A DNA stretch of 24,000 nt from NCBI GenBank assembly GCA_938036785.1, contig CALHWE010000011.1:1-24000 (forward strand), in the 5' to 3' direction. Origin of the DNA: an uncultured Candidatus Saccharibacteria bacterium. Lineage in GTDB: Bacteria > Patescibacteriota > Saccharimonadia > Saccharimonadales > Saccharimonadaceae. A program made the translations under genes and the position numbers. Positions within the stretch are counted from its first letter, which is position 1; every line of letters begins with the position of its first letter. Positions 1-24,000 of this stretch are shown here, in pieces. Below the pieces are notes generated by a model that saw nothing but the letters and a program-made list of their open reading frames with translations, had not been told where the DNA came from and did not search any database.

Positions 1-356
1 TTAGCAAGGTAGTCGACCGCCTGGACGTTATTGGCATCAATCATCGCCACCGCCAAGCGGTTCTGCACCTCGGCTAGTGGTACTGCCATGAAACGTTCGG
101 CAATATCCGATGGCAAAAGCGTGAGGATATCTTGATCGACAATCGTATTAGTAAGATTGACATACGGCACACCCGACACATGGGCAATCGCCCGAGTCAG
201 CAGCTCGTTATCGATCGCCGATTCATCAGTCAGCACAGTCAGCAGTGGCCGGCCACTCTCGCGGGCCAGCTTGGTGGCATCATCAAGGCGTTGGCGCGTG
301 ATCAGCCCTTCATCGACGAGGAGTGTGGTGAGTTTTTCTTGCATATCACTTGTCAT
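1..356 (-). CDS. pilB: Type IV pilus / T2SS assembly ATPase (GspE/PilB family), N-terminal part; the gene runs off the left edge
   Basis: Absent from the ORF track because it is open at the window edge. Reverse complement from the ATG at 356-354 reads MTSDMQEKLTTLLVDEGLITRQRLDDATKLARESGRPLLTVLTDESAIDNELLTRAIAHVSGVPYVNLTNTIVDQDILTLLPSDIAERFMAVPLAEVQNRLAVAMIDANNVQAVDYLA. This is the typical GspE/PilB N-terminal (T2SSE_N-like) domain. It is the last gene of the pilMNO cluster on the same strand. Confidence 0.8.
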   Translation of the reverse strand, partial: MTSDMQEKLTTLLVDEGLITRQRLDDATKLARESGRPLLTVLTDESAIDNELLTRAIAHVSGVPYVNLTNTIVDQDILTLLPSDIAERFMAVPLAEVQNRLAVAMIDANNVQAVDYLA

Positions 357-377
357 CAGTGCCACACGCTACCTCTG

Positions 378-608
378 TTATTTCTGCTGCGACTGCCCAA
401 TGATCGTCTCGACCGCTGGGTTGATCGCCTCCTTGTTAAACACTGCACTGTCTGGCTCATCAATCGTATCCGAGAGCTTCTCGACCGTCTCTACCTTGGT
501 GCCACGCTGCGGCATTTGCAAGAATGGGATACTACTGGCCACAAAAAACGCCACCACCACTGATATGCTAGCGATCAAGATGATCATTGCGATGTCGGTC
601 TTCTTCAT
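378..608 (-). CDS. Small single-pass membrane protein (76 aa) inside the pilus operon; function unknown
   Basis: N-terminal TM helix (IAMIILIASISVVVAFFVASSI) followed by an acidic soluble tail. Its ATG (608-606) overlaps the pilO stop (607-605) as ATGA, and it ends 21 nt before the pilB ATG. Confidence 0.6.
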   Translation of the reverse strand: MKKTDIAMIILIASISVVVAFFVASSIPFLQMPQRGTKVETVEKLSDTIDEPDSAVFNKEAINPAVETIIGQSQQK

Positions 609-1288
609 GGTTTGATGTCCTTTTTCTTTAGCTCGATGGTTTTGGCTGGTGAGTAGTAGGCGTGGGCCGAGATCTTCATGGCGACTTTGCTGTCGGTCCG
701 CTCAATGGTCATACGGTCAATCTCGATCACGCGGATGGAGCGCTCGAAGCGCTGCAAAAGCTCGCGCAGAGCATTGGGGTTACTGGCCGATACCTCCATA
801 GTGAAGTGGATGGACTGCAAGTTGCCATTGCTGGCGGCGGCACCAGTGCTATTTGATGACTCGCTATCGTCCGTTTGGTCGATATTAAGCGAATCGAGTG
901 ACACGCCTGCCACGCCATTGACCAGCTTGGACTGGAGCGAAGCACCCAACGCGAGCGCATTATCCTCCGCCGGCAGAGCATCAAGCACCACCTGGAGCGC
1001 CTTCTCGTCGTTGTTGATGCGGCTGGCATTGAGGTGTGAGTTGGTCTCGAGCACCTTCAGCTCGCCGCGTAGCTTCTCGACTGCGTCGTTGTTGTTCTTG
1101 AGTACGGCAGCAGTATTATTTTTCTCGCCAAGCACCCGCTCTTTAAAGATAATTTGCTGCACCAAAAACCACGATATCACCAGTGCGAAGCCCACAATTA
1201 CTGAGGCTCCAGCCACCCAGAGGAACATCACTCGGCTGGATTGCTCGATCTGTTGGCGCTTGTGGATGGCGGCGTCTTTCTTACTCAT
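605..1288 (-). CDS. pilO: PilO-like type IV pilus alignment-complex protein
   Basis: 227 aa with a TM helix (VMFLWVAGASVIVGFALVISWFLV) and then a coiled-coil-like segment (AVEKLRGELKVLETN). It follows pilN directly: the ATG at 1288 abuts the pilN stop at 1289-1291. The call rests on architecture and position rather than a strong motif. Confidence 0.6.
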   Translation of the reverse strand: MSKKDAAIHKRQQIEQSSRVMFLWVAGASVIVGFALVISWFLVQQIIFKERVLGEKNNTAAVLKNNNDAVEKLRGELKVLETNSHLNASRINNDEKALQVVLDALPAEDNALALGASLQSKLVNGVAGVSLDSLNIDQTDDSESSNSTGAAASNGNLQSIHFTMEVSASNPNALRELLQRFERSIRVIEIDRMTIERTDSKVAMKISAHAYYSPAKTIELKKKDIKP

Positions 1289-2014
1289 CTAGTTCTTCTC
1301 CTTGTTGGTCGCCTTGGGCGTAAAGAGGCTATCGGGCACATGCAGGCGCGAGTCAGTTACATTGGTGCTACCGGTTGGGGCTTCGATACGCAGATTCTTA
1401 GAGCTATTAGAGAGAAGCTCCTTGGGGTAGGTAAAGGTCAGCTTGAAGCGCAGCACCTTAGATCCACTGGCGTCCTCGCCATAGCTGGTATCGCTCACCG
1501 TCACATCATCAGCCAGCTTAACGGTCTGGACACGGTTATCGCCATCAGTGTAGCTCAGCTTGGTGTTGAGGATCATTTTCTTGAGTTTGTCTGTCGCCTC
1601 AAAGCTGTTGGCTGCCGACCCCTCAATGGAGAGCTTGGTCTCGGATGGGTCGAGGCTGACAGTCGACATCTTCACGTCATTGGGCGCAGCAGGGTTGATG
1701 GCACTCAGCACATCGAAGATACGCGAGTCGATGCTCTTATCCTTGTGCATCGAGGAGAGCTGAGCTAGTTGGTTTTGGATGGTGACAATCTGATTGGCAT
1801 CTTTAACACTACTAATCTTGCCGTACTGGTCTTTGATCTCGTTGTCGGTTAGCCACTCGCGAGCGCTCTGCGTACCAACATACACCACCAGCAGTGCCAC
1901 CGCTGCGCCAGCAATGATACTTACGAGAATGGAGAGCGATATCACACCATTGCGCATGCGCTGGGCATGCAGGTATTCACGCTTGACATCAGGAATGAGA
2001 TTAATCTCTATCAT
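1289..2014 (-). CDS. pilN: PilN type IV pilus assembly protein
   Basis: 241 aa. The N-terminus MIEINLIPDVKREY carries the PilN-type INL(L/I)P signature, followed by the TM helix ISLSILVSIIAGAAVALLVVYV. Its start overlaps the pilM stop as ATGA (2011-2014). Confidence 0.75.
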   Translation of the reverse strand: MIEINLIPDVKREYLHAQRMRNGVISLSILVSIIAGAAVALLVVYVGTQSAREWLTDNEIKDQYGKISSVKDANQIVTIQNQLAQLSSMHKDKSIDSRIFDVLSAINPAAPNDVKMSTVSLDPSETKLSIEGSAANSFEATDKLKKMILNTKLSYTDGDNRVQTVKLADDVTVSDTSYGEDASGSKVLRFKLTFTYPKELLSNSSKNLRIEAPTGSTNVTDSRLHVPDSLFTPKATNKEKN

Positions 2015-3069
2015 GTGTCGTTCCTCCGTTTTGCTAGGCCCACTGCTGTGGCAAACTCTGGTGCGACGTTAGCCAATTGCTCTTGGCTCGTCTGAGGCAT
2101 ATGGATACCATGCCATGGGTTACCCGGGGCGGTCGGGACCTCTACCTTGGCCGCAACATACTCGCTGAGATGCGGAATCATCTCGCCAAAGCCCGTCAGT
2201 GTAATGCTCGACACCTGGGCGCTGGCGTAGCGCGTCTGGAAGAATTTGATTGATTTAATAAGCTCGCTCGCAAAGTTATCCAGCGCACCCTCAATAGCAC
2301 GCACCACCTGCCCATCGAGCTTATCCTCCGCCAGACCAAACTTGAGAATGAACTGCCGAGCTTGGTCCTCCTGAACGCTGAGGTTTTGTACTGCCGACTT
2401 GACGAGGCTGCTGACACCAGACGGAATAGTCCGAACAAGGCGCGGCGCCCCTCCATAGATAATGGCGAGGTCAGTCGAGAGTTCACCAATGTCGATCAGC
2501 ATCACTGCGGCACCATTTGCCGCTTGCTGAGGTGGTGCAAAGGCCCGCACCATCGCAATTGGGTCGGGCTCGATAGCAATCACATTCAGTCCGAGGCCCT
2601 CAATAAACTCAAGCTGATCCTCACTATACCCCTTCGATACACTGCTAATCAGCACCTCTTGCTGATCGCTCGCATGGAGCGATGGCCCAAGCAGCACCCA
2701 ATCTACCTTAGCGTCGTCCGACATCGGCACATATTGGTCAATTTGGTATTTCATCGTGGCACGTAGCTCGGCATCGGAAACTTGCGGTACATCGACCACT
2801 GTTGTAAAGGTCTTGTTGGAAGGTAGGCCAATCGCAACATTCTTCGTCTTGATACCACTCTGGCCCACGGCAGTCATAATAACTTCGCCCAGGCGACGGC
2901 GCGACTCTGGTGCATCGCTGCTAGTAATACGGCGGTCAACGGGCGCATACCCATGTGCTACGAGCTCCCACTCGTCGCCAGCTGGTGCTAGCTGCAAAAC
3001 CCGCACGGCATTGGTACCGATATCGAGTGCAAAGAAATCGCCCGACCCTTTTTGAAACTTCATACTCAT
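2011..3069 (-). CDS. pilM: PilM type IV pilus assembly ATPase-like protein (actin/FtsA fold)
   Basis: 352 aa. The FFALDIGTNAVRVLQL and MLIDIGELSTDLAIIYGG motifs are typical of the PilM/FtsA family. It is the first gene of the operon. The true start may be the ATG at 3063 (MKFQKG), see the promoter entry. Confidence 0.85.
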   Translation of the reverse strand: MSMKFQKGSGDFFALDIGTNAVRVLQLAPAGDEWELVAHGYAPVDRRITSSDAPESRRRLGEVIMTAVGQSGIKTKNVAIGLPSNKTFTTVVDVPQVSDAELRATMKYQIDQYVPMSDDAKVDWVLLGPSLHASDQQEVLISSVSKGYSEDQLEFIEGLGLNVIAIEPDPIAMVRAFAPPQQAANGAAVMLIDIGELSTDLAIIYGGAPRLVRTIPSGVSSLVKSAVQNLSVQEDQARQFILKFGLAEDKLDGQVVRAIEGALDNFASELIKSIKFFQTRYASAQVSSITLTGFGEMIPHLSEYVAAKVEVPTAPGNPWHGIHMPQTSQEQLANVAPEFATAVGLAKRRNDT

Positions 3070-3071
3070 CT

Positions 3072-3077
3072 ATTATA
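3072..3077 (-). promoter_or_regulatory. -10 box TATAAT for the pil operon; probable leaderless start
   Basis: Minus strand reads TTGCCT-18nt-TATAAT-AG-ATG-AGT-ATG. The -10 lies 2 nt from the ATG at 3069 and 8 nt from the ATG at 3063. No Shine-Dalgarno sequence fits in between. Confidence 0.5.
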
Positions 3078-3307
3078 CATAAGCGACATTGGTTTAGGCA
3101 AGGGGGTTAGTGGAGGAAAATATGCTAAACTTGCACTGCAAAACTTCCTATCCGCCCCACCCTTATCAGGCATATTAGCGGATCGATATCTCACATGTCG
3201 ATCGCGCGTTGGTGCTCATATGTTATGTGCCAAATCTCACGCTCTCCACTATTTCTCGACATAATGCAGAGAAAGATAAAGAGTTCTTAACCATGACTAC
3301 ACCTGGG

Positions 3308-5722
3308 CTAAAACCGCGGTGCGGCTTCTGTTGTGGTGGCGGTGGTGATGGGCAGGTCGTTGTTTTTGTTGTAACGCGAGCCCCACATGAAGACGTCGGC
3401 ACGTTGGTTGAGTACCTCAGCAGCTTCGGCGAGGTTATCCTTCTCAGCGCCAAAGGTGCGGCGCAGCTGGAGCTGGCGCGCCATGATGGTACCGTTGATG
3501 GTGAGTTTTTCTTTGCAGGTCTCGGCGGTGAGGCCATTGAAATATGCACCAACGTGACGGATCTCGTCGCAGGTAGAGATGACTCCCCCACTGCCACCGG
3601 TTGGCTGAGCAATCAGCCAGGCATTCACTTCTTTAACATTATGTCGAACAACGATGTTCTTAGCCTTAATGACGAGCTGCGAAAGCTTGGTGGCATCATC
3701 TACTGTAGTGGCACCATACTTGAGGTCACCATCAATCGTCACTGTGCCGCTTGCTTCCACCACCAGCGTACTACTACCGGGCAGCGTACCGTGGATGGTG
3801 GCATCGCCATTAACGGTACGCACATTGTGGCCAGCAAAGCTTCCGACATCAATCGATGTACCAGCCGCTGTACCCCGGCCAAAGCTTGGCACCTTCACAT
3901 TGGTTGGTGGTGCCCAGCGGCCAGCTGGCGTGGTGGTGTTGGCAAAGGCAAGGCTATCCTTAGCGCGGTCATAATCACCACCATACCCCCGCCGGCCAGA
4001 TAATACACCACCAGTGGCTGATAGAATCTTGCCGCCATTTTGCGGTGCCATCATGCCATACTCAGCCCAGCTACCATACATATTGCCATCTTTGGTCGTC
4101 TTGAGGGTGACGATCTGTGCGTCGCCATTGCCACTGGCTGTGCCAATGCCATTACCCACCCGCAAGTCGCCACCCCAGATCTGCACCCACGGTAGTTTCG
4201 TTACCGTTACGCAGGCGGGCGAGGAAATACGACGTTCATTGCCGTCGGTGTGTTTATAATTATAATCTTTGATAGCAACAATGCGACAAATCATATCCCC
4301 TACCTTGGCATCGGCAGCGTTGATATCTTTGGTGTCATTCAGGCGCGTGTGGCTGTCGAGATATTTTTTGTTCTCACGAAAGGTGGGCTCGTTGGTGCAG
4401 TCGATCGGCTGCTTGCCGCGCAGCCAGGTGCACGCTGTATCACTGCCACTGTAGCTACCCAGGGCATAGGGATAGCCCACTGCCGCCCCACGATCGAAGA
4501 TGCTGCTCAAGCTGCCAAGGAACTGCTGGCGGTGCTGCCCTCGTACGATAAACTGGTAGGCCGCGGCTTCGCTCTCGCTCCGGTCTTTGTCGAGGCTTGC
4601 ACCAGTGTTGTGGATGGATTCGTCAATCCGACTGGGCGCAATATTCCCACCCTCCAGCGTCGCAAGCTTCTTGCCATCAATTGTGGCCGATGGATAGAGC
4701 TCAAAGTCTGAGTGCACACTAGCACACGCTGGATCGCTGCGTCGCCACGCTGGGTCACCAGCAATGCCAGGTGACCACGATATCCGTTGACAGAGTGTGC
4801 GGCCAACGTCGCTCGTTTGGATGCGATAACTCGTGAAGCGGTCAGTCATGCCGCCACTCGGATACACCGTATAAAAGAGCTGTCCAGACTGGCCCGTCAC
4901 ATTGCGCGCGAGGCTATGCCCACCACTGTAATTATTAGCAAAGCCAGTACCATCCATCCCCACGGACACGGTTGCATTGTTGGGACCATTGTTGCGGAGA
5001 TCATGCGCCCAGTAGATTTGCTCACCCGGAAAGGCTCGGACGGATTTTTGCATATTTTGCGTGCCAGGCCACTGCTTGCCCACATAGCTTTGGCCGTTGA
5101 TCGTCCAAGGTGGGATGCGCCGCGTGATCGTCACCTTCACATCGCTCGTACCACAGGCAATATTCTCGCTGGCGGCAAGGGTACGCCCGCCATCAGTTGA
5201 GATACAGCTATACAGACCAATCCCCACCGTACGCGACTGCCCCACCGGGATATCAAACTGGCCAATGTCGAGTTGCGCTCGCACTTCACCCCCCTGGCTG
5301 GTGTATTGGTTTTGGCCACTGACGCGCCCACGGTACATCACGCTCGACTGGACGTTCTTGATACGGCTATTGCGGTTGTAGTTCCAATTCATGTTGCGGT
5401 CGAGGTGCATCGAGCTAATATCGAATGGCCCCGAGCGGTTACCCGAGTAACCCGAGCCACGGATGACAATATCGACGAGGCCTGTCTGATTGTGGTCGAT
5501 CGAGATACCCGACTTATAATAATTCCGCTCGCCAGGCTGCGAAAACCACACTACTGCACAGGGACTGCCACTGCGGCAGAGCTCAGGTAGCTGGGCCTCG
5601 ATATCATTATTGGGCCGAGCTGCCACTAGCCCACCCAGCGCCGCACTCACCCCCACAGCGCACAGCAGCCCCAGCAGGCCAGCACGCACCAGTGATTGGC
5701 GACAAAAATGTACAAATGTCAT
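3308..5722 (-). CDS. Large secreted Cys-rich protein (804 aa) of unknown function with a beta-helix/adhesin-like C-terminal region
   Basis: The track ORF runs 3308-5875, but I place the start at the ATG at 5722. That ATG sits 7 nt downstream of TGCTATAAT and begins a signal-peptide-like N-terminus, MTFVHFCRQSLVRAGLLGLLCAVGVSAALGGLVAA. The protein is Gly/Asn/Ser/Thr-rich with many Cys. The C-terminal part has repetitive beta-strand-like segments (GDATIHGTLPGSSTLVVEASGTVTIDGDLKYG, LVIKAKNIVVRHNVKEVNAWLIAQ). I recognise no family. Confidence 0.7.
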   Translation of the reverse strand: MTFVHFCRQSLVRAGLLGLLCAVGVSAALGGLVAARPNNDIEAQLPELCRSGSPCAVVWFSQPGERNYYKSGISIDHNQTGLVDIVIRGSGYSGNRSGPFDISSMHLDRNMNWNYNRNSRIKNVQSSVMYRGRVSGQNQYTSQGGEVRAQLDIGQFDIPVGQSRTVGIGLYSCISTDGGRTLAASENIACGTSDVKVTITRRIPPWTINGQSYVGKQWPGTQNMQKSVRAFPGEQIYWAHDLRNNGPNNATVSVGMDGTGFANNYSGGHSLARNVTGQSGQLFYTVYPSGGMTDRFTSYRIQTSDVGRTLCQRISWSPGIAGDPAWRRSDPACASVHSDFELYPSATIDGKKLATLEGGNIAPSRIDESIHNTGASLDKDRSESEAAAYQFIVRGQHRQQFLGSLSSIFDRGAAVGYPYALGSYSGSDTACTWLRGKQPIDCTNEPTFRENKKYLDSHTRLNDTKDINAADAKVGDMICRIVAIKDYNYKHTDGNERRISSPACVTVTKLPWVQIWGGDLRVGNGIGTASGNGDAQIVTLKTTKDGNMYGSWAEYGMMAPQNGGKILSATGGVLSGRRGYGGDYDRAKDSLAFANTTTPAGRWAPPTNVKVPSFGRGTAAGTSIDVGSFAGHNVRTVNGDATIHGTLPGSSTLVVEASGTVTIDGDLKYGATTVDDATKLSQLVIKAKNIVVRHNVKEVNAWLIAQPTGGSGGVISTCDEIRHVGAYFNGLTAETCKEKLTINGTIMARQLQLRRTFGAEKDNLAEAAEVLNQRADVFMWGSRYNKNNDLPITTATTTEAAPRF

Positions 5723-5729
5723 GCTTATG

Positions 5730-5738
5730 ATTATAGCA
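5730..5738 (-). promoter_or_regulatory. Extended -10 promoter TGCTATAAT, 7 nt upstream of the ATG at 5722 (leaderless)
   Basis: Minus strand reads TGCTATAAT-CATAAGC-ATG. Confidence 0.55.
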
Positions 5739-5832
5739 AAGTTACGGCGATTGTGCACTGTGTTCATGACGACGAACGCCAGATGGTTGTAAATTAAGTA
5801 AGTAGAGCGTGTCCGAATTGCAACATCTATAA

Positions 5833-5999
5833 TTATCTCACGCTCTACCTTCCCACGCTCCCTCCGATGGAACACTATAAGGGTCGATACTTCCCAAGTA
5901 TCGACCTCTTGCGTTGGGCTGAGAATCTGTCAGTACAATGACAGATTCTCACGCTCCATCCGATGAAGCGATGGGGAGGTGGAGCTAACGCTGAGATAA
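5833..5999. repeat. 167-bp palindrome-rich element: either a structured small RNA or a MITE-like DNA element
   Basis: Terminal inverted repeat TTATCTCA (5833-5840) / TGAGATAA (5992-5999). Perfect 11-bp hairpin at 5882-5906 (GGTCGATACTT-ccc-AAGTATCGACC). Perfect 12-bp hairpin at 5921-5950 (GAGAATCTGTCA-gtacaa-TGACAGATTCTC). Direct repeat CACGCTCCcTCCGATGgAa (5854-5872) versus CACGCTCCaTCCGATGaAg (5950-5968), 16 of 19 identical. Confidence 0.6.
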
Positions 6000-6150
6000 G
6001 TTTTAAAATTCAGGCTTTAGAGTCAACCATAGTCTATCACCGCACAAGAAAATATTTGGAGGCCAGCAACCCTATTATAATTATATAAAGCGCAATGCAT
6101 CCACATTCATCGCATTTTCCTCTTCTCTCCTGCCGATTTCTCCCTTGCGC

Positions 6151-6159
6151 TGCTATACT
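6151..6159 (+). promoter_or_regulatory. Extended -10 promoter TGCTATACT, 6 nt upstream of the ychF ATG (leaderless)
   Basis: Sequence reads TGCTATACT-ATATAT-ATG(6166). The same TGCTATACTA 10-mer recurs at 13453 and 20693. Confidence 0.55.
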
Positions 6160-6165
6160 ATATAT

Positions 6166-7248
6166 ATGAGTCTATCTATTGGTATCGTTGGCCTGCCCAA
6201 TGTTGGCAAGTCGACCCTTTTCAACGCCCTCACCAACAATGATATTTTGGCAGCTAACTACCCCTTTGCTACCATCGAGCCCAACACTGGCATTGTGCCT
6301 GTGCCCGATGAGCGTTTAGCAGTGCTGGCCAATATGTACCACGCCGAGAAGGTCGTGCCGGCCACGGTGACCTTTGTCGATATCGCCGGGCTGGTGGCTG
6401 GGGCTGCCAGTGGCGAGGGCTTGGGCAATAAGTTTCTCGCCCATATTCGCCAGTGCGATGCGATCGTCCACATCGTCCGTGCCTTTGCAAATGACGATAT
6501 CGTCCATGTCGATACCACCGTCGACCCGCAGCGCGATATCGACATCATCAACACCGAGCTCATGCTGGCAGACATCCAGACTATCGAGACTCGCCTCACC
6601 CGCCTCAACAAAGAAGCTAAGGCCGATCCAAAGGCGCGCAGTACACTCGAGTATCTGCAGCAGTTGCGTGACGACCTTGCCGCTGGCACCCCTGTTCATC
6701 TGAACAAAAATATTATTCACGAAGCAATCGCCGACCTCCACCTCCTCACCGCCAAGCCAGTCATCTACGTCTTTAATGTCGACGAAGCAACCCTGGCCAA
6801 TGCCGAGACCAAAGCTCGCTTAGCGGCGCTAGCTCGTGGCAGCACGGCACTCTTCATCTGCGCCACACTAGAGGATGAGCTCAAGGGACTCGACGCAAAG
6901 GATGCGCTAGAACTACTGGCGAGCTATGATGTGCCCGAGGCTGGCCTGACACAATTGATCCGGGCAGCGTACGATACACTCGGCCTGCAGAGCTACCTCA
7001 CCGCTGGACCAAAGGAAGTGCACGCGTGGACGATCCACCAAGGCTGGACGGCACCACAAGCGGCCGGGGTCATCCACACCGACTTCGAGCGAGGCTTCAT
7101 TGCGGCGCAGGTGGTGGATTATGACGACCTCGTGGCAGCAGGATCCGAGGCCAAAGCGCGCGAAGCAGGCAAAATCCGCACTGAGGGCAAAGCCTATGTC
7201 ATGCAGCCAGGCGATGTGGTAGAATTTCGATTTAATGTAAGCAAGTGA
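6166..7248 (+). CDS. ychF: Ribosome-binding ATPase YchF (Obg-like GTPase family)
   Basis: MSLSIGIVGLPNVGKSTLFNALT is the G1/P-loop. DIAGLV is the G3 motif. The C-terminal part (HAWTIHQGWTAPQAAGVIHTDFERGFIAAQVVDYDDL) is the YchF TGS-like domain. The track ORF begins at an upstream TTG (6145), but the ATG at 6166 matches the family N-terminus. Confidence 0.93.
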   Translation: MSLSIGIVGLPNVGKSTLFNALTNNDILAANYPFATIEPNTGIVPVPDERLAVLANMYHAEKVVPATVTFVDIAGLVAGAASGEGLGNKFLAHIRQCDAIVHIVRAFANDDIVHVDTTVDPQRDIDIINTELMLADIQTIETRLTRLNKEAKADPKARSTLEYLQQLRDDLAAGTPVHLNKNIIHEAIADLHLLTAKPVIYVFNVDEATLANAETKARLAALARGSTALFICATLEDELKGLDAKDALELLASYDVPEAGLTQLIRAAYDTLGLQSYLTAGPKEVHAWTIHQGWTAPQAAGVIHTDFERGFIAAQVVDYDDLVAAGSEAKAREAGKIRTEGKAYVMQPGDVVEFRFNVSK

Positions 7249-7269
7249 TCCTAGCTAAGAAACATGAGC

Positions 7270-7299
7270 AAACTCGCCATGAGTCTATGGCGAGTTTTT
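7270..7299 (+). terminator. Rho-independent terminator of ychF
   Basis: Perfect 11-bp stem AAACTCGCCAT (7270-7280) / ATGGCGAGTTT (7287-7297) with loop GAGTCT, running into a T-tract. It lies 22 nt after the ychF stop. Confidence 0.85.
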
Positions 7300-7357
7300 G
7301 CATGGACTATTACTATAATCTTCTCGGAAGGTATAGCAAAGAGTACACTGGTAGTAT

Positions 7358-7990
7358 ATGTATCATTATATGCGGCGCATTGCCATACCGGTCATACTCG
7401 AGGTTATTTTCATCATCTCGTGTTTTGTCCTGCCACGGCACCTATATGTTTATAGCAATACAGCATTTTTCGTGGCGCTGCTTGGCTATATCATCGCGAC
7501 AAAAAGTGTGAGTATGCACCAGTGGTGTCGTGCACTCGCTGGTGGGTGGCATTTTTGGCGGCAGGTAGTAATCACGTTGGTTTGCGCAGCAGGAGTGTTT
7601 GGTGCGACGAGTGTGCTCGAGCAAGCCTTCCCTCACCTCGCCACAGGTGCCATTACAATGCCAGTCAAGACGGCAGGCGAGTTGCTACTCTTTGCGCTCT
7701 CAACCATCGTTCTCCCCGCCATTGTAGAGGAGACAATTTTTCGCAAGCAGATGATCTGCCTAGCCAATCGCACAGCGATCATCTGCACCACCCTACTGAG
7801 TGCTATGTTATTTGCCGCAGAGCACTTTGTCGCACCGTGGGGTGTGCTGCTGGGTATGGTGTGGGCACTGCCATTTAGCTTGGCATATAGTATGACGCGC
7901 AACGTGTACGTACCAATGACAGCACATGCCATTGCAAGCATACTCATCAATGGGCCAACGGTGGTGATGGCGCTATTTGTTGTGCTATGA
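7358..7990 (+). CDS. CPBP-family (CAAX-type) intramembrane glutamic protease
   Basis: Multi-TM protein carrying the three family motifs: VEETIFRKQM (EExxxR), FAAEHF (FxxxH) and TAHAIASILIN (HxxxN). The start is uncertain (ATG at 7358 or 7370). Confidence 0.75.
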   Translation: MYHYMRRIAIPVILEVIFIISCFVLPRHLYVYSNTAFFVALLGYIIATKSVSMHQWCRALAGGWHFWRQVVITLVCAAGVFGATSVLEQAFPHLATGAITMPVKTAGELLLFALSTIVLPAIVEETIFRKQMICLANRTAIICTTLLSAMLFAAEHFVAPWGVLLGMVWALPFSLAYSMTRNVYVPMTAHAIASILINGPTVVMALFVVL

Positions 7991-8177
7991 TGAGCGCGTT
8001 GCGTATTTTGCGGTATGTATACATCACGAGCCGCAGTGTTTGCTTCATCATGCGTCTTTTTCTTATACCAAAGAATTTCCACAATAACTATATAGTTGAC
8101 TCTCCAAGACACTCACATCAGCCTATTCTTTGCTGTTTCCAAATCTGTCTATATATAATGTATGGTGATACGAAAGG

Positions 8178-8909
8178 CTACCGCCCTACCCTGCTTTTTT
8201 GCAATCGGTAAAACCGCTCTTGATTACCATGCGCGCCCTTCACGCTGCTATCGGCCTTGTCGATAATCACACAGTAGGTGCGCACCCACTGCTCGAAGTC
8301 GCGCAGGATGGCACGGCGCACGCTGTCATTTTTGACGATGCCACCGCGTGTAAGCTGCGCGCGCTGCGCCTCAAACTGCGGCTTGACCATCGCGATGATA
8401 CTGGTGCGCGAACTGCTGATACGCACTAGGTGCGGTAGAATTTTGCGCAGACTAATGAACGATACATCAATGACAATAATGTCTGGTGTAGTGGCTGGCA
8501 CAAAATCGCGAATGTCGGTTTTTTCATGCAGCTCAATGCGCGGGTCGCCACGTAGGCTAGGGTGGAGCTGCTCCGTCCCCACGTCCACCGCATACACCAT
8601 GCGCGCACCATGCTGCAATGCATAGTCAGTAAAGCCGCCAGTGCTGCTACCAACATCAAGCACGATAGTATTATCAAATGAAATATTGAGCCGCTGCGCG
8701 ACGCTGGCTAATTTAAGCCCCGCCCGCGACACATAGCGCTCGTGCGCCACCAGTTTTATCTGCGTCGACTCATCTACAAACATCCCCGGCTTGTGCGCCA
8801 CCGCACCATCCACCAATACCTTGCCAAGGCGAATCCAATTCTCAGCCGCTGAGCGTGTTGCTGCTTGGCCACGCGCCACCATTGCTTTGTCTAGTCGTTG
8901 TTTTTGCAT
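8178..8909 (-). CDS. tlyA: TlyA-family rRNA 2'-O-methyltransferase (S4 domain plus FtsJ-like methyltransferase)
   Basis: From the ATG at 8909: MQKQRLDKAMVARGQAATRSAAENWIRLGKVLVDG is the S4 RNA-binding domain. VLDVGSSTGGFTDYALQHGARMVYAVDVG is the SAM-binding motif. The track ORF extends to 8984, but TATAAT sits 6 nt before the ATG at 8909. Confidence 0.88.
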   Translation of the reverse strand: MQKQRLDKAMVARGQAATRSAAENWIRLGKVLVDGAVAHKPGMFVDESTQIKLVAHERYVSRAGLKLASVAQRLNISFDNTIVLDVGSSTGGFTDYALQHGARMVYAVDVGTEQLHPSLRGDPRIELHEKTDIRDFVPATTPDIIVIDVSFISLRKILPHLVRISSSRTSIIAMVKPQFEAQRAQLTRGGIVKNDSVRRAILRDFEQWVRTYCVIIDKADSSVKGAHGNQERFYRLQKSRVGR

Positions 8910-8915
8910 GTTCTT

Positions 8916-8921
8916 ATTATA
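8916..8921 (-). promoter_or_regulatory. -10 box TATAAT, 6 nt upstream of the tlyA ATG (leaderless)
   Basis: Minus strand reads TATAAT-AAGAAC-ATG(8909). Confidence 0.5.
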
Positions 8922-8984
8922 CTGCACGAGTGGGTAGATATTTAGTTGGTGTAAAGCTAATAGGCCTGCTGCATCTTTACACAA

Positions 8985-10573
8985 TGCATGAGACTATAGA
9001 GCGTAATAATGATGAGGTTGGATGATACTACTGCGCGCGGATATGCTTCTTACTTCCGTCGTTTTTCAAATTTTGAGGATGAAGAAATCCGCTTTGTTCT
9101 TTGCGCGCTATTGCAGCTTTTATATTAATAACCCACTCAAACTATCGCGCACTGCAGCATACTATTCTTCATTCGCACACGTTGCTGGAAGCTAGCAGGA
9201 TATTCAAAACACAAGACAGCTCAGCCAAGCATATAGTATATATAACAAAAATTGAGTGGGCATCGTGATAGCGAAATATCTTGCACGTATGGCTGTGCCG
9301 CATCACCAACAAGCTGCATATTCACCCTCCCGCAAAAGCACTACACATAGCAAAACACGATGCCACTGCGGCAGATGCTTCGCATAGCGAGTCAGCCTGT
9401 CTGAATAAAAAATTGATTTTGACAGCATCACATTTTTGCAAGCCAAGCGTGAGTATTTGTGTATGCCACATGGTATATTTCGCATCCTCGCTGCACATAG
9501 ATGTGCAAGAATGTATCGCACCATATTTTACTTTTATGCGTGTTTTGCAAAATTTGTATGGGCCATCTGTAAGCAGTTCTAGCCGCGATAATAAACAATT
9601 CATTTTTGCACAAATCTACAAACAATGATTATTTTTATCATCAACCGCTCATTCGCGCAGCCTATACTTCGCAGCAGCATATCGCCTCGCTATAATTTGC
9701 TCAGTATGCAAAAAACCAAAAATGAAACACCCTCCAGCCAGCCACAACAAACTTGCACGAAAAAGCAAAAAATCAAAAATACTCAAACCCAAAAAATAGA
9801 CGCGCCGCACAATGATCACATTTTTTATCACGCAGCAACAGCTCCACGCATCATGTTGCTAGCAGTATTTTTTTACGTGAGTGTGCTCAAGCCAAACGCG
9901 TAGCTTCGCAGCAACACAACAAAAAATTGTGTTCATTATTTTTAAAATACTTATGTTTACTTTGGTACGTTTTGTATTATGCCCTATTGCCATAAGCGTT
10001 ATTATATTGCTAAAGATAAATGCGCGTTTGTAACGAAAATTTGTTCATTTATGCTTATGGTTACTGTGTTTATCCTGGGTGTAAGCATACGTGTGCGTGC
10101 TCCATGCCGCACGAAACAATCGTTGAGTTTGGCACATCGTTGTTGTGCTCACTATATCCTTCTAGCTGCCCTGATGTTGTTTGTACATCACTATGCCTAT
10201 TCCTTCCTGTTGTGCTCGTATCATCGTTTTGCTCAATTGCTGTACTTCCTACGACGCTCATATTCCGAACGTTCGCCAGGTATTCTCTGTTTCTGTTCTG
10301 TCTTTTTTACAATGCCTTGTATATTTCGGCATCATCCTCGTTGCAGAGAGCTGTGTTGCATTCTTTACAATAATATCTCGATCCTATCGAGCTTGACGAC
10401 GCGCCTCATGTATTGGTTATTACAACATTATGTATGCCCTTTTTCTTGCGCGTACCATTCAGCAAAAACACAGCGCGCTCATAAGCTTGTGCTCAAAATT
10501 GGCAAAAATCGTCTCTACTCTACGTTGTTTTTATCACATCTCTAGGATGCTCCAGCCTGGGCATCACGCGGCA
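8985..10573. other. AT-rich, ORF-free tract A, depleted in G on the + strand (about 1.6 kb)
   Basis: No credible ORF. The track ORFs here (for example 9979-10545) translate to Cys/His/Phe/Leu-rich junk. Three hand-counted lines (9301, 9721, 10261; 180 nt) give A63 C53 G22 T42. Confidence 0.8.
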
Positions 10574-10574
10574 C

Positions 10575-10602
10575 AAAAAATACACCGCTTTTCGCGGTGT
10601 AT
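10575..10602 (-). terminator. Rho-independent terminator of efp
   Basis: Minus strand reads ATACACCGC-gaaaa-GCGGTGTAT followed by TTTTTTG. The 9-bp stem is perfect (10580-10588 / 10594-10602). It lies about 70 nt after the efp stop. Confidence 0.85.
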
Positions 10603-10675
10603 ATATGTTATCCCTACTTTCTCTCACTTTTGCATGTCAACGCGATGAGAGCGGCTCTCATGAGCTCTCAGGGCA

Positions 10676-11236
10676 CTATTTCTTGCGCTCGCGATACTCT
10701 CCGCTTGCAGTATCGACAGAAATAACGTCGCCCGTCTTAATAAAGGCTGGCACCTTGACGACAAGGCCCGTCTCCAGCGTCGCATCTTTGAGCACACTGC
10801 TGGTTGTATCACCTTTTACAACATCTTCGGTGTAGGTGACTTGAAGGTAGAGGTTTTTTGGCAGCTCGACATTGATCACTCTGCCATCAAAGAACTGCAG
10901 GCTCAGTGTGTCCCCCTCCTTCAGATAGTCCTTAGCGCTGTCGACGAGGTTCGCAGCAAGCTCAAACTGCTCAAAGCTAGTTGGATCCATAAAATAGAAC
11001 GTATCACCATCATTATAGAGGTACTGCACACTCTGTGTTGACACCTCGGCGGGCTCAATCTTGTCTTGCCCCTTGAAGGTCTTAGGCAGCACACTCCCAT
11101 CGATCAAGTTCTTCAGCCGCACATTCACAATTGAGCCACCCCGGCCCATTACCTTCTGATTATAGTCCACAACCCGATACGGCTTGCCATCGAGCTGCAC
11201 AATCACGCCTTTTTTGAGGTCAGTTGGTTGGTACAT
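10676..11236 (-). CDS. efp: Translation elongation factor P (Arg32-type loop)
   Basis: MYQPTDLKKGVIVQLDGKPYRVVDYNQKVMGRGGSIVNVRLKNLIDGS... aligns with EF-P along its length. AGGAGA lies 6 nt upstream of the ATG at 11236. The track ORF starts one codon earlier at a GTG. Confidence 0.93.
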   Translation of the reverse strand: MYQPTDLKKGVIVQLDGKPYRVVDYNQKVMGRGGSIVNVRLKNLIDGSVLPKTFKGQDKIEPAEVSTQSVQYLYNDGDTFYFMDPTSFEQFELAANLVDSAKDYLKEGDTLSLQFFDGRVINVELPKNLYLQVTYTEDVVKGDTTSSVLKDATLETGLVVKVPAFIKTGDVISVDTASGEYRERKK

Positions 11237-11282
11237 CACCTATCTCCTGTTTAGTAGTTGCTGCTTCGTTCGAAACATCCGC

Positions 11283-11309
11283 CAGCGCAGTCACAGAGGT
11301 ACTGCGCTG
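11283..11309. other. Perfect 9-bp hairpin between rpsR and efp
   Basis: CAGCGCAGT-cacagaggt-ACTGCGCTG. There is no U-tract 3' of the stem on either strand, so it is not a canonical terminator. Confidence 0.5.
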
Positions 11310-11318
11310 AAAAAGCTC

Positions 11319-11519
11319 CTAACCTTGCGCCACAAATGGCAGCAACGCCAAGTGGCGAGCACGCTTCACCGCTACGGCGAGTTGTCGTTGTTGTTTATCC
11401 GACAACCCTGTGCGGCTGCGTGGCTCGATCTGCCCATAAATATTAATGAACTTTTGCAATGTCTTTGCATCTTTGTAGTCAAAATAGACCGGTGTGTCCT
11501 TGCGCATGCGCTTGGCCAT
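11319..11519 (-). CDS. rpsR: 30S ribosomal protein S18
   Basis: [62 protein letters not shown] is a canonical S18 sequence. AAGGAG lies upstream of the ATG. Confidence 0.95.
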
Positions 11520-11543
11520 TATTTGTTCTCCTTTAGTATGTTG

Positions 11544-11993
11544 TTAAAATGGTATTTCTGATAGGTCAATTGGCTTGTCGTCAATGTCTTCGATGACGAC
11601 ATCCTGGCTGCTACCACTGTTAGTTGGCGCTGCGGCCGGTGTTGTATTTCCGTCAGCACGTCCACCACCAACGAAGGTGAAGTCCTCTACTGTTACTTCT
11701 ACAACAGAACGCTTGTTGCCGTCCTTATCGTCGTAGCTGCGCTGGTCGAGGCGACCACTAACGAGTAGCGGACTACCCTTCTTTACATATTGTGCAATGG
11801 TTTCGCCAGTCCGCCCCCAGGCTACACAGTTAATGAAGCTGGTTTGGTCTTGGTTTTGGCCATTTTGGTTGCGCCATGTACGAGTGACCGCTAGTGTAAA
11901 ATTCGCAACGTTCTGCCCACTTGCTGTGGTGCGCACCTCTATATCGCGCGTCAAATTGCCCATCAAAATAACTTTGCTAAATCCTCGAGCCAT
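11544..11993 (-). CDS. ssb: Single-stranded DNA-binding protein
   Basis: The OB-fold N-terminus MARGFSKVILMGNLTRDIEVRTTASGQNVANFTLAV, a Gly/Pro-rich linker and the acidic tail DDKPIDLSEIPF. GAGGAGG Shine-Dalgarno sequence. The gene sits between rpsF and rpsR, the classic order. Confidence 0.95.
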   Translation of the reverse strand: MARGFSKVILMGNLTRDIEVRTTASGQNVANFTLAVTRTWRNQNGQNQDQTSFINCVAWGRTGETIAQYVKKGSPLLVSGRLDQRSYDDKDGNKRSVVEVTVEDFTFVGGGRADGNTTPAAAPTNSGSSQDVVIEDIDDKPIDLSEIPF

Positions 11994-12041
11994 ACATCCT
12001 CCTCGATTCTTTACTGTGGTTATTAGCTGTTGTGGTAATTT

Positions 12042-12386
12042 TTACTCTTCTGTCTGGCGGCTGGCTTCGCGTGCTTTAGCCTCGGCCATCAGCTTGCGGC
12101 CCTTCTCGTCCACCTTGACGAGCAGGTAGCGGATCACATCATCAGAAATATTCAGCGCATTACTGATCTTTAGCGGTGCATCGGCAGGCAGCGCCACCTC
12201 AAAGTAGACATACACCGCAAAGTCTTCCTTCTTAATACTATACTGCAGCTTTTTCTTGCCCCAGTTGTCTTCGCTGGTAATAGAGCCACCAGCGCCGAGC
12301 ACCAGCTCACGCACCTTAGCAAGCGGTGCTTCAAGGTTTGATTCTAGATCTGGCCGAATCAAAACCGTTAGTTCATATTGTTTCAT
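12042..12386 (-). CDS. rpsF: 30S ribosomal protein S6
   Basis: From the ATG at 12386: MKQYELTVLIRPDLE...FAVYVYFEV matches the S6 family. A strong AAGGAGG lies 7 nt upstream. The track ORF starts 8 codons earlier with no support. Confidence 0.93.
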   Translation of the reverse strand: MKQYELTVLIRPDLESNLEAPLAKVRELVLGAGGSITSEDNWGKKKLQYSIKKEDFAVYVYFEVALPADAPLKISNALNISDDVIRYLLVKVDEKGRKLMAEAKAREASRQTEE

Positions 12387-12461
12387 ATGTAAACCTCCTT
12401 TGGGATCCATATGGATGTTTATCCGGACGATAAACTTAGGTTAATAACGCATTATATTATA
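12387..12461 (-). promoter_or_regulatory. rpsF promoter (overlapping TATAAT boxes at 12451-12461) and a leader of about 60 nt containing a hairpin
   Basis: Minus strand reads CGCGTATAATATAAT...GTTTATC-gtccg-GATAAAC (perfect 7-bp stem, 12417-12435)...AAGGAGGTTTACAT-ATG. The loop contains CCG. Confidence 0.55.
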
Positions 12462-12469
12462 CGCGAGAC

Positions 12470-15313
12470 AGCATGCAAAGTCTAGCGAGGTACAGGGGTG
12501 TGGAGGTGTTGTGCTTTTTAGTTTTTCTATTTTTTGAATGGTCACATACTCTGTGTAATTATAAGTTGTTAGTTACCTCATTCGCCGCATGATTGCACCC
12601 CGTCTTGCAAGCACTTATCCATCCTGCCATAAGCCAAGAAGTGGCATGACGCGATCATATGCTCTATCCGCATTTCACAAAAAAGATAATTACATTATGG
12701 CGCTACAATTCGCTTGCTTCGCCCCATCACTATCCTTAATATATTATGCCCATATATTATATATAAGCCCAGCAAAGCACCCTTTAAACGCTATCGCATC
12801 TATAAAATAATACTTGTTATATGTCAAAATATGAAAAATGAACCACCCGTACTTGTCGTGTATATATTACTTTGTCTTTCGCTCTTTTAGCTCTTTCAAT
12901 GCTGCGATGTATCTATAAAAATTATCGAGCCAGTTTTCGCTTGTGCTTATTTCGCTATTGCTTCTGCCTAAAGCGAAGTATTGTTTTGCTGTCTCCTTGC
13001 GCATTTTTGTCAGAGCCACCTATAGCACTCCATGGGGCCATTATGTCTATCTCATTTTTGCACACTACTTACATAGAGCCAGCTGCCCCGCCTCCATACA
13101 TCGTACATGCAGGTCGATATTTTGCCATTTGTTTCCATACCATAAAGTACTATATAATGCAAAACGTGAAAATTTTGAAACCTTCATTCGTACCATCAAC
13201 GATGCATCATTATTTTTTATCCAAGCCATACATCGCACCCTATTAGATCGTGTATATGTAATAACCATAACCACTATATACTGCTTGTGTTTGTCGCACA
13301 TTCGCCTACATTTAACACACAATTAGCCACCTACGCTCAAAAATATGAAAATAGCACCATGCTAACCCACTCGCTGGATCATATACATCACACTCCATTC
13401 ATTTTTTGACTTCGCACTCACACTCTGAGGTTGTTTTATACACCTAATGCTTTGCTATACTAATTATGCCTATCTCACCATCAACTATCCTTTGCTTGCA
13501 TTATGCAACCGATCATGAAAATTTGCTATGCTATCGTATTGGCATGACGCAGACGCAAATCCAGCTATCACCACATCCTCACAAATCACCCTCTTAGCCA
13601 CAAAGTTACTCGCGCCTACCATACATTTTGGCTCACCAATGCCTACTATTTTTGACCCTCGTCGCACCCATCTGCTTGGTTATGCAAATTTTACTACCAA
13701 GCCTATCGTTGAATAATTTTCTACTGTTTTCATACATCCTCTCCGCACCAATTGTACATCGTCATACCTCGCGGTACACAAAAATCTCACCCCTCACACC
13801 ATCATCGCATCGCACTATTTCAAAAATCATCATTTTTTATTAGCGGTCAATCAGCTGCTGCCACACATGCTTCGCATATCATACACATCTCACCAAAATT
13901 ATCACATTCTTTCGGCACGCACAAACCATCATTGCTTCTTGGCATTATATTTTTGCACTACTTTGCCAGGCTGAGTTTCATTATTCTCCAAATTTTTATT
14001 ATGAACATCATTATGTTTCGTTCATAAACTTTAGCGAGGCGGCCCATTACTTAATTCGCTTCTTGCATCACATTCAACCTTCTTGTGTTCGCACGCGCCG
14101 CACAGATTTTAGCCAGAACATGGCAGCCATTTACTCAAGCGAACTCACTCCCTACTTTATCTCACAACCTCACATTCATTTTTGCATATTTCCCTAATCA
14201 AAAATGTGAAATTTTGCACTGCTACTACACGCACTTCATTTTTATTACACATGTTGTACGTCGCTCCTCTATCTTTCTATCTCGCTGCGTCAATTTTTGC
14301 ATACTCATTCACAAATTTGCACATAGGTGTGCACACTGCCATCATCCTCATTTTATATTTACTACCAAACAACCCATTCTTATATCATTCATCACTCACA
14401 TAGTAGCAAAAAATATTTTGCACGCACATTATGTTGCAAAGTTACGAACGTTTTTGCTAGACGTCGCTAATTTTTTAGCAATAGCAAATAGTGCATCAGC
14501 GTTTTTTATTACAGCGTCGCAATGCTATATTATTTTTGTCATGTATGTGCTATCTGCTTGCCACTCCGGTTTTCGAAAATAATCGTTTTTTCACAGCAAC
14601 GCACTTCTGTCATTTTTCTACGTGCAAAATTATAACTACATATATCGTGTACCAATCAAAATAGACAAAAAATAATATTTTGCTGCAGAATAATTATTAA
14701 TAATGTATTTCCCACTCATATTTCTGCAAACCACTTTGCAAAAATATCTTTACTACTGCAAAAAGCTGCTCGTCGCTTTGCATTATACTTTGCCGTTTTC
14801 TCATCTTTGACTTTTTGTATTTCAATTCATACCGCACTCGTCGCTTATTCGTTTCGCGCCCGCTCAATTTCTCATCAATATAGCGGCAATAAACTGTATG
14901 AACGAATTATTATAATATTCATATTCTCTCACTGCCCCCTCGCTTGTGTTATGTGTAGCATCATATACAAAAAAGATATATTCGATGAAGCAATCGACTC
15001 ACTTTGCATACAAAATATTCATTACGATACACTATATATAGTACATTATCATATCTATGCTTTTTAAATTTACCATTCACCGCTCTGAATATATTCATAT
15101 TATATTCAGACATTTCCTTGCTCGTTTTCAGGCAATTTATAACATACAAGTGCGTCAATATAGCACACAAATATCTCCTCGCAGTACGAGAAATGCATTA
15201 TTTTCGTCACAACGCACAACATTACACCAACCAATACACGCGATCCTTAAAAATTCAATGGCATAGCACGTGCCCTTGTTTATTCTTTGCAATCACCATA
15301 GATTTTTTGCACA
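12470..15313. other. AT-rich, ORF-free tract B, depleted in G on the + strand (about 2.8 kb)
   Basis: No credible ORF in six frames. I hand-counted 126 G in 1,080 nt (about 12%). Five fully counted lines give A76 C91 G31 T102. There is a 64-nt run with no G at 14339-14402. TTTTGCA-type motifs recur throughout. Confidence 0.85.
13453..13461 (+). promoter_or_regulatory. Orphan extended -10 promoter TGCTATACT inside tract B
   Basis: The 13-mer TGCTATACTAATT (13453-13465) is identical to the pheA promoter (20693-20705), and its first 10 nt match the ychF promoter (6151-6160). No credible gene lies downstream. Confidence 0.4.
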
Positions 15314-15314
15314 G

Positions 15315-15338
15315 AAAAACCAGTGCTCATCACACTGG
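15315..15338 (-). terminator. Rho-independent terminator of the 247-aa gene
   Basis: Minus strand reads CCAGTG-tgatgag-CACTGG followed by TTTTTCT. It lies 25 nt after the stop at 15363. Confidence 0.7.
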
Positions 15339-15362
15339 CTTTCTCTCGTCTATAACTAGCCT

Positions 15363-16106
15363 TTATGCAGCGAGTGAGAAGTCTCCTTGAACCAAACCAA
15401 GCTCATCACTATACTCAAGCCGTTGCGACTCTGTAGTCGGAACCAGCACAATACCACTTGCAGTGCTGAGCTCGCCATCAATCACATCACCTTGGTCTGT
15501 GATCATCTGCGGGCCTTCGCCTGGCTCACCCTGAATAATGCCATACACAACAGGGGCACTATCAATCATCTCTTGATCTGGGCGCTTTCCAACATAGAAT
15601 CCAATCAATGAGCCGATTACCCCTTCTTCCGCTCCACCATCTTCGCCTAAAGAAATCGCCGCTTCTTGGTGGGATAGCGACGACTCAATTGCGGAATACA
15701 GCGATGATACATCGCCTTGAGTGTCCTTAGGGCTCTTAAAGTCGTCAACTATTAGCACGACATATGGGACATCATTGACCTCAATAATATCACCAATTGC
15801 CAAGCCAAGCTTATCGCGCAGCTCGGATAATTTATTATGAATGGTATCAATGTGCTGATCTGTCATCTCAGCCATCGACAGTGCAAATAGCGGCCCAAGC
15901 TCGCGCTGCAGCCAGCCTCGAACCTCTTGAGCAGATGGCAGCTCAAGAGCATTTGGCTTGCCATATCGATCATTAAACTTTTTGTCTGTCAGCATATTTC
16001 CATCATTTGCTGTGTCGTATTTTGAATATTTTGTCTCGCCCACTGGCGGTTTGTCACTTCTTGCGAATGGTTCTTCGCTTGTGTTATTGTTGGTATACTC
16101 TCTCAT
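15363..16106 (-). CDS. Acidic hypothetical protein (247 aa), no recognisable domain
   Basis: Clean ORF with host-like GC (about 53% in one counted line), its own terminator, and the sequence GGAGTATAAACAACT-ATG upstream. The protein is rich in Asp/Glu/Gly with no TM helix or signal peptide. I recognise no family. Confidence 0.65.
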   Translation of the reverse strand: MREYTNNNTSEEPFARSDKPPVGETKYSKYDTANDGNMLTDKKFNDRYGKPNALELPSAQEVRGWLQRELGPLFALSMAEMTDQHIDTIHNKLSELRDKLGLAIGDIIEVNDVPYVVLIVDDFKSPKDTQGDVSSLYSAIESSLSHQEAAISLGEDGGAEEGVIGSLIGFYVGKRPDQEMIDSAPVVYGIIQGEPGEGPQMITDQGDVIDGELSTASGIVLVPTTESQRLEYSDELGLVQGDFSLAA

Positions 16107-16724
16107 AGTTGTTTATACTCCGCACTATGATTTTGGTTAACGGCATTGGCTCCTTTCTGCCGATTCCTCCCTGCTGCGTGCTTTGTGGCGCGTGGCAGCG
16201 TGGTAGTAAGTAATCGTATCATTTGCATTATAGCATAAAACCAGCGCCTGCAAAGCTATTTTTGGCCTTATTTTCGTATTATTTTCCCCATATGTACCCC
16301 TGTCGTACCAGTGTTAGCTATCTGGACGATAATTATATATTTTTCGCAAGCATTTTGGCTCTAATTACGCACTTCTCCGCCTTCACCAGCAAGATTTTAT
16401 TGCTCTGCCTGCCTCTATCGCTACACGTGGGCCGAGGTAAAATATAAACCACAAATAGATATAGATAAGCCCAGCTCTTGCATACGGAGGCTAAACAACT
16501 AGTGCTGAATAAAATAGCACACAGAGGCACACGCGAGGCCTCCTGAGGTTTTTAGGTATAGATTCTCCCCACTCACGCACTTCCTAAATACTGAGAGCTA
16601 CCAAAGCCAGATGATTGATACACCGTTATTATTCGCTCCTCCAACTGCTCGCTATGTGGCCATGGCAAAACAAAATCGCCCAAGGCATCTACCTCGGACG
16701 ATCTTGTATGTTGCGCTGCAGAAC
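16107..16724. other. ORF-free tract C between rpsG and the 247-aa gene (about 0.6 kb)
   Basis: Only short junk ORFs. Line 16261-16320 counts A10 C15 G9 T26, the same C>G direction as tracts A and B but weaker. Confidence 0.7.
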
Positions 16725-17204
16725 TTAGCCGCGAGCAAAGTGGGCAAAGGCACGGTTGGCCTCGGCCATTTTGTGGGTGTCTTCCTTTTTCTTGAAGGCG
16801 ACACCAGTTTGGTTGCACGCATCAACGATCTCTGTTGCCAGACGCTTGCTATATGGCATACCACTCTTCGATCGGGCAGCCTGCACTAGCCACATAAAAG
16901 CAAAGTGCTGCTGACGATGACCCTGGATAGGGAATGGAATCTGGTAGTTAGCACCACCAACGCGGCGGCTCTTCACCTCAAAGCTAGGACTGATGTTCTT
17001 GATGCAAGTCTCAAACACTTCTAGTGGGTCCTCACTCTTGAGGCTTCGTGCAGCTTGTTCGAGCGCACTATAGACGGCCCGCTCAGCAACCTGCTTTTTG
17101 CCGTCTAGCATCGATTTGTTAATCAAGCGCTGCACCAGCACCGACTGGTACTTGCGGTCTGGCTTGATGGTGCGCTGGAGTTTTTTCGTGACTTTACGAG
17201 GCAT
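16725..17204 (-). CDS. rpsG: 30S ribosomal protein S7
   Basis: MPRKVTKKLQRTIKPDRKYQSVLVQRLINKSMLDGKKQVAERAVY... is canonical S7. The AAGGAGGG Shine-Dalgarno sequence lies inside the end of rpsL, and the start is 2 nt after the rpsL stop. Confidence 0.95.
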   Translation of the reverse strand: MPRKVTKKLQRTIKPDRKYQSVLVQRLINKSMLDGKKQVAERAVYSALEQAARSLKSEDPLEVFETCIKNISPSFEVKSRRVGGANYQIPFPIQGHRQQHFAFMWLVQAARSKSGMPYSKRLATEIVDACNQTGVAFKKKEDTHKMAEANRAFAHFARG

Positions 17205-17206
17205 GG

Positions 17207-17620
17207 TTAGTTACCCTCCTTCTTGGCGCCGTACTTGCTGCGGCCTTGCTTACGCTTCGATACCCCTTGTAGGTCGAGCGCGCCACGGACGATGTGGTAG
17301 CGCACACCCGGGAGATCCGGCACACGGCCACCACGGACGAGCACCACCGCGTGCTCCTGCAGGTTGTGGCCTTCGCCGCCAATGTATGCCCAGACTTCGT
17401 GGCCGTTAGTGAGGCGGACACGAGCCACCTTGCGCATAGCGGAGTTTGGCTTCTTGGGGGTCTTGGTCGTTACCTTGACGCAGACGCCACGCTTGAGCGG
17501 TGCATTTTGGTCGTAGTAGCGCACCTTGAGTGCGTTGTGGATGCGCCCCAGCGCTGGCGACTTCGACTTCCGAGCCGCAGTCTTGCGTGGCTTGCGCACC
17601 AATTGGTTGATGGTTGGCAT
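17207..17620 (-). CDS. rpsL: 30S ribosomal protein S12
   Basis: From the ATG at 17620: [24 protein letters not shown]...[20 protein letters not shown] is canonical S12. AAGGAG lies 7 nt upstream. The track ORF starts 14 codons earlier with no support. Confidence 0.95.
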
Positions 17621-17832
17621 GCAATTCTCCTTATTGCTTATTGTTCGGCTTCTATCGCTCACCCCACTGGTTGGATCAGTAGTGCGACCATAGAAGTACC
17701 TGCTACTGGGCTCATAGCCCAGCGTTTATGTGTACGATTATGGAGCAGCACCTCCGCCTCGTGTCTATACCTTCTCCGCCAGGTAGCGCACTCACACCAG
17801 CGCCCCACCCCGAGAAGAGGAAACTCGTGGGT

Positions 17833-17862
17833 ATTATAGCACAGATAATTATGTTGAATCAA
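17833..17862 (-). promoter_or_regulatory. Sigma70-type promoter of rpsL-rpsG, implying a 5' leader of about 200 nt
   Basis: Minus strand reads TTGATT (17862-17857), an 18-nt spacer, then TATAAT (17838-17833). The leader at 17621-17826 is GC-rich and includes a perfect 7-bp hairpin CTGGGCT-atg-AGCCCAG (17706-17722). Confidence 0.55.
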
Positions 17863-17952
17863 TTGCGCGCGCGTGATACAATACTAAATGTTAACGTACC
17901 ATGATGTACAATTAACTCAAGAAGCGTCTCTTATGGGCGCTTTTTGCGTATC

Positions 17953-18450
17953 TTAGAGTCGTTTATATGATCGATTGTACCGTCTCTGCATATCTTTCTT
18001 GCAATAGCTACGATTTAGTGTATACGCAGTCACCATAATTCCCGCTACTGGCCTTGTTTTACTACGCATCCGTCGCAATATTACAACAAAATCTATATCT
18101 GCAAGCCATAAATACAATGTATCCCCTTTTGGGTGCTTGTCCCAAAAAGCCCTTACTTCTGGTTCTTTATAGTTCTCTAGTATTGCACGCACCCAAGGAA
18201 GCCGCGTCGCTCTATCATAGTCAATCTTTCGAAGCTTCTTACCGCATGTAATAATGTGAGTAAAACCCTTTGGGTAAAAACCTCCCCAGGATGGATCGGG
18301 GTGTGAATTTGTATAAACAGGTAATCCATCAACAATCGGTGGTGTTGTCTTAAGAAAATCATGCTCATACACAGCAAACAATTTTTTTATATCAGCCTCA
18401 TATGAATTACTAGAGAGCTCTAACTCTAGCGGTAGCCATTCTGGTATCAT
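17953..18450 (-). CDS. Hypothetical basic protein (165 aa), translationally coupled to the DUF3800 gene
   Basis: The ATG at 18450-18448 shares one nucleotide with the upstream stop (TGATG). The track ORF uses an upstream TTG at 18468. GC is low. The C-terminus is very basic (KKDMQRRYNRSYKRL). I recognise no family. Confidence 0.6.
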   Translation of the reverse strand: MIPEWLPLELELSSNSYEADIKKLFAVYEHDFLKTTPPIVDGLPVYTNSHPDPSWGGFYPKGFTHIITCGKKLRKIDYDRATRLPWVRAILENYKEPEVRAFWDKHPKGDTLYLWLADIDFVVILRRMRSKTRPVAGIMVTAYTLNRSYCKKDMQRRYNRSYKRL

Positions 18451-19172
18451 CACTCGCGCGGTTCCCAAAAGAATAAATTGAACTTTTCAGTGCTAGGCGG
18501 TGTACCACTTGTCAGCTCTTGCTGAGTAATTTTTTTTAGAAATGCTACTAACTCCTTTTTTGCTTCTGATTTCTGTTGGTTACTTGGTTTATTTGCATAC
18601 ATTACTGCACCAGTCACAAGGTCGGCCAATTGTAAACCTATCACCTCATGTGAACACAATGGTTGTGCTGTAAAATCTTTATCTTGGAACTTCGCTGTAT
18701 TTCTCAAGTATCTTGCTAACTCATGTGACCTATGCCCAGACCAGGTATCTTTATAGTCTAAAAATAACCGCAAACTGTGCGTAGATGTACTCTTTTCAGC
18801 AATATTACGCACCAAGTAGTATTGCATTTTATAATAAAAATCATCGCTTGTCTCGTTGTGAGCTTCATAATTAACCTTATTTTTATCAATCACTACTGCT
18901 CTGTAGCTGACTTGATCAGTTTGGTGCAACAACAATAACAAATCTTTATAGTATTCAATTTTTGATGGGCTCACCTTAGTCCACTTAATCTCACGGTGTG
19001 AAGATATCTTATGTTTCTTTTTAATACACTTAACTTCTCTAAGGAGCATTGGCAGCTGTTTAGTATTTAGCCAAACTGCACCAAGAAGCATCTTGCCAGA
19101 GCCATGCCCAATGTGACAAGATTCATCAATATAGACATATGTAGAATATTCTTGATTGTGTATATTTCTCAT
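18450..19172 (-). CDS. DUF3800-family protein (240 aa)
   Basis: N-terminal STYVYIDESCHIG matches the family's hhh-D-E-S-G-like motif. C-terminal VIGLQLADLVTGAV matches its LQ-x-A-D motif. GC is low, about 35-40% in two counted lines. Confidence 0.7.
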   Translation of the reverse strand: MRNIHNQEYSTYVYIDESCHIGHGSGKMLLGAVWLNTKQLPMLLREVKCIKKKHKISSHREIKWTKVSPSKIEYYKDLLLLLHQTDQVSYRAVVIDKNKVNYEAHNETSDDFYYKMQYYLVRNIAEKSTSTHSLRLFLDYKDTWSGHRSHELARYLRNTAKFQDKDFTAQPLCSHEVIGLQLADLVTGAVMYANKPSNQQKSEAKKELVAFLKKITQQELTSGTPPSTEKFNLFFWEPRE

Positions 19173-19180
19173 ATACTTTC

Positions 19181-19186
19181 ATTATA
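19181..19186 (-). promoter_or_regulatory. -10 box TATAAT, 8 nt upstream of the DUF3800 ATG (leaderless)
   Basis: Minus strand reads TATAAT-GAAAGTAT-ATG(19172). Confidence 0.45.
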
Positions 19187-19325
19187 AATACACTTACAAG
19201 CATTGCCAATAGTAGCACAACTATGTAGTGTCGTTAGTGTAATGCCCGTAATACTCTGAAGAAATGAATTTAAGTCTATAAGCCCTCCCTGCTTCCACCA
19301 TTACTACAGCAGTAATCAGCGAATG

Positions 19326-19334
19326 TGTTACACT
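19326..19334 (+). promoter_or_regulatory. Extended -10 promoter TGTTACACT, 7 nt upstream of the transporter ATG (leaderless)
   Basis: Sequence reads TGT-TACACT-CATTATT-ATG(19342). Confidence 0.45.
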
Positions 19335-19341
19335 CATTATT

Positions 19342-20514
19342 ATGAAACAAACTATTGAAAAGGTAGGCTTGCTGAGCCTGTCGCTTATACTTACGTCGTC
19401 TGCTGCCATTGCTCCGGCCATTCCGGCAATGAAGGCATTTTATCACCAGTTTTCGAGTACACAGGTAGAGCTAATCTTGTCTATTCCGTCGCTGTTTGTC
19501 ATCGTGACGCTGCTGGCTAATCATGCAATTCGCCGCGTGCTGTCGGAGCGACACATCATTATTATCAGCCTCATTCTCATTCCGTTGGCTGGTGTAGTGC
19601 CATTTTTTGTTCAGGAGTATTGGTTAGTGCTGGCTTCGCGCGCAGCCTTTGGTGTTGGGACGGGGCTCATCAACGCGGTTGCTATCACCATCCTCAGTGA
19701 TTATTACAGTGGCCGAGAGCATGCGCAAGTACTGGGTTGGCGCGTCTCTGCCGAAATCATTGGCTGCGCGCTGCTCACCCTGCTGGCTGGGCAGTTGATC
19801 AAAATTAGCTGGATGCACGCCTTCTTGATTTATACAGCCGGGCTCGCCATCCTTGCTATCTTCCTCACCTGCGCCCCACGGCAACAACCACGTATGCCCA
19901 CCAAGCCTACCAAGGCAGAGGATGCTTCGCCAACCGCTCATTCGCTGAGCCGCCAGCAGCTTGGCACCGTCATTGGGCTAACACTGTGCGGAGTATGGTT
20001 TGTCTGCATCGATACATCGCTGGCACTGCGCCTGCCTGAAATCACTATTGCAGCGGGTTTTGGCTCGGCCACAGACGCAAGCATCATCCTCAGCCTCAAG
20101 CAAATCATGGGGATCATCGCTGGTGCAGTATTTGTCTATGCCGTGAGTCGGTACAAGCAGCGGCTCTTGGCATTGTCTGCTCTGCTAATTGGTATCATTT
20201 TGTTTGGCTTGTCGCTATCGCCAACGATCTGGCTGCTTGGCCTTTCGTCCTTTGGGGTTGGCTTCGTCTATAGCATTATTCTCTCAACGATATTCCACCG
20301 ATTGTCAGACGAAGTCTCCGCACAATCGCGCAGCACAGCCACAGCAATTGTCCTCGTTGGGTGCAATCTCGGTGGTGGCAGCGCACCATATGTTTTGCAG
20401 CTGTTTTCGTGGTTGGGCGCTCGAGGGCTGGCAGTCTTCGCTTGGTTTGGAGTGTTGTCTATGTTGATTGGCGCAAGTCTCTGGTTCTTTCACCGCTACA
20501 CACGTAGCCGATAA
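19342..20514 (+). CDS. MFS-like multi-pass membrane transporter (390 aa)
   Basis: About 12 hydrophobic segments split by a central hydrophilic loop (PRQQPRMPTKPTKAEDASPTAHS). The segment AAFGVGTGLINAVAITILSDYYSGREHAQVLGW resembles the MFS TM4-TM5 region. The substrate is unknown. Confidence 0.65.
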   Translation: MKQTIEKVGLLSLSLILTSSAAIAPAIPAMKAFYHQFSSTQVELILSIPSLFVIVTLLANHAIRRVLSERHIIIISLILIPLAGVVPFFVQEYWLVLASRAAFGVGTGLINAVAITILSDYYSGREHAQVLGWRVSAEIIGCALLTLLAGQLIKISWMHAFLIYTAGLAILAIFLTCAPRQQPRMPTKPTKAEDASPTAHSLSRQQLGTVIGLTLCGVWFVCIDTSLALRLPEITIAAGFGSATDASIILSLKQIMGIIAGAVFVYAVSRYKQRLLALSALLIGIILFGLSLSPTIWLLGLSSFGVGFVYSIILSTIFHRLSDEVSAQSRSTATAIVLVGCNLGGGSAPYVLQLFSWLGARGLAVFAWFGVLSMLIGASLWFFHRYTRSR

Positions 20515-20692
20515 CTTTTGAATCTGAGAGCCTACTTTTCAATAGCAAACTCCTCTATAATATATTCTTTCACTCTGATCCAAATACTGAACATTCTCAA
20601 AATATATTCATAATCATCGCGATGTGGAGAAAAACGCAAGGCGCGACATTATGCCACATTTGGGATGAACAACTTCTGTCATCTCCGCCTCA

Positions 20693-20701
20693 TGCTATAC
20701 T
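20693..20701 (+). promoter_or_regulatory. Extended -10 promoter TGCTATACT, 6 nt upstream of the pheA ATG (leaderless)
   Basis: Sequence reads TGCTATACT-AATTGC-ATG(20708). Confidence 0.55.
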
Positions 20702-20707
20702 AATTGC

Positions 20708-21514
20708 ATGCATATTGCCATCCAAGGTCAGGCGGGGTCGTTTCATGAGCAGGCGGCGCAGCAGTGGTTTGGGCCGCAGGTCAATACCGTACCATGCACG
20801 ACGTTTCGCGATGTTTTCCATGCGCACGCGACTGGTCAAGCCGAAGGTATCGTTGTGGCGGTGGAAAACACACTCTACGGAACAATCAACGAGCCGTACC
20901 ACTACCTCGAGACATGCCCGCTACCCATCATTGGTGAGGTACGTCTTGCCATTGAGCAGATGCTCATTACACTACCTGGCGCTCGCCTAGCTGATATTAC
21001 CGAGGTGTATTCGCACCCCGTCGCACTTGCGCAGTGCCAACGCTTTCTTGCTACCGAGCTGCCGCATGCGGTGCAGAATGAATTTTTCGATACAGCAGGG
21101 GCGGTTGCCTACATCAAAGCAATTGGCGACCCACACAAAGCCGCCATCGCTGGCCATGCGGCTGCTACCCTCCATCATCTGCCCATCCTGCGCCGTAGCA
21201 TCCAAGATAGCCACGACAACATCACCCGCTTCATCGTCCTCGCACCAGGCCACGCACCAGCCCATGCCAACCGTGCCACGCTCGTCGTCACGACCAATCA
21301 CCAGCCTGGTGCACTACTTGAGGTATTACACGTCTTCGCCGCAGCAGACATCGATATCAGTAGCCTGCAGTCTCAACCAATCGTCGGCCAGCCCTGGCAA
21401 TACAAATTCTTTCTCGTCGTCGACAGCGCTGGTGCTCCACTCAAGCACGCCCTGCGTACCATTGAGCAAAGCGACCATACTGTGCGGCTACTGGGTGAGT
21501 ATTGTGCGGGGTGA
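20708..21514 (+). CDS. pheA: Prephenate dehydratase (PDT domain plus C-terminal ACT domain)
   Basis: IAIQGQAGSFHEQAA opens the PDT domain. DNITRFIVL is the TRF motif. ATLVVTTNHQPGALLEVLHVFAAADIDISSLQSQPI is an ACT regulatory domain. There is no chorismate mutase domain. Confidence 0.88.
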   Translation: MHIAIQGQAGSFHEQAAQQWFGPQVNTVPCTTFRDVFHAHATGQAEGIVVAVENTLYGTINEPYHYLETCPLPIIGEVRLAIEQMLITLPGARLADITEVYSHPVALAQCQRFLATELPHAVQNEFFDTAGAVAYIKAIGDPHKAAIAGHAAATLHHLPILRRSIQDSHDNITRFIVLAPGHAPAHANRATLVVTTNHQPGALLEVLHVFAAADIDISSLQSQPIVGQPWQYKFFLVVDSAGAPLKHALRTIEQSDHTVRLLGEYCAG

Positions 21515-21567
21515 TACATATAACCATGCTTATCTCCAGCGCACAAGAATATATTTAGATTGAGCCA

Positions 21568-23346
21568 CTAGAGCAATTCATCATCATCTTGAAGGGTCGA
21601 AAGATATTCTTCAGCTGTTGACCGGTCAAGGCCTCCAGCGATAAGTCCTCTACCATAGTACTTGAGCCACCAAGTAGGAAAAGTATCAAGCAAGCAGCGT
21701 GTCATTTGGCGGTTATCGTTGTTGATGTGCGCCAATGTATTAAGGTTATCAAGAATGGTTTTTCTCTCCATATATTCAAGGTCAGACTGCACGACGTCGT
21801 GCATAATGCGCTGCCGTGTTGCATCATCACACGGTAGCTCACCTACTGTATTAGTCATATACTGGAGCCAATTGTCAAAGTCTCGTTGATCCAGGATTTG
21901 CTCTGGGATCTTCGGCTCACTGTGGCAACCAATCGGGTCATTGCGTATCACTTTCAAGAGGCCATTCGTATACTCAGCATCAGCCCCTGCTGCAATGAGC
22001 CGATCTGCTATAGCGTTGCCATCATCAACCACTCGATAAGGATATGGATACTGACAAACAAATCGACGATCCAGTATCGTTATAACCTCTACACCTTGCT
22101 GATACAAATGCCTGGCACGCATGGCAGTCTTATTATTGTTAAGGTATTTATCATAATCCATTATGTTGATAAGATCGTGGCGGCTTTCATCACTCAGTCG
22201 GTCAATTCTATCAACGAAATAATTTTTACTCATATTCCATACACAATCTCCTTCGTCGGCATAGGCTATTGTCCAGTACAACTCATCATAGCCAATCATC
22301 TCTGCAATTCGGTCAAAGTCTCCCACATAATCGCGCCCCTCTAGCAGCTGACTAGCTCGCGGATCAACATCCAAACCAAAGCCTTCAATTCTCTCATTCA
22401 ACCACAAGAATTCTAGGTCTTCTGTCGTCAGCTCTTCACCTGCGTGCACCCGTCGCTCCATGTCTGTGAGGCGTCTCGTATTTTCCCCACCATCATTGGT
22501 GTAGTTGGGGCTATGTTGGCTAGCAATTCGCTCGTACTTCGTCCACGAGCTGGTCGTTGCTTGGTATGCCTCTTGTTTCGTCTCATTATAAGCGCTATCA
22601 GCAAGAGCCGCAGCATAGAGCGCAGCAAAGTCCCCCCTGCCTAGCAGTGGTGCCAGCTGGTCGTCCACTTCACGCTCACCACGAATCACTCCATGGTCGA
22701 TAGCATCATACACCTGCGCCAGCGCCTCAGCATTGAGCTCCGGCCAAGGTGCAGTAGTCGAGCCAGTACGCTCCTTGAATTCTCCCTTGGCTTTGTCGTA
22801 CTCGCCCATCGTCTTGAGCGATTCCCAGACATATACTTTAAACCAGTCTGGATATACATGCTCATTCTCATCGCTGCGTAGATATGTTGACCACTGCGTG
22901 AGGCTCTCAGCTTGGTCAACTTGGACGGTATCCACCAGACGCTGCTTTTCTTCTAGGCTTAGCACTACCTCACCTTGGCCACGCTTGCGGGCAATCCGCT
23001 CTTGCAGCGCAAAATACGCTTCTGGCACCGCCTCTTCTTTAATAAGTAAATCAGCAATCTCCTCTTGCGCGAACCGAGCGTCTGGGTGTGTAATGCTGCA
23101 GTAGCCACTCTCCAGCACCGCCGCTATCTTGGCTTCGTGATTACCCAGCCTGCGATGGGTTGGCTGGTGAACGTGGTGGTTATGCTCATTGTGCGTGTCA
23201 TCACTACGATGAGCTGGCTGCTCATGTGTGATTATTCTCGCGATGCGCAGTGCTCCGTCGCCAAGGTTGTGATGGAACATACCAAGGAGTTTCTCTCCAG
23301 TTGGTGATGATGCAATAAATTGTTCTGGTGATTTTGGCTTTGGCAT
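21568..23346 (-). CDS. Hypothetical protein (592 aa) with a His-rich N-terminal segment
   Basis: Clean ORF. TATAAT (23386-23381) lies 34 nt upstream of the ATG. The N-terminus contains HEQPAHRSDDTHNEHNHHVHQPTHRRLGNHE. The remainder is acidic and predicted soluble. I recognise no family. Confidence 0.65.
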   Translation of the reverse strand: MPKPKSPEQFIASSPTGEKLLGMFHHNLGDGALRIARIITHEQPAHRSDDTHNEHNHHVHQPTHRRLGNHEAKIAAVLESGYCSITHPDARFAQEEIADLLIKEEAVPEAYFALQERIARKRGQGEVVLSLEEKQRLVDTVQVDQAESLTQWSTYLRSDENEHVYPDWFKVYVWESLKTMGEYDKAKGEFKERTGSTTAPWPELNAEALAQVYDAIDHGVIRGEREVDDQLAPLLGRGDFAALYAAALADSAYNETKQEAYQATTSSWTKYERIASQHSPNYTNDGGENTRRLTDMERRVHAGEELTTEDLEFLWLNERIEGFGLDVDPRASQLLEGRDYVGDFDRIAEMIGYDELYWTIAYADEGDCVWNMSKNYFVDRIDRLSDESRHDLINIMDYDKYLNNNKTAMRARHLYQQGVEVITILDRRFVCQYPYPYRVVDDGNAIADRLIAAGADAEYTNGLLKVIRNDPIGCHSEPKIPEQILDQRDFDNWLQYMTNTVGELPCDDATRQRIMHDVVQSDLEYMERKTILDNLNTLAHINNDNRQMTRCLLDTFPTWWLKYYGRGLIAGGLDRSTAEEYLSTLQDDDELL

Positions 23347-23479
23347 AGATGATTCCCCGTGTATTACTGCAATAATTATGATTATACCATCGCCTATGAT
23401 GCAAGTAAAATTCAGCCGAGACTCTCCGTTCTCACCTTTTAAGACTCACCGTAAATCTGCATGCACACCGCCCGCTGCC

Positions 23480-24000
23480 CTATCCCAACTCGTCCATGCT
23501 GCCGATCAGCACATCGCGTGGGCGTGAGCCATCGGCTGGGCCAATGATGCCTTGCTCTTCCATCTCTTCCATGATGCGGGCCGCCCGGGCATAGCCCACG
23601 CGGAGCTTGCGCTGGAGGAGCGAGGTTGAGGCTTTGCGAGTCTCTACCACCACCCGCACGGCATCGCGGAACATATCGTCATTGCCTTCGCCACTGCCGT
23701 CCATATCCATCACTACGCCACCTTTGCCATTGAGCTGGACAGGCTGGCTCACGATCTCGTCATTATACTGCGGTGCCGACTGCATGCGTAGGTGGTCGGT
23801 CACCTTGGCGACTTCTTCGTCCATCACCCAGGCACCTTGGATACGCTTGGGCTTGGGCATGCTGGCGGTTTTCATCAGCATATCACCCTGACCAAGGAGC
23901 TTCTCGGCACCAATTTGGTCGAGAATAGTGCGGCTATCTACCTGGCTCGCCACCGTAAAGGCGATGCGGGCTGGCACATTGGCCTTAATAAGGCCGGTAA
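23480..24000 (-). CDS. ftsK: DNA translocase FtsK/SpoIIIE, C-terminal part; the gene continues off the right edge
   Basis: Reading in from the edge: ...TGLIKANVPARIAFTVASQVDSRTILDQIGAEKLLGQGDML is the end of the motor domain. TSLLQRKLRVGYARAARIMEEMEEQGIIGPADGSRPRDVL is the gamma winged-helix domain. Confidence 0.9.
   Translation of the reverse strand, partial: TGLIKANVPARIAFTVASQVDSRTILDQIGAEKLLGQGDMLMKTASMPKPKRIQGAWVMDEEVAKVTDHLRMQSAPQYNDEIVSQPVQLNGKGGVVMDMDGSGEGNDDMFRDAVRVVVETRKASTSLLQRKLRVGYARAARIMEEMEEQGIIGPADGSRPRDVLIGSMDELG

Follow-up and report, generated by a model that had tools for sequence, protein, structure and literature searches.

Ghost genes, the remnants of ancient pseudogenes, are known from reduced host-associated genomes such as those of Rickettsia, Mycobacterium leprae and Sodalis. 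We analysed a 24,000-nt stretch of DNA (the window) from an oral Saccharibacteria (TM7) genome, in which two tracts, designated T1 and T2, share with ghost genes that they are long, ORF-free, neutral, AT-richer than coding DNA and present across the clade, and in which T1 occupies the position of a gene in relatives. T1 and T2 are probably selectively neutral relics, most likely of protein genes that shared a strand with the genes around them and were dead before the genus radiated.

Organization of the locus and its regulatory DNA

Coding sequence accounts for 2328 of the 7740 nt between positions 8985 and 16724. As a sequence-only reading of the window had proposed, ORF calls identified efp, rpsR, ssb, rpsF and one orphan ORF as the sole coding content, and the remainder consists of three tracts (T1, T2 and T3) with a GC content below that of the neighbouring genes (0.50–0.56; Table 1). 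The description of these tracts as ORF-free needs a qualification, in that chance ORFs of up to 188 aa occur on the G-poor + strand, none of them conserved or periodic. All remaining junctions in the window and in approximately 20 kb on each side are shorter than 0.7 kb; to call the block anomalous for a compact genome is therefore fair within the ~64 kb seen of a roughly 1-Mb genome.

Table 1. Features of the locus, with positions counted from the first nucleotide of the window
Feature	Position	Strand	Properties and basis
T1	8985–10675		1691 nt, GC 0.417
T1 body, between efp terminator and tlyA	8985–10568	-	GC 0.41; likely decayed gene remnant on gene strand
Intrinsic terminator of rpsF-ssb-rpsR-efp	10569–10602	-	9-bp GC-rich stem, then TTTTTT
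Operon rpsF (12042–12410), ssb (11544–11993), rpsR (11319–11519), efp (10676–11239)	10676–12410	-	Intact; ORFs
T2	12411–15362		2952 nt, GC 0.379
Predicted rpsF promoter (TTTGCA-17-TATAAT, 12479–12451) and leader	12411–12479	-	Promoter scan
T2 body, purine-rich	12480–15257	-	GC 0.38; likely decayed accessory/foreign gene(s) on gene strand
Probable orphan-ORF terminator, conserved structure right after the stop	15258–15362	-	Alifold z -7.4, -5.5 for 15395–15258
Orphan ORF, 247 aa, genus-restricted hypervariable gene	15363–16106	-	Period-3 composition, third-position variability
T3	16107–16724		618 nt, GC 0.453
Near-invariant promoter/leader/upstream ORF before orphan ORF	16107–16356	-	Column identity 96–98% in 25 species
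Variable, indel-rich part of T3	16357–16664		Column identity 0.63–0.76, gap fraction 0.2–0.9
Intrinsic terminator of rpsL-rpsG	16665–16703	-	14-bp stem and T-run, Alifold z -9.2
rpsG (16725–17204) and rpsL (17207–17662)	16725–17662	-	ORFs; Pfam Ribosomal_S7, S12 (source contig annotation)
Predicted rpsL-rpsG promoter, extended -10 TGCTATAAT	17862–17833	-	Promoter scan

The block had been thought to split ribosomal-protein operons. This did not hold, as rpsL-rpsG and rpsF-ssb-rpsR-efp each have a promoter and a terminator of their own. The rpsF leader contains a 61-nt run (12471–12411) that is invariant in 25 species; a 20-nt run within the efp terminator (10588–10569) is likewise invariant and the structure scores an Alifold z of -4.6, and the rpsG terminator shows compensatory changes at two pairs, at one of which C-G is replaced by U-A in 4 of 11 species. 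The DNA of the rpsF-ssb-rpsR-efp operon is 93–98% identical across 27 species and carries a strong period-3 signal, and the order rpsR-efp-tlyA is conserved throughout Saccharibacteria. The conserved terminators after efp, rpsG and the orphan ORF argue against the suggestion that the tracts give rise to long transcripts read through from the ribosomal promoters; the predicted terminators would intervene between those promoters and T1 or T2.

The orphan ORF matches only sequences of at least 85% identity, all within the same genus, and has no match in Pfam, PHROG or PADLOC. Allele identity can be as low as 29% in species comparisons where the flanks agree at ~95%, and the ORF at the equivalent position in genome L028, from a separate lineage, is 33% identical to the orphan ORF. 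A promoter (TTTGCA-16-TGCTATAAT, 16254–16227) with a leader of ~114 nt is predicted ahead of the gene, together with a 20-codon upstream ORF at 16146–16084 (translated from the sequence). This segment of T3 contains runs of 68, 38, 27, 25 and 20 nt that are invariant in 25 species, and no significant fold was detected in it. The description of the tracts as apparently functionless was only partly sustained: T1 and T2 have no signal of a functional type, but T3 has a terminator and a 245-nt near-invariant promoter/leader. As predicted from these elements, T3 is working regulatory DNA (terminator, promoter and leader) and stands apart from the explanation of T1 and T2. The more interesting by-product of the analysis is that an almost invariant promoter/leader would drive a gene with alleles of such low identity.

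T1 and T2 are non-coding, present across the genus and evolve at the neutral rate

The comparison covered 27 species representatives from GTDB together with many contigs from ENA, contigs of 0.5–1.0 Mb being among the sequences compared. When the synteny of the intervals was compared among related genomes, both tracts recurred at identical junctions in 26–27 species-level genomes from this Saccharibacteria genus and aligned over their full length. T1 measures 1676–1700 nt in 26 species, with an identity of 83–92%, and T2 is 79–89% identical in 25 species. AT-rich, G>C-skewed, ORF-free tracts that cannot be aligned to T1 or T2 are also found at both junctions in L028; the coding DNA of the two lineages with tracts at both junctions is just ~78% identical. 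Such persistence in two lineages is unexpected under deletion bias.

One rival view treats T1 and T2 as artefacts or as something misread (assembly chimeras, alternative-code genes, a large known structured RNA or a mobile element); it draws on their lack of standard ORFs and on nothing more, and has already been refuted. Recurrence of the same tracts in 27 independent assemblies rules out an assembly chimera, and the check for misassembly thus went against an artefact. On the gene strand, no single stop reassignment yields an open stretch longer than 157 codons; the stop-poor antisense strand is open for up to 365 codons, in a stretch that is neither periodic nor conserved. Period-3 composition is absent (chi2 of 1–13 in the tracts vs 15–42 in every flanking gene), and the pattern of codon-position variability that is present in the orphan ORF is absent from T2 across 25 species. 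Hence an alternative-code gene was rejected: no long gene-strand frame opens, and neither periodicity nor third-position variability is seen. Conserved small ORFs were looked for in T1, and none was found. The search of Rfam gave no match at the gathering threshold and, up to E = 10, only three chance snoRNA matches (E 1.8–6.1), and no tRNA or tmRNA was found in T1 or T2. By single-sequence MFE z-score both tracts resemble coding DNA, and consensus folding with Alifold returned an energy of about zero with z within noise, save at the terminators. A large structured ncRNA was rejected as well, since no covariance-model match, conserved structure or conservation above neutral was detected; the last two points also count against the long non-coding RNA that had been suggested. 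Neither tract contains notable direct, inverted or tandem repeats, and neither matched the phage collection; T2 as query had no match in the plasmid collection either. With no similarity to the phage (T1 and T2) or plasmid (T2) collections, no significant repeats and presence in all 27 species rather than variable presence, a mobile element, prophage or plasmid was discarded. Nor is either tract a paralogue of the other.

Both tracts evolve at the neutral rate and accumulate frame-breaking indels. Pairwise diversity is 0.135 in T1 and 0.164 in T2, as compared to 0.165 at 643 four-fold sites of the flanking genes. Indels amount to ~5% of substitutions, are mostly of 1–2 nt, lie in homopolymers and are not multiples of three (41 gap intervals in T1 and 121 in T2). 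The equilibrium GC content estimated from polarised singletons is 0.35–0.40, a value that the tracts match. In the tracts variability is higher at G/C sites, and at four-fold sites the order is reversed. The present-day spectrum of the tracts has neither strand bias nor context dependence: per site, C>T affects 9.8–12.0% of C and G>A 10.6–11.6% of G, and in T2 gains of C exceed losses among singletons (62 vs 35), on terminal branches (707 vs 592) and on internal branches (312 vs 244). A strand-specific mutational process acting on foreign or decayed DNA had been among the explanations offered; these equal rates and the regain of C give no support to such a process today, and an episode in the past is compatible with them. 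The skew of T2 is a fading legacy, given a substitution spectrum that is now symmetric between strands and the continuing recovery of C.

The excess of C over G on the + strand had been described for all three tracts. The direction is indeed the same in each, and the magnitude stands out in T2 only, with a + strand skew of -0.30 overall and -0.43 at 13500–14000, as compared to -0.13 in T1 and T3. Nearby coding DNA was said to have no such skew; because the values of T1 and T3 equal those of the efp-rpsF operon (-0.11) and the orphan ORF (-0.145), this is true for rpsG-rpsL only. On the - strand, the skew is +0.13 in the T1 body and +0.31 in the T2 body, where it peaks at +0.46, and the purine content of the gene strand is 0.54–0.63 over the tracts and 0.59–0.63 in T2. 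Among 1018 ORFs of at least 200 aa from the Saccharibacteria loci retrieved, the highest skew is 0.34; that of the T2 core (+0.41 to +0.46) exceeds them all, and descent from an ordinary gene accounts for it only in part. The dinucleotide GpC is enriched 2-fold in T1 and T2 and 1.6- to 1.8-fold in the non-alignable tracts of L028, and the rest of the intergenic DNA lacks this enrichment. Context-specific rates as they are today fail to explain it, and the shared composition may point to a common origin or force.

Origin of T1 and T2

Of the explanations put forward by the sequence-only reading, foreign or decayed DNA is the best supported, in view of the neutral rate, a GC content at equilibrium, a positional match and a weak relic frame signal. 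The positional match concerns T1. An interval of 1.5–2.2 kb separates efp from tlyA in 25 more distant Saccharibacteria and holds a gene-strand ORF of 433–617 aa; the one from L045, the sole ORF of this set scanned against Pfam, contains Beta-lactamase2 and PG_binding_4 domains, and the beta-lactamase-like gene in the slot of T1 in other Saccharibacteria encodes 556–605 aa. The interval measures 1689 nt in L040 vs 1691 nt here. The ORF is still present between efp and tlyA in L030, whose efp is 86% identical; five genomes (L028, L029, L034, L069 and L070) have gaps of 400–770 nt that are ORF-free, AT-rich and G>C-skewed, and in further genomes the gap is reduced to 0–10 nt. Taken across Saccharibacteria, these intervals look like a decay series. 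The slot of T2 has no positional gene counterpart, relatives having 185–1274 nt there. It adjoins an AT-rich candidate defence pair, PDC-M04, found in 2 of 27 species, and lies near the hypervariable orphan ORF.

The frame signal is modest. Gene-strand stops per frame number 18/39/26 in T1 and 52/78/84 in T2 (empirical p ~0.02 each), and the antisense frames are even (28/28/30 in T2). The best 240-codon window of T1 has 3 stops vs a simulated mean of 8.2, and none of 400 simulations reached 3. On the gene strand, 4 of 26 species for T1 and 7 of 25 for T2 exceed the 5% threshold of stop heterogeneity, these species being non-independent; on the antisense strand none does, and the T2 consensus has no frame signal. 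Sensitive profile searches for intact homologous genes in the two tracts found none. Neither Pfam and PHROG scans of the consensus frames nor an HMM of 25 beta-lactamase-like homologues run against six-frame translations gave a match, a tblastn search with 1964 ORFs of distant loci revealed no homology to the tracts, and the colinearity of weak HSPs was 0.211 vs 0.204 in a reversed control. When the low-stop frame of T1 was compared with 5.8 billion proteins, only chance ORFs of the same tract in other strains were recovered.

We infer the gene ancestry of both tracts and the identity of the genes from these data. T1 would be the ghost of the ~590-aa PG-binding, beta-lactamase-like gene that lies between efp and tlyA elsewhere in Saccharibacteria, and T2 would be the ghost of one or more AT-rich accessory genes, probably acquired horizontally, in a variable region. 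After inactivation the tracts would have drifted, mostly by transitions, to an AT-biased equilibrium (GC about 0.35–0.40). The purine excess of the sense strand would have been retained because transversions are rare, and the length because indels are few and nearly all of 1–2 nt. The strong C<G skew on the gene strand of T2 would have been inherited from its accessory origin and is now relaxing.

An alternative that we regard as unlikely is that T1 and T2 function without sequence conservation, as long, unstructured, fast-evolving transcripts or as an AT-rich, A-tract-rich and protein-bound spacer or insulator that keeps strongly expressed ribosomal-protein operons apart from their neighbours. 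It gains from L028, where tracts of the same character stand at both junctions and cannot be aligned, and from the unusual GpC enrichment common to T1, T2 and those tracts. The length of T1, which stays within 24 nt over 26 species, points the same way, but the indel spectrum suffices for such stability. Runs of A5/T5 are conserved at 0.94 against a background of 0.84, the one hint of the protein-bound structural region that the sequence-only reading had put forward. Eight copies of the 9-mer TGCAAAAAT, which resembles the local extended -10 TGCTATAAT, are present in the window vs 0.6 expected; T1 and T2 contain seven of them, six being on the gene strand. However, the 9-mer is conserved no better than any A5 run, and enriched sub-words account for it (for TGCAAAAA, a maximal-order Markov model predicts 5.3 copies and 7 are observed). 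Substitution at the synonymous rate, the lack of conserved structure and the terminators ahead of both tracts weigh against function, and many Saccharibacteria have an efp-tlyA gap of 0–10 nt, so that a spacer is unnecessary there. The narrower proposal that the tracts were kept in at least two lineages, at the junctions on either side of rpsF-ssb-rpsR-efp, for a property other than sequence, as spacers rich in AT and A-tracts with a purine skew or as unstructured transcripts, with the GpC composition as part of the constraint, seems to us rather improbable.

We are equally doubtful that strand-coordinated hypermutation in the past, e.g., deamination of cytosines on a single-stranded gene strand, destroyed the gene or genes in one episode and left T2, and perhaps T1, as its fossil. 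The base composition of the T2 core would fit, with C at 0.113–0.115 vs G at 0.27–0.31, a C/T ratio (0.42–0.44) below the equilibrium of ~0.55–0.64 and a G/A ratio (0.75–1.0) above it, and a skew beyond that of any intact ORF sampled; relaxation of this skew now is what a one-off event predicts. C>T changes should have left an excess of T on the gene strand, yet none is found (A 0.34 vs T 0.28; TpT observed/expected 0.92–0.95). The surviving C of this strand lies mostly in GpC (51% in the T2 core), and depletion is stronger for TpC (0.53) and CpC (0.59) than for the complementary GpA (0.88) and GpG (0.69), but the GpC enrichment hits G of the same strand too and extends to the little-skewed T1, and today's spectrum has no strand or context bias.

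Significance and comparison with known systems

If T1 and T2 are indeed relics, they are ordinary relic DNA, and a gene-dense epibiont with a genome of ~1 Mb carried ~4.6 kb of neutral DNA through a radiation of at least 27 species; DNA loss would therefore be slow relative to substitution in this lineage. The tracts expose the raw mutation spectrum of these genomes, which is AT-biased, transition-dominated and strand-symmetric, synonymous sites being kept GC-rich. They are also candidate neutral insertion sites for genetics in the genus.

The correspondence with ghost genes has its bounds, in that T1 and T2 have no recognisable homology to a parent and yet are about as long as an intact gene. 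Unlike the bacteria in which ghost genes are known, this lineage is naturally competent and has a small, streamlined genome of ~1 Mb, and purging of such DNA would be expected. With the large RNAs OLE, GOLLD, ROOL, HEARO and raiA, both tracts share a kilobase scale, the lack of ORFs and a conserved position in a bacterial clade, but their unbalanced G and C are poor for extensive pairing, and no covariance-model match or structure was found. In contrast to acquired accessory or defence islands, T1 and T2 are fixed in 27 species and gene-less, have no integrase or repeat boundaries and are unmatched in the phage and (for T2) plasmid collections; T2 nevertheless resembles AT-rich islands of this kind in its base composition, in the purine-rich sense strand and in adjoining the PDC-M04 pair and the orphan gene.

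Gene map, operon boundaries and coding status of the block

Coding sequence accounts for 2328 of the 7740 nt at 8985-16724, which agrees with the 2.3 kb in 7.7 kb estimated in the sequence-only reading. The remainder lies in three tracts, T1, T2 and T3, with a GC content of 0.379-0.453 as against 0.50-0.56 in the neighbouring genes; the gene strand is the - strand (see table). The efp gene shares 96-98% identity with its counterpart in 27 species-level genomes of the same genus, labelled Candidatus Saccharibacteria or Nanosynbacter, whose sample names suggest a human oral or saliva origin.

The block had been described as splitting ribosomal-protein operons; instead, rpsL-rpsG and rpsF-ssb-rpsR-efp are each furnished with a promoter and a terminator of their own. 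In the rpsL-rpsG terminator, compensatory changes keep two stem pairs, and in 4 of 11 species one of these pairs has gone from C-G to U-A. Since terminators follow rpsG and efp, and a conserved structure follows the orphan ORF, the long non-coding transcripts that had been proposed to read through from the ribosomal promoters are unlikely. Inspection by eye also revealed a core, TTATCGTCC (12419-12427 and 16325-16333, -), common to the rpsF leader hairpin TTTATC-GTCCG-GATAAA and the conserved T3 element TATC-GTCCA-GATA, just downstream of a TATAAT box; with roughly 0.1 expected, the sharing may be due to chance.

Features of the window (GC is given for the tracts)
Feature	Position	Strand	Remarks
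855-aa ORF	3308-5875	-	no Pfam family on record, PADLOC search negative
tlyA	8178-8984	-	
T1, non-coding tract	8985-10675		GC 0.417
TGCAAAAAT in T1	9432-9440, 9602-9610		
rpsF-ssb-rpsR-efp terminator	10602-10569		
efp	10676-11239	-	
rpsR	11319-11519	-	
ssb	11544-11993	-	
rpsF	12042-12410	-	
rpsF-ssb-rpsR-efp promoter and leader	12411-12479		invariant
T2, non-coding tract	12411-15362		GC 0.379
TGCAAAAAT in T2	13054-13062, 13949-13957, 14178-14186, 14293-14301, 14737-14745		
Structure 3' of orphan ORF	15395-15258		conserved
Orphan ORF	15363-16106	-	
20-codon upstream ORF MPLTKIIVRSINNYERVYQQ	overlaps orphan start	-	with Shine-Dalgarno sequence
T3, tract	16107-16724		GC 0.453
T3 promoter		-	TTTGCA-16-TGCTATAAT
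T3 leader	3' of promoter	-	~114 nt
rpsL-rpsG terminator	16703-16665		14-bp stem
rpsG	16725-17204	-	
rpsL	17207-17662	-	
rpsL-rpsG promoter			extended -10 TGCTATAAT, promoter scan
592-aa ORF	21568-23346	-	no Pfam family on record, PADLOC search negative, weak PHROG matches only

By all tests run, T1 and T2 are non-coding. The period-3 composition test gave chi2 values of 1-13 within them and 15-42 in all flanking genes, and codon-position variability across 25-26 species was evident in the orphan ORF (p ~0), not detected in T2 and limited to a faint, non-significant trend in T1. T1 held no conserved small ORF, the best one being intact in 76% of species and showing no codon pattern. On the gene strand, no long frame resulted from reassigning any single stop codon; longer open runs obtained in this way occurred only on the stop-poor antisense strand and displayed neither periodicity nor conservation. 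A sliding synonymous/non-synonymous scan was uninformative because the real orphan ORF also scored low. Searches of T1 and T2 returned no Rfam match at the gathering threshold or at E<=10, no tRNA or tmRNA, no repeat of note and no match in a phage collection; T2 likewise had none in a plasmid collection. A replication origin was rejected, the cumulative skew being monotonic over the whole window.

That such tracts are unusual in a compact genome was borne out within the approximately 64 kb inspected, and we found no report of them in the literature on Saccharibacteria. Elsewhere in the window, the 592-aa ORF lies between ftsK and the prephenate dehydratase gene, and bears no relation to the beta-lactamase-like protein (587 aa) that other Saccharibacteria encode.

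T3 and the accessory neighbourhood of T2

Unlike T1 and T2, T3 is a different kind of element. At 16112-16356 it carries the promoter, the leader and the Shine-Dalgarno sequence with the upstream ORF; this segment shows 96-98% identity across 25 species, includes invariant runs of up to 68 nt and is more conserved than the ribosomal-protein genes, and no fold stands out within it. The 247-aa orphan ORF that it drives is found in this genus only and is hypervariable, the alleles of the window and of the compared locus L001 (5123-5857) being only 29% identical. An ultra-conserved leader (16084-16356, -) hence precedes a hypervariable, genus-restricted gene. The neighbourhood of T2 is accessory, comprising this variable ORF and an AT-rich gene pair at 17953-19172 (-) with products of 240 aa (DUF3800) and 171 aa. 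In PADLOC the pair hits PDC-M04 A/B, a candidate defence system (E 6e-65 and 4e-28), and it was present in only two of the 27 species, that of the window and that of locus L002.

Evolution and composition of T1 and T2

Both tracts are carried by all 26-27 related species, which disposes of misassembly as their source. Over end-to-end alignments T1 is 83-92% and T2 79-89% identical, and the flanking genes 93-98%. Pairwise diversity (0.135 in T1 and 0.164 in T2) equals the synonymous rate, as given by a value of 0.165 at 643 four-fold degenerate sites in eight flanking genes. Against at least 881 substitutions T1 has 41 gap intervals, and T2 has 121 against at least 1884, nearly all of 1-2 nt, within homopolymers and not in multiples of three; this spectrum of few and short indels suffices to account for the stable length of T1 (1676-1700 nt across species). 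Consensus folding of the alignments with alifold (in T2, as far as 13134) highlighted only three terminators, with other energies near zero, and single-sequence folding z-scores resembled those of coding DNA. T1 and T2 are not recognizable as paralogues (best nhmmer E=0.058). T1 and T2 behave as old, neutrally evolving DNA.

The longest invariant run within T2, GTTGCATAATGCAAG (13495-13509, -), has TTGCAT and ATGCAA as inverted half-sites one base apart; about 0.1 such runs were expected, which places it at borderline significance. Column identity in A5/T5 runs of both tracts was 0.94 against a background of 0.84, single A or T sites having ~0.87, and this conservation could reflect either lower mutability or selection for A-tracts. 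The 9-mer TGCAAAAAT has eight copies in the window versus 0.6 expected; T1/T2 contain seven of them, six lying on the gene strand. Although it is similar to the local extended -10 TGCTATAAT, a role as binding site or promoter was rejected: its conservation does not exceed that of A5 runs in general, sub-word frequencies suffice to explain its count and the flanks are unrelated. Its enrichment follows from the A-runs and from TGCA-type words.

An excess of C over G on the + strand had been claimed for all three tracts. It stands out in T2 (skew -0.30 overall, -0.43 at its peak), but T1 and T3 (-0.13) do not differ in skew from two coding neighbours, the orphan ORF (-0.145) and the efp-rpsF operon (-0.11). 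The proposal of a strand-specific mutational process fails as an ongoing one, since singletons, polarised by the majority base, were mostly transitions and strand-symmetric (C>T 9.8-12.0% per C, G>A 10.6-11.6% per G), and T2 is regaining C. C gains versus losses in T2 numbered 62 versus 35 among singletons, 707 versus 592 on terminal branches and 312 versus 244 on internal branches, the branch counts coming from a neighbour-joining tree with much homoplasy, probably through recombination. The T2 skew is therefore off equilibrium, and is a slowly fading legacy. Part of it lies in a surplus of purines on the gene strand (0.59 over the tract, 0.61-0.63 in its core), which transitions are unable to remove, and transversions are rare.

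The equilibrium GC implied by singletons, 0.35-0.40, approximates that of the tracts. Within the tracts, variability is higher at G/C sites, whereas at four-fold sites (GC4 ~0.6) the order is reversed (0.18-0.20 for A/T-ending, 0.15 for G/C-ending), indicating that synonymous sites are kept GC-rich and that the tracts display the raw, AT-biased input. Some force, be it selection or biased gene conversion, holds the synonymous sites GC-rich against AT-biased mutation.

Origin of T1 and T2

We consider T1 and T2 to be probably relics of dead genes. The sequence evidence for this is weak, its sole positive sign being a frame bias of stop codons on the gene strand (18/39/26 per frame in T1 and 52/78/84 in T2; empirical p ~0.02 each); the best 240-codon window of T1 contains 3 stops, where simulations average 8.2. 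This heterogeneity passed the 5% threshold in 4 of 26 other species for T1 and 7 of 25 for T2; antisense-strand stops are evenly spread and never did so. All homology searches of T1/T2 to genes (ORFs of distant loci, profiles, HMM and protein databases) failed. L028, a more distant lineage, shares the order rpsL-rpsG-orphan-tract-rpsF, with an AT-rich tract of 1274 nt; neither T1 nor T2 aligns to distant loci, and alignment to L028 is limited to the orphan ORF and the rpsF promoter. No intermediate lineages were found at 83%-88% efp identity to L028 in metagenomes, or at 88%-96% to the window in genomes. T2 has no counterpart gene in relatives. Many of these have ftsK upstream of rpsF; a ghost of FtsK was rejected for T2, as ftsK is intact ~10 kb away in the same genome.

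Two features keep alternatives alive. The gene-strand skew of the T2 core (+0.41 to +0.46) exceeds the maximum of 0.34 among 1018 ORFs sampled, and GpC is ~2-fold over-represented in T1/T2, where TpC, CpC and GpG are depleted, and 1.6-1.8-fold enriched in the non-alignable tracts of L028 (7566-8780, 10562-11333), no such enrichment being present in the other intergenic DNA of these genomes. Context-dependent mutation was dismissed as its cause, since the mutation rate of C is the same within GpC as elsewhere. Both features would suit a sequence-independent function exerted at the level of composition, which we regard as unlikely. They would also suit a fossil of a past episode of hypermutation, which seems distinctly improbable; the gene strand has no surplus of T, which weakens the case for deamination in particular. 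As a separate observation, the sampled ORFs of highest sense-strand GC skew (0.28-0.33) are mostly genes of 237-272 aa within the few kb upstream of rpsF, many directly adjoining it, in L045-type loci (~7900-8700) of another Saccharibacteria genus; their position corresponds to that of the orphan ORF and T2.

For T1, an origin in dead genes is suggested by the efp-tlyA interval of more distant Saccharibacteria, which takes four forms: 0-10 nt; ~480 nt with an ORF of 157-160 aa; ~400-770 nt of AT-rich, G>C-skewed DNA with no ORF (L028, L029, L034, L069 and L070); and 1.5-2.2 kb with a gene-strand ORF of 433-617 aa (25 loci). In L045, the sole copy compared with Pfam, the ORF encodes Beta-lactamase2 and PG_binding_4 domains. 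Family HMM and colinearity tests for a trace of this beta-lactamase-like gene in T1 were negative. The interval is 1689 nt in L040 and 1691 nt in the window, and L030, with an efp 86% identical, retains the ORF. From such interval structures the four forms look like a decay series, in which T1 would likely be the ghost of the beta-lactamase-like gene, that is, what remains of the 433-617 aa efp-tlyA gene of other Saccharibacteria.

Follow-up and report, generated by a model that had tools for sequence, protein, structure and literature searches.

The long gene-free tract between an orphan gene and rpsF is probably a spacer, or a fully decayed relic, that carries no detectable sequence constraint and displays the mutation bias of its genome. 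Because the sequence is not under selection, its base composition would have drifted to the output of the mutation process. The tract lies in a stretch of 24,000 nucleotides, referred to here as the window, which has matches among contigs of human oral metagenomes and MAGs of Saccharibacteria; judged from sequence, the source genome is an oral, Nanosynbacter-like member of the Saccharibacteria.

Limits and flanks of the tract

The gene-free interval was delimited with the use of the ORF map and the Pfam matches of the flanking genes to positions 12411..15362 (2952 nt), i.e. from the stop codon of the orphan gene to the start of rpsF. The initial annotation had placed an extreme tract without genes at 12470-15313, with an orphan gene on one side and rpsF with its promoter on the other. 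The flanks were found as described, with a promoter-like site at the rpsF end, and the absence of genes was borne out by the ORF map and by the lack of any Pfam or PHROG family in the tract.

The rpsF gene (12042..12410, − strand), encoding ribosomal protein S6 (Pfam PF01250, E = 4.7e-22), is the first gene of the rpsF-ssb-rpsR-efp cluster, as established by comparing gene order in relatives. Its control region (12392..12497, − strand) is nearly invariant, with pi of approximately 0.00-0.03 across 43 genomes. It contains the promoter-like TTTGCA-17-TATAAT sequence (12479-12451, − strand) detected in a promoter scan, and also a 5' UTR hairpin (GTTTATC..GATAAAC) and a C-rich block upstream. This control region does not belong to the neutral tract.

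Upstream, the tract is bounded by a terminator-like hairpin located just 3' of the orphan gene (15315..15345, − strand), recognized by a scan and by reading of the sequence. Its − strand sequence is CCAGTG-TGATGAG-CACTGG with a TTTTTCT tail, and the block is conserved (pi 0.02) with a consensus fold z of −5.3. The orphan gene itself (15363..16106, − strand, 247 aa), with diversity of 0.19/0.17/0.26 at the three codon positions, is a real, fast-evolving protein family limited to this lineage and its sister. A database search with the orphan protein gave solely homologues of at least 85 % identity, and the protein is 33 % identical over its full length to a protein of the sister lineage L049, with the same C-terminus. 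The shared C-terminus ruled out that the orphan gene is the truncated 5' end of a larger gene.

Base composition and dinucleotides

Exact counts confirmed that the odd composition of 12470-15313 is real: on the + strand A is 0.282, C 0.248, G 0.130 and T 0.340, which corresponds to GC of 0.38 and a GC skew of −0.31, with local values down to −0.48 in 200-nt windows. The hand count reported previously (126 G in 1,080 nt) agrees with the exact figure of 164 G in 1380 nt, or 11.9 %, for 12961-14280 plus 14341-14400. The skew is maximal in a core at 13000..14400, where the + strand contains 11.8 % G and 28.1 % C (skew −0.41), 7 SD away from the other 1400-nt windows (mean −0.074, SD 0.047, minimum −0.18). 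Within the 24 kb the absolute skew reaches 0.28 or more over 600 nt in the tract only. The excess of GpC and the deficit of GpA also proved correct, as 181 of the 371 G are in GpC (observed/expected 1.97) and GpA reaches 0.54 of the expectation. On the C-poor (−) strand the commonest base is A, not T. A + strand transcript of the tract, with 25 % C and 13 % G, would agree in composition with a Rho-utilisation (rut) region and would fold weakly (−18 to −44 kcal/mol per 200 nt).

Distribution among relatives

The tract is present in full length in every close relative with a contig extending across the interval (46 of 48 loci). Of these, 42 were aligned with the window, which gave 43 genomes for the diversity statistics; the tract aligns end to end in all of them (79-89 % identity, 2888-2960 nt long), always at the same site and without presence/absence variation. 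In the sister lineage L049, whose S6 protein is 77 % identical, the same place is occupied by a 1.27 kb gap that is equally C-poor and unalignable with the tract; the last 52 nt, belonging to the rpsF control region, are the sole part still matching. An nhmmer profile built from the 43 genomes found no distant homologues of the tract, L049 included, and a metagenome scan with the orphan-protein alignment recovered main-clade loci only.

No intermediate lineage with intact genes at this position was encountered, since the genome scan jumps from 97 to 77 % S6 identity. In distant relatives rpsF directly follows pheA, which points to an insertion or relocation of the block in this lineage. A literature search found no description of such tracts.

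The tract does not code for protein

The + strand ORFs of 124-165 aa noted in the initial annotation do exist, and none of them matched a Pfam or PHROG family. On the + strand each frame contains 28-32 stops, compared with 51 expected from base composition; on the − strand the numbers are 53-86. The idea that the tract is protein-coding, by way of the + strand ORFs, of the − strand read with an altered genetic code or of many tiny ORFs, could draw on the length of the + strand ORFs, some of which are open in relatives too, and on the lower number of stops in the − strand frame in phase with the orphan gene (53, compared with 80 and 86 in the other two). It is already contradicted by the tests run here and has to be regarded as extremely improbable.

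Codon periodicity is absent in every frame, in the substitutions as well as in the composition: no 3-nt periodicity was seen in the tract substitutions, codon-position pi is flat, and the chi2 for periodicity of composition is 2.25 (p = 0.9), in comparison to 28-160 in real genes. Each frame contains 26-41 stops common to at least 90 % of the genomes, 26 of them even in the best frame, and indels of 1-2 nt are common. No ancestral open frame was found in the tract, Pfam gave no match to its full in-frame translation, and the gene callers were inconsistent between genomes. Translation under an alternative genetic code, as proposed in the initial annotation, would not open a frame by any single reassignment, since each of the − strand frames contains all three stop codons.

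Two traces of former genes were pursued and abandoned. A ghost frame in phase with the orphan gene, suggested by its 53 stops (P ~0.003 in simulations), was rejected because codon-position composition is flat and 26 of the stops are common to at least 90 % of genomes; in the own coordinates of each genome the three frames average 75-77 stops. A fusA/tuf relic downstream of rpsL-rpsG was sought by tblastn with an approximate E. coli EF-Tu query, which returned chance or self matches only. The outcome was the same when every ORF of 120 aa or more in the window, the close loci L001-L003 and the distant loci served as tblastn query.

Search for RNAs, repeats and mobile elements

The suggestion that the tract is a long non-coding RNA or RNA-sponge locus was not supported, as there is no Rfam match, folding is not in excess, covariation is almost absent and the divergence equals that of 4-fold sites. 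Rfam gave no matches at the gathering score and, at E<=5, two chance snoRNA matches (E 0.7-2.5), and ARAGORN found no real tRNAs. Single-sequence fold z-scores (−2.1 to +1.2) are near zero on both strands, with a mean of about −0.3 on the gene strand. The consensus folds are short AT-rich hairpins only, with 2 of 26 and 1 of 16 pairs compensated. Promoter-like sites number 17, in comparison to 13.7 +/- 3.6 in shuffled sequences, and no conserved promoter for a tract transcript was found.

Searches for direct and inverted repeats and TRF returned short repeats at chance level only; self-BLAST gave 7 off-diagonal matches, compared with 3.2 in shuffles. Hints of an ancient tandem unit of ~425 nt or 115-130 nt failed, as the peaks of k-mer offsets fit no one period. 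No match was obtained in blastn against 50,697 phage and 72,556 plasmid records, and PHROG matches were absent from the tract.

Rate of change and local conservation

Diversity of the tract (pi 0.162, 43 genomes) falls within the range of 0.123-0.197 determined for 4-fold sites of five flanking genes, and is similar to that of the next intergenic region (pi 0.159). The divergence is thus that of 4-fold degenerate sites. The check for conservation proposed in the initial annotation revealed essentially none beyond neutral expectation. Against a null based on base-specific mutability, the best 20-nt block (12822-12844) scored z = 3.89, in comparison to null limits of 3.66 (95 %) and 3.93 (99 %), and a handful of blocks came near the threshold.

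These local signals could reflect mostly neutral DNA with a few small functional sites, such as TTTGCA/TGCAAA operators or half-sites and palindromes, or with one or two small RNAs placed in the islands 12800-13000 and 14400-14600, which we regard as very doubtful. TTTGCA/TGCAAA occurs 18 times, approximately three times the ~6 expected in a first-order hand calculation from dinucleotide frequencies, and pi at the G/C positions of these sites is 0.141 in comparison to 0.218 elsewhere (p = 0.036). Besides 12822-12844, the block 13494-13514 (z = 3.55) approaches the 95 % null; it includes the small palindrome CTTGCATTATGCAAC (13495..13509) with its 15 near-invariant positions. Conserved inverted repeats are found at 15085..15109 (CTGAATAT..(loop)..ATATTCAG, 5 of 8 stem pairs invariant among 35 distinct sequences) and at 14726-14741. 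Both islands, which are of low skew and lower diversity, contain 50-54 % invariant sites, in comparison to ~40 % elsewhere.

These effects become marginal, however, once the low mutability of A/T runs is allowed for. The fraction of invariant G/C in the TTTGCA motif (26 %) equals the background (23 %), promoter-like sites are no commoner than in shuffled sequences, and covariation is absent, with no compensatory changes in the stem of the 15085-15109 repeat among its 35 distinct sequences. Selection on the TTTGCA sites was rejected, the signal being marginal only.

The substitution process and its equilibrium

The substitutions in the tract are AT-biased and strand-asymmetric. In tree counts for the − strand, C>T reached 3.85 per site and G>A 2.87. 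The per-site ratio of C>T to G>A on this strand was 1.14-1.38 in the tract, 1.15-1.47 in the core, 1.18-1.22 in a second non-coding tract described below (tract A) and 1.22-1.26 in the rpsG-orphan spacer; the T>C to A>G ratio was ~0.9-1.0, an A>G asymmetry being absent. Variability is highest at C sites (pi 0.233, 20 % invariant) and lowest at A/T sites. The rates also depend on context, since T>C is 0.59 after G compared with 0.25-0.39 in other contexts, and A>G is 0.67 before C compared with 0.39-0.49.

The equilibrium predicted from these substitutions (A 0.36, C 0.13, G 0.22, T 0.29) is close to the observed composition (A 0.34, C 0.13, G 0.25, T 0.28). Across estimates, which are biased by recombination and saturation, the observed C of 0.13 corresponds to 0.13-0.15 predicted, and G is in excess (0.25 in comparison to 0.20-0.22). 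The gene-strand skew is 0.30-0.35 overall, in comparison to a prediction of 0.15-0.26 subject to the same bias from recombination and saturation, and 0.43 in the core, in comparison to 0.20-0.33 predicted from the core substitution matrix. Mosaic haplotype blocks in the alignment indicate recombination, which inflates the parsimony counts and pulls the equilibrium estimates towards the present composition.

In the net flux G is lost and C is gained, so the skew is eroding; by dinucleotide, GpC and TpG decrease and CpC and ApC increase. As the observed skew exceeds the predicted equilibrium while G is lost and C gained, part of it is a legacy that goes beyond present mutation. The ratios of terminal to internal branches are equal for opposite changes (C>T 1.88 and G>A 1.89; T>C 1.65 and A>G 1.66) and therefore give no sign of selection on the skew.

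The way in which mutation could have shaped the composition of the tract can be outlined as follows. An excess of G/C to A/T transitions over the reverse would have pulled GC from ~58-61 %, the level of 4-fold sites, to ~35-38 %. With C>T exceeding G>A per site 1.1-1.5 times on the − strand, the sense strand of all flanking operons, C would settle near 13 % and G would stay above 20 %. The raised T>C after G and A>G before C would regenerate GpC, leaving the surviving G and C together. A possible cause of the asymmetry is that cytosine is deaminated on whichever strand is single-stranded more often in replication or transcription. When rpsL-rpsG and the orphan gene became neighbours of rpsF in the ancestor of the lineage, the DNA was probably brought in or left stranded. 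Three features of the tract are odd: the core skew above the predicted equilibrium, the small number of indels and the similar, unalignable gap in L049.

The same signature elsewhere in the window

The initial annotation had named identical skew in other intergenic DNA and a lack of conservation among the findings that would speak against a special tract, and both largely hold within the window. All nine intergenic pieces examined have the same sign, +0.07 to +0.30 on the − strand. The sign is also the same in genes of both orientations: nearly all 500-nt windows of the 24 kb have negative skew on the + strand, and this holds for most of the windows in + strand genes too. The skew of genes in both orientations suggests that the − strand is the leading strand. 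Over the rest of the window, native genes included, GpC is at 1.40 and GpA at 0.81 of the expectation, a weaker form of the dinucleotide signature.

The signature recurs at full strength (GpC 1.95, GpA 0.62) in tract A, a second non-coding tract downstream of efp (8985..10675), in which the skew is weaker (+0.13 on the − strand). Codon periodicity is absent from the + strand ORFs of tract A, and the homologous segments in relatives (window 8900-10750) measure 1836-1862 nt. The rpsF operon therefore has a long non-coding tract on both sides.

At 4-fold sites of the window genes GC is ~58-61 % (both strands pooled), and in core genes on the same strand these sites are not C-poor (C 0.30, G 0.28). 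A mutational explanation of the tract thus needs selection or biased gene conversion to hold the 4-fold sites.

A different origin of the pattern, which appears rather improbable, would be a relic of genes or of a foreign insert that was hit by a strand-specific burst of cytosine deamination sparing GpC and has been relaxing since; an ssDNA deaminase disfavouring a 5' G would give such a result. The consensus, which is nearer the ancestor, is indeed more extreme than any living copy, and its 347 C comprise 176 GpC, 90 ApC, 60 TpC and 21 CpC. Relaxation would agree with the fall of GpC and TpG, the rise of CpC and ApC and the level of G above equilibrium, and a foreign insert with the block having been inserted or moved here, as suggested by the pheA-rpsF order in distant relatives. 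C is also depleted in a context-dependent way, as editing predicts: observed/expected ratios on the C-poor strand are 0.54-0.60 for TpC, 0.49-0.64 for CpC, 0.77-0.82 for ApC and 1.97-2.02 for GpC.

However, TpT, the product of TpC>TpT, is not enriched on that strand (0.88-0.94), its most abundant base is A rather than T, and there is no codon periodicity, ancestral open frame or similarity to protein, phage or plasmid. One − strand ORF matched the AID family at chance level (E = 0.023, 15 bits, cutoff 27). The recurrence of the signature throughout native genes, where it is weaker, and in tract A, where it has full strength, points to a chronic endogenous bias and not to a single event. Of the three hypotheses in the initial annotation, the context-dependent, strand-specific mutated relic nonetheless comes closest: the asymmetric, context-dependent substitutions stood, and the traces of genes and the signature of a deaminase burst, with TpT not enriched, did not. 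The bias looks like ordinary, ongoing mutation pressure acting on unconstrained DNA.

Length and indels

The alignment contains 93 gapped column runs, mostly of 1-2 nt. Indels per substitution amount to 0.044 in the tract, with a mean of 1.9 nt, in comparison to 0.122 and 7.5 nt in the neighbouring spacer, i.e. they are three times rarer and four times shorter. The low indel load raises the possibility of a functional element that relies on composition or length and not on sequence, with selection on size and base composition only, which we consider unlikely. It could take the form of an insulator or buffer separating the rpsL-rpsG-orphan unit from the rpsF operon, of a C-poor unstructured transcript, or of a C-rich, G-poor antisense transcript suiting Rho loading. 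The insulator or R-loop zone suggested in the initial annotation draws no support from sequence constraint.

Along with the indels, this possibility is consistent with the length of 2888-2960 nt kept in 43 genomes despite ~16 % divergence, the skewed gene-free gap kept in L049 without sequence similarity, the long non-coding tracts on both sides of the rpsF operon and the core skew in excess of mutational equilibrium. Against it, skew-lowering changes are not depleted on older branches relative to skew-raising ones, the skew is eroding under the net flux, and the search for a conserved promoter of a tract transcript was negative. Tract A is equally length-stable at a much weaker skew. The measured indel rate by itself predicts a length change of only tens of nt, so the length stability needs no selection.

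A specific version, in which rpsF-ssb-rpsR-efp is bracketed by spacers (2.95 kb upstream and 1.7 kb downstream) whose length and C-poor sense strand are maintained while the sequence drifts, is quite unlikely in our estimation. Such spacers might serve as a buffer of a topological or transcriptional kind, or as a zone related to R-loops or Rho, and their maintenance would account for the low indel load, for the gap still present in L049 and for the skew above equilibrium. The L049 gap is surprising for junk DNA because TM7x, the model strain of the lineage, was reported to be 94 % coding with short intergenic regions (bioRxiv 10.1101/2022.03.25.485537). Alleles can be exchanged in TM7x through natural transformation (PMC11623550). 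If spacers were indeed kept for their length or composition, this would constitute a new, sequence-independent constraint in a minimal bacterial genome.

Comparison with known systems

The preferred reading, unconstrained DNA exposing a mutation bias, can be set against several known systems. In bacterial chromosomes GC skew arises from an excess of C>T on the leading or non-transcribed strand, and bacteria show a general GC-to-AT mutation bias. The tract and the window agree with the former in having more G than C on the strand carrying most genes and C>T in excess of G>A, and with the latter in that unconstrained DNA here is much more AT-rich than 4-fold sites. Unlike the usual strand asymmetry, the skew of the tract is 0.3-0.45 over 2.8 kb, in comparison to a window average of 0.07-0.10, it lies above the estimated equilibrium, and A, not T, is enriched alongside G.

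In animal mitochondrial DNA the heavy/light asymmetry is usually ascribed to deamination on the strand that stays single-stranded longer. The tract resembles it in that one strand has ~13 % G, but its asymmetry is local and not replicon-wide, and A>G asymmetry is absent. Large bacterial RNAs such as OLE, GOLLD, ROOL and HEARO share with the tract the kilobase scale without ORFs; unlike them, the tract has no Rfam match, fold signal, covariation or conservation beyond neutral.

Long-lived pseudogene or junk tracts are known in host-restricted bacteria with reduced genomes, e.g. Mycobacterium leprae and Rickettsia. Like these, the tract is gene-free and syntenic, changes at the neutral rate and has been kept in many related genomes. 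Unlike them, it yielded no intact homologue or residual coding signal and has unusually few indels, and it occurs in a lineage whose model strain TM7x was described as 94 % coding (bioRxiv 10.1101/2022.03.25.485537).

An unusual base composition in DNA without genes is not necessarily the mark of a new RNA or element: where constraint is lacking, the mutation bias becomes visible that selection conceals elsewhere. The tract and tract A could be used as a natural reporter of the mutation spectrum in a Saccharibacteria lineage of the uncultivated type. The spectrum that they would report includes an equilibrium of ~35 % GC in a ~50 % GC genome, C>T in excess of G>A on the leading/sense strand and regeneration of GpC, and would imply that even the 4-fold sites of core genes (GC4 ~0.6) are held off mutational equilibrium. 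More than a quarter of the 24 kb window is non-coding, and so much non-coding DNA is odd in a group known for compact genomes.

Composition and limits of the tract

The composition of tract B, the gene-free DNA at 12470-15313, is real and highly non-random. Exact counts gave A 28.2%, C 24.8%, G 13.0% and T 34.0% on the + strand, with a GC content of 38% and a GC skew of -0.31, falling to -0.48 in 200-nt windows. The skew of the core (13000-14400) was -0.41, compared to a mean of -0.074 (SD 0.047, minimum -0.18) for the remaining 1400-nt windows of the 24 kb, and nowhere else in the window did the absolute skew reach at least 0.28 over 600 nt. GpC holds 181 of the 371 G of the tract (observed/expected 1.97), and the corresponding value for GpA is 0.54. 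The scarcity of G, the surplus of GpC and the deficit of GpA described in the initial annotation are thus borne out.

The gene-free interval proper comprises 2952 nt (12411-15362) between rpsF (12042-12410, - strand, Pfam S6) and an orphan gene of 247 aa (15363-16106, - strand). ssb and efp lie beyond rpsF and rpsG and rpsL beyond the orphan gene, all on the - strand, here called the gene strand. The interval starts just behind the hairpin (15320-15338) that resembles a terminator for the orphan gene, and stops at the rpsF promoter and leader (12392-12497), a region that hardly varies and contains the promoter-like site TTTGCA-17-TATAAT (12479-12451). The rpsF 5' UTR (12411-12450, - strand) carries an invariant hairpin, GTTTATC-GTCCG-GATAAAC, which matched no Rfam family at E≤5, is kept in the sister-lineage locus L049 (5965-6000) with a single loop base differing (GTTCG), and may be an autoregulatory leader.

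Distribution and gene order

An identical S6 protein is encoded by numerous metagenome contigs from the human mouth. When one genome was scanned per species, S6 identity was 97% or more in 38 Nanosynbacter-like Saccharibacteria MAGs; below them stands a single relative at 77% (L049), followed by genomes at 75% or less. In all close relatives with a contig spanning the interval, tract B could be aligned over its whole length (79-89% identity). Its length in the alignment of 43 genomes was 2888-2960 nt (mostly 2937-2956), and the gene-strand composition was uniform among the copies (A 0.33-0.35, C 0.125-0.136, G 0.24-0.25, T 0.28-0.29). An assembly artefact and a strain-specific insert are therefore both ruled out.

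In distant Saccharibacteria (loci compared: L058 and L069) RNase J, FtsK and pheA are followed directly by rpsF, without the tract. In this clade pheA and rpsF are separated by the tract, the orphan gene and rpsL-rpsG, a gene pair with fusA-tuf as its usual downstream neighbours. L049 has the gene order of this clade and a gap of 1.27 kb without genes, with 30-36% GC and a C-poor gene strand (skew +0.3 to +0.4). Only the last 52 nt of this gap, at the rpsF promoter, could be aligned to tract B; the rest gave no alignment, even with a profile HMM.

The orphan protein belongs to a genuine, fast-evolving family: its codon-position diversity is 0.19/0.17/0.26, and it shares 33% identity over the full length with the L049 protein, with the motifs ELRDK, KSPKD and ITDxGxxxDGEL kept. 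Pfam and PHROG gave no match to it, and the database no distant homologue. Between pheA and rpsL, at 17953-19172, lies a low-GC accessory island (GC4 0.26-0.28), found also in L003, L007 and L010. It carries a gene for a DUF3800 protein and an ORF of 171 aa with a weak match to the phage replication-protein family phrog_16230 (E = 2e-5). Relatives differ in whether they have the island, and an MFS transporter gene comes and goes with it.

Tests for coding sequence, RNA and mobile elements

Tract B is not a gene. Comparison of the relatives revealed no three-base periodicity of substitutions anywhere in it; the flanking genes show the classic codon pattern (e.g. 0.098/0.000/0.007 for rpsF). Base composition is flat over codon positions (chi2 = 2.25, p = 0.9, as against 28-160 for real genes of the window), and indels of 1-2 nt are frequent, which excludes a maintained frame. 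The length of the + strand ORFs follows from how little G there is, as initially proposed, and these ORFs matched no Pfam or PHROG family; in-frame translation of the tract gave no Pfam match either, and tblastn with EF-Tu and all ORFs of the distant loci detected no relic. The - strand frame in the phase of the orphan gene contains 53 stops, versus 80 and 86 in the other two (P about 0.003). A ghost ORF in this phase was nevertheless rejected, since 26 of its stop positions are common to at least 90% of genomes and the three frames have equal numbers of stops (75-77) when counted in each genome's own coordinates. An 85-aa - strand ORF (13065-13322) matched PF18767 (AID deaminase family) marginally (E = 0.023, 15.2 bits, cutoff 27.3). 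With this many queries such a match is expected by chance, and no coding signal is seen in the ORF; the match is recorded because a deaminase relic would bear on the depletion of C.

Nor could tract B be recognised as an RNA, an array of repeats or a mobile element. No Rfam model matched it, even at E≤5, and it contains no tRNAs, no repeat structure above chance and no similarity to phage and plasmid records. Folding energies of 200-nt segments could not be told apart from those of dinucleotide shuffles on either strand (z -2.1 to +1.2). In sliding consensus folds of 12 genomes, the orphan terminator and a small number of AT-rich hairpins stood out; inspection showed these to be short conserved inverted repeats with compensatory changes nearly absent. 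The suggested long non-coding RNA finds no support in sequence evolution, and nor, on the same basis, does the putative insulator.

Rate of evolution

Tract B evolves at the neutral rate. Its nucleotide diversity (0.162) compares with 0.123-0.197 at 4-fold degenerate sites of five flanking genes and 0.159 in the next intergenic region. The best supported explanation is the ordinary one: tract B is probably an unconstrained spacer or a fully decayed relic. It does not account for the skew in excess of equilibrium, the low indel load, the skewed gap of L049, or the invariant palindromes and the surplus of TTTGCA/TGCAAA, all taken up below. This and the three readings weighed against it below carry likelihoods that are not mutually exclusive.

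Small functional sites embedded in the tract could be sought in three invariant short palindromes (13495-13509, 14726-14741 and 15085-15109) or in TTTGCA/TGCAAA, about three times as frequent as our expectation from dinucleotide frequencies and conserved only weakly. Invariant positions make up about half of the A/T sites and 20-26% of the C/G sites, so that conservation follows base identity and not position. After correction for base identity no more than a handful of 20-nt blocks come up to the 95% null, the apparent conserved blocks being for the most part A/T runs. Embedded functional sites are considered very unlikely.

A function dependent on length or composition would accord with the indels, which are three times rarer per substitution than those of the neighbouring spacer, the sole comparator, and a quarter as long. 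Tract A (8985-10675), the second non-coding tract, is equally length-stable. L049 also has a skewed gap at the same site, though neutral sites are saturated between the two lineages. The ratio of terminal to internal branches was equal for changes raising and lowering the skew (C>T 1.88, G>A 1.89; A>G 1.66, T>C 1.65), hence there is no sign of selection keeping it; all that these ratios show is that GC-to-AT changes are, as usual, slightly disfavoured. This reading is regarded as unlikely.

The rpsG-orphan intergenic region (16107-16724) occurs in two length classes (about 590-618 and 647-667 nt), has an indel load far above that of tract B, and contains a promoter-like TTTGCA-16-TATAAT with TG extension (16254-16227). 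Diversity at 14640-14945 and 14990-15190 consists of dimorphic haplotype blocks of 20-50 nt, for example TATCATATCTATGCTTTTTA versus GAGCGCATCTATACCCGCTT, shuffled between genomes, which indicates frequent recombination of divergent alleles in this naturally competent group.

Substitution spectrum and origin of the skew

Substitutions were counted both as minor alleles against the consensus and by parsimony on a neighbour-joining tree. In both counts transitions dominate, with a G/C-to-A/T bias and a strand asymmetry: on the gene strand the per-site ratio of C>T to G>A is 1.14-1.38 in the tract and 1.15-1.47 in the core, and T>C is about equal to A>G. Two other non-coding regions show the same asymmetry (1.2-1.26). 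The tree-based matrix has a stationary composition (A 0.36, C 0.13, G 0.22, T 0.29) near the observed one (0.34, 0.13, 0.25, 0.28), the poverty in C being as the tract's own substitution process predicts. The GpC excess runs parallel to raised T>C after G (0.59 versus 0.25-0.39) and A>G before C (0.67 versus 0.39-0.49), and C within GpC is conserved no better than other C. The composition would thus display the mutation pressure of the lineage, AT-biased, strand-asymmetric and context-dependent.

At 0.30-0.35 overall and 0.43 in the core, the observed skew exceeds the equilibrium estimates (0.15-0.26 and 0.20-0.33), which are biased: recombination raises homoplasy and shifts equilibria derived from the tree towards today's composition, and fast sites are saturated in consensus-based counts. 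The tract currently loses G and GpC and gains C, CpC and ApC, and the consensus is more extreme than every living copy. Taken together, these observations indicate that part of the skew was inherited from the clade ancestor. Strand-specific, context-dependent hypermutation of former genes had been proposed; asymmetric and context-dependent substitutions were indeed found, with no evidence of the former genes or of a hypermutation event. A one-off deaminase burst is not supported, since its expected product TpT is not enriched (0.88-0.94) and the same signature occurs throughout native DNA. A hypermutated relic is judged quite unlikely.

The signature outside tract B

G outnumbers C on the - strand in all nine intergenic pieces, which add up to about 6.5 kb of the 24 kb window. 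An identical skew of all intergenic DNA, named at the outset as evidence against a special tract, was thus found within the window as regards its sign, with a magnitude varying from +0.07 to +0.30. GpC and GpA are 1.40 and 0.81 in the rest of the window. Tract A, between a tlyA-like methyltransferase gene and efp, has the dinucleotide signature of tract B (GpC 1.95, GpA 0.62) and a weaker skew (+0.13 on the - strand). Its + strand ORFs (9281-9628, 9625-9903 and 9979-10545), annotated inconsistently by gene callers, showed no codon periodicity in 26 relatives. Segments spanning 8900-10750 are conserved in length (1836-1862 nt), and the L049 gap at this position is 0.77 kb.

TM7x, the model strain of the group, has been described as 94% coding (bioRxiv 10.1101/2022.03.25.485537), and by that standard the rpsF operon is surrounded by unusually much non-coding DNA. 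As a natural reporter, tract B is well suited to showing how Saccharibacteria mutate. In core genes the 4-fold sites reach a GC4 of about 0.58-0.61 without a C deficit, whereas unconstrained DNA is heading for about 0.35. These sites are therefore kept off equilibrium by selection or biased gene conversion, either of which must be strong on synonymous sites in this small genome.

Follow-up and report, generated by a model that had tools for sequence, protein, structure and literature searches.

In a Candidatus Saccharibacteria genome, the region upstream of rpsL holds a compact cassette of three parts, together about 1.36 kb (Table 1): a gene for a DUF3800 protein (A), a gene for a basic partner protein (B) and, between B and the rpsL promoter, a convergent candidate gene for a small RNA. 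We analysed the cassette within a stretch of 24,000 nucleotides, referred to here as the window. The protein pairing itself is already catalogued; the part newly added is the candidate RNA gene, which by comparative sequence analysis is conserved and carries a promoter and a terminator of its own, together with its phage-borne copies. An initial annotation had described a two-gene module, and both genes stand, with coordinates and features that agree with the re-examined sequence, but the candidate RNA gene makes a third part that it lacked. Our preferred reading, which we hold tentatively and with somewhat less than even confidence in the inferred mechanism, is that this PDC-M04 cassette is an immune module whose nuclease is restrained by the RNA and which phages counter with RNA decoys.

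Table 1. Positions of the cassette, its promoters and a deleted segment in the window
Feature	Position	Strand	Description
Gene A	18450..19172	-	240 aa; DUF3800 protein; predicted RNase HII/H2-like fold; putative effector nuclease; PDC-M04A
Gene B	17953..18450	-	165 aa; basic partner protein; PDC-M04B
A–B operon promoter	19181..19209	-	-35 TTGGCA 19209-19204; 17-nt spacer; -10 TATAAT 19186-19181
rpsL promoter	17833..17862	-	TTGATT, 18-nt spacer, TATAAT; neighbour, outside the cassette
Candidate small RNA promoter	17854..17882	+	-35 TTGAAT 17854-17859; 17-nt spacer; extended -10 TGaTACAAT 17874-17882
Candidate small RNA, ~62 nt	17888..17949	+	Convergent with A–B; from covariance model and folding
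Segment absent from alleles L051, L057 and L059	18039..19274	.	From allele comparison

A and B are tightly joined. The stop codon of A (TGA, 18452-18450) and the start codon of B (ATG, 18450-18448) share one nucleotide, giving the TGATG that had been read there; an alternative start for B, GTG at 18453, overlaps A by 4 nt, and B is translationally coupled to A. The promoter that the initial annotation had assigned to the pair was recovered as the top promoter-like site of the region, matching the consensus at 11 of 12 positions. Just 8 nt separate its -10 box from the ATG of A, so that the A–B mRNA is probably leaderless or nearly so; A is not preceded by a Shine–Dalgarno sequence. In each of 14 cassettes from Saccharibacteria and Clostridia, a TATAAT-type box lies 6–9 nt 5′ of the ATG of A, the distance in L027 being measured from the second in-frame ATG.

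Exact calculation bears out the description of the pair as low in GC and compositionally foreign, with GC3 below that of the neighbouring genes. Over 17923-19186 the GC content comes to 0.383 (A, 0.368; B, 0.404); GC3 values of 0.349 (A) and 0.331 (B) compare with 0.48–0.75 among the window's housekeeping genes. The contrast with rpsL had been overstated, its GC computing to 61.4% rather than the claimed ~70%. The window has a mean GC of 0.487, and 5.5% of windows of equal length are as low as the pair. Across most hosts the pair stays at a GC of ~0.38–0.41 irrespective of that of its flanks (0.37–0.53). A second, longer low-GC stretch of the window, at 12.5–15.4 kb, is even lower in GC than the pair.

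A is a predicted nuclease that carries an intact set of conserved carboxylates. It matches Pfam DUF3800 (PF12686) over residues 12–192 with 44.2 bits against a cut-off of 21, and both motifs noted at first reading, YVYIDESCH and LQLADLVTGAV, are found in it. The corresponding N-terminal D-E motif (D16-E17) and QxxD motif (Q181-L-A-D184), described for DUF3800 proteins elsewhere (PMC7736814), are unchanged in 35 homologues, among which the family invariants are D16, E17, E61, K63, W64, R91, D139, K141, D142, S174, E176, Q181 and D184. Our search found 2732 homologues of A, and comparison by sequence with PDB chains gave no match. The AlphaFold2 model of A (pLDDT 92, pTM 0.90) has as its top Foldseek matches 1eke (RNase HII) and 3puf (human RNase H2A), at E = 3e-6 and probability 1.0, and these matches bear out the earlier RNase-H-like guess. 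Published DUF3800 modelling agrees with an RNase H2-like fold (PMC7736814, PMC10910872). In our model the invariant acidic residues D16, E17, E61, D139, D142, E176 and D184 map to strand 1, the end of strand 133–139 and helix 178–193.

The basic tail attributed to B is likewise present, with 13 K/R against 1 D/E in the last 42 residues. B matches no Pfam or NCBIfam profile; its AlphaFold2 model (pLDDT 89) matches no PDB fold below E = 1e-3, its sole BFVD match is an uncharacterised siphovirus protein, and no recognisable RNA-binding domain emerged from the Pfam, PDB-fold and BFVD comparisons. Its homologues comprise 937 cluster representatives at E ≤ 1e-3. The invariant residues are D31, D52, F63, H65, T68, R74, D77, Y78, R80, W86, Y113 and W115, and the conserved residues of B are rich in aromatics. 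A peptide-pattern scan of viral contigs gave no match to B because the patterns fitted only Saccharibacteria-type B; HMMs found A–B pairs on 35 viral contigs where that scan had found none.

The two genes travel together, as the initial annotation had anticipated: each of the 31 genome loci that have a homologue of B has A immediately 5′ of it, as do L045, L063, L065 and L067, the last with a frameshifted B. The pairing, for which the initial annotation named no characterised system, is already catalogued as a PADLOC candidate. PADLOC identifies A as PDC-M04A (E = 6e-65) and B as PDC-M04B (E = 3e-28), with no match of either to its other families, and the gene arrangement of PDC-M04 is present, with A followed by B, adjacent and on the same strand, overlapping by one base in the window. 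The cassette is a member of this candidate defence system, which was derived as one of 145 candidate systems by ‘guilt-by-embedding’, from a location inside or beside BREX, DISARM or restriction–modification systems; for the corresponding cassette, CAS_00034, 679 instances are recorded (Payne et al. 2024, bioRxiv 10.1101/2024.01.29.577857). A literature search returned no paper naming PDC-M04, and for ‘RlfA’, the name given to the A homologue of phage Bbif-1, it returned unrelated abbreviations only.

A defence neighbourhood is found in other genomes, in restriction–modification (RM), DISARM-like and retron clusters, but not in this window, where the cassette is flanked by an MFS transporter gene and rpsL and does not lie within a defence island. 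The gene order in Helicobacter is HsdM, A, B, HsdS; other orders are a DrmD-like helicase, A–B and a Type III MTase; DrmD, A–B, retron RT_VI, MTase_III, PDC-S22 and Res; and Res–MTase–A–B. Type I RM surrounds the pair in L035 and L036, a DrmD-like helicase with Type III RM in L014, L015 and L037–L044, and L065 is also counted among the relatives with RM-type embedding. The pair is present in the Bifidobacterium prophage Bbif-1, and it stands outside defence clusters in L004, L045 and L063. Those three contexts, the housekeeping flanks in the window and the frequent loss of the pair would suit a cassette with no immune role, hitch-hiking in variable regions either as a selfish addiction module or as a nucleic-acid-processing gene pair that the cell can do without. 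We regard this as highly unlikely, since the pair recurs between RM subunits and beside DISARM-like and retron genes in unrelated hosts and is found in a prophage, and copies of the RNA are carried by phages.

Comparison of close relatives shows that the pair, first described as an insertion upstream of the rpsL promoter, is not a recent one. Of 13 near-identical strains, 6 carry the pair, and gene B fragments are kept at the same site in all 8 pair-less relatives, so the pair is old at this site and has been lost by deletion; the remnants trace to at least three different deletions. A clean empty site that would define the ends of an insertion was looked for and does not exist, all 8 pair-less relatives retaining remnants. 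The alleles L051, L057 and L059 lack A, its promoter and most of B and keep the small RNA gene with the last 86 nt of B. All of the deletion alleles end just short of the rpsL promoter, homology with the window resuming at 17865-17869. Repeated loss of the pair is compatible with a costly immune gene, and equally with any dispensable gene. The candidate RNA follows a different pattern: four decayed loci retain it without A, and none of the intact Saccharibacteria and Clostridia cassettes is without it.

Several features identify this third part as a candidate gene rather than as the tail of the operon. First, it has a promoter directed towards the pair. The -35 box overlaps the rpsL -35 box on the opposite strand in the palindrome TTGAATCAA. 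Across 15 aligned cassettes whose flanks are unrelated, the conserved -35 box is TTGAC-like, and TGnTAnnnT does not vary, either in itself or in its spacing from the 5′ hairpin.

Second, the predicted RNA has a recurrent architecture, consisting of a two-tier 5′ hairpin (17890-17916, apical loop CCAUGAUG), a short linker and a terminator hairpin (~17918-17946, U-run 17941-17945), and it ends 4 nt from the stop codon of B. Eighteen diverse sequences independently fold into the common two-tier hairpin, which is the most conserved part of the RNA and is not a terminator. Across phyla hardly any change is seen in the apical loop (ACCAUGUUG / CAUGU), with A and B down to 34–40% identity. The 5′ leader and the linker are each 5–8 nt, and no segment is variable in the manner of a guide.

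Third, the pairing is supported by covariation in both hairpins. Paired cells make up 90% of the RNA alignment at the proposed partners, compared with 28–45% when the partners are slid, 7 pairs are changed on both sides, and the covariation score is reached by 0 of 500 shuffles.

Fourth, the signal belongs to one strand. With a covariance model of the RNA, R1, the plus strand at 17882-17948 gives 75.5 bits and the other strand 12 bits; the RNA folds with a minimum free energy of -19.4 kcal/mol (z = -3.6) and its complement with one of -13.9 (z = -2.1), and the G–U pairs of the hairpins are valid solely on the strand antisense to A–B. R1 gives one match of 55–82 bits per cassette, always convergent and 0–10 nt from the stop codon of B, and beyond its training set it matches L063 (64.8 bits) and Bbif-1 (19.4 bits). 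It has no match in the Helicobacter loci or L065, where architecturally similar elements are found instead.

It could be objected that no small RNA exists, the hairpins forming a bidirectional terminator of A–B and the promoter-like hexamers being there by chance or belonging to the neighbours. Covariation of terminator stems would then be trivial, and the region has 4 promoter-like hexamers where shuffled sequence leads one to expect 5.0. We find this scarcely credible in view of the invariant TGnTAnnnT at its fixed spacing in cassettes with unrelated flanks, the best conservation falling on a hairpin that is not a terminator, the asymmetry of 75 against 12 bits between strands, and the independent stand-alone copies with promoters of their own.

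Two other ideas about the RNA were set aside. An encoded peptide is contradicted by alignments inspected by eye, in which the 22-codon open reading frame of the window stops after 7 codons and lacks a start in L013-type copies. Pairing of a loop CCAU with a 5′ AUGG of the leaderless A mRNA fails in the window, where AUGG is missing although 10 of 14 cassettes have it, and a change that would compensate was not observed. With respect to known families, Rfam at gathering score returned tRNAs and chance matches, and no DUF3800 RNA motif, in the window and 22 related loci. The drum and skipping-rope motifs of Rfam had no match in the window, in those loci or in the RNA itself, and no Rfam retron match was found in the window. 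We found no tandem repeats in 17600-19400, the candidate RNA being single-copy and convergent.

Copies of the RNA also occur on phage contigs. Contig L071, which bears terminase genes, has a copy of 74.5 bits with its own promoter and terminator and without A or B. A 24-nt hairpin of a second form (‘type-2’) is found on at least 120 viral contigs, 35 with an adjoining A–B pair and 85 without, this orphan status being set by two HMMs within the length of sequence fetched. A tRNA gene lies within 500 nt in 41 of the 85 contigs without A–B, on the same strand in 40 of these 41, and in 0 of the 35 with A–B. Independent stand-alone copies have promoters of their own. Viral matches L079–L085 to an 18-mer of the loop were rejected as chance, lying inside a phage gene and without a terminator. 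That phages carry the RNA implies a role in phage–host conflict, and because the stand-alone copies have no A–B mRNA in cis, they point to action in trans.

The latter point bears on whether the RNA might do no more than regulate in cis as an antisense transcript, much as in type I toxin–antitoxin (TA) systems, pairing with the 3′ untranslated region of A–B and tuning mRNA stability with no protein contact. The layout invites this explanation, being convergent with the RNA end 0–10 nt from the stop codon of B, and convergent 3′ overlaps are known from Bacillus type I systems such as txpA/RatA. The A–B mRNA, moreover, has no good terminator: the first hairpin on the operon strand is weakened by A–C mismatches and lacks a U-run, so read-through into the RNA gene is likely. 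A purely cis-acting antisense RNA, however, needs no conserved structure, whereas here two hairpins covary and a loop is nearly invariant across phyla, and the copies in phage tRNA arrays have nothing to pair with in cis. On balance we consider it unlikely.

Alternatively, the RNA could be a positive cofactor or specificity element, for example in an A–B–RNA particle that senses phage transcripts, and the phage copies could be targets or processing signals instead of decoys. Many nucleases of the RNase H fold work with dedicated RNAs. DUF3800 genes are linked with 11 other structured RNA motifs (PMC5737381), and the orphan copies run in the same direction as the phage tRNAs, which would be expected of a processed array element. 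A guide-like variable segment is missing, however, with just 5–8 nt each in leader and linker; the RNA outlasts A and B in decayed host loci, the reverse never being seen; and a phage with only terminase-region genes nearby bears a full copy with its own promoter. A cofactor role therefore seems to us distinctly unlikely.

We accordingly return to the preferred reading, an immune nuclease restrained by RNA. The cassette would be an abortive-infection or TA-like module in which A is the effector, cutting RNA or RNA:DNA hybrids, and the small RNA, constitutively made, would hold A inactive, probably while bound by the basic protein B. Infection would disturb the RNA through transcription shut-off, decay or competition and so release the nuclease, to which phages would reply with stand-alone copies acting as decoys, often expressed inside tRNA gene arrays. 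In decayed host loci the RNA persists once A and B have gone, and never the reverse, an order of loss that would be expected of an inhibitor, and mimicry of an RNA antitoxin has a precedent in the phage pseudo-ToxI that acts against ToxIN (PMC3475682). The broader claim, that PDC-M04 founds a new class of RNA-restrained immune nucleases with an H2-fold toxin, an adaptor and a two-hairpin RNA, answered by decoys that phages across several phyla express from their tRNA gene arrays, is one that we put forward as doubtful.

If true, this mechanism would add to abortive infection a new, RNA-controlled type, would explain for the first time in functional terms the eleven orphan DUF3800 RNA motifs reported in 2017, and would supply a new reason for odd small RNAs in phage tRNA arrays. 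DUF3800 is a large family, accessory in retrons, CRISPR–Cas12 loci and restriction systems, and in the very small genomes of Saccharibacteria the cassette offers a case of accessory candidate immune genes that are gained and lost. Three delimited parts in 1.36 kb, with natural phage-borne copies of the RNA, make the question open to simple experiments.

Among known systems, the nearest on the RNA side are the motifs DUF3800-I to -XI, structured RNAs that lie beside DUF3800 genes in either orientation and often have their own Rho-independent terminator (Weinberg et al. 2017, PMC5737381). The cassette shares with them a predicted structured RNA adjoining a DUF3800 gene. No Rfam 15 model, DUF3800-I and DUF3800-IX included, matches the RNA or its type-2 form at E ≤ 10, searches at this threshold of 17400-19600, of 17840-17965 and of a type-2 copy yielding tRNAs and chance matches at most, and the candidate RNA would be a further DUF3800 motif, tied to the A+B subfamily. 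A type I TA system is similar in its convergent layout only, and was rejected because small hydrophobic toxins are absent and the proteins, of 240 and 165 aa, are predicted to be globular.

On the protein side, the model of A shares with RNase HII and RNase H2A the D-E pair on the first strand and later aspartates in the same order, and differs from them in a sequence identity of ~10–12% and a TM of ~0.5; a rearranged catalytic site has been described in a published model of a related DUF3800 protein (PMC10910872). Type VII retrons, which combine a reverse transcriptase with DUF3800, likewise have a DUF3800 effector modelled on RNase H2, a non-coding partner and a defence context (PMC7736814), but in the retron proteins the QxxD motif is without its Q, a residue that never varies in the A family. 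A retron was rejected for this locus, there being no reverse transcriptase reading frame in the window or in the same-locus gene calls, and the retron of L037 is of type VI and a separate unit. The TPR-DUF3800 proteins of Cas12a2 and Cas12a3 are again accessory to RNA-centred immunity (PMC10910872; bioRxiv 10.64898/2026.01.16.699850), whereas the cassette has no TPR domain, CRISPR array or cas genes.

In its proposed logic the cassette resembles ToxIN, a phage-defensive type III TA system that also combines a protein nuclease with a dedicated small RNA, look-alikes of which are carried by phages (PMC3475682). ToxI, however, lies upstream of toxN as a tandem-repeat array, which the toxin itself processes, whereas here a single RNA is convergent, A is predicted to have an RNase H2 fold rather than that of ToxN, and there is an extra protein, B. 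Membership of type III TA was rejected on the same grounds, with no tandem-repeat antitoxin and no ToxN/AbiQ-type toxin, A having the H2 fold and B matching nothing solved. Finally, with PDC-M04 the cassette shares matches to both protein models, the gene order and the tight coupling, and, in agreement with the defining study, relatives occur embedded within RM systems of Type I and Type III and DISARM-like systems. The cassette in this window differs in not being embedded in a defence system, and PDC-M04 is defined by two protein genes, to which the cassette adds the convergent small RNA and its phage copies.

Gene A, encoding a DUF3800 protein, and gene B, encoding a small basic protein, form with a convergent candidate small RNA gene of about 62 nt a three-part, mobile, often lost and compositionally foreign cassette that belongs to PDC-M04, a phage-defence candidate of PADLOC. 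The initial annotation had described a two-gene module; its pairing of A and B stands, and the small RNA gene is a third part. Its two coupled low-GC genes in 17923-19186, with their own promoter, are likewise borne out by coordinates, composition and promoter match (table below), with one base common to the A stop codon TGA and the B ATG in TGATG at 18452-18448. A has a GC content of 0.368 and B of 0.404; their GC3 values (0.35 and 0.33, respectively) fall below the 0.48-0.75 of the window's housekeeping genes, so that the compositional distinctness holds on exact calculation; the value for rpsL, first put at about 70%, is 0.614.

Positions of the cassette components and of the rpsL leader in the window
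Feature	Position	Strand	Detail
Gene A	18450..19172	-	ORF, 240 aa
Gene B	17953..18450	-	ORF, 165 aa counted from ATG
A-B promoter	TATAAT 19186-19181	-	TTGGCA, 17-nt spacer, TATAAT; strong sigma-70-type, 11/12 match
Small-RNA -35	17854-17859	+	From alignment of cassettes
Small-RNA extended -10	17874-17882	+	From alignment of cassettes
Small-RNA 5′ hairpin	17890-17916	+	Two-tier
Small-RNA terminator	about 17918-17946	+	GC-rich hairpin, U-run 17941-17945
rpsL 5′ leader	17621-17832	-	About 210 nt, GC 0.54, promoter (17862-17833) to start codon

The ATG of A lies 8 nt past the end of the -10 box, with no Shine-Dalgarno sequence ahead of it. Because a TATAAT-type box stands 6-9 nt 5′ of the A ATG in each of the 14 Saccharibacteria and Clostridia cassettes compared (measured in L027 from the second in-frame ATG), leaderless expression looks, from these alignments, like a property of the cassette as such. 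The A-B operon itself lacks a good terminator, and its transcription probably continues into rpsL.

A matches Pfam DUF3800, and D16, E17, E61, K63, W64, D139, K141, D142, S174, E176, Q181 and D184 are invariant among its homologues. The best PDB matches of its AlphaFold model (35 input sequences; pLDDT 92, pTM 0.90) are archaeal RNase HII (1eke) and human RNase H2A (3puf) (E=3e-6, probability 1.0, TM about 0.5); no PDB chain matches at the sequence level. The same templates were reported for retron-linked DUF3800 proteins (PMC7736814), and CRISPR-linked DUF3800 was independently modelled with an RNase H fold (PMC10910872). The early suspicion of an RNase-H-like protein is thus upheld at the level of the predicted fold, which is RNase H2-like and carries conserved carboxylates, and we propose that A would be the effector nuclease. 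Protein B matches nothing in Pfam or NCBIfam. Its family numbers 937 representatives at 50% clustering, each of about 160-170 aa. A set of D, H, R, Y and W residues is invariant in B, whose C-terminal third is strongly basic. The predicted structure of B is confident (pLDDT 89), matches no solved structure below E=1e-3, and in BFVD has a single match, an uncharacterised siphovirus protein.

Several observations bear on whether the small RNA exists at all, one rival reading being that it does not. First, about 110 nt 3′ of the B stop codon are conserved across cassettes in which B itself is only 34-55% identical. On the strand opposite A-B, the alignment shows a TTGAC-like -35 separated by 17 nt from an invariant extended -10 (TGnTAnnnT); next come a two-tier hairpin and, after a short linker, a GC-rich hairpin with a U-run behind it. 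The end of this terminator and the B stop codon are 4 nt apart in the window. Second, 90% of cells in the proposed structure are paired, compared with 28-45% when partners are slid, both-sided changes occur at 7 pairs, and the covariation score was matched by 0 of 500 shuffles, with a similar outcome for 27 distinct sequences; 18 diverse sequences folded individually gave this same two-tier hairpin. Third, the strand is favoured by frequent G-U pairs (columns 18-31 and 51-61), which become A-C mismatches if read on the operon strand, and by a fold energy of -19.4 kcal/mol (z=-3.6) on the + strand versus -13.9 (z=-2.1) on the opposite one. Fourth, a covariance model finds exactly one strong match (55-82 bits) per Saccharibacteria or Clostridia cassette, always convergent and 0-10 nt off the B stop. 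In the window it matches 17882-17948 (+) with 75.5 bits, as opposed to 12 bits for the reverse strand, and beyond the training set it gives a match at the same position in a Microsaccharimonas cassette (64.8 bits) and in the Bifidobacterium prophage Bbif-1 (19.4 bits, E=0.003). We therefore place a conserved, structured RNA gene beside A-B on comparative sequence evidence.

A ‘type-2’ version of this RNA (CUCAUC..CAUGU..GAAGGAG) occurs in L045, L067 and Bbif-1. An analogous unit of another shape is found in L065 (TTGACA, 16-nt spacer, TATAAT, an RNA of about 75 nt and a strong terminator abutting B), and in Helicobacter a similar two-hairpin architecture is visible, nothing more. At L065 5290-5360, a 32-bp perfect palindrome (CAAAGTAGCTTATTATGTCAAGTCGTGTTTCA / TGAAACACGACTTGACATAATAAGCTACTTTG) overlaps the -35 of the small-RNA-like unit and may be an operator of the adjoining 61-aa HTH_17 gene. 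No Rfam 15 family matches the small RNA, though the release contains DUF3800-I and DUF3800-IX. Eleven unrelated structured RNA motifs of no known role accompany DUF3800 genes (Weinberg et al. 2017, PMC5737381), and the small RNA looks like a further one, particular to the A+B subfamily. We propose that it would hold A-B in check, perhaps via the basic protein B; its convergent placement also suits a purely cis-antisense regulator, a rival on which the copies found apart from A-B bear.

These copies lie in phages. L071, a 13-kb phage contig with genes for the large and small terminase subunits and with neither A nor B, carries a complete copy at 11894-11959 (-; 74.5 bits), which has a promoter (TTGACG / TG-TACTAT) and a terminator of its own. 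At least 120 viral contigs contain the 24-nt type-2 hairpin; among the matches listed, A-B lies beside it in 35 (convergent in 33), and A or B is absent from the fetched locus in 85, of which 59, in 57 distinct contexts, extend for at least 1.5 kb on the side expected for A-B. Also among the matches listed, a tRNA gene lies within 500 nt of 41 of the 85 orphan copies (40 on the same strand) and of 0 of the 35 cassette-linked ones, about half of the orphans (41/85) sitting inside same-strand tRNA gene arrays. Other stand-alone copies have their own TTGACA/TATAAT promoters (for example, the viral contigs L104 and L116). By sequence, then, stand-alone copies exist in phages. Infection might set the nuclease free, and the phage copies could serve as decoys, for which pseudo-ToxI against ToxIN is the closest precedent of a phage RNA look-alike of a defence component (PMC3475682); alternatively, the small RNA could be a cofactor, or the phage copies targets.

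The pairing, unfamiliar at first reading, is already catalogued: the only PADLOC-DB models that A and B match are PDC-M04A (E=6e-65) and PDC-M04B (E=3e-28), respectively. The PDC set comprises 145 candidate systems drawn from genes lying within BREX, DISARM and Type I restriction-modification loci (bioRxiv 10.1101/2024.01.29.577857), PDC-M04 being cassette CAS_00034 with 679 instances; a literature search found no publication naming PDC-M04. Co-occurrence in other genomes is confirmed, A lying immediately upstream of B on the same strand in 31/31 genome loci with a B homologue (mostly Saccharibacteria, with one Clostridia bacterium and two Helicobacter), and a B-like gene also stands beside more distant A homologues. 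The pair is recurrently embedded in defence loci: HsdM, A, B, HsdS in Helicobacter L035; DrmD-like helicase, A-B, Type III MTase in L014; DrmD-like helicase, A-B, retron RT_VI, MTase_III, PDC-S22, Res in L037-L044; and Res-MTase-A-B in L065. In Bbif-1, A is annotated ‘RlfA’ and B carries no annotation; in L004, L045 and L063 the neighbours are housekeeping genes. Because contexts vary between loci, the pair moves as a unit. In most hosts its GC is close to 0.38-0.41, against a flank GC range of 0.37 to 0.53, and it is below flank GC in 35 of 40 distinct loci.

Within these neighbourhoods, the Bbif-1 B homologue (L062, GQ141189.1, about 35650-36170), downstream of the ‘RlfA phagic protein’ (BBP_0971, a DUF3800 protein), is missing as a gene from the GenBank record. 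In L037 (7496-8280), and likewise in L038-L044 and L019-L026, 786 nt separate gene B from the type VI retron RT; within this spacer are the small RNA, several copies of GTCAATAG motifs and, presumably, the retron msr/msd. The KilA-N protein of the L037 island matches PADLOC candidate PDC-S22 (E=2e-106).

The pair is 99-100% identical to that of uncultured Candidatus Saccharibacteria genomes (L006, L007). Fifteen loci were retrieved via the adjacent MFS transporter gene, and in the 13 readable at rpsL and the MFS start, all very close relatives, the pair between the two genes is present in 6 and absent from 7. A clean empty site is found in none of the pair-less loci: the match of L051, L057 and L059 to the window covers 17591-18038 and picks up again at 19275-19360, L049 retains 17970-18038, and L053, L055, L056 and the more distant L060 retain 18034-18060 and 18085-18118. 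Every fragment derives from gene B; therefore, as read from these remnants, the pair is ancestral here and has been lost through at least three distinct deletions, all ending just outside the rpsL -35 box (17862-17857), and ‘variable accessory cassette’ describes it better than the original ‘insertion’. Four decayed loci (L047, L051, L057 and L059) keep the small RNA gene with A gone, and the small RNA was present in every intact Saccharibacteria or Clostridia cassette seen. In this small sample the RNA outlasts A, as would be expected of a restraint on something harmful, in line with our proposal; a non-immune addiction module is another rival, to be weighed with the defence-locus neighbourhoods. 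L025 (9106-9597), L012 (5851-6943) and L067 (4680-5171), with a stop or frameshift in B or the A/B junction and with A and the small RNA still present, appear to be cassettes in decay.

Elsewhere in the window, a palindrome, TTGAATCAA, at 17854-17862 is the overlap of the -35 boxes of the rpsL (-) and small-RNA (+) promoters, and these divergent promoters may therefore compete. The rpsL leader, kept in all related loci, contains a perfect hairpin, CTGGGCTCATAGCCCAG, at 17706-17722; it has no Rfam match and may be a ribosomal-protein leader. About 2.9 kb (12450-15360; GC 0.36-0.40, + strand GC skew reaching -0.39), flanked by rpsF (S6) and a 247-aa gene without a Pfam match, contain a convincing ORF on neither strand and no Rfam match or repeat array; the gene calls of the matching contig L001 leave the same gap nearly empty, with a single 58-aa ORF in 3 kb. 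Such a gene-free gap is unusual for a small Saccharibacteria genome. A second low-GC patch (9000-10550, about 0.40-0.42), whose ORFs 9281-9628 and 9979-10545 have no Pfam match, may be another foreign or decaying segment.

Finally, among known systems, a type VII retron is ruled out because the window has no RT. The proposed working would come closest to a type III toxin-antitoxin or abortive-infection system, but the defining repeat array and ToxN fold of type III toxin-antitoxin are both absent here. As a protein pair, A-B is a new member of a candidate system already in the catalogue; its RNA partner and the phage copies exceed the published description of PDC-M04, and with this cassette the DUF3800-plus-RNA question becomes directly testable.
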